Positions 1 to 64,000 of a stretch of DNA of 64,000 nucleotides are shown piece by piece (position 1 is the first letter of the stretch; every line of letters starts with the position of its first letter). The stretch is from Euglena gracilis (lineage: Eukaryota), in contig CP154954.1 in the NCBI GenBank assembly GCA_039621445.1, positions 3,415,715 to 3,479,714 of the forward strand, written 5' to 3'. Under the pieces are notes generated by a model. The model was given only the letters and a program-made list of their open reading frames with translations. It searched no databases and was not told the origin of the DNA. Made by a program: the position numbers and the translations under genes.

Positions 1-727
1 TTCGGAATTTTTTTTTTGCCTTGGGCCCAAAGGTGACTAATAGGGGGGGTGACTAACTCGGGGGGGGGGGCATGGTATATACTATACTATATGCTATACT
101 ATATACTATACTATATACTATATTATATACTATACTATGGAGCTGGGGTATCTGGATAGCCGCGGCTAGCCGCGGCTGGCTGGCTGGCAAAAAAAGGAGG
201 AGGACTGGCCAGCCATGGCCAGCCACGGCTGGCTGGGTGGGTTCAGAGGAGGAGGAGGTCTGGCTGGCTTCAGTGTTGAGGATCTAAAAGAGGAGGAGGA
301 GGTCTGGCTGGCCGCGATGGGAAATTTGCCGAAAAAAACCCGCGATCTGGGCAAGTCCGAATTCAAAGTGTTTTCTGCACAAAATGTCAGACCTGCAGTA
401 CGGAGTCATTTGACCTGGGCAAAGTGGCAGCTTTGATTGATATGACGATATATTTGTGTTTGTTGTGGTCATAATGCTGCCTTACTGGTGGCTCCTGATC
501 CACAACCAGCTGTGGTCCCCACTAGGTTGAACTATCAACATCCATCTGGCTCTGGCCTGGTGGCCCCCCCATGGCCCACGTGCAAGTTTAATTGTCACTA
601 GCAGATTCAATTGCATGTTTTCTTCCCTGGTTCTGTGCTTTGCCATTTTATGGGAGAAGGGGGTCCAGGCAAGAGATCTCAGAAAACTCCCTACCTCATT
701 TTCCCATGACCATGTTCCACCAGTCTG

Positions 728-898
728 CAGGGTTCCCGTTTTTTTGTTTTAAAACAAAGCAAAAAAACTTTCATGAATAAAAAACGGTTTAAAAACGGTT
801 TTTTGCTTTAAAAAGGGGTGTTATTTTTAAATAAAACACCACAAATAGGAAAAAAACCTGTTTTAAACAACGTGTTTAAAAACAGCCCGGGAACCCTG
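728..898. mobile_element. hAT-like MITE
   Basis: 11-bp TIR CAGGGTTCCCG/CGGGAACCCTG flanked by an 8-bp TSD CCAGTCTG (720-727, 899-906). Confidence 0.9.
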
Positions 899-1862
899 CC
901 AGTCTGGGGGGGATGTGGTTTTGTGGTTTCCATCACGAGTTTTGGCGGGTTTTAATTTTCGGCTATGTTTTGCCTTGCCCTGGGAAAAGCTCCTTCAAAC
1001 AGTTTTTTTTTCAGCCCAGGCACAGCATTCACCTCCCTCCCCCAGTTTGGTGCCACATCTTGTCCACAGATTGGGGAAACATTTTGGTCCAGTTGATCGC
1101 CTCAATTTGCAGTTTGTTTCACAACTTTGGGCCACTTTGGTGCACGCACCTTTGGTGCCACAGGTGGGCAACCTTTTTCCACATCTTGGTCACATTTTGG
1201 CTCCATTTTCCTGGCACATCTTGTGCACAGGTGTGGACCACAACTCTTGGCCACAGATGGGGGAAACCTTTGACTTTTGTGTCTGCCTTGGGCACCCACT
1301 TGGGGCCAGTTTGGTTTGACCCTCGACGACGAAAAGGGAGGGAAACTGGGTTGGCGTTCCATACTGGACCAGAGTTCCCTTTCAGCGAAGCCGAAGACCA
1401 CCTGATTCTGAAGAACAAAAAAAACACAAAATCTTTTGGTCTCTAAAATTAAAAAAAAACGAGTTTTAAAAGACAAATGATGAAGATACCGGGCCCTGTG
1501 TGATGCGCGCTCAATTGGGATTAAGGGGAATAATTTGAAGAAAATTCCGAAAATTCAAGAAGACACCAGAAACACAAAGAGTTCAGAGAGTTGACGTATC
1601 ATGAAAAGATGCCAAGGACTGCAAGGTGGCCATGAGGCCAAAGTCAGGGAAGGCCGGAAGACTGTAGCACCCAGAAAAGGAGACATTTTGAATGGGCCAG
1701 ATTTGGCAATCTCAAAAGGTATTTCAATTGCGTCTTCAGTCAAAGAGTTCAGGTTTTTTGTCACCTGAAACAAAATGCACAGTTCTGGGGCTTTTGCCTG
1801 GGAAATTAGGAACAGAGAATCTTAATTTGTCTGGTTTCGTTTGCCAGCGCCCCCCGCCGCCA

Positions 1863-2165
1863 ACGGGCACACACCAAGGATGCCCTATGGGCCCCATTTG
1901 TTTCTCACTCGTATTACAGGAAATTATGGAAAAAATACGAAACGACACAGGCCTGTTGGGAGTGCGTGGTATTTGAATGATGGGGAACTCATCGGTCAAC
2001 CAGAAAGTATTAATGCTGCAGTACAACTCTTGAAGGACCTGGGCCCAACAGTGGGCCTACACCTGAACCCGCAAAAGTGCATCACCTGGGGTCCCTGTGG
2101 TGCAGAAATTGCTGCAAAGCACAACATGACCCACAAACAATGGCAACCGGGGGAGGGAATCAAAG
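1863..2165 (+). pseudogene. Non-LTR retrotransposon RT fragment, CRE/SLACS-like, frameshifted
   Basis: TGTHQGCPMGPICFSLVLQE...SAWYLNDGELIG...GLHLNPQKC corresponds to the QGxP, YxDD (here YLND) and GLxLNxxKC motifs. Frameshift near 1958 relative to the copy at 12868. Confidence 0.8.
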
Positions 2166-5100
2166 GGGGTTTTAGGGACGCGGGGGGGACCCGGGGGGGG
2201 GGGACGCGGGTGGGGGGGACGCGGGCAGAACACCTTCGGGATGTTGTTTAACGTAACCCCCCCCTATTTGTCACCCCCCCTGATAGTCGCCCCCCCTTGG
2301 TGGGGCGACAATTAGGGGGGGTTACCCATGGACCCATGGACATGTAGGGTAAATTGAATACCCCGCTCCGCCCCCCCCCTAATTGAAATACCCCCCCCAC
2401 TAATAGTCACCCAATGGGCGCGGTCAATAGTCGCCAAGTGCGAAAGTGGGTCAAAACGCTGCAGGGGGGCCGCTGCCATATATAGGGGGGAAGGGGGGTC
2501 ACGTTACCATGCCCCCCCCGAGCTATTCACGTCCACAGGACCCTTTACGGCCCAATGGGAACAGTACGGGGGGGGGAACAGCTAGGGGGCGGGGACAGAG
2601 GTATTCCTCATTGACCCGCCCCTCTTCGAGCACACCCAAAACGAGGCGACATTTTGGCAACTGTTTTGGATGCCTCGCAAAAAATGGTTCAATTTTATGC
2701 ACAGTTGCCAAAAGCTCGGCGTGGGGGGATAGCTCGTGGGGATACTCGGGGGGGTGGGGGGGGCATGGTTAGATGGACAAAATCCAAATACTAACCATTT
2801 TTGACCACTTTCTTTGAAGTTCTTTATAAAGATTTTTACTATATTGTCCGGTCGGGCCTCCCGGGGAGGTCGGTGGGACAATAAGGGCGGGGGGGGGGGG
2901 CGGGGAAATTTCCATCATTGACGAAGGGAGGCAAAAAAAATAATGGTCTGTATGACTCTGGCACAGACTGCAGCATGGACTTCCTTCGGAACGTCGTGAA
3001 GACAAAATGGGAAAAGTGGACAGGTTATGGGGCACTGCAGTCATTGTGGAAAAAGTACGGCCCCAAAGAATTTTTTGGACAAGAGCTCGGGCTCGCAGAT
3101 GGGGCGTACAGTGGCAACTGCCGCCTGGTTGGCCCTTTCGGAAACCCCCCAACAAGGCTCTTCCCACCGCAAGCATTGTTCGGCATTGAAAAAAATCTGC
3201 GAAAAACATGGCGCAAATCGGGACGCGGGGGGACGCGGGGGGGACGCGGGGGGGACGCGGGGAGAAAACCCCCAAAGTATTGGGTTTACCGATCAAAAAC
3301 CGGGTGGAACAGGCTTGCCGAGCCCAGGGTTAAAAAGTGGAAATTTTCTGCGCCGGATTTAGAGGGAAAGGTTTTCATGCCTTTGGGCTTCAACTGTCGT
3401 CTGCTCTGCCCTCAACGTGTAGATTTCCATTTGCGACCCGCACTGCCCTTACCGAAAAGTGCAAAGGGTATTTCCCCCGACTCGGGGGCGGCGCCGGCGG
3501 GGGAGGGAGCCGGCGGGGGCAAGTAAGCTTAGGCACCAAAAGAGGAGGAGGCACCCCAGCCACGGCCAGCCGCGGCTGGCCATGGCTGGTGGCTGGAAAA
3601 AAGAGGAGGAGGAGGTCTGGCTGGTGGCTGGAGAGAAAAAGAGGAGGAGGGGGTCTGGCTGGTATCTGACTGGCCGTGGGGCCTCCTATATACTATACTA
3701 TATACTACACTATATACTATACTATATACTACTATATATATAGTATATAGTATATAGTATATACTATATACTATACTATATACTATACTATGGGGGCGGC
3801 TGGCCATCCGTCCGTCCGAGCCGTCCGGACCTCTTCAGCCGGACCAATGCTGAACGCCCAGCCTTCCGTCCGGACGAAGCATTTTTTCGCCAGCCTTCCG
3901 TCCAGCCGGACCTATGTCTGTCTTGCCAGCCGGCCGGACCAAAATAAAATTTTTCCTTGCTGTCGAAAAAGCAGTCACGGCTTCCCTCCACTCTTCGCGT
4001 CAAATCAAGATGGCCGCGGCTGGGGCGCCTCCACCTTTTTTTAGTGGCCTAAAAAATTATATAGGGCACGACGCAATCTCGGTTTCATCCACCGCGGCGG
4101 ATTAGTCAACAGCACCAAAAGACTGCGCCGGAAGAACTGGAATAGGGGGTAAGTCGACCCCACTACACACCCACCACAACATTTTCACCGTTTTCGGGAA
4201 AACGGGGATTTTGCCCAGAAAAGTTTTTTGAAAAATAAAACCCAAAAACACGTGATTTTTGATGGAAAAAAACTTTTTTCACAAAAAACCTCAAAGTTTT
4301 CCGTCCTAAAAACTCATACTTTTCAGGAGGGGGTCAATAAAGTAAACAAACTTTTGGCACAGTCAAATTTCACTGACATTTTTCTCGTTGAACAACACAT
4401 ATTTTGCCCAAAAAAATGAAACAAAACGCTTTTCTGGACCTCCCTTTCCAAGAGAATGGTACCCAAACAACTCGTTTCTGAGAGAATCCTGTGGCTCAAA
4501 ACTGGCCACCACATCTAGCCCAAAACTGGATGAACATCTGGCCCAATCTGGCCCATAAAAAAGCCATGACATCGCAAAAAATGTGAAATGGAAAATTTTG
4601 GCCGTTTGCCAGATTGAAAAACTTCTCCCAATTTTGGTTTCCAAGAACATTTGTCGAACAGCATAACAAGAACAATAAAGAACGCAAGAAACAAAAATGG
4701 AAGTTTCAGAAGAAAACCAGCATCTAAGGACAAAATGTCTGTGCAGTCTCTCTTCAGACTTCTGATCCAAGTAGCAAGTACCAAGCAGAAAATAAGTAGA
4801 CCCACCAAGGGCCTGTCACCGTGTTGCAGGCAGGCCTCTGCTCGCTCGAATGTGTATTTGTTCAGAGCAAAGGCCTGCATGTGGTGATGTGCCCTTTCCA
4901 CAAAGCAATAAGTTCCTGTAAATTCACTTCATTTCAGCACCCTGTACTATCATCATAGCCATCCCACACCTCTTCCACCCGAAACGGCATTGTGACACTG
5001 AAGGAGAACGATTGGGAATGCAAGCATTTTTTTGCGTGTGGTGATTCATAATTTCTTCAGAGGAAGCGTAGGCTGGGGATCTTTGATGTGCCCTATGAAT

Positions 5101-5243
5101 CAAATTAACTAGAACAGAAGAAATTTGCACACTACAACATTCAAAATGTGGTATTTTTTCGAGATTTGGTGTTCGAAACTTTCTTCGTCCATCTTCATTT
5201 ATGGACTGGTCCTTTTCCTCTTTTGATATTTCAATGTGTATCG

Positions 5244-5315
5244 TGCACACAGTATAATTGGTGTGGCATGCAGTTCGCAACCGTGAGCTCGCGGGTTCAA
5301 ATCCCGCTGTGTGCA
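5244..5315 (+). ncRNA. tRNA-like element (pseudo-tRNA or SINE head)
   Basis: TGCACACA/TGTGTGCA terminal stem and T-arm GCGGG-TTCAAAT-CCCGC (B box); D and anticodon arms are degenerate. Confidence 0.55.
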
Positions 5316-8301
5316 AGTTTTCATCATTGTAAAATGTCTTTTTTTGCACCGAGCACCCATAATTAGGACTTCCCAGTTCGCGACAAGAACAAAAAAAAGC
5401 CACATGCGCTTCCAAAGACCCAGCCGGCAAGCGGGCCAGCCGGCCAGCCGGCCAGCCGGCCAGCCGGCTAGCCGGCTAGCCGGCTAGCTGGACCAACTGC
5501 ATTTTCTTCAGCCGTCTGGACCAAGGCCACAACTTCAGCCGTCCGTCCGGACCTTCGCTTTTTTCACCAGCCGTCCGTCCGTCCGTCCGTCCGCCTCCTA
5601 TGTACTATACTATAACGTGACCCCCCCTATTTGTCACCCCTCCCTGATAGGGGGGGTACAATATGGGGGGGCATGGTGGTATAGTATAGTATAGCATAGC
5701 ATATAGTACAGTACCATGCACCCCCCCTAGCTATCCCCCCCCGAGCTATTCCCATTGGGGGTACGGGAATAGCTCACTGTCATAGCACTTTTTATAAAGA
5801 ACTTCCAAAGAAAGTGGTCAAAAATGGAAGTTTTTGGACCATTTTCAAAAATCACCTTTTGGCAAATGTGCACAAAATTGACTATTTTTTGTGAACATCC
5901 AAAAAAGTTGCCAAAATGACCCCTTTTTGGTTGCCCGAGGGTCGGGTATGGGAATAGCTCGGGGGGGGACCTAGGTCCCCCCCCCGAGCTGTCCCCCCCC
6001 GTACTGTTCCCATTAGGCCGGAAAGGGTCCCGGGACGGGAATAGCTCGGGTCGGTGGGCATGGTATATAGTATAGCATATAGTATAGTGTATAGTATGCA
6101 TATAGGGGGGTCGGCACGCCGTGGCGAGCCGTCCGGCAAGGGGGGGGGGAGGTAGGTTTTTGGCATGGCGAGGGGGTCCCGGATGGGGGGCAAGTGGTGC
6201 GCGGGAGTTTTCCAAGAAAATTTTCTTTGGCGCGGCTGACATGGCGTGGCGAGGGGGTCTGAAAAGGGGGGGGGGGAGGGGGTGTAAAATGGCGTGGCGA
6301 GGGGGTCGGTGAGGGGGGGGGGGAAGGGGTGTGCCCCCATACCCCCCATAGTAGAGTAACGTGACCCCCCCCTATATGGCACCCCCCCGGGAGCGTTTTG
6401 ACCCCCCCTGGCGACTATAAGGGGGGGTGACAATTAGGGGGGGGTTACTCAATTCACCCCACATTTCCATGGGTCCATGGGCAACCCCCCCCTAATTGTC
6501 GCCCCCCAAGGGGGCATTTTCCGGGGGGGAGGTACATCATGGGGGGGTACAATATGGGGGGGGGCCAAGGTCATGGTCCATGGTTGGGGGGTACCCCATG
6601 GGGGGGTACATTATGGGGGGGGTACAATATGGGGGGCTGGCATGGTATATACTATACTATATACGATACTATACTGGCATTGGGAAAATTTCCGAAATTC
6701 AGTTTAATTTCCGGAAATTGGAAACTTCCAGAAATTTCCGGAAATTTCAAGAATCCCGAAATTAGGATTTTTTGACCCAAATTCTCTTCTCCCCAGATGC
6801 CAAGGCTACAAAGTGGACTTCAACTTTATAAATGACGTTATGGGAAAGTCATTGACTGCAACACTGTGACAACCTGCCACAGATGAGGCGAAAGAAAGTT
6901 GAGGAGATATTGGTGAAAACTTTGAGTCGGATTTGCATTGTCAAGCTCCCCATGACAAAGGTTTGCCAAACAATTCTGCCAGTGAATGTTCATTTTTCTC
7001 TGCTATAAATCTCACAGTTGTTGAAGTTTATTGGAAGGACATGATGATGAGTCATTGGAAAGATTGATAATCTGGACCTGAGCATGTCCCTGCAAAACTG
7101 CTCCATTTTGTATTCGTTGCGGAGACAACGTTTGTATTTTCTGATTCTTGTAGCTGTGACTAGAAGCTGGAAGGTTTCGTTTGTCCGTCCTTTTTGTTTG
7201 CAAAATGGTGTTCTGGTGCATTCTGATGTTGTTTTGGTGGCCAGTTTTGGGCTGGACCCAAAACTGGGCAGCACATCTGGCCCAAAACTGGCCAGCAAAT
7301 CTGGCCAGTTTTGGGCCCGATGTGCTGCCCAATTTTGGGTGGCCAATTTTGGGCCTCAGGTCGTGGCAGTTTTGGACCACAGGGGGTGTCTGGGGGGCGG
7401 ACGGACGGACGGACGGACGGCTGGTGAAAAAAGCGAAGGTCCGGACGGACGGCTGACCTTGTGGGCTTGGTCCAGACGGCTGAAGAAAATGCACTTGGTC
7501 CAGCTAGCCGGCTGGCCGGCTGGCCGGCTGGCCGGCTGGCTGGCTGGCCTGCCGGGTCTTTGGAAGCGCAGGCGTCGCAGTGCACGCGACTCTGGGCGGA
7601 TATATACGAATTTTGCCATGGCCTCTGTGAGGCCACGCAACTGTGCGGACGGACGGACGGACGGACGGACGGCTAGAGAAAATTCCATTCATCACGCGCG
7701 GACGGAAAGTGAAGGTTTTCTTCTGGACATTTATGTGACATCTTTCATGCTACATCTGGCACATTTCATTGTTCATATTTTGGATGATGAATGGGAGCCA
7801 CAGGGATTTAGTTCATGATTGAGTAAATGATGCTCATTTGGTTCATTTTACACAGGACATTGAGATTAAGACAGAGTTGATTTCAATGGAAAGAATTCAA
7901 GTCAAAGACTCAATTAACAAAGTGGATTTGAATTGAAAGAAGTTTTGAGACTGACCAAGTGTTTTGAAGTCAATTGAAGGTGTGCCTTTTTTCAAATGAG
8001 AAGTTTGTTGAAGATGCTTGAAGGTTCCTTTGCAAGCAACGGTTCCACCTTAATTGGTTTGTGCGACCTTGATTTTTCTGTTGTCCATGTTCTTGTGTGT
8101 TAGTTTTAAGTTTTTGAAGCTTTTTTGATGAAATTTGTGATGGTCAGTTTTGGACCGGTGGGTGATTTTGTTCCAAACAAATAGCCAAAAATGGCCAAAA
8201 ACGGGCAGTTTTTGCCACTTTTTGGGGGGTCACACGCACAAGTCGACATCTCTCTATTTATGAAAATAATTTTCATAAAAGTACACGGACGAGAATGGTA
8301 T

Positions 8302-8374
8302 CGCCCCGTGGCATAGTGGTTGTGTGGTTAGCGTGTGACCGGTAGGTCGCGGGTTCGAATCCCGTTGGGGGGCA
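8302..8374 (+). ncRNA. tRNA-like element with pol III A and B boxes
   Basis: A box TGGCATAGTGG, B box GGTTCGAATCC, T-stem GCGGG/CCCGT, GCCCC/GGGGC acceptor-like stem. The anticodon loop lacks U33, so it is not called a functional tRNA. Confidence 0.65.
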
Positions 8375-9009
8375 AATATGTGCTGTTCAACGAGAAAAAT
8401 GTCAGTAAAATTTGACTGGGCCAAAAGTTTGTTTACTTTATTGACCTTCGTTTATTGCACCCCCCTCCTCAAAAGTATGAGTTTTAAGGACGGAAAATTT
8501 TGAGGTCTTTTGTAAAAAAAAGTTTTTTTCCATCAAAAATCACGCGTTTTTGGGTTTTTTATTTTATTTTTATTATTTTTTCAAAAAAAATTTGGTTTCC
8601 CCGAAAACGGTGAAAACGTTGTGCTGGGTGTGGAGGGGTGTCGACTTACCCCCCCCTTCCGGTTCTTCCGGCGCAGTTTTTTGGTGCTGCCAAGAAATAT
8701 GTTGCAAATGTTCATCCACCCGCAAAATAAATAGCCTCGTCTTGCGCAGCACCAGGAAAAACAGAAGGCAGGGACGATTTCTTGATGTGACGCGACGAGT
8801 GGAGGGAGGCCGTGACTGCTTTTCGGAAGGAAGGCAATTTTTTTTTTTGGGTCTGGCCGGCTGGCAAGACAGACAGTGGTCCGGCTTGACGGACGGCTGG
8901 CGAAAAAATGCTTCGTCCGGACGGACGGCTGGGCGTCCAGCATTGGTCCGGCTGAAGAGGTCCGGACGGCTCGGACGGACGGACGGCAAGCCGCCCCCTG
9001 TACTGTACA

Positions 9010-9255
9010 TAGTATAGTTATAGTATAGCATAGCATAGCATAGTATAGTATAGTATAGTATAGTGTGGTATAGTATAGTATAGTATAGTATAGTATAGTG
9101 TAGTATAGTATTGTATAGTATAGTTTTGTATAGTATAGTATAGTATAGTATGGTATAGTATAGTATAGTATAGTATAGTATAGTATAGTATAGTATAGTA
9201 TAGTATAGTATAGTATAGTATAGTATAGTATAGTATAGTATGGTATAGTATAGTG
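9010..9255. repeat. (TAGTA)n pentanucleotide microsatellite
   Basis: Direct reading. Confidence 0.98.
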
Positions 9256-11732
9256 TAGAAAAGCATGTAGTATAGTACATAGCTGGCACTTCGTTGAAAA
9301 CGAAGTCAAAAAAAACACGTTTTTTTAAAAAAAACACGTTTTTTTTTAAAAAAAACATGTTTTTTTATAAAAAAACACAAAAAAACGCCATTGAGGGTCC
9401 AGGGCAAAAAAAATGCCTTTAATTTTAGCTTTTTTTGCCCATCCTCCATCAGAGAAAGACCCCAAATTTGGGATGTTTCAAGTTAATTTGGAATGGTTTC
9501 CCTATTTTGACCATTCTTGTTGAAGACAACCAAAAGTATTGGTTTTGAGGCTCAACCGACTGAAAAGACAAACTTTTATTGAAAAGACAGAGTGCCCCCA
9601 GAAAAAGTTTCTCAGAAAAAGTTTCATTTTGGGAAAAGAATCCATCCTGAGCTGAATAGAGATGTGCGAACTGTGTCAGATGTTGCACAAATGATGTCAC
9701 AGAAATGTCCAGAAGAAAACATTCACAGGATTTGTTGGAATATTGTCTTGAAATACTTGTGAACACATGCCACAGACAAATGAAACGATGCAAAATGAAG
9801 CCACAGATGCATGGAGGCATGTCACATCAAGTGACCAAGTGGTCCCAAAACTAAGAAAAAAAGGTTGCCATTACATTGCAAGAAAATAGACAAACAAAAA
9901 ACCATCGAGTTTCTAGGCACAGCAACAGGAATCAGAAAACACACACAACAACAGCAACAACATGGAGCAGCTTTTTTTAGCAGGGACATGCTCAGGTCCT
10001 GATTAGCATCTTCCAATAAAGTTCATCCCACCTCAAGCTAAGTCAGGTTGGGGAAATTCTCCACACCTGTAAAGATTCTTGAAACCGTGTTTGGGCCGAT
10101 TTCGAGACTTTAAACGTCTTAAATCTTCGTCCAAAACACGGTTTCTATATCGAGAACTGTGTCCCAGACGCCGGTTCGGGCGGGAAACCTGCCGCCCTAC
10201 CGCCCCTACCGCCCTACCGCCCTACCGCTAGGGGCGACCACGGCGCCTTCGGCGCCGCGGTCCCCGCCCCTGGGCTCCCCCTAACTCTTGGCCCAAACAC
10301 AGTTCTTGACACAGAACACAGTCTGTTCCTCAGCTTGGCGTTGGTCTTGACTTGTAACTTGAATTTGAAACTTGATCTTGATAACATAAACTTCAGAAAC
10401 ACATCCTTGTAACTTGAACCCCTCCGAGTTTCACTTCTCAGACATCTGCTGTGAGAAACGCTTCTTTACTAGGGCACGTTGCCTGCCTGCGGCAGTTGGA
10501 GCATGCCTGGAGAAAAATAAGGAATGGGGATTGTTACCGCAATTTGGGTAACATCGCGGGGTTTATTAACGCGGGGTCTATTAGCACGCTTCGGCCGTGG
10601 AGCGCGCGGTAATATAGCGCGCCTAAAATGGCCGCGTTTAAGCCCGAGCGGGAATTACCCACCCGCGGTAATTGTCGGTCCCTAGTATATAGTATAGTGC
10701 ATAGTTTAGTACATAGGGGGGGTCGGCACACCCCTCCCCCCCCCCTCATCGACCCCCTCGCCACGCCATTTTACCCCCCCTCCCCCCCCTTTTCAGACCC
10801 GCTCGCCACGCCATGTCAGCGTGGAAGGGAAATTCCGCCAGGGTGACCAATAGGGGGGGGGGGTGACTAACTTGGGGGGGGGGAGCAATTTTTGCCCAAA
10901 TTTTGCCCCCCACCCAAAGTCTTGGGGGGTTTCAAGGTTGTTTTTGGGAATTCCAGGGCACTTTTCATGGATGCCAACAAGGCGTTTTTTTCACAGAAAA
11001 ATATTTCCCTTCGGAATTTTTTTTGCCTTGGGCCCAAAGGTGACTAATAGGGGGGGTGACTAACTCGGGGGGGGGCATGGTATATACTATACTATATGCT
11101 ATACTATATACTATACTATATACTATATTATATACTATACTATGGAGCTGGGGTATCTGGATAGCCGCGGCTAGCCGCGGCTGGCTGGCTGGCAAAAAAA
11201 GGAGGAGGACTGGCCAGCCATGGCCAGCCACGGCTGGCTGGGTGGGTTTAGAGGAGGAGGAGGTCTGGCTGGCTTCAGTGTTGAGGATCTAAAAGAGGAG
11301 GAGGAGGTCTGGCTGGCCGCGATGGGAAATTTGCCGAAAAAAACCCGCGATCTGGGCAAGTCCGAATTCAAAGTGTTTTCTGCACAAAATGTCAGACCTG
11401 CAGTACGGAGTCATTTGACCTGGGCAAAGTTGCAGCTTCGTTTGATATGACGATATATTTGTGTTTGTTGTGGTCATATTGCTGCTTTACTGGTGGCTCC
11501 TGATCCACAACCAGCTGTGGTCCCCACTAGGTTGAACTATCAACATCCATCTGGCTCTGGCCTGGTGGCCCCCCCATGGCCCACGTGCAAGTTTAATTGT
11601 CACTAGCAGAATCAAATGCATGTTTTCTTCACTGGTTCTGTGCTTTGCCCTTTTATGGGAGAAGGGGGTCGAGGCAAGAGATCTCAGAAAACTCCCTACC
11701 TCATTTTCCCATGACCATGTTCCACCAGTCTG

Positions 11733-11902
11733 CAGGGTTCCCGTTTTTTTGTTTTAAAACAAAGCAAAAAAACTTTCATGAAAAAAACGGTTTAAAAACG
11801 GTTTTTTGCTTTAAAAAGGGGTGTTATTTTTAAAGAAAACACCACAAATAGGGAAAAAAACCTGTTTTAAACAACGTGTTTAAAAACAGCCCGGGAACCC
11901 TG
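11733..11902. mobile_element. hAT-like MITE (duplicated copy of 728-898)
   Basis: Same TIR and the same CCAGTCTG TSD. Confidence 0.9.
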
Positions 11903-12867
11903 CCAGTCTGGGGGGGATGTGGTTTTGTGGTCTGCATCACGAGTTTTGGCGGGTTTTAATTTTCGGCTATGTTTTGCCTTGCCCTGGGAACAGCTCCTTC
12001 AAACAGTTTTTTTTCAGCCCAGGCACAGCATTCTCCCCCCTCCCCCAGTTTGGTGCCACATCTTGTCCACAGATTGGGGAAACATTTTGGTCCAGTTGAT
12101 CGCCTCAATTTGCAGTTTGTTTCACAACTTTGGGCCACTTTGGTGCACGCACCTTTGGTGCCACAGGTGGGCAACCTTTTTCCACATCTTGGTCACATTT
12201 TGGCTCCATTTTCCTGGCACATCTTGTGCACAGGTGTGGACCACAACTCTTGGCCACAGATGGGGGAAACCTTTTGACTTTTGTGTCTGCCTTGGGCACC
12301 CACTTGGGGCCAGTTTGGTTTGACCCTCGACGACGAAAAGGGAGGGAAACTGGGTTGGCGTTCCATACTGGACCAGAGTTCCCTTTCAGCGAAGCCGAAG
12401 ACCACCTGATTGTGAAGAACAAAAAAAAACACAAAATCTTTTGGTCTCTAAAATTAAAAAAAACGAGTTTTAAAAGACAAATGATGAAGATACCGGGCCC
12501 TGTGTGATGCGCGCTCAATTGGGATTAAGGGGAAGAATTTGAAGAAAATTCCGAAAATTCAAGAAAACACCAGAAACACAAAGAGTTCAGAGAGTTGACG
12601 TATCGTGAAAAGATGCCAAGGACTGCAAGGTGGCCATGAGGCCAAAAGTCAGGGAAGGCCGGAAGACTGTAGCACCCAGAAAAGGAGACATTTTGAATGG
12701 GCCAGATTTGGCAATCTCAAAAGGTATTTCAATTGCGTCTTCAGTCAAAGAGTTCAGGTTTTTTTTCACCTGAAACAAAATGCACAGTTCTGGGGCTTTT
12801 GCCTGGGAAATTAGGAACAGAGAATCTTAATTTGTCTGGTTTCGTTTGCCAGCGCCCCCCGCCGCCA

Positions 12868-13170
12868 ACGGGCACACACCAAGGATGCCCTATGGGCCCC
12901 ATTTGTTTCTCACTCGTATTACAGGAAATTGTGGAAAAAATACGAAACGACACAGGCCTGTTGTGGAGTGCGTGGTATTTGAATGATGGGGAACTCATCG
13001 GTCAACCAGAAAGTATTAATGCTGCAGTACAACTCTTGAAGGACCTGGGCCCAACAGTGGGCCTACACCTGAACCCGCAAAAGTGCATCACCTGGGGTCC
13101 CTGTGGTGCAGAAATTGCTGCAAAGCACAACATGACCCACAAACAATGGCAACCGGGGGAGGGAATCAAA
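12868..13170 (+). pseudogene. Non-LTR RT fragment, CRE/SLACS-like (second copy, in one frame)
   Basis: ORF 12697-13254 contains QGCPMGPICF...LWSAWYLNDG...GLHLNPQKCITW; the catalytic YxDD is mutated to YLND. Confidence 0.8.
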
Positions 13171-15502
13171 GGGGGTTTTCGGGACGCGGGGGGGACGCGG
13201 GGGGGGGACGCGGGGGGGGGGACGCGGGGAGAACACCTTCGGGATGTTGTTTAACGTAACTGGCCAGATTGGTTGGCCAGGTTTGGGCCAGATGTGCTGC
13301 CCAGTTTTGGGTCCAGCCCAAAACTGGCCACCAAAACAACATCAGAATGCACCAGAACACCATTTTGCAAACAAAAAGGACGGACAAACGAAACCTTCCA
13401 GCCTCTAGTCACAGCTACAAGAATCAGAAAATACAAACGTTTTCTCCGCAACGAATACAAAATGGAGCAGTTTTGCAGGGACATGCTCAGGTCCAGATTA
13501 TCAATCTTTCCAATGACTCATCATCATGTCCTTCCCATAAACTTCAACAACTGTGAGATTTATAGCAGAGAAAAATGAACATTCACTGGATGAACATTCA
13601 GAATTGTTTGGCAAACCTTTGTCATGGGGAGCTTGGCAATGCAAATCCGACTCAAAGTTTTCACCAATATCTCCTCAACATTCTTTCGCCTCATCTGTGG
13701 CAGGTTGTCACAGTGTTGTAGTCAATGACTTTCCCATAACGTCATTTATAAAGTTGAAGTCCACTTTGTAGCCTTGGCATCTGGGGAGAAGAGAATTTGG
13801 GTCAAAAAATCCTAATTTCGGGATTCTTGAAATTTCCGGAAATTTCTGGAAGTTTCCAATTTCCGGAAATTAAACTGATTTTCGGAAATTTGCCCAATGC
13901 CAGTATAGTATCGTATATAGTATAGTATATACCATGCCAGCCCCCCATATTGTACCCCCCCCATAATGTACCCCGCCATGGGGTACCCCCCAACCATGGA
14001 CCATGACCTTGGCCCCCCCCATATTGTACCCCCCCATGATGTACCTCCCCCCCAGAAAATGCCCCCTTGGGGGGGCGACAATTAGGGGGGGGTTACCCAT
14101 GGACCCATGGAAATGTGGGGTGAATTGAGTAACCCCCCCCTAATTGTCACCCCCCCTTATAGTCGCCAGGGGGGTCAAAACGCTCCCGGGGGGGTGCCAT
14201 ATAGGGGGGGAGTCACGTTACTCTACTATGGGGGGTCGACACACCCCTTCCCCCCCCCCTCACCGACCCCCTCGCCACGCCATTTTACCCCCCCTCCCCC
14301 CCCCTTTTCAGACCCCCTCGCCACGCCATGTCAGCCGCGCCAAAGAAAATTTTCTTGGAAAACTCCCGCGCACCCCTTGCCCCCCATCCGGGACCCCCTC
14401 GCCATGCCAAAAACCCCCCTCCCCCCCCCCTCCCTAGCCGGACGGCTCGCCACGGCGTGCCGACCCCCCTATATGCATACTATACACTATACTATATGCT
14501 ATACTATATACCATGCCCCCCGACCCGAGCTATTCCCGTCCCGGGACCCTTTCCGGCCTAATGGGAACAGTACGGGGGGGGGGACAGCTCGGGGGGGGAC
14601 CTAGGTCCCCCCCCGAGCTATTCCCATACCCGACCCTCGGGCAACCCAAAAGGGGTCATTTTGGCAACTTTTTGGATGTTCACAAAAAATAGTCAATTTT
14701 GTGCGCATTTGCCAAAATGTGATTTTTGAAAATGGTCCAAAAACTTCCATTTTTGACCACTTTCTTTGGAAGTTCTTTATAAAAAGTGCTATGACAGTGA
14801 GCTATTCCCGTACCCCCAATGGGAATAGCTCGGGGGGGGGGGGATAGCTAGGGGGGGTGCATGGTACTATACTATATGCTATGCTATACTATACTATACC
14901 ACCATTCCCCCCCATATTGTAACCCCCCTATCAGGGAGGGGTGACAAATAGGGGGGGGGTCACGTTATAGTATAGTACATAGGAGGCGGACGGACGGACG
15001 GACGGACGGCTGGTGAAAAAAGCGAAGGTCCGGACGGACGGCTGAAGTTGTGGCGTTGGTTGAGATTAAGACAGAGTTCATTTTCAATGGAAAGAATTCA
15101 AGTCAAAGACTCAATTAACAAAGTGGATTTGAATTGAAAGAAGTTTTGAGACTGACCAAGTGTTTTGAAGTCAATTGAAGGTGTGCCTTTTTTTCAAATG
15201 AGAAGTTTGTTGAAGATGCTTGAAGGTTCCTTTGCAAGCAACGGTTCCACCTTAATTGGTTTGTGGTACCTTGATGTTTCTGTTGTCCATGTTCTTGTGT
15301 GTTAGTTTTAAGTTTTTGAAGCTTTTTTGATGAAATTTGTGATGGTCAGTTTTGGACCGGTGGGTGATTTTGTTCCAAAAAAAAGCCAAAAATGGCCAAA
15401 AACGGGCAGTTTTTGCCACTTTTTGGGGGGTCACACGCACAAGTCGACATCTCTCTATTTATGAAAATAATTTTCATAAAAGTACACGGACGAGAATGGT
15501 AT

Positions 15503-15575
15503 CGCCCCGTGGCATAGTGGTTGTGTGGTTAGCGTGTGACCGGTAGGTCGCGGGTTCGAATCCCGTTGGGGGGCA
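15503..15575 (+). ncRNA. tRNA-like element (copy of 8302-8374)
   Basis: Same sequence inside the duplication. Confidence 0.65.
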
Positions 15576-16324
15576 AATATGTGCTGTTCAACGAGAAAAA
15601 TGTCAGTAAAATTTGACTGGGCCAAAAGTTTGTTTACTTTATTGACGTTCGTTTATTGCACCCCCTCCTCAAAAGTATGAGTTTTAAGGACGGAAAATTT
15701 TGAGGTCTTTTGTAAAAAAAAGTTTTTTTCCATCAAAAATCACGCGTTTTTGGGTTTTTCTTTTATTTTTATTATTTTTTCAAAAAAAATTTGGTTTCCC
15801 CGAAAACGGTGAAAACGTTGTGCTGGGTGTGGAGGGGTGTCGACTTACCCCCCCCTTCCGGTTCTTCCGGCGCAGTTTTTTGGTGCTGCCAAGAAATATG
15901 TTGCAAATGTTCATCCACCCGCAAAATAAACGGCCGCGTCTTGCGCAGCACCAGGAAAAACAGAAGGCAGGGACGATTTCTTAATGTGACGCGACGAGTG
16001 GAGGGAGGCCGTGACTGCTTTTCGGAAGGAAGGCAATTTTTTTTTTGGTCCGGCCGGCTGGCAAGACAGACATTGGTCCGGCTTGACGGACGGCTGGCGA
16101 AAAAATGCTTTGTCCGGACGGACGGCTGGGCGTCCAGCATTGGTCAGGCTGAAGAGGTCCGGACGGCTCGGACGGACGGACGGCCAGCCGCCCCCCTGGG
16201 ACGCGGGTGGGACGCGGGGGGGGGGGACGCGGGGGGGGGACGCTGGGGAGACGCCATTTTTGGGACAATGAAATTAGGAATTTTATACGAGAATTTTTTT
16301 GCCAAATTAGGACTCTAACAAACA

Positions 16325-16432
16325 AATTAGGAATCACCAACCCCAAATTAGGAATCACCACCACAAATTAGGAATCACCCACACCAAATTAGGAATCACC
16401 AACCTCAAATTTGCCTGAAATTAGGAATCACC
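16325..16432. repeat. Minisatellite, ~19-22-bp unit with core CAAATTAGGAATCACC
   Basis: Core AAATTAGGAATCACC occurs about five times in tandem. Confidence 0.9.
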
Positions 16433-16950
16433 TCCTAAATTTGGCTGTCTCGAGAACAAATTTTTGGTTCCAAAGTGGGATGCGGGGGGGACGCGGGGGG
16501 GGGGGACGCGGGGGGGACGCGGGGGAGACACCCCCACAGGTCGTGGCCAGTTTTGGGCCACAGGTCGTGGCCAGTTTCAGGCCACGGGTGGTGGCCAGTT
16601 TGGGCTGGGCCATAGATGATGGCCAAAACCGTCACTTCACATATTCTGGTTCGTCTTCTTGTTTGTTTTGAAGTTGGTTGTTTTTTTGGCAAACACCACG
16701 GTAGTGAAAAAAAAGTTCTTCATTCCAACTTTTTGAGGGGGGGAACGCGTCCCCCCCCCCTCCTTCTCTGGAATAATATCTCCTGCGCTGGTCAGAACAA
16801 GTATTTGCGAGGTGCAGAACGTTTTCCATTTTCTTTCCTACGCAAGTTGCAGGAGGTTATTTTTCGGGATGGAAATTGCCACGGAAAATTTCCGGGACCT
16901 GATAGAAAATTACATAGTGAAATTTCCCCAGGGGCCGGAAACGCCCATTG

Positions 16951-17390
16951 CTATACTATACTATACTATACTATACTATACTATACTATACTATACTATA
17001 CTATACTATACTATACTATACTATACTATACTATACTATACTATACTATACGATACTATACTATACTGTACTACACTATACTATACTACACTATACTATA
17101 CTATACTATACTATACTATACTATACTATACTATACTATACTATACTATACTATACTATACTATACTATACTATACTATACTATACTATACTATACTATA
17201 CTATACTATACTATACTATACTATACTATACTATACTATAATATACTATACTATACTATACTATACTATACTATACTATACTATACTATACTATACTATA
17301 CTATACTATACTATACTATACTATACTATACTATACTATACTATACTATACTATACTATACTATACTATACTATACTATACTATACTATA
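16951..17390. repeat. (CTATA)n pentanucleotide microsatellite
   Basis: Direct reading; ~440 bp, almost perfect. Confidence 0.99.
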
Positions 17391-17637
17391 ATGGAGCCGT
17401 GTGGACGGACGGACGGACGGACGGACAGACGGACGGACGGCTAGAGAAAGTTCCTTTCACCTGGACGGACGGCTGGACAGGATGCATTTTGACTGGACGG
17501 ACGGACGGCCAGGTTGGTCTCAAAATCACGAAAGGTCTAGCGCAGGCAACCACGCTCGGTATTTCCTAATTGTGTATCAGAAAAGTGTTTCTCCCTGCGT
17601 TAGTCCAGTGTGTTCCCTGCGTTAGTCCCCCGGACAG

Positions 17638-17937
17638 AGGGCCAGCTTCGATCGGTACCATCTTCTGGCCGCGCGGGTTCGAGTCCCGATGAGCTAAACT
17701 CCGAGCCGGGAGTGCACGGGACTTGAACCAGCCATGGCATACGGCGCTGCCAGACGGGGTAAGGAATGGCCGCCGTACGGCGGGAAGTTTCGATGGCGCC
17801 GAGGTGGAAATCAGCAACCAGAGGCTCAACCCTGGCGTGCCTGATGGGTAAGGGCCGGTGAACCATCGGTTCACCGGCGGTTGCCTACCTGACGTGTCAC
17901 GATTAAACCATTGCGGCTTCGGCCGAGCAGTGACACC
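17638..17937 (+). other. Hairpin-rich region with a B box; possible SINE or retroelement leader RNA
   Basis: GGGTTCGAGTCCC T-arm/B box; stems GGCCAG/CTGGCC, CCGCCG-TA-CGGCGG, GCCGGTGAACC/GGTTCACCGGC, GTGTCAC/GTGACAC, and CGGC-TTCG-GCCG. Confidence 0.35.
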
Positions 17938-17987
17938 AAGGACAAGCAACCCCTATCAAGCACGCCATCGCCAAGCATCAGGAGCTG

Positions 17988-18285
17988 TGTCGGCCGCCGG
18001 CTTTCGCCGGCAGCCAAAAATTGCCAGAAAGCGCAAATTTCAAAGTCGCGGGTAACAGCCAACCAGTTAAAAAACCCCGCGACTTAAATTGGAAGCGGGT
18101 CAAACTAGTTTGCGCTTTCAAATTCGTCATTTTTCACAGAACTTGAGGGGTTTTCCCCAATATTTGGCAAGAAGGAATACTATTGTATTGAATTTGTCAA
18201 TTGGACTTTGATTTGAAGTGGCAAGTTGAGTTTCATTGTTGGTCATTAATCTATTGAAGTCATTGTCTTGAAGGAGCCTTTAACA
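17988..18285 (+). repeat. 5' LTR (end uncertain; candidate TGT...ACA end at 18285)
   Basis: 17988-18230 aligns by eye with 30629-30870, with many substitutions. No TGG-type tRNA PBS was seen after the candidate end. Confidence 0.75.
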
Positions 18286-18786
18286 CCACCGCCCACTCCT
18301 CTATACCACCGCCTTCGCCTCCATCACCTACCACTCCTTGCCCCAAGGTTTGCGCATTTCATACATTCACATTTCACAGTTTCGGTTTCAATTGTGTTCT
18401 CACTCAAGTTTCGGAGTTTCAGAAATCAAGTTTCTTTCAGTTTTTGACTTCAAGAGTTCAAGTTTCAGTGGGTTGGTTTTTGCCTACAAGTTGTGCGAGA
18501 GAGAAGTGAGATTTTCACACCAAATGGCAGATTTTTCGATTTTGAGCAAAATTTCGGAAACCGCAAAAAAAACGATCCTATGCACCGGCTGGGGTTGAGG
18601 AACCCACCTGGGTGAAAAAACGGTGGTTGACTTGAGCCCACCAACCCCCGGAGATAGCGCAGGCCCCACCCCGGAAACACCACCCCCCTGTCGGTGGTCC
18701 TCCCCACCGGCGAGGACCCCCCGGGGCCCTCGGCCCGAAGGGACTCGGCGGTCGCGGGGGCGACCGGCGGCCCGGGGGTGGCGGAC

Positions 18787-19070
18787 CCGGTGAACATGGT
18801 AGCAGAGGTTGGCTCACTGACTTCGTCAGTGAGGATTTTTCAGATCCGGTGAACATGGTTAGCAGAGGTTGGCTCACTGACTTCGTCAGTGAGTATTTTT
18901 CAGATCCGTTGAACATGGTAAGCAGAGGCAGTTTCACTGACTCTGTCAGTGAAAATTTTTCAGAAACGGTCAACACGGTCACAGAGGATTGTTCTGTTGG
19001 CTGTGCCAGCAGAATGGTACACGAGGGCAGTTTCACCAACCCAGTTGTCTGTGAATTTTCAGAAGAATAT
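18787..19070. repeat. ~60-bp tandem repeat in the element leader/gag region
   Basis: Unit CCGGTGAACATGGTTAGCAGAGGTTGGCTCACTGACTTCGTCAGTGAGGATTTTTCAGAT: three clear copies plus degenerate ones. Confidence 0.85.
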
Positions 19071-19363
19071 GCAGAAATCCGCATCCATTTTCAGGTCAAT
19101 CTGTCCGAGTTTCAGATTGTGGTGAAAATTTTCTGAGATCTGTGTCAGAAATCTATTTTCAGAACGAAAAGGAAACTGAGTTTTCTGCAGCCCAGTTTTC
19201 AGAATCTGTGGCATCATTGCAAATCGTGACGGAATCTGTGGCAGAAAACAATTTTCAGCCTGCAGAATTGTTATCGTCTTAAGAATTTTCAGAAACGACA
19301 CAGGAATCAGAATCTGATGCTGATTCGGGGAGGGGGTCAATTACATTCATAAGGCCCATCACG

Positions 19364-20910
19364 GTGGAAGGGCCAGAAAATTTACAGCTGGTTCCACTGC
19401 ACAGCAGTGACGAGGAACCAGACCCCCCAGCTTACGAAAGCGAAACAGAGGAAGAAAAACAGGCTGAAAACACAATAATTCAGGAAATGGTGATGCAAAG
19501 AATGAAAGCTGCTGGCATGTGGCCAGTAAATTTTTCAGGTTTTCAGCAAATTTCTGTGTCGTCACGAGACAGCAGCCCAGGGCCAGAACAAAAAATGTTG
19601 CGTTTAACAGCCCAGCCAGAACCATTGCTGTTAACACAGAGTTCAGAAACGCAGTCAGCACAGCCAGCTGCAGCCCAGCTGCAGGTTTTTCAGCCAGCCC
19701 AGCCGTTTTCGGCTGAGATGTCTGTCCCAGCCCGGATCCCTGGACAGGTTTTCACCCAGCCCAGCAGTTTTCGGCTGGGTCATCTGTCCCAGCAATCATG
19801 GGGCCAGCCCAGATGACTTCACAGGTTTTTCAGCCAGCCCAGCAGTTTTCGGCTGGGTCATCTGTTCCAGCAATCATGGGACCAGCCCAGAATCATGGGC
19901 AGGTTTTTCAGCCAGCGTTAACAGTGTCTTGAAACACAGGCCCAGCCCAGATTTTTCAGCCTATTCAGCCAGATTTTCCACAGACCCAGCCACAGAATTT
20001 ACAGCCAAACACCAGTTTTTCTGCAGAAACTGGGTCCGAAAACCCTGAAAATCAGCATGATGTGGAAATGGAATCGGGCTATGGCCAATCTGATGATGAT
20101 TGTAACAATTGGGGTGAAGAGATCAGTTGCAAAATTGAATGTTCACATGGCAGACTTTTGGTGCAGGAAGGAAAAAATCCTGAAAAAACGGCTGAAAATC
20201 TGGTGGGGGAGGCAGAAAACAGGCTAAATCGGGCATTGGCCATGTCACATGGGCAGACATTGAATCTGGTCAATGAGGCATTGGGCATGCATGATCAGCG
20301 AATGGCTGATCACATTGCCATGGTGAAACGTGACATTCAGGCTGAACTGAGTGCAACTGTGAACGACTTGCTTTTGCAGTTTCAGCAAAATGGTGAAATG
20401 GTGCAAAATCGGGCCCAATGCCAAAGGCATTTGTTGAGTGTGGAAATGGAACGGCAGTTTGCTGAAAAAGTTAAGAAAGTGGAGGATGGACTAAACTCGT
20501 TTTTTGAGGCCCAGGTTGAGGGGTTGAGAAAAAATGAGAGGGATTTTTCTCAGAAGCTGTCGATTTTGGAAAAATCTGTGGGGGAGATGCACGTGGTGGT
20601 GCAACAAGTGGGGGAGAAGGAAAAACAGCAGGAAATTGCTGTTAATCAGGTCAAATCTGCAGTCGGTGAGCTAAGCTCTGGTCTGGAGGGACGCTTTGGG
20701 ATCATTTTTCAGCAATGCAAAAGTTTGGGGGACACTGAGTGTGCCAAATTTCAGGCACAGGCTGAGAAATTGAAGGAATGTTCACAGTCCCTGGAGCGAG
20801 AGAGCAAAGCTCTGAATGATCGTTTGGGGAGGTTGGAGAATTTTCTGGGTCGGAAAGATTTTCCCATTGAAAAAGTCTGTGACCTGATTAACAAGAGCGA
20901 GGAAACAATT
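19364..20910 (+). pseudogene. gag-like region (Q/P-rich repeats then predicted coiled coil), interrupted
   Basis: ORFs 19364-19816 (QVFQPAQ repeats) and 20062-20943 (E/K/Q-rich heptad-like) lie between the LTR and pol. Assignment is positional only. Confidence 0.5.
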
Positions 20911-20911
20911 A

Positions 20912-21115
20912 CAGGAGGTCCTCGAAAAAATAAGGAGGGATGAGGCCCATGCCATCCTGGTGATCCCCAGGTGGCCGGGGCGGCGTTGGTACAGGGAGGC
21001 CAGGGGCTTGGCAGTGCGCCAAGTCACGTTCCCTCAGGGAACACGATTTTTCGGCAGAGGGGAGGAGTTGTGCCGGGGGACCAAATGGGCCATCACAGCC
21101 ATTTTGCTGTGTGGG
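20912..21115 (+). pseudogene. C-terminal half of a DIRS/Dam-type N6-adenine DNA methyltransferase domain
   Basis: QEVLEKIRRDEAHAILVIPRWPGRRWYREARGLAVRQVTFPQGTRFF...RGTKWAITAILL aligns with the complete domain at 28585-28985. The catalytic xPPW half is deleted at the junction with gag. Confidence 0.7.
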
Positions 21116-21277
21116 CACCCAGACCGGTGTACGCTGGGGGTGACACGAAGGGGGAGGGAGAAAAAATCCAGGTTCGGGACACATTTTTCAGGACCACCCC
21201 CAGGGACGGGGGGGGCCACAGGGGAGGTCAAGCCGGCACACCTGGAACAGGTGGGGAGAGCGGACCAGCCGAGACGG

Positions 21278-21750
21278 ATGCTGGACCTGTTCTGCGGGAC
21301 AGGTTCAGTAGGGACGTCTACCGCAGCCTGGGTTTCCAGGTTACGTCGGTGGACGTGAACCACAGGTGGCGGCCAGACATTTGTGTTGACGTGCTAAAAT
21401 AGAATTTTAAAAAACAGTTCCAGCCTGGGAATTTTGAGGCAGTGATGTGTGGGGTCCCCTGCACCGAATTCAGCCTGGCCCTGACCACCAGGGAACGGGA
21501 TTTAACATTGGCTGATAGGCTGGTGCTGCGGGCCTGGCTATCATCAGGTACCTCCGCCAACAGCGGTGGTGGCTGGAAAGCCCCCGGTACGGGTACCTGA
21601 GGACCCGCAGGTACATGGCAGGGATCCCACACGTGGACGTGGATTACTGCCGGTATGCAGACTGGGGCTACCAGAAGTCCGCCAGGGTATGGGGCAGCCC
21701 ACATGTCCTGGGTCTCCGGCCACGGGTGTGTGACGGCCGGACCCGCTCCA
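21278..21750 (+). pseudogene. C5-cytosine DNA methyltransferase (compact, virus-like family), with frameshifts and a stop
   Basis: Motif I MLDLFCGTGSV (21278), VTSVD, motif IV CGVPCTEFS (PC at 21457-21462), RDLTLADRLV, motif VI WWLESP, and VDYCRYADWGYQKSARVW (motif VIII region). Confidence 0.92.
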
Positions 21751-21914
21751 TCCTGGAAAGCCCAGGACCTGAGGGGAGACGAAAGGGACGGCACCCCTTG
21801 TCCGTGGCCACAGCACCGGCATCGGAGGCCCAGGCTGCTGTGTCTCCGGGGCCAGAGGGAGCCCAACGCGGTGTGCCCACGGTCCTGCTCCATGAGGTTG
21901 GGCAGGGTGCAAGG

Positions 21915-22200
21915 GAACGGCAGCTGCTGATGCGGGTGCAGACCAGGGGGCCAGACGGACAGTCCCACTTCATCAACGCCCTCATTGACACAGGGGCAGA
22001 GGTGAACCTGGTCCGAAGAGGCAAGCTACCCGGCTCATACCTCCTGCCTGCCCCCAAGCCCCTGTCTCTGGTGACCGCCAGTGGCGCCAAGATGGAAGGA
22101 GGGGAACGTGAGGCAACCCTAGACCTGGACCTCCGGCGGGAGGGGGGCCCGGGTCAGGGGGAGGATCCCTGTGGACGGCTTCAGCCTCCTTTTATTAGGA
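21915..22200 (+). pseudogene. pol: Retropepsin aspartic protease
   Basis: ALIDTGAEVNLVRRG...LVTASGAKM, in frame with the end of the C5-MTase (ORF 21615-22355). Confidence 0.9.
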
Positions 22201-22689
22201 TGACATCCACGTGGAGGCCATCATCGGCTTTCCGGAGGAATACCAGCTCGGGGTGTTTCCACACCTCGGGGCCCTGGCGGTCCTCCTTCGGGGGCATGAC
22301 ACGGAGGGTGGGCGAGTTCAGCCAGCAGCCCATAAAAAGGCATAAAAGCGAGTGAGATACCTGAAAACGGTGGAAAAAGTCAGAGCACTGCGGCTTGCTT
22401 TGCCCGCGGCAGCCCTTGGGGGAGGACAACGAGGAGCCTGAGTTGGAGGGAAAACCCCTGCGCGAGGATGAGGCAACCCAGGAGGCCGTAGTCAAGGAAC
22501 TCCTGCGGGCAGTCTGGGAGGTCAAGGCACGGGCAGCCCAAGGGGTCATCCTTATTCCCGAAGGGGAACAGGTGACCAGCCAGCGGGCGGAGGAGCTCCG
22601 GGCAGCCCTCAGGAGGTATTTTGAGGGGGAGGTTCTCCGAACCAGGATTTGGGGGGAAATAATCGTTCGGGGGCCCCTGGGGGAAGAGA

Positions 22690-24070
22690 AAATTGAATTA
22701 AAACCGTGATCTGTGGCAAAGAAACAGAGACCCATCCACCTGACCTGGGAGAGGCACAGAGCCTTGTGTGACCTGGCGGGTGAGTGGGTTCGTGACGAGA
22801 AGGTGGAGGAGGGGGTGCCAAGTGCCTGGAGCCGCCCCACGTTCGTGGCGGCCAAGAAACAGGGGAAGTGGCGTGGGGTTCTGGATTTCCGGGCATTAAA
22901 CGAGGCCACAGTGACGGATGCTTACTCCCTCCCCAGGATTGAGGACATCCTGGTGAACCAGGGACGGAGGTACCTGTTCTCCGTCCTTGTTTCTCAGGGA
23001 TGCCTTCCATCAGGTGCCCCTGCACGAAGGCTCACGCCCATCCAGCTGCTGCAGCACCTCCCGCGAGTCCAAGCAGTGGTGTGTGGTCGTGATGGGCCTG
23101 AAAAATGGAGTGGCCATTTTTCAGCGGGTAATCGACTACTCGCTGAGGGATGTGGCTGATGTCGACAACCAATACGTTGACGACGTCATCGTGGGGACAT
23201 AGTCGTGTGGCACGGAGGAAGCTACCATGGAGGCACACGACCAAGACATCAGGCGAGTGTTACGGGCACTGCGGGAACACCGCCTGGTCGTGGACAAGAA
23301 CAAGTGCCGCTTCTTCGTAAGAGAACTGGAGTTCTGTGGCCACATCCTGGGGGGAGGAAAACGGAGGCCAGCACCGGGCAAAGTCATGGCGCTGGATAAG
23401 TTGGAGGAGCCCCGCACGATCACAGCCCTCAGGGGCTTTCTAGGCTTCACCAACTACTACTCCAGCTACGTGAAGGAGTATGCCCATTATGCATCCTCCC
23501 TGATGGACCTCCTCAAGGTGGGACGAGTGGAGTGGAAAAAGGGGAGCAAAAAACCTGTGAAATTCCGCCAAGTGGAACGGGAGGCCTTCACCGCCATGAA
23601 GCAGGAGCTCCTCCGGGGATTGAAGCTCCACACCATCAACCCGGACCAGCCATTCATTCTCCGGGTGGATGCGAGCGACAAGGCGGTGGGGGCAGCCTTG
23701 GAACAGTTTTTGGAGCCAACAGAGGGGATGCACACAGCCATGGAAGCCACTACACGGAAAACCGTGCCTGTGGCCTTCTGCTCCAGGAAAATCCCGGCTG
23801 GACAGGTGAAGAGCTGGTCTCCGCGAGAGAAAGAGACCTACGCCGTCATCCTTGCCCTCCAAAATGGGCCTCCTACATCGGCCTGCAGCCGGCGTTGGGT
23901 CCTCACGGACCACAAGTCCCTGGTGGCCTGCACCAAGGAAACCCTGGACACGCCCAGCGGACCTGCCGGGAGGCGGGGACGCTGACATGAAATGTTCTCA
24001 CGGTTTGAACTTCACGTGGTCTATATCCCGGGAAAGGAAAATGTGGTGGCGGATGCCCTCAGCAGATGGG
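22690..24070 (+). pseudogene. pol: Ty3/Gypsy reverse transcriptase and RNase H, frameshifted
   Basis: WSRPTFVAAKK, KWRGVLDFRALN, YSLPRIEDIL, LRDAFHQV, VMGLKNG, YVDD (23173-23184), KCRFFVRELEFCGH, LRGFLGFTNYY; RNase H: RVDASDKAVGAALEQ, SPREKETYAV, LTDHKSL, ENVVADALSR. Confidence 0.96.
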
Positions 24071-24730
24071 CATATCCTGCCTCCAAGGCTTTTGCCGACA
24101 TCAGCCTCCACGGGAGCGGGGAGGATGATGAAGCAATGAGGGCCATGATCGAAGACGAACGGAGGGAAGAGCCGGAATGCGAGACACCGCACGGGGGGGG
24201 AGGAACTCCACGTGGCGGTAACAAAAAGCAGTGGGGGAGACACAGCAGCACAGCACGGACCTGGCCCCAGCCCCACAGAGGGGGAGAGGGCTGAGGATTC
24301 AGTGCCAGGGAGCCCTGACCCTGACCCCACAGGGGGGGAGGGGCCTGTGGACGCCCCCTTGGGAGATTCGGGTCCCATCCTCACGGGAGGGGAGGGGGTT
24401 GGGGTACCTGGGTTTGACACGCGGGTGACACGGGGTCCCCCTCGTGCCCATCTTTTCATGGATGAATTCGGGAATGAACAGCCGGCAAGAGGGGGGGAAC
24501 CTGAGGAACATCAACCGGGGGGAAGAGTTCTGAGTGAGGACCTTCAGCGGACCCCAACATCAACGATCCCCACGGAGGTGATCTTGGGGAACCTGAGGGG
24601 GAACCGATTTCATTTTCTCCAGACACGGGGGTGCACACCCAGGAAGAGGTGGATGAGGATCCCTCCATCCCAGTGATGGACAGGGATTGGTCACGGGCAT
24701 ATTAAAATTGCCCTGTGTGGCGGCCTGTTT

Positions 24731-25860
24731 ATGCAAATGCCTGCAGGAGAGTGGCCTGAGGGAGTCCGTCTGTACGAGGACAAAATGTACACGGACGGGA
24801 TCCTCTTTGTGCCAACCAGCCTGATGGGGCTCGTGGTCCGTGCCCACCACGGGGACGCAGGCCACCCAGGAGCCTCCAGGCTCTGGCACCAGATGGGGCG
24901 GTGGTACAGGTTCGCGGATCCAAGGGGGGCTGAGAAAATCACCCAAGGCATCCAGCGGCAATGTGAAATCTGCCAAGCCTGTGACCACTCTCGAGCACCT
25001 TTCAAGTGTGCTCTCGAAGCCACCCCTGTGCCACCGTTCCTCATGGACAGTGTGGCAGTGGACCTGTTCGACATGCCTGAGGTGACCCACGAGAGCCGAG
25101 TGTATGATTACCTGGCCCTGTGCGTGGACCGTGAGAGTGGGTGGACAGTGGCCACCCCCCACAAGTACAAGGGCCTGACAGCTGAGGTGGTGGCCAAGGC
25201 CATGTTCCGCTACTAGGGCATGTTCGGGGTGCCCTCTGTGTGACCTCGGACCGTGGCCCCCATTTTGCTTCGGCTTGGAGGCAAACAATGTGCGTCGCCA
25301 TGGGGGTGAGGCGTGCCTACGGGCAAGCCGACCACCACCAGGCCAACGGTCGGGCATAGGTGGCAGGCCAACGGGCGATGAACACCCTGTCCAAGCTCAT
25401 CGCTGACCTGTCGGAGAAGGAGGCCTCATGGGTGGTGCTGTTACCCAAGGCCCTCCGGCACCTGCACGATGTGCCAGGCTTGTCGCCCTACGAGGCGGTT
25501 TTCGGGCGGCACCGGCCACTCCAAGGCCTGCACCACCGGCCACCACGAGAGGCCGAGGTGGCAGCCGACTTCATGGCACGGATGCGGGCTATGGACGAGG
25601 AGGTGGCCTCAACCTTGAGTGCCTTGCACGCCAAACGGTGGGCTTCCATCAACGCCAAGAGAAGGGATCCACTTCCTCTGGAGGTCGGTGCCAAGGTGTG
25701 GTACCGTCCCGAGTCACAGCCGGGAACGGACAAGTTGGCCACCAAGTGGAAAAGGGGGACTGTGGTGGCCCGCCAGTGTCTACACTCATGTGTGGTGGAG
25801 CTGCCCCCGGGGGCCCGCCAAGAGACACACCGGAGCCAACTGAAGCTCTACGCAGAAGAC
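24731..25860 (+). pseudogene. pol: Integrase (HHCC zinc finger, DDE core), with stops
   Basis: AHHGDAGHPG...CEICQAC; SVAVDLF; TSDRGPHF; HHQANGR; GLSPYEAVFGR; VGAKVWY...HRSQLKLY. Confidence 0.93.
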
Positions 25861-25929
25861 GAGTTCTCCACCGAACCCTCCCAAAGTTCTATTTCAATCA
25901 CAAGGCGGCCACCCTGGAGGTGGGACCGG

Positions 25930-26110
25930 ATGAGTGGGTGGTGGAGGACATTGTGGGCAGCCGGAACCACCCGGAAACGGGGCTGCCGGAAATTCAGGTG
26001 AGGTGGAAAAATTGGGATCCGACGGATCTCCAATGGCTGCCATGGTCGGATTTCTTCCCATCCTACAACGAGGATGTGGTGGATTATTGTGCAGCCAAGG
26101 GGATTCCATT
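25930..26110 (+). pseudogene. Chromodomain at the integrase C-terminus
   Basis: EWVVEDIVGSRNHPETGLPEIQVRWKNWDPTDLQWLPWSDF fits the chromodomain pattern (aromatic-V-E-x-I...V-x-W-K-x-aromatic...W-x-P). Confidence 0.88.
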
Positions 26111-27699
26111 GGAGGTGGTGGGACTTCTCCGCCACGGGAGGAAAGGGGCGCGGGGTCGAAGGCAATAGGGGGAGGGTTTGAGGTGGATGCGGGAGGAAGT
26201 TGGGTGCGGGGACTGTGGTGGTGGCGGAGCACCCCTACGTCCCAGGCCCTGATTCTGATTTTATTTGTGCCTTGGCAGGTTCAACTTCAATTTCAAAATT
26301 CAGATTTCAAACTCCTGCGACCGCCCCTTGGCTACGGGCGTGGGGCCGGTGGCCCCAGAAGCCGGGGGCCTGGTGTCCCCCTCGGAAGGGAACATGATGC
26401 CCGGGCGGGGCGAGGAGGCCACACGAGTGCACGGGGGGGGTCCCATCCCCAAGGGCCCCTGAGGGTGCCAACATCCTCCCCCCCCAGGGCTGGCCTCCCC
26501 CAACACCCGCGGCCACAGAGCGCCCCCCGGCACCCACTCCCCGCACGTGCTCAACACCGCACGGTGCGGCCCGAGGGGCCCCGGGGGGGGTCCACAGGGG
26601 GCCCTGCGGGCCCGAGCCCCCCCCCACGGGTGCCTGCCGGGTTTTTTTTTTTTCTTTTTGAGCCATTCAAGGCGTGGTGCCCTGGCCAAAGGGGGGGGGG
26701 TGCCTGGGGCGGGGGGGCGGTGCACCTGCTATTTTGTTCAATGTTTGATGGTTGGCCACACCCCTCTTCGGCCCACCGTGCCGAGGGAGGGGGGGGGGCG
26801 CCTGCAATTTTCTTTTTTGGTTGCACCCCCCTCCCCGAAGGAGGGGGGGGGGGCGCCTGCCGTTTTTTTTTTGGTCTCCACCCCCCCTCGGGGGGGGGGG
26901 GGGGGCGATTTTAAAAACACCCCCGGCCAAGCTAACCCCCGGGGGGGGGGGCAGGAACCCCCACACGGAGCCAGGGGGGGGGGGCAGCCCCCAAGGGGGG
27001 GGGGGGGCGCCACCCCCTCGGGGGGGGGGGCAGCCCCTCACCGGCCCCCTCACGGGGGGGGCCCCACCTCAAGGCCCCCCGGCGGCGCCCCCCGGCGCCC
27101 CCGGGCGGGGCCCCACCCCGGGGGCTGGGCCGGGCAAGGGGCGGGCCTTCCAAATGCACAAACTGCCACCCCGGGCCAAGCGGGGGGGGTGGGGGAAGGA
27201 ATCACAATTACACCCGAGCATCGAGCGTTTCGGGGGGGGGGCGCCCCTACCCATGGGCCAAGAGGGCTCACGGGATCGGAAGGAGAGCGGAGGGGCCCCA
27301 AGCGGCGCCTCCCCGGGTCACGGGTCTGGAGGCGCCCGTTCCTCCTTCTCGCCCCTCCCGTGTATCCCCCTCCCCAAACGGCGCGCGCCACACACGGCAC
27401 GTGGCATCACCGCTTCGTGCGTTTCCACACAAAAAAATATAATTCTTTGGAGGCGGGAGAGCGAAAAGGGGAGGGGCGGCACCTCGGACCGGCAAAGGAG
27501 TCGAACTTAAATTGCACGGCAATTTTTTTGAGGAGGGGAGTGTGCGCGGTCCGAGGGCGCCCGCCCGAAGGGGGGGTCCCAAGTGGGCCCAAAGGGGCCA
27601 CGAAGGGCCGCAAGGGGGCTCCAAGGCCCCCACGGACCTTTTGAGACCCCACTGGCCCCCAAGGGGGCCCGACAGCGCATTTTGACCAAGCCAAGGGAA

Positions 27700-28560
27700 G
27701 GTAAAGGAGGAGGCAGGTTGAGAGGGCCAACAGGCAACCCCCAAGGGGATGCGCAGGCCCTGCTGGGCTTTGCGGAAGCAGCCCAGCTTATGATATATAT
27801 ATCATAGCTTATATATATATCATGATACACAGTTCCAGGGAGTCAAATGCATTTGGAAACCGGAGGGCCAGGTCTGCTAAGGCAGATCGGGCCAAGGCGT
27901 CCAGGACATCCTCCCAAACACGGTCAGCAAAGGGGGGCGAAACGGTGGCAAAACCGTCCGTTCGAAAATCAGATTCACAGGTGACAGCTCCTGCTACCAA
28001 CGCAAACGTGAACCCCCCCGTGCAAAATCAAGTGCCAGTGGTTCGATCACAGTCATTGCCACCCCCCCCAGCAAACTCAATTTGGCAATGGGGGTGAATG
28101 GAGAAATGATTCTGGGTGGAATTCAAATGCCAGCACCAATTTTCAGGGAGATCAGTGGTGGCACTGAAATCAACAGAATTTTGATTCACAGTCTTGTGAT
28201 GGCGAAGGCAAAGGCAAAGGCAAAGGCAAGGGCAAAGGAAACAATTCTTGGAGGAAAGGAAATAATGGAAATGACTGGTCTAGGGGAAAGGGCCAGGATG
28301 GTGGAAAAGGCAAAGGAAAAGGAAGGGGGAAAGGAAACCGATGCTAGGACAGCCGGGGTGGACCGTTGGGAGCGAGAGCCGCCCCGGGCTCGCATACCCA
28401 GCCCCACACAAAGACATAAGCAAATCCTAGGTGGCATGAGAAATCTCGTGCGAGTGAAAACACGATGAAAAATCTTCCATCCCGGGAGATCTCTGCGCAA
28501 GGTGTGTCCAGTGTGTCGTGTGTGTGTCTGCGTGACGTGCAAATCTGTGATCCAGCCCAA
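27700..28560 (+). pseudogene. gag-like C-terminal region (GKGKG-rich) of the second element
   Basis: A broken frame reads GEGKGKGKGKGKGNNSWRKG...GKGQDGGKGKGKGRGKG and lies upstream of the second MTase/PR block. Confidence 0.45.
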
Positions 28561-28584
28561 ATCTCTCCTGGAAGGGTTGCCTTC

Positions 28585-28985
28585 TATCAACCAACAAGGC
28601 CCACACCCCCCAACGGGTACCCCTCAAAATCCTCCCATCAGCCTCAAACAACTTTGTCCCCTTGGGAAAATAAACCTTTTTGACAGCCATAGCCACCAGA
28701 CTTTTCACCCACCTCCTATTCCTATTCCAGCTGGGAACAATGCACATGCAAATCGCACCGACAATTGGAAAATTTGTGCCCAATTTTTCAGACAACTTCA
28801 GGCAACAAAGTCCAGGGGGGGATCATCCACAACCGTCTTCCTCCACCCCACCAAATCCTTTACATGGCATCATCATCCTCCCGTAAAACTTTCGCACCTG
28901 GCATTTTGCTGTTGCAAAACAATCCAAAAAAAGTTGCCTTTGCAAAACAATACCGTTCCGCCTCTTTAACCCGATAATCCTTCTC
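28585..28985 (-). pseudogene. DIRS/Dam-type N6-adenine DNA methyltransferase domain (complete, frameshifted, on an inverted segment)
   Basis: Read across frameshifts: KDYRVKEAER / LFLDCFATAK-CQVRKFY / DDAM*RIWW...LWMIPPWTLLPEVV*KI / AICMCIVPSW...WVKSL...YFPKGTKLFE...RGTRWGVWALLVD. This is the DxFA...D...W...(N)PPW...P-x-W pattern. Confidence 0.82.
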
Positions 28986-29084
28986 AATTTCCTCCATACA
29001 AACTTTCCTAACAGCATAATCCTCCCTACGATATCCGCTTTTTCCGCCAGACACTTCCGTTCCAAAAAAACACCGGTTAACAAA

Positions 29085-29485
29085 TACTCCACCAGTTGTT
29101 TGGGCATCCTCCATTTTTTCTGAGTACCAACTGTCATTCCATATCCTCCCAACTTTTCTCGGTGACTCCTCCCCACAGAAATCAAATTCGGGCAAGTCTG
29201 GCCATCACAAAGTTTGTTTTGTAGCTTGCTCAGACTTTCGCTCCCCCAGATTCAGGTAGGCTTTTGATATCCCCAATCTGAAAACTGACAATAGTCAACA
29301 TCGACAAAAGTCAGATTTTGAACACAGGGTCTTTTCCGCAAAAGTCCATGCCGGGGATTTTCAACCCACCACCATTTTGGCTTGAAATATTCGACAATCT
29401 CCAAAGTTTTTTTGACCAGCCGATCTGCCCGCTCCAAATTTCTTACTCCCAATGTTTTGGCCAAGCTATATTCGGGAGGGGGCAG
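29085..29485 (-). pseudogene. C5-cytosine DNA methyltransferase, second diverged copy (motifs IV-X; motif I lost)
   Basis: PPEYSLAKTLGVRNLERADRLVKKTLEIVEYFKPKWWWVENPRHGLLRKR...VDVDYCQFSDWGYQKPT*IWGS...LCDGQTC...HREKLGG...KWRMPKQLVEYLL. Confidence 0.9.
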
Positions 29486-29574
29486 CCCCAGGGAAGAAAA
29501 AAATTGGTGCGGCTTAAAAAAAGAATGTTGAGGGGGACAAAAACTCGGGGAGGATCGAAGAAACTCGGGGAGGA

Positions 29575-29870
29575 CAGACAACTTCTGTTAAAAACCCAGA
29601 TTAAGTTGGCAAATGGGGAGGAAAAAAACGGCCAGAATTTTGATTGATACGGGGGCTGAAGGAAACCTCATTCGACAAGGGTTGATAGGGGACCACCTAA
29701 TGTATCCTGCTGAGGACCCGTTAAGGTTTGAAAATGCCAATGGGCAAATTTTGGCGGGGGGGAGCAGATGTGCAAAGGTAAAAATGACCCTTCAACAAAA
29801 TTGGAATGAGGAAAGGGAAATTGAGAGGGTTGAATATGAGGTTGAATTTTATGAGGCACCACAGTATATT
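29575..29870 (+). pseudogene. pol: Aspartic protease of the second element (pol truncated after it)
   Basis: RQLLLKTQIKLANGEEK / ARILIDTGAEGNLIRQG...FENANGQIL, homologous to RQLLMRVQTRGPDG...ALIDTGAEVNLVRRG at 21915. Confidence 0.88.
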
Positions 29871-30077
29871 CGCTGCCCGTTTGTTATATTGCCGTTCGCT
29901 GTCCCTCTTCCCATCCCTTCCCTCTCCATACCCCTCGCATTACGGTCACGCGGTGGTGTTATAAGGGTTCCTTCTCAAATCATTCGGATGTGTGCATGAT
30001 GATGGATTACACTGTGCATGGTAGTCCTTGGTCACAATATGAGCCCTCACACGGTTGGTTAAGGGGACGGAGTTTTG

Positions 30078-30345
30078 GACAAAAAACCCCCCGGCCCAAG
30101 GAGGGGGGGGGGGCGCCTTGATTTTTTTGGACAAAAAAACCCCCCGGCCCGAGGAGGGGGGGGGCGCTTGAATTTTTTGATAAAAATCCCCCGGCCTGAG
30201 GAGGGGGGGGGGCGCTTGATTTTTTTGGCAAAAATCACCCCGGCCCGAGGGAGGGGGGGGGCTTGACGAATTTGAACCAAAAATCTCCCCGACCCGAAGG
30301 GGGGCGCCAACCGAATTTTTACCAAAAAATCTCCCGACCCGTTGG
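30078..30345. repeat. ~42-bp tandem repeat in the element 3' region
   Basis: Unit approximately AAAAA-CCCCCGGCCCGAGGAGGGGGGGGGCGCTTGA-TTTTTT, 5-6 copies. Confidence 0.85.
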
Positions 30346-30617
30346 AAGGGGGGGATCTTGGTGAAGACCCTCATACCACCCGTGAGAAGCGGGGGGGGGG
30401 TGGCAGCTAATATTCATTGGTTGGTGAACCAAGTCTTTCCCAAAGGTTTGAAGGCACTTGAAAGCCATAGTCCATGAAGTTTGTTTCCCATTTGTTTATT
30501 CAAGGGAGAATGGGTGTGGGACATAGGCTTTGGATTAAAGAGTTCCGAATGGAGGATTTCCCCCCCGTTGTTGAGGAACGGGGGGGGGGCGAGTTTTTGG
30601 GGTCCGACTAAGGTCGC

Positions 30618-30628
30618 AAGGGAGGGGG
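30618..30628 (+). promoter_or_regulatory. Polypurine tract
   Basis: AAGGGAGGGGG abuts the TG start of the 3' LTR. Confidence 0.8.
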
Positions 30629-30870
30629 TGTCGGCCGCCGGCTTTCGCCGGCAGCCAAAAATTGCCAGAATGCGCAAATTACAAAGTCGCGGGTAACAGC
30701 CAATCAGTTAGGGAAACCCGGACTTAAATTGGAAGCGGGTCAAATTTCTAAGCGCCTTCGAATTTGTCTTTTTTCACAGACCTTGTGGGGTTTTCCCCAA
30801 TATTTGGCAAGAATGAATACTTTGAATTTGAATTTGGCAATTGGACTTTGAATTGGAGTTGCAAGCTGAA
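30629..30870 (+). repeat. 3' LTR, truncated by the LINE fragment
   Basis: Diverged direct repeat of 17988-18230. Confidence 0.85.
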
Positions 30871-31750
30871 CGCGGCGGTAGGATTGGATGGCGCTGTCCA
30901 GGGCGGAGCGTCGGGAGGCAGACGCTGCGGAGATGGCGCTGCGGAGGGCAGGGACGGTCGTGCGGGGGAGATGGACACCGCGGGCGGCGAGGTAATCCAG
31001 CAAGCGGACCCATGGCCAGGGCCATGGGACGGTGGAGGGCGGGCGGGCATTCAGGCGCTCCAGCCGGTGCAGCTCGGCGAGCGTGCCACGAAGATGCACC
31101 ACCTTCACGGACTCGTAGGCAGGCCAGCGGTGGGGAGCACGTCTGCTTCGACCTCGCCTTACGCGAACTCTCCCACTCCCTCGACATGCAGGTACCCACA
31201 CTGCTGCTGGGGGACTGGAACGGCTCCGTGCCGCCCTCCCGGGATTACAGCAGTCGCAGCGGTCGCCAGCGTACCCCCTGCCCCCTGCTGGCCCACCTCT
31301 CGGGTCCCCGAGCCCCGTGGACTAATGCCCATGCAGCCCTCCTTCCCGAGCCCCTCCCGATGACCTTCCACTCCCCGCAGCTGTCTGGCCAGGTGGCTGC
31401 CACCTGGATCGACCTCATCGTGGCCAACAACGCCGCCCTGCCTCTCCTCCGCGGCGCCTCCGTGGAGTCGGACTTCCGCGACGGTGGTCACTCACCGTGC
31501 TTCGTCTCTCTGTCCTTCTCCGCCAGACACCTGGACTAGCGTCACCCCGTGGACAGCCCACCGCCCCGTCCTTTGCGGCCCCTCCGCCGACCTCCTGCAG
31601 TGCTCCGCGTGGAACGAGATCCTGACTTCCTGGGAAGCCTCGCCGGAGGTGGCCGCCCTGTCCCCCAACCGCGACTACACGCTTGAGTCCCTCTCCGCCG
31701 CCCTGCACGCGCCCATGCAGCGTCTGGTTAGTCTGGCCGACGGCTGGACG
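30871..31750 (+). pseudogene. LINE fragment: APE endonuclease C-terminal part (31140-31750, +) and an apparently inverted continuation (30871-31140, -)
   Basis: LLLGDWNGSV...MTFHS...TWIDLIVAN...DGGHSPCFVSL match the APE GDxN, TF, RIDY-like and SDH-like motifs. The minus strand reads HRWPAYES...LAELHRLERL with the same GC-rich codon style. Confidence 0.75.
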
Positions 31751-31908
31751 CGGCCAGACTACTGGCCGGCGGCTGGATGCGGCCAGACTAAGGATTTTTC
31801 AAAAGTTGTTACCACTGTGGAACCAGCTATTTCTCTAGACCAAAATGAATTTTTTTCACCAACCAAGTTTTTTCACCAAAAATCTGAACAACAGAATTAA
31901 TCTGAGTA

Positions 31909-32230
31909 TCAACTCACTGGTGGACATAATGTCCCCCAGTCCCCCAGTTTCTGTAAGGGATCCCAAAATGTTGCATATTTCTGAACATTTCTGTTCCAAC
32001 AGGATCTCTCATTCTTTAGCAAAGGGTGAAAAGGAACATGGTAGAAACCAGGGAGTGATGTGACAGCAAATAAAGCGTTTCTGGCCTCAACACATGACAT
32101 CTTGTGCAGCTCCAGGATGCTGGACACAATGTCCAAAGTGGTTGCTTGCAGGGGGTCCAGACACTTTTCCTGCAGCGGCACGTACAATTTTCTGAGGGCT
32201 CTGACATACCTCATTAAAGTGGAGGGACTT
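31909..32230 (-). pseudogene. Probable N-terminal part of the DIRS tyrosine recombinase ORF
   Basis: Position after MT; helical peptide ending KYATFWDP. The catalytic RHRY residues were not seen. Confidence 0.45.
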
Positions 32231-32339
32231 TTTAAGATAATTTCAATTTGTGAATTTCACATTTTTTGTTGTTCAAAACGGAACCTGAAACAATGCTGTA
32301 GGCCAGGGACTATTTTGGCCCAGGCATTGATTACCCCCA

Positions 32340-32650
32340 AACAGTTTGTGAACTTCCCTTGGCAGGGAGGAACCACTAACATTTTCACCCCAGGTTTGGA
32401 CATTTTTGTTAATAGGAGCCACCATGAGCTTGAAACCCACATGTGGGTTATTAAAGGACATTTTACCTGTTTGTTCATGGAAAGTTTGGTGAGCCAGGGC
32501 ATTATGACCTTCCAGGGGGGGTGGGCATACACCTCCTGCACCCCATCCAGGCTGCAGTTGAGATCATCCAGCAGAAAGGCCTGGTGGTGGGTGCACCGGG
32601 AGCAAAATTTTGGGAACTGAGTGCGTTCTGTGGATGCAAACATTTCCACT
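32340..32650 (-). pseudogene. DIRS N6-adenine methyltransferase (MT) domain
   Basis: EMFASTERTQFPKFCSR...AFLLDDL...VYAHPPWKVIMPWLTKL...LITHMWVSSSWWLLL, immediately after RNase H (QWVPSEKMVADLL). Confidence 0.82.
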
Positions 32651-32905
32651 GAGTGGGTGACGTGTTCTAAAAAAAATCTGCATTATTTCTGAAAGCTGAC
32701 CGGGTTTAGGGTATAATCCCCCCTGTCTTGTGTGCACCTTGTCAAGGAGGTCTGCCACCATTTTTTCTGAGGGGACCCACTGGGACTTGGAGTTCAAGTT
32801 TGTTTTTTCAAGCACCACTTGAAAAGGGGGTGTAAAATTCTGTTTAGGTGCTCTTTCCTTCATTCCCATTTCTGCAGGCAGATGAGTGATACCTGATTGT
32901 CCACG

Positions 32906-33338
32906 TTCAGGTGTCTGCCGGAAAATTGAAAATCGTCAGAAAGGAACTGAGGAAAGTCGTAGGGCAGGTACGATCATACCGCCCTGTCCGTCCTTTTCTC
33001 AGGCTGGTCACACAAGGATTACTAAAATTGAGCAAGTTAAACACCGCCATGAGCTGGGATTTTGCAGTACCAATACCCCCCAGCTGAAAATATAAATCAG
33101 GAACCTCAAAGATTTTCTGGTGCCAGCGGCAGGTCGACCCTTTTTAAAAATACCCAAACATGTGCTGCCCTCAAGTTCATCAACGTGGGCCTGGTGTGGA
33201 GTGGAAAGCGCAAAAAAAGTTGTGCACGCAAGATTTTTGGAGGGAGCAAAGTTTGCTCCGCATAAATGTAAAGGAATTGGCTGTTGCAGTAAACAATGTA
33301 AAAGCTTTTGTAAAAAAGGGGGAGACTGTCCCACTGAA
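32906..33338 (+). pseudogene. Inverted internal DIRS segment (RT thumb and RNase H N-terminal part)
   Basis: Plus strand reads QVSAGKLKIVRKELRK...GRPF...SSSTWAWCG...QDFWREQSLLRINVKELAVAV...GETVPL; it continues as NVDNQVSL on minus below 32906. Confidence 0.85.
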
Positions 33339-33339
33339 G

Positions 33340-33900
33340 CCCCTCCTGCAGTTTGATGATGAACCCCAGGTGCTGCAGCTTTTGAGTGGGGGAGAGAATG
33401 GATTTCTTGAGCTTTATTTTGAAACCTGCAGAACAACGATTTAGGACCATCATGGCCAGTTGCCTTTTTACCCAACATCCTGAGGAACCACTTAGGATGA
33501 TGTTCGTCCAAATAAACGAATGCCATGAGCCCCTTTGGTCTCCAAAATTTTTGGAGTACTTTCATGAGGGACATGAAAACTTTTGGGAGAGTGCCTAGAC
33601 CAAAAGACGCACCTTGAAACTCCCACAGTTTTCCTCCTACCTCCATCCTTACAAATAGTTTAAACTTTTCTTGAAGGTCCAGGTGGACGTAAGCATCCTT
33701 GAGATCCAGATTTGAAGCATACCAACGTTGCATGAGGAGGGGAAAAATGGTGGATATTTTTCCAGGGTAAACCTGACTGGGGAACAATAAAGATTGAGTT
33801 ACCTTCGGTCTGCAATGACACGATGTTTCACCCCCCCTTCCGGTTTTGGCAACACAAACCATGGAACCAGATGTTTGGTGTTTTGTGGATCTGTCACCAC
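33340..33900 (-). pseudogene. DIRS-type reverse transcriptase
   Basis: WFVLPKPEGGVKHRVIAD; LDLKDAYVH; FQGASFGLGTLPKVF; VYLDE; KKSILSPTQKLQHLGF. Confidence 0.92.
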
Positions 33901-36900
33901 TCTGGTAGCTCTTGAATTTTTGTCAATCCTCCAAAATTTGTGTGGCCAATGAAATTTCTGGCTTGTTCTTTTGCTGGGGTAGGTGGAAAGTGAAACATTT
34001 GCAACACTTTGGGGTGAGCATGGGTTTTCCACAAGGGGAGACATCCCCCCAACCTCTGAAGAGACGGGACTCCTTCCATCTTTCTTCCTAACTCAGGATA
34101 ATCTTTAGCATCCTTTTCTCCCACTCCCCTGGCTGCTGCTGCAGGTTGGGGCCTTGGGCCCCCTGGTTGGGGCTGGTTGATGTTGAACGTGGGGTAGGAG
34201 CATCTTGCTCCTTCCCCAGCATGGTGGATTGACTTCTGTTCACCCCAAACTGGGGGCTGACTTGTACCCTCTCCAGGGGCCTGGATGTCAGGGCTTCCCT
34301 CTGCCCTTTGTTCTGTAATGGACCAGGAGGGAGGAATGAGATTTCACTGGGTGCCATACCCTTTGGATGTCCAGGGACTTCTCTAGACTTGGCTGCCATA
34401 GCCTCCTGTTCCACCCTTGAATCCTCCTTTGAACCCCTTAAATCCTCCTTTCAATTTCCAGCCTCGGCTGCCTGTGGGTGTGGTAAAATGCCACCATTCC
34501 ACCCTACCCACTGGTGTGTTCATACCAGCACTGTGCAGCTGCTCTGAAGCCTCTCCACCTGGAGGTCTTTTTTTGAAAAAAGAACATTTGCTCCACTTCG
34601 ACGCTTTCGTTCTCATAGAAGGCCTTGTTCTAACTCCGCCATGGCGAAGAAGAGTTGCTGGGAGAGGACTCGATAGTCCTCTGGGAATGCATCCACTTGA
34701 CTGTAGTTGGTGGCCATCATCCTCATCAAATGGATTACCTTTTGTTGTACCCCTTTGAGCGTCTTGTCAATGGGGGCCGTGGTGTCCTGGTTGTGGTTGT
34801 TGCCCTCAGCTCGCTTTTTTAGGTCCTGGAATTTCGGCCACTCGTTCAGGGCGTGTTTCCAGCGTAATCTTGTACCCACCGCCGCCTGCTTGCGGCAGGC
34901 CGACAGCTCCTGGAGAAGTGGGGTCAGATCCTCTTGCCAAAGGAGCCGCTCAGCTGTTTTCCCCGCCGCCACCTACTCCTCGTCCTCCTCGTCCTCCTCT
35001 GCCATCGCAGCGCTTGTCGCGGCCTTCTGCTTCCCCTTCTTCTCGGCGGTGGCGCCTTCCAGCAGCGTATGCCCACGTCGCGGCCAGCCTGAAGGCACAC
35101 TCTCCAGCTCTCTGGCAGTTCTCCAACAGCAGCAAGAAAGTACGGAATGCGCTGTTGTGCTTTGCTTCGTCTCCAGATGGTAAATACAGCATTGTGAAAC
35201 TCATTTTGTCGTTCGAAGGACGATTATGATCCGCCAACTCCGGCAACAAAAAGCAGTACGAAAGAACCCGCCAAAAAACAACGGCACAACAAGCCGGCAA
35301 AAGAAGCAGGACGTCACTCCCAGAGTGTGCGCAGCCGGTATGGTCTGGCCTGAAAGCCCTTTTGAGTCAACACTTCATAACGGCACTGGAAGCAGTGCCA
35401 AAATACCCTGGACAGGGGTATAAATGCATGGCTCTTGTAACTTGGTATTCCGCCGTGTTGTTTGGGTTTCTTTTAAACTAAATCCTACTGGGCAAAAAGT
35501 GCAAAAAGAAAAACATCCACACTAAACCTACTCCTCCATCCACGGAAATGCCTGATGCAAAACTTTCCAGCGAGATGACCCCACGCTGTGCGCAGGAAAA
35601 GGAGGGACTGAACCATGGAGACTGGGCCGAGAAGCTGTGAGAACTGCGCGCGCGGAGCACACTCCCTTTCCGCTGCCACACCGTATGGGGGGCAGTTCAC
35701 GTCAGGGGGGAAGTTCATGTCCTCAGTTAATGCAGCGGCGCACGCAATCGCAAGCAAGGAAGTCAAGGCGCAAGGCAGAGGAAAACGCCCGCAATGGCAA
35801 GCAGGGCAGCCAATTCGCAAGGCAGAGGAAAGCAACACAGACAAGCCCCCGTGGGGCGAACGAGGCAGGGGCCGTGGCAGGGCTGAACCGGCAGGGGTGG
35901 GCGGAGGGGGCGGGAGGACAATGTACAGAGGCAGCATCCGGGTGGCTGACAGGACCACTGGGCGGAGACGTTTGTGTTTGGCAGGTTGGCAGGACGACAC
36001 CATTGCGAAACCAAGCCCACCCGCCCCCCCCCCCCCGGGGGGTCAATTTCCGTTTCAAAAGACCAGGCAGTCACTTTTGAAACCAGTCACTCACTGCCCA
36101 CCCTCGGTGTCTCAGAAAAAGGCCGGATCAGGAATCCAATCTTTGGCACAATGCAGGCCCGTGGACCAAACCGTGGACAAATACCGGTCAGTCTGGGTCC
36201 ACGCCGGTGGGGTGGGGGAGAAGTTTAGGGGAACAGCAAGCCCGGCTCAGCTTCTGCCTGGGAGACCAATAGGGAGGGGCTGGGAGGTCCCAAGGTCTCA
36301 ACCTGGGGGGGTGCGTACGAAAACCATCGGCATTCCAACCACCGGTAATGTCCTCTTGTGCCACAGAAAACACAGCCAGAGTCACACAACCCCCTGGATT
36401 GCTCAACTCCGAAGAGCTATTCTGACAAAGGATGTCGTCCAATGGTCAATTTCTGTGCATAAAATCCGCAGCTCATTTGCACATAGAAAAAAAAACAGAC
36501 CAGAAGGCTAAAACTTCAAAGCCAACATCACGGGGGTATGCAGGTACACAACCAACCAATGTGCACACTCCGCAACTTGAGATTGGGCCACTTGCATTCG
36601 ATCTCTGTTTGAGACCTCGGGGGATTACGGGACCATCTCAGAGCAGGGCTGGGAGTCAATTCAGTTTGGGAACAACACAGCCCGTCCGGGAAGCCCCTCC
36701 GGGAAGTTTGTGCACGCCCATGCGTACTGGGCATGCACATTGGGATATAACTTGGGTATGCATGTGGCCTGTACATGCAGCGTACATGTGTACACATCAC
36801 CAGCGCCATGTGTACACCTGTGGAAATATGACAGCGTGCTGGCGCCAGAACGGGTCCCCGCTGAAAGCGTCCGGAAGGGCCAAGAGGCACTGGAGTGGTG

Positions 36901-37294
36901 CAGCACTGGGCTGGAGCCATCGGGTTAGGGCAGCGGCTTTGCAGCCACCGAGTCCGCTCGTGGGGGACGCACGGGGGGCACACACCCCGCGGACACCCGC
37001 ATGGGGCGCGTGGGGTGGCAGAGGGAACGAGGGCGCGAAAGGTAGGGGGGTGGGTGGACTGAGGGCATGGGTGGGCGGGGTGCTGGGGTCAGCCCAAGCA
37101 CAAATGGAACTCGGCATCTGGTGGGAAGCAGCTGCCCTGAAATAAAGCAATGTGAATCAAGTGTGGAAATGCGATGCACATGCCCCCCGTGGCTTTGCTG
37201 AAACATGAGCCGCCGGCAATGGTGCTTTATGGCTCAGCCCCGAAATCGTGAACTTTCAGTGGTGGGTGGTGGGTCATGTTGTGGACGTGCACAT

Positions 37295-37533
37295 CAGGCT
37301 TCTTTTTAAGACCCCCAGGGGGGGGTCCCCCCACCCACCCAGGGTGGCGCGGGACCCCCCGGGGGGGGGGGGACCCCCCCACAAAATCGGGCCCATTAAA
37401 GGCAATTTTCAAAAATTTTCGGCGCTTCGCGCCGAAAAGGTTTACCCAGCGCCTCTGGCGCGGGACCCCCCCCCCGCCACCCACCCCCCTCCCCCGGGGG
37501 GGGGGGGGGTCAGGTGACTTAAAAAGAAGCCTG
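37295..37533. mobile_element. hAT-like MITE
   Basis: Perfect 16-bp TIR CAGGCTTCTTTTTAAG/CTTAAAAAGAAGCCTG and 8-bp TSD GTGCACAT (37287-37294, 37534-37541). Confidence 0.95.
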
Positions 37534-40500
37534 GTGCACATCCACGTGCAAATATGACCGCCTGTGTGCGCATTTAACGGGGGTGCAAATGCAAGGCCTT
37601 TGTATGTGATAATACGGTATGTCAGGTCCATATTTCTGTGTACAAGAAATGAAATGGTGGCAACAAAAATCCGAAATTCCCAAACCCCACACCGGCGTTT
37701 TGTAAATGGCACACTACGCACCAAAACACGATGCAAGCGCCTGGACTGGGCACAACTTCGTCACCTGCCGCTGGTCCCCAAGCCTCCAAGGCCCTAAATA
37801 GTCAGGGTCAAATAGTCAGTTAGTGACAACTGACAATGACCCTGCCATGTAGAGTCCCAAGGCAGCACTGGGGGATGTCTGCGGTGGGGGGCAATCACAG
37901 AGGACAGAGGGAGGGAGACACACATGAGCAGGGGTGCGCCAACACATCAGGCTAGCGGTGGGGGGAATGGAGGCTCCTTGCTGAAAGAGGCACGATGATG
38001 TTTGCCATTGGAGTTGCCAACGATCCTACCTGACAACTGACAGTGGACAGCTGACGGGTTAGAATTGGGCCAAGAAAATCCCATTTTGGAGGAGTTTGGG
38101 TTACTGGACCGGAATGAATGACCCCTTGGATGATCTGTGTGATGCGGTGCATATTGAGGGGCAAGGGTTATTGTCCCTCCATTTTCTTTGAGGCTTCTAA
38201 AGATAAAACGCCCAGAACAATTGTCAAAAAAAGCTCAACTTGAGTTTTTTCCCATTATTCCCCTCAGTCTGAGCGTCCCAGCCAGGGCTGAGGTCAGAGA
38301 GCGGAGGGTATAGCGGGCGGGGGGGGGATTTTTGCAACTTTCGCAGATTTTTTGTGTGTTTTACTGGTTTTCGGCCAAGCACACATATTTTGTGTGCAAC
38401 TTGTTGGGAGGTTGCCAGGGGTTCCTAGGTGCAAATTTGGGTTGTCAACTTTTGGGTCCAACAGCCTGGACCAATGAACTCTGGTCCAAATGCTTGGGAA
38501 AAAGTTGGCACAATGGAAATTAATTTTGGCAGGGAGGCCATTGACCCGCCAGGTGCATTTTGGAGGTCATGGTCAGGGTACACGTGTGGGTTCCCCCAGC
38601 GTTGCAGTTAGGCACAAAGCCAGGCCAGGTAATCACCTTAACCGGTCAAGGAGGACCACCAGACGCCACAGGGCGAAGACAGGTAGTCTCTCCCGGGACT
38701 CAGCCGGCCAGTCTGCCGGCCGCCAGGGGGGGGGGGGGGGGGTTCGGCGCCCCGGACACTGCAGACTGGCGGGTGGAGGCGGGGCGGGGCACGGCACACC
38801 GACAGGTCGGAGGGGAGGGGGGGCCCCTTTTTGCGGCAAAAAAGAACAGCTGGACTGTGTCAGCCCCAGCCCAGTTACCAACAGAAAGGCGTCTGTGAAG
38901 TGGAAAGACCACTGGACGGCTGCGTGGGGGGGGGGGCAGCCATTGCGTAATATCTTGACATTACAGGAGGGGGGAGGTGTCCCTTCTTGAGGACACTGCC
39001 TCGATACCCTTGGACTGGCCAATAAATTTTCAAACGACGCCAGATGTTCAAGGGGGGCTTGACAGTACAGAAAATGGGCTGCCTGGCTCATTTTCCAAGG
39101 GGGCCAAGAATCATGCCAATGTGCTGATTCTGGAGCCTTTTGCAGTTTCATTTGTTTTTTTTTTGGTTCCATCTCGACCCAAACCAAAACCAGTTCCAGC
39201 GGGCAACTCCACGGGGCGATTTTGTGTGATTATGTAAATGATCCAACAAATATTCAAAAAGTTAAAACGGGGGTTTGCTGTGAGGCTCCATATCACTCGT
39301 CCCCATCTCCCTCTCAACGACCCATGTTTATGAACCAGTTGTTGGGCTGTGCTCAGTGAAATATTTCTTTTATTATTGATATCTTTTTATATTTTTCAAT
39401 GATATTTCAGGTTTCTGAGCCTGGGTGCTTTGACCACAGGGTGTTTGGCACATATTGCAATAACAGGGGGGTGAGGGGTGGAAAGGGGGGTATTTGTGAA
39501 TTTCATGGATGCAGGAGCCTGTTATTTTAGGTTTTGGGGGGTTCAAGAAAGGGAGCCCCCGCCACTGCGAACAATTGCACATCCAACTTTTGCATTGAAG
39601 ATTGTTACCGAAAATTCAAATTCGACTGTTTTATGGGAAGGGAGGCAGGGAGTCGCTAAGCGCTATCCTGTGATGGGTGAGGGCGAAGCTAACCCGGGGG
39701 GGAAAGGAGGGGTCCAAATCCCCCCAAGACAGGGCCATTTTGACGAACCATGGAGTCTTGGCACGAACCGACTACCGACCCAAAAAAAATCCGGTGTTGG
39801 GGGAACTCAAACTTGGATGGTCCAAGGGCCGGAGTTTTGCCATGGGGCATTTTTATTGCTCGTGCGCACAGGAGAGACTTCCAATGCGCACCGCCTTGGG
39901 CCCATTTTTCGTTGTTACACGGTTGGTTGTTTTTTTTTTTGGACTTGGGTCCATCAACGGCGCCGCAGACTTTCGGCCGAAACCATTTTCGGCCATTATT
40001 GGTTTAAAATTAATTTTAAATCGATTTAATTTTGAAAAAAAATGAAATGAAAAATGGTGGGGGAGCAAAGGACATGTCCAGCTGCCTGAAATAAAATCCT
40101 GAAGACGGGAACCTTCAGCCCATTTTGGGATCATTTTTTCATTTTTTTATCTCAGTATTTGTACTAATGTATTCTGTATAGTGCTATAATCTCAATTGTT
40201 TTTGTATTATTTCCATTATTCATCCGCCACATTTTGACTTTTCTTTCATTCCCCCCATGTCCAACGAGCGGTAACCTCTGTCTTCCGACCGGGGGAGGGG
40301 GTTGTTGGACATAGGGTTGTGACCAGAAAAGTGTCCTCCGACCGGGGGGGGGTCGTTGGACAAGGGGTCAAAAAAAAATTGGCGGGTACCCGGTACCCCA
40401 CCTGCCCAAAAAGGCCAAAGTTTTCCTTCAGGCGCTTTGCGCCGAAATTTTTGGGCTACTTTAACAAAATTTTGCTCAAAAAATGCCAAAAGACGGCATT

Positions 40501-43500
40501 TTGGTCCATTTTTGGCAGATTTTGGGCACAGGAATTTTCGGCCCGACCCTTCGCGTCGGGACCAAAATTTGGCCTAACCTCCGAAAAGTTGTCCTCTGAC
40601 CTGGGGGTGATCGTTGGACATAGGGGAGTCGTTAGACATAGGGGGGGGGTATTTTTTACAGAAAAAATATTATTCTTACTCTCATTGTTCTTCTTTCTTT
40701 TTCCACCCAGGTTTGAACCATCCTTGTGGATTTGCTGAGCATATATCCACCAGAGAATCGTAATGTGGTTCGATGATCACCCCCCAAGTTTTTCCTGCAA
40801 GAGTTCATCAGCCGCATCAAAAAACCTGGCAAGGTGATATGTGGCCTCCACTTCCTACCATCATGTCTCAGTTTTGGAGCCAGGTGGGACTTTCGGTCTT
40901 TGGGGGTGACAGTTTGGCAGGGAAGCTGGTCAAAGGAAGTTGCCCAATTGTGCAAATCTGATTCTGACTAAATCCAGGTTTTGCTCTTCCGGCCGTCACC
41001 CTTGATCCACCCTTGATACCAGAAAAACAACGACAGCCCTTGTCTTGTCCCCTGCATCTCCCGTCTCCAGCATTTTCACTTTAACACTTAGCAGAAAGGC
41101 AGGAAGCAGCTTCAATCACTCCCCCTTGGCACACCATGCGGAATTGAGCCAGGGTTGACGTTTTTTTTGTTCTTCAACAAAGAACAAAAAATGGCAACGC
41201 AACCACTCGGTGGTGTCCTGGACGATACACCCTGTTGTTTGCTGTCCGCAGTCCTGCAGCACCCTGCTTCGCACACTTTATCCTCCTCCGCCAACCACAG
41301 GTGGGCAAGTGCGAGATCAAAAACAGACAAAGCACCTCCCATACCAGCCCGCTTGGATGTGGAAAATGTACGCCATGGAGTTGTGTGGTGCGGCATGCGG
41401 CTTTGCAACGGGGTACTTCCCCCGGTAGGGAGGGATGCCCTGGATCTGAAGGCATGCACCCCCTGGTCAAGTTGGGACAAAAAAAGGGGAGGCCCGCGGC
41501 GGGAAAGGCCTGCCCCTCAAACCACAGCCCCCACCCCCCACCCCCCACCCACTCCTGCCGGCCAGAAACGAGGTAGGGGGCAACCCAGTGGCCGTCCCGC
41601 GGCCGACATGGCCTGCGTGGGGGGGAGGGAACGAAACGGGGGCCAGGCAGAAAAAAGGGCTTGGTCCGGCTCAACCCAGGGAATCCTGTCAGCTGATCTC
41701 CCCGTGCCAGTGTGCCTGCGTTGAAAAAAAAACACTGTGGAGAAAGGACAGGGGGCACATACAGCAAGGAAGTCTAATAATTTAACACGTGGAAGTCTTC
41801 GGACAATTGTGCAAATGCATCGTCGGTCTGGCCCGTTCGCACAATTCTGCAAGTAGTTCACCTGTGTGCAATTGTGCAAGCGGACCTGCAAATTTTCAAA
41901 AAGAAAAAGTGGCAAGTTTGGTTTGGGGCTCAGCCTCAACTGTCCCAAACAGTTCGGACAAAAAAACACTGCCGGGTATAATTGTCGGCACCAACCAAAT
42001 TCCTGGGCAGGCGCTGGGTTGACTGCACGCAGAGGGCCATGGCCAAGGGCCCACAGAGAGAGCCTCCAAGGATGCAGCGGGGCACAATAAAGCGGTCCGC
42101 AGCCGCACAGAGCGAACGAATAGTCGCGGGGCCGATGGCTTGTCGGGGCACGTCCGCCCCCTCCGGTGGACCCGCACACCGGGGCTGGCGGGGAGGGCGG
42201 TCCGCGGCCAAACGACCAAACCCACCGAGGAGTGGCGGAATACCGTGGGGTGTCCGCTCCTCTTGCCGCACCTGGACCCGAGAGAGAGTGCCGGCACCTG
42301 GTTTGCAAGCAAAAAAATAAAAATATAAAATATACCAAAATAAAGCGAAATAAATCAAAATAAACCAGAAGTACACCATAAATAAATACATACTTCAAAA
42401 TAAAATCATAAAAATTGTATAAAAAAACAAAACTAAATTGAAATAAACATTTTGATTCCAGCTGGGCGGAAAAATGCAACAACCGGGCTTGCAGGGTTAG
42501 TGCCGTCGATGAGCTTAGGGATGGGATGGGGGGGATTAGGCCAACAGACTTTAAAGAAACCCCCTGTAGGTGCATCCCTAAGTTTCCTTGGTCGCAAAGG
42601 CATTGGAAGCCCGAAAATTAGGTGGGGAGGGAGCAAAATTGCAAGCTGTTCTGGGATGACAGCTTGAACACTTTGCACACCAAACTTTGATACTCGACAT
42701 TGGGCCCCCTGCGATTATGCAGGGTGCCAAATTAATGCATTAATAACAGTTGGAGGGTGAGCGGAGTCCTCTGCTGAACGACAAACCCAAGGTAACACAG
42801 GGCCAGCATTCCAAAAGTAAAACGGTCTGTCATCCCGGAGGGGAGGGCGCCCAGACACAAACCATTGGTGGAAGAGCACGGAGGAGGTCCAACTCAAACC
42901 GAGGCAAGGACTTCACGGTGACTCTCAGAGGAATATTGTGTGTCTCAGTGAAGAGAGATCTCAACAGGTCAATATACAGGAGGATGAATCTGGACCCAGT
43001 TGACTGACAAGAAATAATTTAAGCAAAAATTTGATAGCTGTCACAAAAATTTTGCCTCAAAAAACTCCTTAAAAAACATAACCATAAAGGTTTTGGAGAT
43101 TCTAAAACCACGTTATTTGCTGGCTAAAAGTTGAGGGGGGGACACAAAAAAAAACTGCATTCTTGTTTTCTGGGTGATTTTTTGAAACCTGCTGGAAAAT
43201 TCTGCAAGGGGCTCAAAAAAATGCGACAAGCACAAAGGAATGCATCTTTATTTCCTTTGGCAGATTCCCTACCAATAAAATTCCAACACATGAGCGATTA
43301 TAATATTGCTCCCACTTTACCACATATTCAGCATGGCGTTCTGCCTAGAGAATCAAGAAAAAAATAGCCCCAAAACCCAAAGGATAAACATGGCAGAAAT
43401 TTGGGTGCCAGGGGACAAATCAAATCCAAAATGTGCAAATTTTATTCTGAAAACATTTTTCAACAAAACTCAAAAAACCAGGGGGAAAAGCAGTAACACA

Positions 43501-43954
43501 AAAACTGGCAAATATAGAGAAAACGGAAAATACATGCAATTTCCTTCTGTTTTCACGTGATAAACAAAGGTTTTTTAGTGATACAAAGCGATACAAAATA
43601 TCACACACTTTCCCGGGGGTGACAGTTTCCTGGACGGGGTTGGAAAGCATACCACTTGAGTATTGCAGTGAACGGAACGCCATTCGTGCCAGCAGCGAAA
43701 CGGATAAGTATCCCCAAGCGTGGTAACAGCAGCGGGGGAGGTTTGGGTGGTTGCTAACTGGCGGGGGAATATATCGCTGCGCCAAGCGACACCATCGCTA
43801 GGGCTGCCTTTGGCCCGCCTGACTGCGCAGAATCCCCAGTGAACGAGTTTGGCAGGGTGTATTTGTTATCTTTTGCCCCTTGAGTGGATAAATGTGTAAA
43901 ACATGTATAGGTGTATGCATACGTACATCTGTGCACAGATACGTTATGTATACT

Positions 43955-44330
<376 letters not shown>

Positions 44331-44336
44331 CTCCAA

Positions 44337-45013
44337 CAAGTGCCAAGTAAATTTTCAGACCCTGAAAAAATCAAAAAAATGATGGCACCCCACACTCCAC
44401 AGAACCCATCCCAATCGCCCCCCAGAGCTGAGAGCACTGGTGGAGGGGTGCTTTGACAGGTGATTGTGACTGCCCAGTGCCTGGTGGCACCACTGCAGTG
44501 TTGCAGGACAGCAGAAATACAATTTGGCTCCGAGCGATATAAATGTAAAATTTGCTGTTGCACAGGCTTGCACAAACAAAACAAGGACAATGAAATGGAT
44601 CGCCTTTGGTGAATTTCAATGGACCTCTCTCGCATGAAGAGTCTGGTGAAACTGTTGACCTTATCCACTGTGAACAGCCCAGAAGGAAGAAAAAAAATGA
44701 CTGGGGAGCCCATTTCAAGCTGTCAACCCCTGTCACCCCGCCCGGACAGGGAATTGTACACGGAATGTTCTTTATACGCTGGAGCAAGCCTGATTGCAGT
44801 GAATGCGGTTTTGCAAAAGCCGTCTTTTTCCAAAATGGTTTTGCCAAAAGGTCTTTGGTGGTGCCACCAGGCACTGGGCAGTCACAATCACCTGTCAAAA
44901 CACCCCTCCACCAGTTCTCTCAGCTCTGGGGGGCGATTGGGATGGGTTCTGTGGAGTGTGGGGTGCCATCATTTTTTGATTTTTTCAGGGTCTGAAAATT
45001 TACTTGGCACTTG
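44337..45013. mobile_element. Non-autonomous element with ~155-bp terminal inverted repeats
   Basis: 44337-44492 is a near-perfect reverse complement of 44858-45013; it sits between two (TATATG)n tracts. Confidence 0.9.
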
Positions 45014-45039
45014 GGTCTGAAAATTTACTTGCCACACTG

Positions 45040-45066
45040 TATATATCTATATATGTATATATATGC

Positions 45067-45099
<33 letters not shown>

Positions 45100-45171
45100 C
45101 GTATATGTATATGTACATGTGTATGTATATGTATATGTATACGTATATGTATATGTATATGTATATGTATG

Positions 45172-45230
<59 letters not shown>

Positions 45231-45265
45231 GTGTACACGTATATGTATACACATACATGTACGTA
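45040..45265. repeat. (TATATG)n microsatellite
   Basis: Direct reading. Confidence 0.97.
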
Positions 45266-46912
45266 CGTAACGTCCCCCGTCTGGACTGTCATACACGTGT
45301 GTATCTGTATCTTTTTCTGCGTGTGAGTGGGCAGCAAATGAACAGGTTTTCTGTTCTCTGTTTCTCAGGTCGTTTGTTGTGGTCCGTTGGCTCCACAGCA
45401 CAGCCAGGCAAACCCGATGGATGGGAGCGTTGTTGCCACATAGCACGGTGGCCATAATGGATGGGGGGGGGCAACGGCTGGCGTAGCAACGGCGGCGGCT
45501 GCTGGCTGCATTTGTGCCCTAGAAGTGGGAAGGGGCGACGAAAGTTTGGGAAGCTCCCGGCGGTGAGGCGCAGGCGGAATGGCGGAGGACCACCTTGGGG
45601 CACATCAAAGAGCCGATCCATTGGGGTGGGGACAAGAAGCCCCCCTCCCCCCCCCCCCCGCCACTGCTGCCCAGGTCGGTGGTCTTGGCCAAGTTGGCAC
45701 CAACAGCCCCGGGGGGGGGGGGGGGTTACCTCCCCTGGGGGGATCCAAAGGCCCAGACCACGCTTTCACTCACAAACCCCCCAGGAAGTACCGTCACATG
45801 GTGTTAAGTGAATCCATGGGCATTACCAAATCCACAACATGTAAAACCACAGTCATTTTGGTGGGTGTTTTAGCTCATTCTTTATTAATTGGGGATTCAA
45901 CCCGCACATAATGCCATTCTGTGAATGCTTGACGAGATCCAAACCAAACCGATTCCTGAGATCCTCTTTTTTTTAAGCTATTGAACCTAGACTGGTGAGT
46001 AACGTGGTGAAAATGTGCATGCACATTGGGCAACGCCACGTAAAAGCTATCAGTTGACGGCAACTTTGGTCGCCCAAATGAAAGGCATCAGATCAAAGCA
46101 ATCAAAACGTCGCTTGGCAGACCCTAGGCGGGGTGTTGATAACCCCAGGGTAGGGGGGCCGGTCCAGCTTAGAGGCTGGAAATTTTTGGATCCGAGAAAA
46201 GGCTGCTGGCCAACTCCTGCCCCCCCCCCCCCCCATAGGGTTCCTGGGCTGGAACTGGACCCGACCTAGAATGGAATTGGGTACCGAAAAAAATGAAAAC
46301 TGCAAAAATGTTTATAAAAACAGCAAATCATGCAATTATTGGTCACTTTTTGGCCAATATTTGTCTGACTCCCTCGACCCCGAACCCACCACTTATGGGA
46401 CTTCAGGAATTCTCGTACAGCCCTGGTCTCAGGTGGCATGGGCTGGGTTTGGTGTGAACCAACCAAAAAGAAATACACAATAACAAAAAAATCTTCCATG
46501 CAAAATCTGCCCATTCTTGGCCCACGTTGACCCACTTAAAAGGCAAAAAAAATATTATCAAAAATAAAACAGTAATCAAAAATAAGAAAGCATCAGGAAT
46601 CAAAAGTTGGAGGTGAATAAGCAGCTGGACATCCCTCGCGGGAGCTCTGGCGTCAGCGACTCTGCACATCAGACCCATGACTATCCACATGCTCCAGCAC
46701 GCCAGGAAAGACAAAGCCCCATCAGGGGGGGTTCAAATTGCATCACACGGCACTGTAGTGCCAAAATGGCCAAACCAGCACAGCCGCCGGAAGGCCAGGC
46801 ACTGAAACCAAAGACAGGTATTGGGTGGGGGGATGGCAAGTCAGGGGGAGGTCAGCGGGAGCGGTTTCGGGAGGGTGCGGAGGTTGTCAAGGAAAAGGGA
46901 GGGGGCAAAGAG

Positions 46913-47227
46913 CAGGGCGGTCCTTAAGCAAATAAAAAAAAAAACTCCGCTGTCCCAGCACACTCAGTGAAAAATATACAGGAAGATGGGCAAGAAATTT
47001 TGGCATTTTTCAGCGAGAACAGGTCGACATCAGGAAGAAAATTGCTTTCTGGCACCCTTGGACCATCGTCCATCCACCCAAATCATCAAAAACTGTGTTT
47101 TTTGATTGTTTAATTTGTGCCCGCGTTCAAGTCCCAGTCTGGTCCTTAGCCGGCCCTTTGGCCTAAAGGGGGGGCGGTCCTTAAGGAAATAAAAAAAAAA
47201 CTTTCCTGTCCTTTAAGGACCGCCCTG
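46913..47227. mobile_element. hAT-like MITE
   Basis: 15-bp TIR CAGGGCGGTCCTTAA/TTAAGGACCGCCCTG; TSD GCAAAGAG/CCAAAGAG (7 of 8). An internal second copy of the left end starts at 47172. Confidence 0.8.
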
Positions 47228-47972
47228 CCAAAGAGGGATGCAAATCAACGGCACGGGAGGCGGGTGTGGCAGCGGAAAGCGGTGGGTGGGGGGAGCAGGT
47301 CACTTGAATTTGAACCCAGCAGGGGCGATTTTCGGACCATATTCGAGTAGTAGGCAAGCCCTCACACCCCAAAAATGGTGGGTTAGTGGCAGGTTGGTAA
47401 GTGGGTGGGTGGGTGCTGGGGGGAGGAATGAGCTCAGGAATCTCCAGACTCAACCTTCGGCGAGCAGATATATTTTTGGAAGCACATTGGCCAAAGCACT
47501 CCGGAGTTGGAGCATTCTCGAGAAAATGGTTCTGCGAGATATTTCTGAACAGTGTTCTTCCCACGACTATTACTCCCCTCCCACATGAAACTGGCCTGAG
47601 AACCTGTCAGTGTCCGTGGTACTGACCAACCTGGCAAGTGACAGTTTCCTGGAGGGGGGTGGGGGGTAGGTAGAATGGTGGGAAAAATTTAGGTGCTGCC
47701 TTAGGATACATCCAACGATTTACCAAGAATGAATCTCGATGCAATGCCTTGCTTCACCAGTTGTGGTCTTCCCAACGTTGGAATCAAGGCAGGGCACTGG
47801 GGAGGGGGAAGAAACCTGGACGAGAGGAAACGCTGTTGGATAAACAGATTTTTCCGGGTGTTCTAAGCATCCATCCAAGATTTGTCCCAGGAAAGTAAAA
47901 CTAAATCCTGAGTTTCTCCAGCCCAAAATTTTCTTTAACGCATTGTGTCAATGTTCCAGGTGTAAAATTTAC

Positions 47973-48372
47973 TAACCCCCCCCCCCCAAATAATACCCCC
48001 CCCAAATAATACCCCCCCCCCTTGGGGTCCGACTTCGGCCGCCGAAATAATACCCCCCCCCCCTGTTCCGGGCCGAAGGCCCGGATTTTTGACCTGAAAA
48101 TGTCGGTAAAAATCACAATCTCTGACAACAAATTATGAAAACAATGGATTTTTCTGGCTCATCTGACCTCCAAAAATGGTAAATTTCACAAGGAAGTGCA
48201 AAAAATGACCCCAAAGGGCGGTTTTGGGTGCTATTTTGGGTTTTACGGGACTTCGAAAAATTTCGAAAATTTTGGAAAAATAATACCCCCCCCAAATAAT
48301 ACCCCCCCCTCGGGCCGGGACTTCGGGCGAAAAAATAATACCCCGGGGGGGGTATTATTTGGGGGGGTTTAA
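47973..48372. mobile_element. MITE-like element with AATAATACCCCCC subterminal repeats
   Basis: Ends ACCCCCCCCAAATAATACCCC / GGGGTATTATTTGGGGGGGGT are inverted and TA-flanked; a related unit lies at 56170-56557. Confidence 0.7.
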
Positions 48373-49227
48373 CGCGACATTTTTCTCCAAAAGGATCAAA
48401 AAGGTCAAAAATGTCTTCTTTGATGAACTCCCATTCAACGTAGAATTTGGAAATTTCCGATTTTCGCAAATCCGGCCCATGCGCTAACGGGAACGCCGCG
48501 GGCGGCAACAGCAACGCCACGGCGGGGCGGCCTGCGCCGCCTGCCCCGCGGGAACACATCCGGGCCACAAGGCAGCCCGGTCAGTCACGCGGGAGTTGCT
48601 GCGCACGGCACGGGGAGGTGGCATCCTGGCACGAGACCGGGGTAGGACTCCGGTCGCACAGCACCAGGCGGCCCACGGACGACGGAATGAAGCCATCCTC
48701 ACTACACAGCACCCGCCCCCCCTCCCACCCCCTCGGGGGCCAGGGACGGTCCAAAAAATGTTGGCGCTTTGCGGGGAGAATGGGGGGGTGGGGGCATCCT
48801 CCCCGGCAGAGCAGAAAACACACCACTGCCCCTCATCCAGAGGAGATCAGCATGGGACCCGGACCACCCACTCTGCCTCTGACCACCCCTGATTATTGTT
48901 TTTGACAAAACACAAACAAATAATCGCACCATGGACCTTTTTCCAACACTCAAAAGCCCAAAAATTCTGCTCTGTGCCACCTCAGGGGAGTCGACCGTTC
49001 CCGAAATGTCCCGCACGGCCACGCTTGAAAAACCAATCACACAGTCGCCCCTGTGCAGTAGACGCCCCAATGTGGGATGAATGCGCGGAATACTTGTGTT
49101 AAATACACAGGCCGGCGTTTTTCCACGCATCCTTTCATTCTGATATGGCGACTCTCGCAAAGGTGCCTCGATGGAGAACCCGCTGCCCCCAAAACACTTT
49201 GGGAGATTTTGCCATTCCAAACAGTCC

Positions 49228-49258
<31 letters not shown>

Positions 49259-49350
49259 CGCGCGTGCGTGTGTGTGTGTGTGCGCGCGCGTGCGCGCGTG
49301 CGTGCGTGTGTGTGTGTGTGTGTGCGCGCGCGCGCGCGTGTGTGTGTGTG
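49228..49350. repeat. (TG)n/(CG)n alternating purine-pyrimidine tract
   Basis: Direct reading. Confidence 0.95.
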
Positions 49351-50693
49351 GGTGGGTGTGGGTGTGTGTGGTTGTGCGCGTGGTTGAGTGTGTTTTGCTG
49401 CGTTGGGTTTCTGCCCATTGCCTTCCACGGCATGGTCAACTTTTGGACTTGAACTGTAGACAGCACGCCTTCCTTTCGAGTTCTGTGACGTTGTCTAAGG
49501 GCTTTTACACTCGCTCTTTTCCATTACGTTGTCCGTTTGAACGTTTGGAGGGGCTCTGATGGCATGGCATTGGTGTGACGACAATGGCAGCAGAGGTGTC
49601 TGTGGGGTGGGCAGGGTAGGGCAGAGGGAAATGGGCCAGGGAACAGCAGCGATGTGTGCATCTCGAATGGGGGGGGAGGATTGTCGAGATTTGCGGCTGG
49701 AGGTGCTTGCCCTCCACCACAGGAGAATGGATGCACTGGAGAAAGGGAATACCACGTACCTCCCCCTTGTTTAAGAACTGGAAAAGATGGGAAAGAACCG
49801 GGGGGTGTCGCTTGCGCCAAAATACGGGCCAAGAACCAGAGGTAATATATAAACAAAGGCCCCGTCCAAGTGCCTGGTGCTGGTGCTTGGACAGGGCTTG
49901 CTTCGACACAACACCAACGCAAAGCGGTGTTGCGAAGCCAACCGCTGTGTCAGGCAACGTTCGTCTCGGGCGGGGCTGGGCGATCCGGACCCCCCCCGCG
50001 CAATCGGCCCCCCCAACCGGGTGGCAGCCCAGCCAACGGGGTTTGCGGCGAGGGGGAGGGCTGGGCCTCCTGAGGTCCCCAACGGAGAGAGGGCGGCGCA
50101 GGGGGCCCACGCCAGACAGTGTGGCAGCTGAGAGCCAGGCCTCTGGTTTCGAAACGAGGGGGAGGGCCGGCCACACATTCGCGTGCGGCGGGGGGGGGTC
50201 TGGAAGAGACCGTGTGCGTTGCAGGTAGCCCCTTGGGGGGGGTGGAGGAAGGGCGCTGTTCCAAAGGACGCGCCATAGATTCATAAACCACCCAAGCGAC
50301 CAGGAAGACCCTGGATGCACTGCCACCCCAGGAGAGCCGAAGCGAGGTCATAAAGGGGTTAACTAATTCCGGAGACCACGATGGGGGGCATGAACAACAA
50401 ATCCCTTCTCCATTTGCTTGCCCTTTGGCAGGTCTCCACAGGCAAGTCACAGACACTGCCCATATGAATTAGACGTGCGTGTGCTGCGTATGTGTGTGTT
50501 GTGTGTGCTATGTGTTGTGTGTGTTGTGAGTGCTGTGTGTGTTGTGTGCGTGCGCGCGTGTCTGTCTGTATGTGTGTGTGTGTGTGCGTGTGTGTGCGTG
50601 TGTGTCTTGCTTTGTGCGCGAGCGGTCCCGGCCTGCAGAAGCCTGATAGAGGGGAGTCTCTGTGGTGGGGGCGGGCTGAGGGGCAGACCCTCC

Positions 50694-50807
50694 TCAGCCG
50701 GCGCGCAGGGCGGGCAGCTCCGGGACCGCCCGGAAGGCGGGGGACACTGCCTTCGCAGGGGGCGGCACCACCAGCCGCGGGGACGTCTTCGGGGTGGGGG
50801 CACGGCG
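50694..50807 (-). CDS. Putative terminal exon of an unknown host gene
   Basis: Acceptor CCCTCTGCCGCAG, then 38 GC3-rich codons RRAPTPKTSPRLVVPPPAKAVSPAFRAVPELPALRAG* ending in TGA. Confidence 0.5.
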   Translation of the reverse strand, partial: RRAPTPKTSPRLVVPPPAKAVSPAFRAVPELPALRAG

Positions 50808-52114
50808 CTGCGGCAGAGGGCAACGGGGTGGGATGAATATAACAAAACAATATAAGCAGAATATGAGAATATAAGAACAATATAAGCTAGTGCATATGCG
50901 TGTTTATATTATATAATTAGACACCTTACATAATATACATGATACACATCATATATAACATACATAACATGCAAAATGCACATAATATACATAACATCCA
51001 TAATTTGCATAATATAGATTAAAAAATATATATATAAGTATATTTATAAAATATATATACTTATATATAAATATATATTAAATATATATTATATATAAGT
51101 TAAGATATATGATTAGGGCAGGTGGGAGGTGGGGTGTCACCCTCCAAAATATCGAACCCTGGGGTGGGGTGCTTTCCGGGTCTCCCCGAGTCTTCTTTTA
51201 CACACCCCAGAGGGGGGCAGGGGCCTGTGCTGACCAAGCCGATTTTGCCCTGAAACAGCATTTTCGGCCCCCAGAGCCGAAAATGGGTGGGTGGGTGCGT
51301 GTGCTATACCACCACCCACCCCAAACCCAACCCCCCTCCGGGAGTCGAAAATGCCCCACTCCCTGTATGTGGGGGGGGAAGAACTTCATTATAACAAAGC
51401 CTGGTCGCCGCCTCGCCCAATGTGTCGCCGGTTTGGGGAGGGGAACAAAGCACACAAATGCCGCCCCCACACCAGACAGATTGGGGGACGTCAGGGCAAT
51501 CCTTGGCTTTTGCCACCGTTCTTCGTTCCTGTTGATTCCGTGGAGTCAGCCCTATCTACAACCCCATGCACCCGTGGTGTCGAGGGACCAACCCCTGCCA
51601 ATTCGGGTCACAGTGCGGGGTCGGCAGGTCCGTAGCGGAGAGCCCAGAGGGGTTGGGTAGGTCCTCCGGCCGGCGGGGAAAAGAAGCTGGGTGAACACAA
51701 AAAGTGCCGGTTGGCTTCCTCGGGGGGGGGGGGGATCCAGCCTGACCGGGTTGACCTGCATGATGCTTAAAACCTTTAACTTTGCGAAGAAAGCAAATGC
51801 AGCTGCAGTGGAACTAGTGAAGCAAAGTATTGGAGTGAAAAGAAAACCGAAAAAAACCCTCATTTCGGTCCCAACCCCCCCACAGAGGCCGCAGCTGTAT
51901 TCAAGCAGACCCTCCCGGGGGGACCGGCCACCCAGCTGGCAAACAGGTGCTGGCCAGCCCGCCGTGAGGTCCCTGTGGCGGGCACACTCATAAAGCACCC
52001 CACACCCCAGAGGGTTCTGATGCCCACACCATCCTCGGCAGACAGCCCGAAAAGGGGCATGTGTGGGGGGGGGTGGAGTGGAGTCGCAGGCCCGGTGGCC
52101 CGCGCCGGGTCCAC

Positions 52115-52231
52115 TGCGCAGCGCCGAGGGCGGGGCCCGGGCTGGGGACGCTGGCCAGCACGGCGCGCACCGCGAGGTAGCTGCGGAACGTGTGGAAGAG
52201 GCGGTCGTCGGCGGTGGATGGCCGAATGGTC
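52115..52231 (-). CDS. Putative internal exon of the unknown host gene
   Basis: TIRPSTADDRLFHTFRSYLAVRAVLASVPSPGPALGAA with strong GC3 bias; both boundaries uncertain. Confidence 0.6.
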
Positions 52232-52404
52232 CCCGGCACGCCCCGGACGGACCCGCGCGGCGCGGGCAAGGAGGGTGGGCATCCCTTTACCCACCCACCT
52301 AAACCTCCCCAATAGAAGCGCGGGAGGGTCCAAATGAAAGCGCAGCCCTCGGTGCCGGAGGCTGACCACCTACCTACCTTACCCGCCCGGGAAACTGTTC
52401 CACG

Positions 52405-52908
52405 CAGGGTTTTCTAAAGCCGGAAGGGACGCTACCCCTGGGGGGTGGGGGGGGACCAGCCGGCCATCACCTTTTTTTTCAGCCAGCACCTCCCAGCCGG
52501 GATGCAGAGCTCCCTGGGGGGGGGGAGGTCCGCTGAAATAAAGTTCGGGCCAGCCCGGCAAAGCCGGGTTGGACCAAAAAAAAAAGAGCTTAGCGCCAAA
52601 ATTTTTTGAAAAAGGGGTCAATTTTTTTTTAAAAAAATGGCCCAAATGGGCATTTTGGGGTGGTTTTTGGGTCTTCACCTCCAAATTTCCAAAAAAAAGC
52701 CAACCCAGCTGGATTTGGGCATTTTGGCCATGTTTGGGGGGGTACCCACCAGGTCCAGCTCCCAGCCAGCTGGACCCTACCCCCCACCTGGACCCCACCC
52801 CCTAGGGGGGGGGGTCCAGCCAGCAACTCTTTTCCAGGCACCCCTTTACCAGATGGCCCGCTGGCCCCCCCCTCTCCCTCTCTCTCTTGGTTATCAAGAA
52901 AACCCCAG
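52405..52908. mobile_element. Older CAGGG-terminated MITE (intronic)
   Basis: Imperfect TIR CAGGGTTTTCT/AGAAAACCCCAG; TSD GTTCCACG/GTTCCGTG (6 of 8). Confidence 0.45.
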
Positions 52909-53788
52909 GTTCCGTGGCCGCTCGGCCGGGACCTCTGGCACCCGACAACTGTCAACCGAACCAGGAGGGAAAGTTCCTGTCCCTGTTCACAGTGAACAAA
53001 TCCCGGAGAGGGGGGACTGCCGGCCACACGAGGGCTCGCACCCCGGAGGGGGGGGTCAGAGGCGGGAAAACTAAACGTGGCTGGGAAAAAGGCTGCTGGC
53101 TGACCTCCCCCCAAGGGTGTCCCCTGGTTTGCACTGGGCCCGACCCGGGGCCAAACAGGGAACCAATTTTCGACCCCGAAAACATGACCAAAAAAAGCTG
53201 CCATGCAAAACAATCGATTTTGATCAAATTTTTGAGTGTGGTGGCTCATTTTTGGCACAGTTTGGACAAATTTTGCACCTCCGAAGATAAAACCATCTGG
53301 GGGGAGGGGAGTCTGAGACTGGAAGAAGGCTGCTTGCAGGCTGTCCCCCCCACCTGAGGGTGGGGTCCCACCTGGGGAGTGGGCATAAGCACCGCAATTG
53401 CCCCCTCAAAAGGGCCTTGGGCAGACAGGGTACACAGGAAAAGGGTTTTTGTGGCAGAACAAGGAGGGGGGGATCAGGAAAGCGTAAAATACCCCAAAGG
53501 GAGAGAGGGTGGTGGCATGAAGGTGGTGTGAAGCCAACGAGGGAGGGAAACCCCACATTCCGCACATGCCACCAAATCAGTGGGCAGGGGGGGTGCAGGG
53601 GAAAAGGTGGAGTAGGGGGGTGACGTGTCTGTGCACACACACACACACATACACACACAACACACACACACACACACACACGACACACACACACAACAAC
53701 ACATCACACACAACATGCGCAACAACACTCTCACACAACACACACACGCCACAGCACAGGACAGCGAGGCCACAGCCCGGGCGTGGGC

Positions 53789-53938
53789 GTCAAGCACTGC
53801 CGCTTCACGTCCAGCAGCAGCGCCTGGAACGCCTCCCCCTCGGGCCCCTTGGGGGGCAGCAGCTGCTCCGCCGCCAGCACTGCCAGTGCCACGTTGGGGC
53901 AACGCAGCCCGCCCTGCAGGTGCTGCAGGCCGGCGTCC
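53789..53938 (-). CDS. Internal exon of the unknown host gene
   Basis: Acceptor CCCTGCCAG, phase 2; DAGLQHLQGGLRCPNVALAVLAAEQLLPPKGPEGEAFQALLLDVKRQCL; 3' boundary uncertain. Confidence 0.75.
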
Positions 53939-54468
53939 CTGGCAGGGCCCCGGGGGGTGGTGGGGGTGGGCTGGGGGTGGGGGAGCATGTGGTCCTCCAG
54001 AACGGCACCCCAAAAAAAATCAGACTTCAATTTTTTGTCTCCATGATCTGAACTTTTGATGGTCCTGAGCTTTTCAGACACAAATCCATGTCAGGATTTG
54101 AACTTGGATTTGGGGGGAACGCTCCCACAGCCGCCTAAAATATGGATTGGTCCAAGGTTGAAGGGGGCGATTGGAGGGAGGAAACTTCGAGCTGACTTGA
54201 TCCCAAAAGCGAGAATGCAAAGTTATACAATTTTGTTTCAATCCAGACCCTGAGCATTGGCCTGAAACATATGTGTCCTGGTGTGCAGGGGTTTTGAGTG
54301 GAATGAAGCCGGAAGGGCATGGTTTGTGTGATGTACCGAAACGTCCACCAATTCCAACAGCACCCAAACCATTTGGAAGGGAACGAGGAGATGAGGCCAT
54401 CGGCCACCCTCGGCCGCCCTGGCCGGACGGGTTCAGCAGCGCCACGGGGGCCTTGTCCGCCCATGCAC

Positions 54469-54564
54469 CAGCACGGCGGCGCACCGAACCGCACCGCGCC
54501 CCTCCTCCACCACGACAGAGCAACCGCCCCCCAGGTGGCCACGCAGTGCATGCCAGCCACGTAC
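54469..54564 (-). CDS. Internal exon of the unknown host gene
   Basis: Acceptor CATTGCAG, donor GTGCAT; phases 2/2 fit both neighbours; YVAGMHCVATWGAVALSWWRRGAVRFGAPPC. Confidence 0.65.
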
Positions 54565-54586
54565 CTGCAATGCACAGCGACAGATG

Positions 54587-54642
<56 letters not shown>

Positions 54643-54909
54643 CAAACACACACGTGTTTGTGTGTGTGTGTGTGTGTGTGTGCGTGTTTGTGTGTGTGTG
54701 TGTGCACATATGTGCGCGCAAACCACCCACCACACCCTTCCTCTCCTAATGACCGCAACGCAGCCAGGGGAGGGGCAACTCTGGCTGGAGAGTCTGGAGG
54801 GGGGTTGGTTCCAACCCGCCCCTCCAGGTGTGAGCGGAGGAAGAGGTAGTGGAATGTGGGGGGGGGGGGCGTGGCACTGGCACGCTTGGAGCCACCATGG
54901 GCAGAACAC

Positions 54910-54973
54910 CGCTCAGCGAGGCCCGCCAGCTCCTGGATGTGGCCGAACAGCTCCGCGCCAGGCGCCAACCCAG
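54910..54973 (-). CDS. Internal exon of the unknown host gene
   Basis: Acceptor CCCTCTAG, donor GTGTTC; phases 1/2; GLAPGAELFGHIQELAGLAE. Confidence 0.72.
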
Positions 54974-55625
54974 CTAGAGGGTCGAGAGTCGATGCCCGAT
55001 GCCCCCCCAGGAAACTGTCTCCAGACGAGCCCGTGAGTATGGGGAAGGAGACAAGTCAGCGGGTACAGAAGGGAAGCCGTATTCCAGGGAGAACAGTATC
55101 CCAGGGGGCGTGCAGAGCAGATTCCTAACATGGCAAGATAGAAAGGCATTCACTCCAGATCTACCCCCCCCCAAAATAGGACCTCATCCCAAAAATACTC
55201 CTCCAAAATTTTTTTAATAAAAAGTCCAAAAAAATAGACCCCCTAAAATTTTGAAAATGCCCCCCAATGGGTGATTCTTTTACATTTTCGATTTTCGCTC
55301 ATTTTGCAGGTGCTAAAATTGACACTTTTTCAGACACATTTCGCTCATTGCCAGAAACTGCCCTTTTTTGGACCTATCTCTGGACCCTTCCGCGGGAAAG
55401 GTCGGTCAAAATTGTCAGCAATAATCCAAAAAGGAGCCCCCCCAAAATAAGACCTCCCTTGGGTTTTTCAGCAACAGACCCCAAAAGTGGACCGGCGTCT
55501 TTTTTTGAGAGGGGATAGGTGACAAATTCTCGTTTCCAGGACGGGAAAATGACATGGCGCGGGGGGGGGCAGAAATCATCATTATCATCGCCATAAAAAT
55601 GCTGACCAAAATTGGAAAAGGAATC

Positions 55626-55659
<34 letters not shown>

Positions 55660-55800
55660 AACAACACAACACAACACAACACAACACAACACAACACAAC
55701 ACAACACAACACAACACAACACAACACAACACAACACAACACAACACAACCACAACACAACACAACACAACACAACACAACACAAAACACACACAACACA
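55660..55800. repeat. (CAACA)n microsatellite
   Basis: Direct reading. Confidence 0.97.
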
Positions 55801-55809
55801 CAGCACATA

Positions 55810-56811
55810 CCTCCCCCCTTGTCCAACGACCACTAATGTTTGTCTCCGACCGGGGGGTGACTAAAACAGCCAATCTTCATTTCCAACCAGGGGGGTGGTG
55901 GTTAGGCAAGGGGGGGGGGAAAGTTGGCGAAAAATTGGCCACAGGTGTGGTAGAAGACATTTTTGGGCTGTTTTGACCGTTTTGGGGCATTTTGGGGGGT
56001 TTTTTGCCACTTGTGGACATTATCAGCCATTTCGGGCCACCTTCCGCCATTTTTTTTTGGCCATTTTTGGTCATTTTTAACCATCCTTGGCCATTCTTGG
56101 CCTTTTTGGCCAACTTTCAACAAAATTTTGTTGCTTGTTACAAACGCGTGCACTTAAACCTCCCTCCCACATAATAAACCCCCGAATATTAAACCCCCCA
56201 AATAATAAACCCCCTGAGGACCGACTACGGCTGCCCAATTAATAAACCCCCCTTCTGGCAGCTGTGAAGGCATAGACAAAAAGCAGGAAAAAGTCAGCAG
56301 AAATGTTGCAGCAAATCACAAAAATGGATGAAATTGGTGCATATACCCAAAAAGCACCCATTTTTCAAAAAAAAAAAAAAAGCCCACAAATGCCAAAAAA
56401 AAGTGACCATAGGAGCCCGTGGAGGGGTTTTGGGGTCGATTTTTGACTTCGAAATTTTCGCCCAAATAATAAACCCCCCAAATGATAAAACCCCCCTGAA
56501 CCCCAACTTCGAGTGTCCAAATAATAAACCGGGAGTTTATTATTTTGGGGGGTTTACATCAATTTTTGGTCATTCTGGGCACTTTGGGAACATTTTTGGG
56601 GGTTATTGGCCGTTTTTTCATCATATTTTTTGGGCATTCGCAGCCAAATTTTGGCCATCATCCCAACAAATCACAGAAAAAAACCATGAAACATTCAAAT
56701 GGAAAAAGGTGAAATGAAATCATACAAATTCTTGCCATTATTGAACCAACGTCGCACACAAAAAGATCGCATCTAACCGGAGGGTGGTCGTTGGACAAGC
56801 GGGGCGGGAGG
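55810..56811. mobile_element. TA-flanked TIR element, probably with a nested MITE
   Basis: Ends CCTCCCCCCTTGTCCAACGACCAC / GTGGTCGTTGGACAAGCGGGGCGGGAGG, TA on both sides, within a CA-rich microsatellite. Related TGTCCAACGA motifs occur at 40251-40650. Confidence 0.7.
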
Positions 56812-57589
56812 TAACACACACACAACACACACACACACACAAACACACACAGACACACACAACTCACAAAGCACAAACAGGGCTTTAAAGACTTTCTTTA
56901 AGACAGGGGGGAGGTTCTCCTTCCCCACCCAGGGGGTACCCCCACCCACTCAGGGGGGGGGCAGGGGGGTCCGGAGCACCCACTTTCTGGGTCAATTTTG
57001 GGGTCAAAATTTTTTCGGCACAAATGCCAAAACTGGCCAAAACCTCGCCTCTGACACACTTAGGCAGCCTAACTCGCACTTAGCTTGAAAGTGACTGTAA
57101 ATCTGTGCCAACACAAAATGCCAAAAAAAACTTTTCTGTTTCAAACACCGAGGCCTGGGGCCCAGGACAGTCCGCATTAGTGTCTCCCTGCACTCCCAGG
57201 GCCTGGAGACGAAACCAACGACTTGGAACTCCACGGTCTACGGGAGGGCTTCCGGGGCACCGGGTGATGAAATGAGGGGACTCCACTGCGCAGTTGCGCT
57301 TTGGCGCAACGATTTTTTTTATAACAGAAAAAAAAATGGCACTTTAGCACAAATTTCTTACTATCCTTGCAATTCAACATGTGGGTGGCCATTGCCGTGC
57401 TTGGCAAAGACATAACTTATGTCTCAACATGTGTTTCCATTGCACCAAAGCGCAATGGACAGGTTTATGAAGAATGGAAATTCAAGAATTACATTGTTGC
57501 AAAGCCCACACACTGGCCGTGCAGAGAGGGGCCCTCGACACACCGTAACACATCAGAGGGACCCCATAAGCTCAGGGGCTTCTGTTAAA

Positions 57590-57662
57590 CATTGCGCTTA
57601 AGCGCAACAGTTTTTACATTGCGCTTAAGCGCAAGGCAAAACTGTTGCGCTTGAGCGCAATG
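57590..57662. repeat. Compound palindrome of three TTGCGCTTAAGCGCAA units
   Basis: Each unit is palindromic and the outer ~25 bp of the block are mutually inverted. Confidence 0.9.
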
Positions 57663-58543
57663 CCATTGACTATTTCCTTCTATGCCTGGCAGTGTGGGGC
57701 CTGGAGTTGCTCACCAGACGTTGGGACAAGACCCTGGGCTTGCCCTCAACCCCCCCCCCAACCCCTCCCACCTGGGTGGTTCCTGCTGTGCCGCTCCTCG
57801 CACTTCAAGCACCCAGGGATCACAACTCTATGGCATAACGTTTTTTTCCAACTTTTCACCACGTGTGTGTAGAGTCCACCCTCAGCAGGCAACCCTTCGC
57901 GGATACTTCGCAGAGCCCCCCCAAAAAGCAACAAAAAGGGTCAAATTACACCCAGCCTGTGTAGCACCATCCAGGGAACACAGTCAAGGCGGCTTTGGGG
58001 AAAATTCACGTGTCCCGGAGTTCAAACCCAGGGTTTTGAAGCTTCTTCAAAATGGTGCACAGGCTGAAAATCACCAAAATTGGGCCTGTTCCCTGGGTCC
58101 CAACGTCAGCAAATGATGCATACATCACCGCGGAGGGTCTCCGCGGAACCAGAGGGTTAAAAGGGTGGGTTTCACCGCCGGGTTTCAAAAAATTGGAAAT
58201 TTGCGCTCAAATGCAAACTAAAAATCAAAACCTTAAGTGCGAGTTTGGCCGCCTGAGACCCACAAGGAACCGCAAAGCCCTTGGGGTGCCCTCAGGGGAG
58301 GGGGTCCAGCAGACCTACCCATCCTCCCATCCCTTACCCCCCCCCGAGAGGTCCAAAATTTTTCAGAAAAAACCTTGCACACACAACATACATAATGCAT
58401 ACACACACAACACATACACATACACACCCACAACATACATACCGCATGCAACACACACACAACACACCCATACAAACACACAACACACGCACGAACACAA
58501 CACGCACAACACGCAATCACCAAACTCATCTAAAGTTACGCAC

Positions 58544-58739
58544 CTCCGCCAACCAGGCCCCCCACCCACCCCACCATGGCGGGGGGCGGGGCCTGCGTCT
58601 GGGCCAGCTCCACGGTGGCGGCCAGGCCGTGCCGGGCCTCCTGCGCAGGCCACTGCGCCATGGCGAGGGGCAGGTGCGCCCCGAAGCCCACCACGCCCAC
58701 CACCCGCTGCAGCGCCGCCGCGTACTCCCGCGCCAGCGT
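58544..58739 (-). CDS. Internal exon of the unknown host gene
   Basis: Polypyrimidine tract plus CCGCAG acceptor, donor GTGCGT, phases 0/1; TLAREYAAALQRVVGVVGFGAHLPLAMAQWPAQEARHGLAATVELAQ...GLVGG. Confidence 0.8.
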
Positions 58740-60282
58740 CTGCGGAAAAGGGGAGGGGGAGGGGGGCATGGGCGTTTCTTATGACCAGGGGTTCCCTCCC
58801 ATCTGCCTCCCCCACCGGGCGGTATCCCCCTCCTCCTCCTTACATGCAAACTTGGCCTCCCTAGAGTTGGCTTTCAGCCTTTTGCACCTTTTGCACAGCC
58901 TTTTGCCAAAATTCTTAATTTGCAAACTTGGCGCCCATGAGGTTGGCCCCCTGGACTTACCTTCAATCATGACTGGGCCAAGCGCTCAGGGGGGAGGTAC
59001 CCACATGACAGCCCCCATCCCCACCATCCCCCCGCCCCCCGGGGTTCAGGCTTCCCCCGCCAGAAACGTGGGGCCAGTACGAGCGCAGGTCCAAATAGAA
59101 TCACACTCCCACTGCAATGGGCGGCGGTGTGCGATGAACGCACCTTTGCATTATTTGGGGGGGGGGCGATAAACTCTTATAATTCTTGTGGTACAGGCCA
59201 CATCAAGAATGCACCACCGGCAGTGGGGGCAGTTGAGAGGTCCGTCTGATGCGTTTCAAAATCCAGGGTAGAGGTCCCCCACCCACTAAGCCTGGCGTGG
59301 GAGCTGCCCTGAGTTGGTTTCCCGGCCAGGGTAGGCATATTCCTCGGAAGGAGGTGGTTGTCCACCTTTTTTTCAGCAGCCCCCAATACCCACTGCTGGC
59401 CATGTGTTATGGGCACCTACCCACCCCCAAAGGAATTGGGCCTCTGGAAGTCGTCCTGCAGGCCTGTGATCACCAATATTGCCTGATAGGCAGTTGCTCT
59501 CTCCCTCTCTACCCGCCAACTTGCTTGGCCACCTGGAAGCTTTGGCAAAAAGTTGCCCCCAATCGCCAGTGAAGTTCTTTTGTGCCAATTACAAAGATGT
59601 TTGTTGGAAGGTTTGTCCCTTCTGTCCCGCCAGCCTGCGGTTGCCCCCCAGGGATCCTCCCCTGCACCCAATGCCTCGCTCACTTGCTCAGCATCCTCCG
59701 CTCCTTGCCTCACCCTTGGCACGGTTGGATGGGGCATCCCAAGGGCTTCATTAGAGGTCGCCGGACATTTCCTTCGCCTTTGCTTCATTTTCGAGGTAAT
59801 TTGGAAACATCAAATTTCGGCCCAAAAATAGAGCTCAAAAAACACACACCGAAAATGGCCGCAAAAACGAGCCAGAACACAAGCCAGGCATGTCCACGGC
59901 CAAAACGGCGCATGGGGCAATGGAGGATATGGGGCAAATGGAAGGTGTCCAGGGGTGCAGTTGGTCGACAGACTCGTTCAAAAGAAAAACAATATAAGTT
60001 TCCTCGAGATAGTGGCCCTGCAGTCTGGCCGGGATAGGGAGTGGCAAGCGACGCATGGCCTGAAGCTGGACGAAATGGACTGTTGTTCTGTTCCTTCATA
60101 TCCCTTTGGGTGTGGCAGCAAACGGTGCTTTCTGGTACAGAAAATGCATTGTGTGGCATAGATTGCGACCCAATCATAAACAACGAAATCTTCCTATCAT
60201 TGCGTCTCGCACACATCGCACGCAACATTAGACCATCAATAGACCATCACCCCCCGAGGAAGTCGGCTTCGGCCAAATTGGC

Positions 60283-60381
<99 letters not shown>

Positions 60382-60437
60382 ACACACACACACACACAAA
60401 ACACAAACACAACACACACACACACACACTCACACAC

Positions 60438-60570
60438 CAGCAGCCGGTGCAGCTCAGCCTCCAGCGCTTGATCTGAGACACCGATGGACTGCGAGGCGTA
60501 GACCGCCAGCAGGGTCTGTATGATGCGGTGCACCTGCCAGCCGAGGGGGCCGAGCTCCATCGGGGCGACA
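60438..60570 (-). CDS. Exon of the unknown host gene (5' boundary uncertain)
   Basis: MELGPLGWQVHRIIQTLLAVYASQSIGVSDQALEAELHRLL; the phase-0 GTGTGT donor matches the next exon. Confidence 0.72.
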
Positions 60571-60591
60571 GACCCCAGGACACCCACGGGA

Positions 60592-60961
60592 CAGGGGGGG
60601 GGGGGAATGCAACTGGGCCCTTCAAATTATGCAAGTCAAAAAAATGCAAAAAAATGCAAAAAAATGCAAAAAAATGCAAAAAATGCAACTTGCATGAAAA
60701 ACCTGAGAAAAAGCTGGAATATAACAGAGCTTTGCTGCCTAAGATCAAAAAAAATTTACAGGGCAAAATATTTTATGCAAAAAAATGCAAAAAAAATGCA
60801 AAAAAAATCCATACATATGGCAACCAACAACAAAATTTTTTTCCAGGACAAAATATTTTATGCAAAAAAATGCAAAAAAATGCAAAAAAATGCAAAATTT
60901 CGGGAAAAGCCGATTATGCAAAAAAATGCAAATTATGCAAGTTGCATTTCCCCCCCCCCTG
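60592..60961. mobile_element. MITE with internal (AAAAAATGC)n repeats
   Basis: TIR CAG(G)nAATGCAACT / AGTTGCATTT(C)nTG; 7-bp duplication CACGGGA (60585-60591, 60962-60968). Confidence 0.88.
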
Positions 60962-61620
60962 CACGGGATCAGGGACTTGCCTGGAAACCAAAATTATTCT
61001 GCACTGGCGCTTTGGTACTGACTTTTGCGCCAAAAAGGTTTTTGTTTTTTCATATGTTTTAATTTTATTATATATAAATGACTTTAATTTTATATATACA
61101 CATATACATAATATAATATATAATAAATATATGTACATATGAAAATATATAATAATATATGCATATATAAATAAACGCATATATTTAACTTTTATTATAT
61201 ATACAAATATACGCATTATGTACATATGTATATGTATATATGTATTTTACATTTTGTATATATACATATAATATATATGTATGTATGTATGTATGTATGT
61301 GAATATTAATTTTTTTCAAAGAAAAAAACCGGCCCCAAAATGATTTTAGGGGCATGTGAAAGCTCAAAAACTTTTTCAACAATACACTGGGTTTCTCCCA
61401 GAGTCGACCCCCCCCCACGCACAAGCCCAACGAGTCACTGGCACCGATCTAAAACTTTCTTAACCAGAAAGTTGAACTCCGCCTTTGATGAAATGAAATT
61501 GCAAAAAAAAAGCTTTCTCAAGTGGGGGGGCAGGGCTGGGGGATTGCAAAAAAAAAACATTTTGAACCCCCCCCATTTTCATCGTTTTTGACTTTTCTTG
61601 AAGATAGCGGACTTTGGGGC

Positions 61621-61695
61621 CTTTAAAGCTCAGGTTGGCCTGAGCTTTAAAAGGCTCAGGCCAACCTGAGCCCTTTAAAGCTCAGGTTAAAGGCC
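61621..61695. repeat. Compound palindrome built from TTTAAAGCTCAGG/CCTGAGCTTTAAA units
   Basis: Direct reading. Confidence 0.85.
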
Positions 61696-64000
61696 AAAGA
61701 GGAAACAAACAGAAACCCATTTCCCCATCATTTATGACATGAAACGGCAAAACATGTCGGCTCGATGCATAACCAGACCCCTGGACACGGGACGGGGTGG
61801 GGGTGGGGTGGGGTGGGGGTGGGGAGGGTCAGCCCTGGACCCATCCACCCCTCCCCCAGGGGTGACTCTGAGTGAAAAAAAAAAGTTTGGTTCAGCACCC
61901 ACCGGGGCCCTTTGCATCAACCATCTGCATACCAGTTTCCCCAAGTGGTTGGCGCGCATTTGCACACAAATAAAATTTGTTTATGGGCGCATTTGCGCGC
62001 AAGGGTATGCCATTTTTAACTTCAACGTTTTGTGTTGTGTGTGCGTGCAAATGCGTCCACAAACAAATTATGTTTGTGCGCATTTGCACGTTTTCGCTCA
62101 CAAACACACATCAGTTGCGTGACGGCTGGCAAACACAGTATGTAGTATGAGATGCCATATCACTCCGTGTGTCCTAACGGGCGGCTGCAGTACCCAAGCC
62201 AGTTGAGGCACCACGTCAGCACCAGTACCAATTGTCATGACAGCGGGTGTGCTTCTCACCTGTTTGACGTACAAGAGCACCAATCTCTCCCTTGGCACTT
62301 TTTGCGTCACTCGGTCAGCAACATGTGTACCAAACCCCCTGGAGTTACAACCCTCTAACACGGGGTTGCAACAGTTCATAAACTGTTTTCCATGTTTCAG
62401 GGAGTTAAAGGACACTGATGATTACCACAACTCTACGAGGTTTTGGGACGTAATAGGCGCGTTGGTGCGCGCATTTGCGCGCACAAATGATTTGCAAACA
62501 AACAATTTGTTTGCGGCGCAAATGCGCGGGCAAACATTTAATCATTTACTTCAAAATAATGGATTTGTGTGAGCCTTAGCGCACACAAACAATTTGTTTG
62601 TGGGCGCAAATGCGCGCACCAACGAATAATAGTTGTGCGATACCATCTCCTCGTCCGTGATGGCTGGCGAACGCAATTCCGCACACCAACCATTGATGAT
62701 ACACACCACCAGTGCGTGGTGATGAAATTTGCGGTGAGAGGTAGCGCATGATGTTCACTTGAGCACGGCACCTGGCGTGAGGAAAATTGCCTGCCTTACG
62801 TGTGCACGTTCTGCACTGCTGTTCCCCGGCCCGCAGGTCAGGTAGTTTTTGCACCATCGGTTTGGCAGTTAAGCGTATCAAATTGCGCAAACAACCTGCG
62901 ACTGTTGGACACTTTTTCTGCAACAGTACTGTGTTGCCAGAATTCAAAATTTGGAACCTGGAATACCCAGGATGCGTCAAACCGGGAATCTGTTTTCCGG
63001 TGTTCGCCATCGTGTCTCCTCATTTCTCCCTTAGAAAACATGCAACGCACCAGCTTTGACACATAACTTGTGGGGGGCAAGTCCCACTGCTTTCATGCAA
63101 CCAATCGAGTGGTAAAGGTTCAACAATTCCTGCAAATAACGGGTGTTTGAGGGCTACGTTTCTCCGGCTGCTGGTTGCCATGAACTGCTGGTTGCCATGA
63201 ACTGGCACCACGTCGTCCCCCAGTCTCACGCCCCAGTTGCGGGGAATAACGTGGCCACTGACAGTGGGTGCTGTTGCTGGGGAGGTGGATGCCGGCTTGG
63301 TGGGCGCTGAGGCATCAGCAGCTGATGTGGCTGCAGCAGCGGAGCCCAAGCCGCGGGCTAGCGGCAAGGCCTTTGGGATCCTGAATTGGTGCCGGCGGAC
63401 GTGCACCGTTATCGGGGGGCTGCGTAACCACCTTCAGGAGATCCTCTCTCAACCATTCCTGGGACCTGTCACTACAGTAGAATTGGCCCCCTAATACCTG
63501 ATGTTGGGGAAGATGGTATGCTCGTTGGGGTTGAACCCTTCAGAAGCCAGTGAAGGTGGTTGTTGCAGGGCCGAGTGGTGTCGCTTCATTGGCAATTCAT
63601 TTGCGCTAAAGCGCGCGTCACTTTGTTCGCTGGCAAATAAGTGCAAATGAACCACTTGTGAAATTTTGGAATTTCTGCAACTGTTTCATTTGCTTTTCGT
63701 GCCCACCAACAGCATGACCCATGACAATAGCATGATGGACACATGAACCACCAGCGATTTACCGGCGTTTGACGGTTGTGTATTTTGTCGCATTGAACAT
63801 AATTTTTTTGTGTAGTGTATTTGCGCACACAAGCACAATTTTTGCCTATGGACTGACGCCATTGATAAACAGTATCACAAACCCACCAAATTATATTTCT
63901 CGACGTTCTACTGGTTCGCGCCATCATGGCCTCTTTGTCACACTGTTCATCAACGGTGTCAGTTCATGAGCGCTAAAGCCCAACCCTTGAAGGACAAAAT

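What the first reader, a model, noticed from the sequence alone, without database searches (positions are those of the whole stretch)
20912..26110. Gypsy chromovirus pol preceded by two DNA methyltransferases (6mA-type and 5mC-type)
Seen: once frameshifts are bridged, the plus strand reads N6-adenine MTase (C-half), C5-cytosine MTase (FxGxG, PC, ExP, QKxxR), PR, RT, RH, IN, chromodomain. The N6 remnant runs in frame into motif I, and the C5 end runs in frame into the protease. Known: C5-MTase capture by retrotransposons was reported in dinoflagellates and charophytes (de Mendoza et al. 2018), and the Dam-like MT domain is typical of DIRS elements rather than Gypsy. Inference: this family carried two DNA-mark writers plus a chromatin reader, and may have methylated its own cDNA or insertion site. 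I do not know of this combination in an integrase-type LTR element, but I could not search for it.
Basis: partly seen in the sequence, partly recalled or inferred. Interest (0 to 1): 0.93.

Follow-up and report, generated by a model that had tools for sequence, protein, structure and literature searches.

The report
Dead retrotransposon with two DNA methyltransferases
This is a broken, 5'-truncated copy of a Gypsy-type retrotransposon whose family really does encode an adenine and a cytosine DNA methyltransferase plus a chromodomain, a design first reported in a May 2026 preprint.

Summary
On the + strand, 20906-26051 reads as the C-terminal 42% of a Dam-like N6-adenine MTase, a short C5-DNMT, PR, RT, RNase H, integrase and a chromodomain. 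It is a dead copy. It is cut off at 20910/20911, has six frame changes and nine in-frame stops, and has lost the DNMT C-terminus.

The architecture belongs to the family and is not a nested insertion. Uninterrupted ORFs of 1763-2008 aa from other sources carry PF05869 + PF00145 + RVT_1 + RNase H + rve + Chromo. Catalytic residues are kept: NPP[FYW] in 40 of 43 Dam domains, the PC cysteine in 165 of 169 DNMT domains. AlphaFold models fold as C5-DNMT and as an adenine-N6 MTase.

The combination is no longer undescribed. A bioRxiv preprint of 22 May 2026 (10.64898/2026.05.21.726589) names such elements "EpiLTRs" in Euglena gracilis and Cymbomonas. I could not name the window's host.

I did not find three things in that preprint's main text:
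- All six orders of PR, Dam and DNMT occur upstream of RT.
- Dam-less sister elements exist.
- The DNMT's nearest relatives are about 205-aa stand-alone DNMTs on virus-like contigs.

That the element methylates its own cDNA remains inference.

The parts
19933..20910 (+). Coiled-coil-like 336-aa open frame (it runs on to 20943). It belongs to a different high-copy repeat and is not shown to be this element's gag.
   Evidence: GC is 0.46 here against 0.62 to the right. In run X1, 19 contigs, and one contig of the RNA-library run X20, match up to 20910 and then continue with other sequence (table 7). There is no homolog among 80 related loci, and only one marginal hit among 210 related proteins (P0011, 28% identity, E 0.006). 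Pfam gives no significant family.
20906..21124 (+). Dam-like N6-adenine MTase, C-terminal remnant only. The NPPY motif and the N-half are absent.
   Evidence: Family HMM positions 99-171 of 172, E 1e-27. 45% identity to P0001 residues 327-497; where P0001 has NPPY the window has a stop and unrelated residues.
21275..21812 (+). Short C5-cytosine DNMT. Motifs I, IV (PC), VI (ESP) and VIII (QKxxR) are present. It is broken by two frame changes and one stop, and the C-terminal motif region is deleted.
   Evidence: Four pieces match DNMT HMM positions 2-18, 15-43, 46-88 and 89-180 of 229. Alignment to P0001 shows a 27-residue gap. Frames are given.
21915..22172 (+). Aspartic protease (DTGA), in the same frame as the end of the DNMT.
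   Evidence: Pfam RVP E 0.01. tblastn to P0013 residues 461-525 at 54% and to P0001.
22590..23450 (+). Reverse transcriptase, with a frame change near 22988.
   Evidence: RVT_1 E 2.4e-11, 44.2 bits against a cut-off of 29.6. tblastn to P0004 at 63%.
23569..23940 (+). RNase H (the RT-linked Ty3/Gypsy type).
   Evidence: RT_RNaseH_2 E 1e-13 and RT_RNaseH E 1.1e-13.
24689..25878 (+). Integrase: H2C2 zinc domain (24809-24982) and DDE core, with one frame change and two stops.
   Evidence: Integrase_H2C2 E 5.1e-4. tblastn to P0029 and P0100 at 40-49%. No rve hit from Pfam on the split pieces.
25935..26051 (+). Chromodomain at the C-terminus of pol.
   Evidence: PF00385 E 1.3e-3, below the gathering score. 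tblastn to the chromodomain ends of P0024, P0033 and P0100.
28586..29515 (-). Second, unrelated fragment of the same superfamily in the other module order (DNMT then Dam). It lacks DNMT motif I and an intact Dam N-half.
   Evidence: DNMT HMM positions 51-138 (E 1e-39) and 140-203, Dam HMM positions 112-167. A single tblastn segment to P0013 residues 126-452 at 41%. Its Dam part is only 26% identical to that of element 1.
29637..29858 (+). Protease fragment, head-to-head with the minus-strand DNMT-Dam fragment.
   Evidence: tblastn to P0013 residues 482-555 at 57%. Pfam gag-asp_proteas E 0.005.
17987..18229 (+). 243-bp direct repeat, whose partner lies at 30628-30869 (88.5% identity). It brackets both fragments. 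It is not shown to be an LTR.
   Evidence: It is the only direct repeat found between 15001-20911 and 26101-31500.

Best explanation
The stretch 20911-26135 is a dead, 5'-truncated copy of a Ty3/Gypsy chromovirus-type retrotransposon. Its family encodes two SAM-dependent methyltransferase modules at the front of pol, next to the protease. One is a Dam-like (PF05869) adenine-N6 MTase. The other is a minimal C5-cytosine DNMT of about 200 aa, in which four conserved residues (Cys, Cys, Cys, His) sit where other C5-MTases have a large target-recognition domain. PR, RT, RNase H, integrase and a chromodomain follow. This is the kind of element named EpiLTR in a 2026 preprint.

Shown:
- the domain content of the window copy and its decay;
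- the same architecture in intact ORFs from other sources;
- conserved catalytic residues;
- MTase folds in the predicted structures.

Inferred, for intact family members only:
- The MTases are translated as part of pol, released by PR and packaged with RT. There they would meet the newly made cDNA or the RNA:DNA hybrid, so a new copy would arrive already carrying 5mC and/or 6mA.
- The chromodomain steers integration towards marked chromatin.

The window copy itself can do none of this.
For: Window anatomy.

Family architecture in uninterrupted ORFs:
- P0001 (891 aa) reads Dam(NPPY)-DNMT-PR.
- Of 23 relatives of 496-1472 aa, Pfam finds DNA_methylase in 14, RVT_1 in 13 and Dam in 9.
- P0024, P0027 and P0028 carry Dam + DNMT + RVT_1 + RNase H + H2C2 + rve + Chromo at E 1e-5 to 1e-26. 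P0025 carries the same set with a weaker DNMT match (E 8e-4). P0028's H2C2 match is weak (E 4e-4).
- These proteins come from ENA, JGI, Logan and NCBI sources.

Size of the family: 4791 representative proteins at E<=1e-3, 231 at E<=1e-30.

Conserved residues: NPP[FYW] in 40 of 43 Dam domains that cover the motif; catalytic Cys in 165 of 169 DNMT domains; Glu of ENP in 166 of 167; the four putative metal ligands in 162/164, 141/144, 143/144 and 132/136.

Folds:
- DNMT model, pLDDT 94.8. The top Foldseek matches are DNMT3B, DNMT1, M.HaeIII and M.HhaI at E about 1e-7, probability 1.00.
- Dam model, pLDDT 91.4. The top matches are the cap adenosine-N6 MTase PCIF1 (E 6e-5, TM 0.61), then KsgA/Erm adenine MTases.
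- The DNMT profile matches DNMT1 in PDB sequences at E 1e-3. All but one of the 34 matches at E<=1 are named C5 methyltransferases.

Copies in real genomes: 8943, 10524 and 3929 contigs from three DNA runs of one coded organism lie on 19900-26200 at 90-100% identity. At or next to four of the window's frame changes, between about a quarter and nearly all of that depth, depending on the run and the place, differs in length by one base.

Prior description of the kind: preprint sections 7-9.
Against: - No methylation activity was measured here. The preprint reports no 6mA gain when eukaryotic DAMs were expressed in dam-deficient E. coli.
- The Dam domain scores close to Pfam's cut-off in several proteins (27 bits against 28.1 in P0001 and P0025), and its profile matches no PDB sequence at E<=10.
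- Its best structural match writes m6Am on RNA, not 6mA on DNA.
- No LTR pair flanks the window copy, and none could be examined in homologs. So 'LTR element' rests on pol architecture alone.
- The window's chromodomain and PR hits fall below Pfam's gathering scores.
- The motif counts come from proteins that were selected by similarity to P0001/P0002, so they are not an unbiased sample.
- No dN/dS was computed.
Confidence: 0.8

Rival explanations
1. The MTase remnants are independent insertions (for example a DIRS fragment plus a DNMT-bearing element) that landed in front of an ordinary chromovirus, or the whole arrangement is an assembly chimera. On this reading the family itself has no MTases.
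For: The window is a mosaic of nested and rearranged repeats. The element abuts a different repeat at 20910. A second fragment nearby is inverted. The preprint itself warns of nested insertions and assembly artefacts in Euglena.
Against: Dam, DNMT, PR and RT lie in single uninterrupted ORFs in many independent contigs from four sources. In the window, the Dam remnant runs in frame into DNMT motif I, and the DNMT runs in frame into PR. P0085, 64-66% identical to the window, reads straight through the Dam-DNMT junction.
Confidence: 0.03
2. The architecture is real, but the Dam-like module does not write 6mA on DNA. It methylates RNA or the RNA strand of the replication hybrid, or it is a non-catalytic nucleic-acid-binding or scaffold module. 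Only the DNMT marks DNA.
For: The closest solved fold is PCIF1/CAPAM, an RNA cap m6Am writer, followed by rRNA adenine MTases. The preprint found no 6mA from eukaryotic DAMs in E. coli and itself suggests a hybrid substrate. Dam was gained or lost at least twice, and by parsimony five times, on the DNMT tree, so it is dispensable.
Against: The NPP[FYW] catalytic motif is kept in 40 of 43 domains. The Pfam family matched is a phage DNA Dam. The preprint reports more 6mA on DAM-LTR insertions than on other LTR elements in three species.
Confidence: 0.25
3. The MTases act on the host rather than on the element's own cDNA. For example they might mark the insertion neighbourhood, or protect against a host or viral restriction-like nuclease, in the way phage orphan methylases do.
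For: The DNMT's nearest relatives are stand-alone DNMTs of about 205 aa that match phage DNA-methyltransferase families on virus-like contigs. The Dam family is phage-derived. P0031 has a weak RE_HindVP match between PR and RT.
Against: No restriction partner or target was identified. The RE match is a single hit at E 9e-4. Placement inside pol next to PR and RT fits action inside the particle at least as well.
Confidence: 0.1

Closest known systems
EpiLTRs of Euglena gracilis and Cymbomonas tetramitiformis (Fernandez-Moreno et al., bioRxiv 10.64898/2026.05.21.726589, 22 May 2026; sections 5-11 read, figures and supplements not seen)
   Same: Ty3/Gypsy-like LTR retrotransposons whose pol combines a eukaryotic Dam-like domain, a C5-DNMT and a chromodomain. 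In both, only the C-terminal catalytic half of prokaryotic Dam is present, with a conserved Asn-Pro-Pro triplet.
   Different: In Cymbomonas the DNMT sits at the 3' end of pol. Here both MTases lie upstream of RT, around PR. The main text does not give the Euglena order, so identity with the Euglena lineage can be neither shown nor excluded. The preprint places its DNMTs as sister to DNMT4, which I could not test. I did not find the six module orders, the Dam-less sister elements or the stand-alone virus-like DNMT relatives in its main text.
KnitGypsy-Dnmt3 of Klebsormidium nitens (de Mendoza et al. 2018, PMC5890265, section 9 read)
   Same: A Gypsy-type pol with a captured C5-DNMT that keeps its key residues.
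   Different: That DNMT belongs to the Dnmt3 clade, and no Dam domain is reported. Here the DNMT is a minimal enzyme of about 200 aa with a Cys3-His motif, and it is often paired with Dam.
SymbioDIRS-Dnmt3 and SymbioLINE-Dnmt of Symbiodinium (PMC5890265, sections 6-7 read)
   Same: Retrotransposon-borne DNMTs under purifying selection, for which self-methylation of cDNA was proposed. Two different domain orders coexist in the DIRS forms.
   Different: Those are tyrosine-recombinase (DIRS) or LINE elements. They have no DDE integrase, no chromodomain and no Dam beside the DNMT.
DIRS-type retrotransposons with a Dam-like MT domain
   Same: The same Pfam family (PF05869) is embedded in a pol polyprotein. 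The preprint derives the LTR-borne Dam domains from DIRS.
   Different: DIRS elements use a tyrosine recombinase. Here an H2C2 + rve integrase and a chromodomain are present, and Pfam reported no tyrosine recombinase in the 5 full-length proteins scanned.
Stand-alone DNMTs of about 205 aa on virus-like metagenome contigs (loci L009-L080; phrog_757 and phrog_2882)
   Same: 36-47% identity over the whole DNMT module, with the same Cys3-His pattern and the same motif order.
   Different: They are free-standing genes in dense, low-GC (0.33-0.38 in three of five examined) gene arrays with no retroelement domains. One branch with SH-aLRT 100 separates them from all TE-borne copies.

Membership tests
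Ty3/Gypsy chromovirus-type LTR retrotransposon | pol order PR-RT-RNase H-integrase (DDE, with H2C2 zinc domain) | tested here: met
   Window. Homologs P0024, P0025, P0027, P0028, P0031 and locus L008.
Ty3/Gypsy chromovirus-type LTR retrotransposon | Chromodomain at the C-terminus of integrase | tested here: met
   Above Pfam's cut-off in all 5 full-length homologs scanned, two of them marginally (35.3, 35.4 and 37.5 bits in P0024, P0027 and P0028; 25.4 and 25.6 in P0025 and P0031; cut-off 25.1). The window copy is weak (19 bits, E 1.3e-3).
Ty3/Gypsy chromovirus-type LTR retrotransposon | Flanking long terminal repeats with target-site duplication | tested here: not met
   No direct-repeat pair brackets 20911-26170, and the copy is 5'-truncated. 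The homolog contigs in hand are too short: L008 and L003 show none. For the family this remains untested.
Ty3/Gypsy chromovirus-type LTR retrotransposon | RT branches within Ty3/Gypsy in a phylogeny with reference elements | not testable with these tools
   No Repbase or GyDB reference sequences were available. Only the Pfam domain types (RT_RNaseH_2, SH3_Tf2-1) point that way.
EpiLTR (DAM + DNMT + chromodomain LTR retrotransposon) | Dam-like domain, C5-DNMT and chromodomain encoded by one retrotransposon pol | tested here: met
   P0024, P0025, P0027 and P0028. The window copy holds remnants of all three.
EpiLTR (DAM + DNMT + chromodomain LTR retrotransposon) | DNMT in the clade shared by the Euglena and Cymbomonas EpiLTRs, sister to DNMT4 | not testable with these tools
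   The sequences sit in the preprint's supplements, which are closed. No DNMT4 references were in hand.
PF05869 Dam-type N6-adenine MTase | Catalytic (D/N)PP(Y/F/W) motif | tested here: met
   Family: 40 of 43 domains. The window copy has lost it.
PF05869 Dam-type N6-adenine MTase | Profile match at Pfam's curated threshold | tested here: inconclusive
   Above the cut-off in P0024 (33.5), P0027 (44.2) and P0028 (45.3). Just below it in P0001 and P0025 (27.0 against 28.1). 9 of 23 relatives match at E<=1e-3.
PF05869 Dam-type N6-adenine MTase | 6mA transfer to DNA | not testable with these tools
   The preprint reports a negative E. coli assay for other eukaryotic DAMs.
C5-cytosine DNA methyltransferase (PF00145) | Motifs I (FxGxG), IV (PC), VI (ENV-like) and VIII (QxRxR-like) in canonical order | tested here: met
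   Column counts over 176 domains, alignment A3. In the window copy these are FCGTGS, VPC, ESP and QKSAR.
C5-cytosine DNA methyltransferase (PF00145) | C5-MTase fold | tested here: met
   Model pLDDT 94.8. Foldseek places DNMT3B, DNMT1, M.HaeIII and M.HhaI on top with probability 1.00.
C5-cytosine DNA methyltransferase (PF00145) | Full-size target-recognition domain and motifs IX-X as in M.HhaI or DNMT1 | tested here: not met
   The whole module is about 200 aa. Pfam aligns only profile positions 2-118 of 324. A conserved Cys3-His stretch replaces the TRD.
DIRS retrotransposon | Tyrosine recombinase instead of a DDE integrase | tested here: not met
   H2C2 + rve integrase in the window and in homologs. 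Pfam reported no Phage_integrase match in the 5 full-length proteins.

The most novel reading that the evidence does not exclude
The window's element belongs to a third EpiLTR lineage that is separate from the two in the preprint. This would be a large, environmentally widespread clade of chromoviruses built around a minimal virus-type DNMT (Cys3-His in place of a TRD) that was exchanged once with DNA viruses or phages. Within the clade, a DIRS-type Dam module has been gained and lost repeatedly, and PR, Dam and DNMT have been shuffled into all six possible orders. That would make the MTases free-standing cassettes released by the protease, not fixed parts of a polyprotein.
Probability: 0.35. 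Interest if true: 0.65.

Novelty: new member of a known kind. Interest (0 to 1): 0.45.

Why it matters
Retrotransposons that carry their own writers for two different DNA marks, plus a chromatin reader, show that mobile elements can bring an epigenetic toolkit with them and need not simply suffer host silencing. The concept is now in print as a preprint, so this window adds a member, not a principle.

This analysis adds three leads:
- A large set of intact, environmentally abundant relatives that could be expressed and assayed.
- Evidence that the MTase modules behave as movable cassettes around the protease.
- A concrete candidate source, or sink, for the DNMT among small viral methylases.

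If activity on cDNA or RNA:DNA hybrids were shown, it would give a direct test of the self-methylation hypothesis first raised in 2018.

Tried and rejected
- Whole-genome copy collection: no genome is held for this window.
- Host identification led nowhere. Rfam found nothing in 64 kb. Ten other long ORFs gave only one weak RVT_1 hit. Sequencing-run organisms are coded. Cluster look-ups gave no names of use. Earlier findings of this scan held nothing.
- LTR search by exact seeds, TRF and two self-blastn runs found no pair around the element. Contigs L008 and L003 were too short to show LTRs.
- Pfam on the raw window ORFs missed the Dam remnant and almost missed the DNMT (E 0.37). Only homolog-derived HMMs recovered them.
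- The PDB sequence search with the Dam profile gave nothing at E<=10.
- The ESM Atlas gave only sub-threshold leads, 0.84-0.85, to phage DNMT clusters.
- I considered the upstream 336-aa ORF as gag and rejected it. No CCHC knuckle occurs in 13 long homologs.
- Neighbours of the stand-alone DNMTs were mostly without any family. There was one phage-type DNA primase, and weak Phage_int_SAM_1, nSTAND3 and Gly_rich_2 hits. 'Virus-like' therefore stays a loose label.
- RNA evidence: 33 contigs of one leaf-litter metatranscriptome run lie on the stretch at 90-99%. This does not show that the window copy is transcribed, and I draw no habitat from it.
- dN/dS was not attempted. The DNA loci in hand are only 30-58% identical in protein to the homologs they were compared with.

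Full report
WHAT IS IN THE WINDOW

Stop-to-stop frames on the + strand and tblastn with intact relatives give one colinear reading from about 20825 to 26135, in this order:
- Dam-like remnant
- C5-DNMT
- aspartic protease
- RT
- RNase H
- integrase (H2C2 zinc domain and core)
- chromodomain

Pfam on the raw frames sees RNase H (E 1e-13), RVT_1 (E 2.4e-11), Integrase_H2C2 (E 5e-4), RVP (E 0.01) and Chromo (E 1.3e-3, below the gathering score). It sees DNA_methylase only at E 0.37 and does not see Dam at all.

HMMs that I built from homologs recover both MTases.
- The frame 20888-21355 matches Dam positions 99-171 of 172, E 1e-27.
- Four frames match DNMT positions 2-180 of 229.

The Dam remnant and DNMT motif I share ORF 20888-21358. 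The DNMT C-part and the PR DTGA share ORF 21519-22355.

THE COPY IS DEAD AND TRUNCATED

The reading frames run 2>1>3>1>2>1>3, with nine in-frame stops. Where P0001 has NPPY, the window has a stop and unrelated residues, and nothing upstream resembles the Dam N-half. A 27-residue stretch of the DNMT C-terminus is missing, and DNMT HMM positions 181-229 have no match.

GC jumps from 0.46 to 0.62 at 20910/20911. In public DNA runs, 19 contigs of one run match the left side up to 20910 and then continue with different sequence. So does one contig of an RNA-library run (table 7).

The 336-aa ORF to the left has no relative among 80 related loci. Among 210 related proteins it has only one marginal hit, P0011 at E 0.006. 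I therefore read 20910/20911 as a junction between two different repeats. I do not read the upstream ORF as this element's gag.

No direct-repeat pair brackets the element. The only pair is a 243-bp repeat at 17987-18229 and 30628-30869, at 88.5% identity.

IS THE ARCHITECTURE A PROPERTY OF THE FAMILY?

Yes.
- A search with the Dam/motif-I frame found P0001 (891 aa). It reads Dam (NPPY) - DNMT - PR without interruption.
- Searching with P0001 residues 290-700 gave 23 proteins of 496-1472 aa and 11 of 1756-2232 aa, from ENA, JGI, Logan and NCBI sources.
- Of the 23, Pfam finds DNA_methylase in 14, RVT_1 in 13, Dam in 9 and the RNase H domains in 8-9.
- P0024, P0025, P0027 and P0028 each carry Dam, DNMT, RVT_1, RNase H, H2C2, rve and Chromo in one ORF. 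The H2C2 match is weak in P0028.
- An exhaustive HMMER search with P0002 found 4791 representative proteins at E<=1e-3 and 231 at E<=1e-30.
- One cluster (P0026) has 158 members at 90% identity or more.
- The closest protein to the window, P0085 (64-66% identity), reads through the Dam-DNMT junction in one frame.

The same family is abundant in real genomes. 8943, 10524 and 3929 contigs from three DNA runs of one coded organism lie on 19900-26200 at 90-100% identity. At or next to four of the window's frame changes, between about a quarter and nearly all of that depth, depending on the run and the place, differs in length by one base. Copies without those particular breaks therefore exist.

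ARE THE TWO MODULES REALLY METHYLTRANSFERASES?

Among the 210 proteins in hand, my HMMs find 50 Dam and 176 DNMT domains.

Residue conservation:

| Feature | Kept in |
|---|---|
| Dam NPP[FYW] | 40 of 43 domains that cover it |
| DNMT catalytic Cys (motif IV) | 165 of 169 |
| Glu of ENP | 166 of 167 |
| First Gly of motif I | 143 of 144 |
| Three further Cys and one His, where other C5-MTases have a TRD | 162/164, 141/144, 143/144, 132/136 |

I infer that the last four form a metal site. This is not tested. These proteins were picked by similarity to the query, so the counts are not from an unbiased sample.

Predicted structures:
- The DNMT model (P0066 with 32 relatives) has pLDDT 94.8. Its best Foldseek matches are DNMT3B, DNMT1, M.HaeIII, DIM2 and M.HhaI at E about 1e-7.
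- The Dam model (P0144 with 23 relatives) has pLDDT 91.4. Its best matches are the cap-specific adenosine-N6 MTase PCIF1 (E 6e-5, TM 0.61), then KsgA/Erm adenine MTases.

PDB sequence searches:
- The DNMT profile reaches DNMT1 at E 1e-3.
- The Dam profile reaches nothing at E<=10.

WHAT I DID NOT FIND IN THE LITERATURE READ

(a) Module order is not fixed. With HMMs for Dam and DNMT and blastp for PR and RT, all six orders of PR, Dam and DNMT occur upstream of RT. Each PR has a single D[TS]G[AS] motif.

| Order | Examples |
|---|---|
| Dam-DNMT-PR | P0001, P0004, and the window |
| PR-Dam-DNMT | P0024, P0007 |
| DNMT-Dam-PR | P0027, P0013 |
| DNMT-PR-Dam | P0025, P0040 |
| Dam-PR-DNMT | P0038, P0105 |
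| PR-DNMT-Dam | P0006, P0037 |

(b) Full-length sister elements carry the DNMT but no Dam. Examples are P0029-P0034, P0100 and locus L008. I took 30 proteins that start with Met and reach RT. On the DNMT tree, Dam presence among them needs five changes by parsimony, and strongly supported branches force at least two.

(c) A metagenome scan confirmed 277 of 325 candidate loci and kept 80. Of those 80, 74 match P0024 only in its DNMT part, at 35-52% identity (36-47% in all but a few short contigs).
- In the five long loci I examined, the gene is a free-standing ORF of 204-219 aa in a dense gene array. GC is 0.33-0.38 in three of the five.
- Two of these ORFs match phage DNA-methyltransferase families phrog_757 and phrog_2882. 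One neighbour is a phage-type primase. Most neighbours match nothing.
- I built a tree of 131 DNMT domains. A first grouping by ORF length needed two changes. I then moved L049 to the stand-alone group, because it has a 344-aa frame but no TE domain. After that, one branch with SH-aLRT 100 separates 62 TE-borne from 69 stand-alone sequences.
- The tree is unrooted, so the direction of transfer is open.

THE SECOND FRAGMENT

On the minus strand, 29515-28586 reads DNMT then Dam. This is a single tblastn segment to P0013 residues 126-452 at 41% (HMM matches). It lies head-to-head with a + strand PR fragment at 29637-29858, which is 57% identical to P0013. Its Dam part is only 26% identical to that of element 1. 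The host genome therefore holds at least two subfamilies with different module orders, here within 8 kb of each other.

COMPARISON WITH WHAT IS KNOWN

de Mendoza et al. 2018 (PMC5890265; sections 6, 7 and 9 read):
- DNMTs occur in Symbiodinium LINE and DIRS elements, and a Dnmt3 occurs in a Klebsormidium Gypsy element.
- Dam-like domains were then known only in DIRS.

Fernandez-Moreno et al., bioRxiv 10.64898/2026.05.21.726589 (sections 5-11 read; figures and supplements not available to me):
- Dam domains occur in five LTR lineages.
- 'EpiLTRs' with DAM + DNMT + chromodomain occur in Cymbomonas (DNMT at the 3' end of pol) and in Euglena gracilis ('structurally distinct'; the order is not stated in the text).
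- The EpiLTR DNMTs form one clade, sister to DNMT4.
- Eukaryotic DAMs keep the Asn-Pro-Pro triplet but gave no 6mA in E. coli.

A full-text search for EpiLTR / DAM-LTR finds only this preprint. A five-term search on Gypsy, adenine methyltransferase, cytosine methyltransferase, retrotransposon and chromodomain listed it first.

The kind is therefore known. The window's element is not the Cymbomonas form. Whether it is the Euglena form I cannot tell. The window has moderate CpG depletion (observed/expected 0.62) and a repeat mosaic. Both would suit the preprint's description of Euglena, but they would suit many other hosts too.

MECHANISM

Shown: the domain content, the conserved catalytic residues and the folds.

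Inferred: in intact members the two MTases are made as part of pol beside PR. PR would release them, and they would travel with RT. They would then meet the cDNA or the RNA:DNA hybrid and mark it before or at integration. The chromodomain would bias where integration happens. That chromoviral chromodomains do this is recalled knowledge, and the preprint's discussion also cites it.

The main uncertainty is the substrate of the Dam module. Its best structural neighbour is an RNA m6Am writer, and the published heterologous assay was negative.

VERDICT

- I file the element as a new, dead member of a known kind.
- The module shuffling, the Dam-less sisters and the virus-like DNMT relatives are leads worth following.

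Noticed in passing
window 28586-29858: A second MTase-bearing retroelement fragment with the opposite module order (DNMT then Dam) lies on the minus strand. It is joined head-to-head to a + strand protease fragment. It looks like an inversion or a foldback rearrangement.
   Followed up: partly
window 19933-20943: An intact 336-aa coiled-coil-like ORF with no Pfam family and no relative in the MTase-element family. It belongs to another high-copy repeat. One 514-nt contig of an RNA-library run matches it with 15 differences.
   Followed up: partly
window 17987-18229 and 30628-30869: A 243-bp direct repeat pair (88.5% identity), 12.64 kb apart, brackets both MTase-element fragments. Whether these are LTRs of a larger host element or a dispersed short repeat is open.
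   Followed up: partly
window 26787-26905 and 30048-30310: Related G-run-rich units of about 48-50 bp (runs of 9-13 G) follow both the chromodomain end of element 1 and the protease fragment of locus 2. This may be a shared 3' region of these elements.
   Followed up: no
window 16951-17390, 9009-9277, 43948-44328: (CTATA)n arrays, 88 units in the first. Related copies lie elsewhere in the window in both orientations.
   Followed up: no
window 1-2257 / 11010-13260; 5520-7310 / 15060-13258; 7860-8998 / 15060-16195: Large near-identical duplications (96.5-98%), one of them inverted, in the left quarter of the window.
   Followed up: no
window 33008-33922 (-) and 30832-31539 (+): Other retroelement debris. 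One frame gives a weak RVT_1 match (E 8e-4). Another frame looks to me like a LINE endonuclease fragment, which I did not test.
   Followed up: no
loci L009-L080, e.g. L065:9998-10612, L029:9998-10627: Free-standing DNMTs of about 205 aa with the same Cys3-His pattern as the retroelement DNMT. They sit on gene-dense metagenome contigs, with GC 0.33-0.38 in three of the five examined, and match phage DNA-methyltransferase families. Most neighbouring ORFs match nothing.
   Followed up: partly
P0031 residues 608-715: A weak match to the HindVP restriction endonuclease family (E 8.7e-4) between PR and RT of a Dam-less DNMT chromovirus. It may be chance.
   Followed up: no
L008:2-2878: A 958-aa ORF, open at its 5' end, with no Pfam family, lies directly upstream of a PR / DNMT-RT-RH-IN-Chromo element. 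It is a candidate gag-like protein of the family.
   Followed up: partly
P0026 cluster: 158 member sequences at 90% identity or more, including 2323-aa forms. This suggests a young, recently active DNMT-bearing subfamily in some sampled organism.
   Followed up: no

What the first reader, a model, noticed from the sequence alone, without database searches (positions are those of the whole stretch)
28585..29870. Second, diverged element with the same MTase pair in the opposite order
Seen: a more AT-rich relative has C5-MTase then a complete N6-MTase (DCFA...IPPW...VPSW) on an inverted block. Re-inverting it gives C5-N6-PR, whereas the first element is N6-C5-PR. Shared motifs (VDVDYC..DWGYQK, FPxGTxxF, RGTxW, RQLL...LIDTGAE) persist despite heavy nucleotide divergence. 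Inference: the two-MTase cassette is a conserved, shuffled module kept under selection, which argues against chance juxtaposition.
Basis: partly seen in the sequence, partly recalled or inferred. Interest (0 to 1): 0.88.

Follow-up and report, generated by a model that had tools for sequence, protein, structure and literature searches.

The report
Two dual-methyltransferase retrotransposon relics, opposite domain order
The window holds two dead copies of chromodomain-bearing LTR retrotransposons that each encode a cytosine and an adenine DNA methyltransferase, in opposite order, and intact relatives elsewhere show that both orders are genuine lineage traits of a recently described element class.

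Summary
On the minus strand, 29473->28577 encodes a C5-cytosine MTase remnant followed by a Dam-like N6-adenine MTase remnant. On the plus strand, 29478-29858 encodes the linker and aspartic protease (PR) that follow Dam in intact relatives. The two pieces abut exactly in an intact relative (P0095). Contigs of other copies in four public runs join them on one strand. So this is one copy with its 0.9-kb 5' part inverted, and its native order is C5-Dam-PR. Element 1 (20825-26117, +) reads Dam-C5-PR-RT-RNaseH-integrase-chromodomain. Both window copies are pseudogenes.

Among 95 database homologs, 34 carry both MTases: 18 with C5 first and 16 with Dam first. They include uninterrupted 1,400-1,900-aa polyproteins of both kinds. 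Domain order follows the RT tree. The Dam tree conflicts with the RT and C5 trees, so Dam seems to have moved between backbones while C5 stayed with its backbone. Catalytic motifs are kept: PC in 87 of 89, NPP[W/Y/F] in 29 of 31.

The class itself, 'EpiLTRs' (Dam + DNMT + chromodomain) in Euglena gracilis, was named in a May 2026 preprint. The text I read does not mention domain order. Verdict: a real feature and a new variant of a known kind, of moderate interest.

The parts
28568..29473 (-). Element 2, inverted 5' block (about 906 bp) holding the C5 and Dam remnants
   Evidence: Read joints 28567|29478 on opposite strands, and loose ends at 29473. HMM hits.
29075..29473 (-). Element 2 C5-cytosine MTase remnant. 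It starts after the catalytic Pro-Cys, keeps ENP and DVDYC..DWGYQK, and has one in-frame TGA.
   Evidence: Canonical copies read VPCT just upstream of 29473.
28577..29042 (-). Element 2 Dam-like N6-adenine MTase remnant (DCFA, IPPW, VPSW, FPKGT, RGTRW). It has 2 stops and at least 1 frameshift.
   Evidence: 73% identical to P0095 over 118 columns.
29478..29858 (+). Element 2 Dam-PR linker and aspartic protease (LIDTGAE), cut off at 29858. Most other copies lack one base at each of 29497 and 29622.
20825..21127 (+). Element 1 Dam remnant. Only the C-terminal half is recognisable, and NPPW is lost.
21269..21812 (+). Element 1 C5-cytosine MTase (LDLFCGTG, VPCTEFS, ESP, DVDYC..DWGYQK), spread over three frames.
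21912..22142 (+). Element 1 aspartic protease (LIDTGAE)
22563..24186 (+). Element 1 reverse transcriptase (YVDD) and RNase H
   Evidence: 62-74% identical to P0073.
24685..25857 (+). Element 1 integrase (zinc-binding part, core and C-terminal part)
25851..26117 (+). Element 1 chromodomain region
   Evidence: Pfam Chromo E 0.0013, 19 bits, below the 25.1 cut-off. Aligns to the chromodomain end of P0066.

Best explanation
The window carries two decayed copies from two lineages of one group of Ty3/Gypsy chromovirus-type LTR retrotransposons. In this group the polyprotein carries a short DNMT-type C5-cytosine methyltransferase and a Dam-like N6-adenine methyltransferase next to the protease.

Element 1 belongs to a lineage ordered Dam-C5-PR-RT-RNaseH-INT-chromo. 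Element 2 is a 1.29-kb fragment of a lineage ordered C5-Dam-PR-RT-RNaseH-INT-chromo. Its closest named relative is a EukProt transcript called EG_transcript_113. In this copy the 5' 906 bp were inverted in place against the linker-PR piece, and both outer ends are cut off by other repeats.

Shown here: the domain identities, the two orders, the exact junction, the existence of uninterrupted relatives of both orders, and the conflict between the Dam tree and the RT and C5 trees.

Inferred: C5 is an old resident of this retrotransposon group, while Dam has been inserted or exchanged on either side of it several times, probably by recombination between co-existing elements. Both enzymes are kept by selection because, once released from the polyprotein, they mark the element's own DNA. 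Following the cited preprint's proposal, 5mC would match a genome that is CG-methylated by default and 6mA would match permissive chromatin. Position-independence fits domains that act as separate cleavage products.

Neither window copy can be functional.
For: - Domain identity. Homologs pass Pfam cut-offs for PF05869 Dam and PF00145 DNA_methylase. The C5 model has pLDDT 85.5 and matches the DNMT3A/B/C, DNMT1, MET1 and DIM2 catalytic domains at Foldseek E 2e-8, probability 1.00.
- Motifs in homologs. PC 87 of 89, ENP 86 of 92, NPP[W/Y/F] 29 of 31.
- Orders. Of 95 homologs, 34 have both MTases: 18 with C5 first and 16 with Dam first. The long ORFs are listed.
- RT tree. A clade of C5-(Dam)-PR-RT elements has 16 rows and SH-aLRT 100. 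A clade with the MTases between PR and RT has 8 rows and SH-aLRT 99. winE1 pairs with P0073 at SH-aLRT 90.
- Dam tree. There are two deep clades (100/99 each). P0078 and P0083 are C5-Dam-PR by order and fall in the 16-row clade by RT, yet their Dam sits with the Dam-C5-PR lineage.
- AU tests. 'All Dams downstream of C5 form one clade' is rejected at p 2e-6. 'All Dams upstream of C5 form one clade' is rejected at p 0.0066.
- Junction. A 122-nt contig with no mismatch spans the window's own left junction in run X1.
- Class. The preprint 10.64898/2026.05.21.726589 describes the class (sections read).
Against: - Pfam finds no significant MTase in the window's own pieces. Their identity rests on family HMMs and homologs.
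- No LTRs were found for element 1.
- The window's right junction (29473-29478) was not seen bridged by an independent contig among the rows shown. Run X1 may be the sample the window was assembled from.
- The AU groups were named after I had seen the quick tree. Deep nodes of the C5 tree have only SH-aLRT 82-87.
- Three of the rarer orders each rest on one database ORF.
- No methylation activity is shown. In the preprint, heterologous Dam expression in E. coli did not raise 6mA.
- The Dam structure model failed (pLDDT 40).
Confidence: 0.82

Rival explanations
1. The pair is a single cassette whose internal order was swapped as a unit. One route is tandem duplication C5-Dam-C5-Dam followed by loss of the outer halves, which is circular permutation. 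On this view Dam did not move on its own.
For: The two domains are adjacent in 33 of the 34 homologs that have both. The linker is tight and uniform when C5 comes first (13-19 aa). The exception is P0091, with 483 aa between them.
Against: The Dam tree conflicts with the RT and C5 trees, and both AU tests reject a single clade. Many relatives carry C5 without Dam: 18 C5-PR(-RT) ORFs. Some carry Dam without C5: PR-Dam-RT in P0206 and P0241.
Confidence: 0.15
2. The opposite order is private to this damaged copy, and both subfamilies natively share one order.
For: Element 2 is visibly rearranged and truncated.
Against: Re-inverting gives C5-Dam-PR, which is the order of 11 uninterrupted relatives. 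Dam-C5-PR is the order of P0073, P0074 and P0191. Canonical copies in 4 of 4 runs join the Dam end to linker-PR.
Confidence: 0.02
3. The minus-strand MTase block and the plus-strand protease are fragments of two different insertions lying head to head.
For: They lie on opposite strands, and the region is a patchwork of repeats.
Against: The block ends and the PR piece begins at neighbouring residues of the same reference (P0002 residues 270 and 279). P0095 reads through the junction without loss. Both pieces are closest to the same relative (P0095, 66% over 362 aa).
Confidence: 0.02
4. The inversion is an assembly artefact in a very high-copy repeat.
For: Summed contig depth is in the hundred-thousands. 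The right junction was not shown bridged.
Against: A 122-nt contig with 0 mismatches spans the left junction in run X1. However, that run may be the source sample, so it is not independent support.
Confidence: 0.08

Closest known systems
Euglena 'EpiLTRs' (Fernandez-Moreno et al., bioRxiv 10.64898/2026.05.21.726589, May 2026; sections 7-10 read, figures and supplements not seen)
   Same: Ty3/Gypsy chromovirus-like LTR elements encoding a Dam-like MTase, a DNMT and a chromodomain. The paper reports two strongly supported Dam clades in Euglena and suspects domain exchange. Element 2's nearest named relatives are EukProt transcripts EG_transcript_113 and EG_transcript_20987.
   Different: A term search of the main text found no occurrence of 'domain order', 'protease' or 'shuffl'. 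The opposite MTase orders, the further permutations and the link between order and RT lineage are not in what I could read. They may be in Fig. 2B or the supplements.
Cymbomonas tetramitiformis EpiLTR (same preprint)
   Same: Dam, DNMT and chromodomain in one chromovirus. The DNMTs of both groups are reported as sister to DNMT4.
   Different: There the DNMT is appended to the 3' end of pol. Here both MTases lie at the 5' end of pol, beside PR, or between PR and RT in relatives.
SymbioDIRS-Dnmt3, SymbioLINE-Dnmt and charophyte Dnmt3 retrotransposons (de Mendoza et al. 2018, PMC5890265; section 6 read)
   Same: Retrotransposons that carry a C5 DNMT. That paper also reports two coexisting SymbioDIRS-Dnmt3 structures with different domain orders in Pol, which is a precedent for order shuffling.
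   Different: Different backbones (DIRS and LINE in Symbiodinium), a different DNMT family (Dnmt3 or an orphan lineage) and no Dam partner.
DIRS-type retrotransposons with a Dam-like 'MT' domain
   Same: The same Pfam family (PF05869) and the same NPP-aromatic catalytic motif. The preprint derives the LTR-borne Dams from DIRS elements.
   Different: DIRS elements use a tyrosine recombinase. Element 1 has a DDE integrase with an H2C2 zinc finger and a chromodomain.
5'-inverted, 5'-truncated LINE-1 copies ('twin priming'; recalled, not searched)
   Same: Element 2 has the same anatomy: an inverted upstream segment abutting, without loss, the segment that follows it in the source.
   Different: Element 2 derives from an LTR element, is also cut at its 3' side, and shows no poly-A. 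The mechanism is unknown.

Membership tests
EpiLTR (chromovirus-type LTR element with Dam + DNMT + chromodomain) | Ty3/Gypsy pol: PR, RT, RNase H, DDE integrase in that order | tested here: met
   Element 1. Element 2 keeps only PR. Relatives P0066, P0069, P0070, P0072 and P0079 have the full set.
EpiLTR (chromovirus-type LTR element with Dam + DNMT + chromodomain) | C-terminal chromodomain | tested here: inconclusive
   Element 1 scores Pfam Chromo 19 bits, E 0.0013, below the 25.1 cut-off. Relatives pass. Element 2 is truncated before this region.
EpiLTR (chromovirus-type LTR element with Dam + DNMT + chromodomain) | Both a Dam-like and a DNMT domain in the same polyprotein | tested here: met
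   Family HMMs on the window. 34 of 95 homologs carry both. Pfam confirms.
EpiLTR (chromovirus-type LTR element with Dam + DNMT + chromodomain) | Long terminal repeats | tested here: not met
   blastn self-comparison found no direct repeats flanking 19-27 kb. The only pair is a 245-bp repeat at 17987-18229 and 30628-30869. The copies are old, so this does not exclude decayed LTRs.
C5-cytosine DNA methyltransferase (PF00145 / DNMT fold) | SAM-binding motif I, catalytic Pro-Cys (motif IV), ENV-type motif VI | tested here: met
   Homologs: motif I 68 of 80 by my pattern, PC 87 of 89, ENP 86 of 92. Element 1 has LDLFCGTG, VPCTEFS and ESP. Element 2 lacks motifs I-IV through truncation and keeps ENP.
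C5-cytosine DNA methyltransferase (PF00145 / DNMT fold) | DNMT catalytic-domain fold | tested here: met
   Model of P0008 with a 26-row alignment has pLDDT 85.5. Foldseek top hits are DNMT3B/3A/3C, DNMT1, MET1 and DIM2, E 2e-8, TM about 0.5.
C5-cytosine DNA methyltransferase (PF00145 / DNMT fold) | Target-recognition domain and motifs IX-X | tested here: inconclusive
   Pfam alignments cover only profile positions 2-150 of 324. The domain is about 200 aa. I did not map motifs IX and X.
Dam-like N6-adenine DNA methyltransferase (PF05869) | Pfam match above the curated cut-off and an (N/D)PP-aromatic catalytic motif | tested here: met
   P0015 scores 50.2 bits and P0004 49.4 bits against a 28.1 cut-off. 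NPP[W/Y/F] is present in 29 of 31. Element 2 has IPPW, and element 1 has lost the motif.
Dam-like N6-adenine DNA methyltransferase (PF05869) | Adenine methylation activity | not testable with these tools
   The preprint reports no rise in 6mA when eukaryotic Dams were expressed in dam-deficient E. coli.
DIRS retrotransposons | Tyrosine recombinase instead of DDE integrase | tested here: not met
   Element 1 and its relatives carry rve / Integrase_H2C2.

The most novel reading that the evidence does not exclude
Within one clade of chromoviruses the two DNA methyltransferases and the protease occur in all six possible orders in uninterrupted ORFs. These are C5-Dam-PR, Dam-C5-PR, PR-Dam-C5, PR-C5-Dam (P0227), Dam-PR-C5 (P0149) and C5-PR-Dam (P0091, with a histone-mRNA stem-loop-binding domain in between). 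Dam has been swapped between backbones at least twice. This would make the group an unusually plastic case of accessory-domain exchange in retroelement polyproteins. It would also imply that each MTase works as a free-standing cleavage product kept by selection wherever it lands.
Probability: 0.4. Interest if true: 0.7.

Novelty: new variant of a known kind. Interest (0 to 1): 0.5.

Why it matters
Domain order in retroelement polyproteins is normally rigid. Here, two epigenetic 'writer' domains sit in different orders in sister lineages, and both lineages are represented within 10 kb of one genome. Uninterrupted relatives keep the catalytic residues in every arrangement.

This argues that both methyltransferases are useful to the element rather than passengers, and that they act independently of their position. 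It also points to frequent recombination between co-resident elements.

It gives a natural set of permuted constructs for testing what a retrotransposon gains from writing 5mC and 6mA on its own DNA. The preprint that named the class left that question open.

Tried and rejected
- No whole genome is held for this window, so unrearranged genomic copies could not be recovered directly.
- Pfam on the window's own ORF pieces gave no significant MTase hit.
- I searched for the missing C5 N-terminus (motifs I-III) on both strands of 27600-28700. The best score was 18.5 bits, inside the control range of 17.7-24.3 bits from 24 other stretches. So a plain two-break inversion that keeps the upstream part is not supported.
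- N-terminal (gag-side) parts of 33 homologs were compared with 26200-28600 and 18200-20950. Nothing scored below E 0.006. What lies left of 28568 behaves as another repeat, because other copies continue differently after 28564.
- No convincing inverted repeats or microhomology were found at the breakpoints. The best pair was 17 nt at 82% complementarity.
- The Dam structure prediction failed (pLDDT 40.3), so no fold search was run on it.
- A PDB sequence-profile search with A4 gave only weak generic SAM-MTase and DNMT1 hits, with E at or above 0.024.
- The mixed-order alignment A3 was useless because MAFFT cannot align permuted domains.
- The ESM Atlas was unavailable for this query.
- The scan's earlier notes held nothing.
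- A Dam-only word search for longer proteins added only two new proteins.
- I considered whether 'N6' and 'C5' were halves of one circularly permuted C5 enzyme. I rejected this because the two parts hit different Pfam families in intact homologs.

Full report
**What is in the window**

The window is eukaryotic and dense in repeats. Element 1 lies on the plus strand at about 20.8-26.1 kb. It reads, in order:
- a Dam-like remnant (20825-21127)
- a C5-MTase (21269-21812)
- an aspartic protease (21912-22142)
- RT with YVDD and RNase H (22563-24186)
- integrase (24685-25857)
- a chromodomain region (25851-26117)

Element 1 is broken by several frame changes and at least 7 stops inside its alignments to P0073.

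The flagged region holds element 2. One minus-strand frame runs from 29587 to 28427 with two internal stops. Family HMMs place C5 positions 48-198 at 29518->29078 and Dam positions 1-130 at 29024->28586, both on the minus strand. They place the protease on the plus strand at 29564-29858.

The two elements match only at protein level: Dam 26%, C5 43-47%, PR 42%. They show no nucleotide similarity. Element 2 is more AT-rich.

**What the two 'MTases' are**

The window's own pieces are too decayed for Pfam. A search with the read-through peptide found 63 homologs of similar length and 32 longer ones.

In these homologs Pfam finds PF00145 (C5 DNA methylase) and PF05869 (Dam) above the curated cut-offs. 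A structure model of the C5 part (pLDDT 85.5) matches the catalytic domains of DNMT3A/B/C, DNMT1, MET1 and DIM2 at Foldseek E 2e-8.

Catalytic motifs are kept in the homologs:
- Pro-Cys in 87 of 89
- ENP in 86 of 92
- NPP followed by W, Y or F in 29 of 31

The Dam model failed, so the Dam assignment rests on sequence alone.

**Element 2 is one copy with an inverted 5' part**

- P0002 residues 1-270 align to 29437->28577 on the minus strand, and residues 279-399 align to 29495->29858 on the plus strand.
- P0095, which EukProt names EG_transcript_113, is 66% identical to element 2 over 362 aa and 73% in Dam. It reads straight through the point where the minus block ends (28567) and the plus piece begins (29478).
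- I laid Logan contigs of four runs on the region. All four hold contigs that join 28567 to 29478 on opposite strands (6, 4, 4 and 1 contigs), which is the canonical one-strand arrangement in other copies.
- Contigs that leave the window at 29473 continue with the intact Val-Pro-Cys-Thr of motif IV. Contigs that leave at 29858 continue the protease as in P0002 and P0095. Contigs covering the left flank leave at 28564 into something else.

So element 2 is [28568-29473] inverted plus [29478-29858], about 1.29 kb, set between other repeats. The C5 N-terminus is absent.

A 122-nt contig without mismatches spans the window's left junction in run X1. That run may be the source sample, so it is not independent. 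The right junction was not shown bridged. The anatomy resembles 5'-inverted LINE copies, which I recall rather than searched. The mechanism here is unknown.

**Both orders are real lineage traits**

I mapped domains with HMMs built from the homologs. The 95 homologs fall as follows:

| Order | Count |
|---|---|
| C5 only | 33 |
| C5-PR | 10 |
| C5-PR-RT | 8 |
| C5-Dam-PR-RT | 7 |
| C5-Dam | 6 |
| PR-C5 | 6 |
| C5-Dam-PR | 4 |
| PR-Dam-C5 | 4 |
| Dam-C5 | 4 |
| PR-Dam-C5-RT | 3 |
| Dam-C5-RT | 3 |
| C5-RT | 2 |
| Dam-C5-PR-RT, Dam-C5-PR, C5-PR-Dam-RT, Dam-PR-RT, PR-C5-RT | 1 each |

Thirty-four carry both MTases: C5 first in 18, Dam first in 16. Uninterrupted ORFs of 1,440-1,911 aa exist for C5-Dam-PR-RT-RNaseH-INT-chromo (P0066, P0068-70) and for PR-Dam-C5-RT-...-chromo (P0072, P0079). 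P0073 (1,443 aa) is Dam-C5-PR-RT-RNaseH, the order of element 1.

A full HMMER search with P0062 against 1.84 billion representatives gave 892 hits at E<=0.001. I mapped 150 proteins in the same way: 148 new ones among the best 150 of that search, plus 2. Of these, 116 show Dam alone. The rest add Dam-C5-PR (P0191), Dam-PR-C5 (P0149), PR-C5-Dam (P0227), PR-Dam-RT (P0206, P0241) and others. All six orders of C5, Dam and PR are therefore seen. Three of them each rest on a single ORF.

**Order against phylogeny**

The RT+RNaseH tree used the 26 of 95 homologs with an RT longer than 150 aa. It was built with quick IQ-TREE and SH-aLRT support. It has a clade of 16 C5-(Dam)-PR-RT rows (100) and a clade of 8 rows with the MTases between PR and RT (99). 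P0073 and P0091 stand apart. Element 1's RT, read with X at breaks, pairs with P0073 (65% identity, support 90).

The C5 tree has 54 homologs plus the two window copies. I left out the 33 C5-only rows and those with under 160 aa of C5. It follows the same backbone, though its deep nodes reach only 82-87.

The Dam tree has 27 homologs plus the two window copies. It splits into two deep clades (100/99 in the careful run). One clade unites element 1, P0028, P0073 and P0074 (Dam-C5-PR) with P0078 and P0083 (C5-Dam-PR by order, inside the 16-row clade by RT) and with P0091. The other clade unites the main C5-Dam-PR group, including element 2, with the PR-Dam-C5 group.

AU tests reject a single clade for Dams lying downstream of C5 (p 2e-6) and for those lying upstream (p 0.0066). 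I named these groups after seeing the quick tree.

My reading is that C5 is an old resident of the backbone, and that Dam has been gained or exchanged several times on either side of it. The linker is 13-19 aa when C5 comes first and 45-133 aa when Dam comes first.

**Comparison with what is known**

A bioRxiv preprint of May 2026 (10.64898/2026.05.21.726589) describes Dam-carrying LTR elements. I read sections 7-10 and ran a term search. It names 'EpiLTRs': chromovirus-like elements with Dam, DNMT and a chromodomain, found in Euglena gracilis and Cymbomonas.

The preprint also reports:
- two strongly supported Dam clades in Euglena, with suspected domain exchange
- a DNMT sister to DNMT4
- a heavily CG-methylated Euglena genome with 6mA at a subset of promoters
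- no 6mA gain when the Dams were expressed in E. coli

Its main text has no occurrence of 'domain order', 'protease' or 'shuffl'. Figures and supplements were not available to me and may show the architectures. Two full-text searches found no other paper.

De Mendoza et al. 2018 (PMC5890265, section 6 read) give a precedent: two SymbioDIRS-Dnmt3 structures with different Pol domain orders.

The window's elements fit the Euglena EpiLTR class by their domain set. Element 1's chromodomain is below the Pfam cut-off, and no LTRs were detected.

**Verdict**

The class is already described. The added points are the co-existence of opposite MTase orders as lineage traits, the wider permutation series, and the independent history of Dam. 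Both window copies are dead, and function is inferred from relatives.

Noticed in passing
window 32257-32682 (-) and 33008-33922 (-): A minus-strand ORF carries EMFAS..AHPPW..W-SSSWW spacing reminiscent of a Dam-like domain. Support is weak: hhalign against my Dam alignment gave E 0.02 and probability 2.4%, and my HMM gave E 0.18. It lies just downstream of an ORF with a weak RT hit (Pfam RVT_1 E 8e-4, below cut-off). It may be a decayed DIRS-like element with its own Dam.
   Followed up: partly
window 17987-18229 and 30628-30869: A 245-bp direct repeat at 88.5% identity brackets both elements. The similarity stops sharply at both ends. It could be a small dispersed repeat or the remains of an outer element's LTRs.
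   Followed up: partly
window 19933-20940 (+): An uninterrupted 336-aa ORF with only weak, sub-threshold Pfam hits, mostly to coiled-coil-type families. It lies directly upstream of element 1's Dam remnant and overlaps, in another frame, the place where the missing Dam N-terminal half should lie. It may be a gag-like ORF or an unrelated insertion.
   Followed up: no
P0091 (database homolog, 1965 aa): Between PR and Dam this polyprotein carries a histone-mRNA stem-loop-binding domain (Pfam SLBP_RNA_bind, E 6e-23). I have not seen this accessory domain reported in a retrotransposon.
   Followed up: no
window 1-2257 / 11010-13260; 5520-7310 / 15060-13258; 7860-8998 / 15060-16195: Large near-identical direct and inverted duplications (96.5-98%) in the first 16 kb.
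   Followed up: no
window 26200-27650 and 30000-30400: GC-rich stretches (GC 0.66 at 26-28 kb) between and after the two elements. Their six-frame translations are rich in G, P and R. Part of 26825-26910 resembles 30086-30169 (74%).
   Followed up: no
window 9009-9277, 16951-17390, 43903-44328, 45040-45249: Related short-period tandem arrays that recur at four places, on both strands.
   Followed up: no
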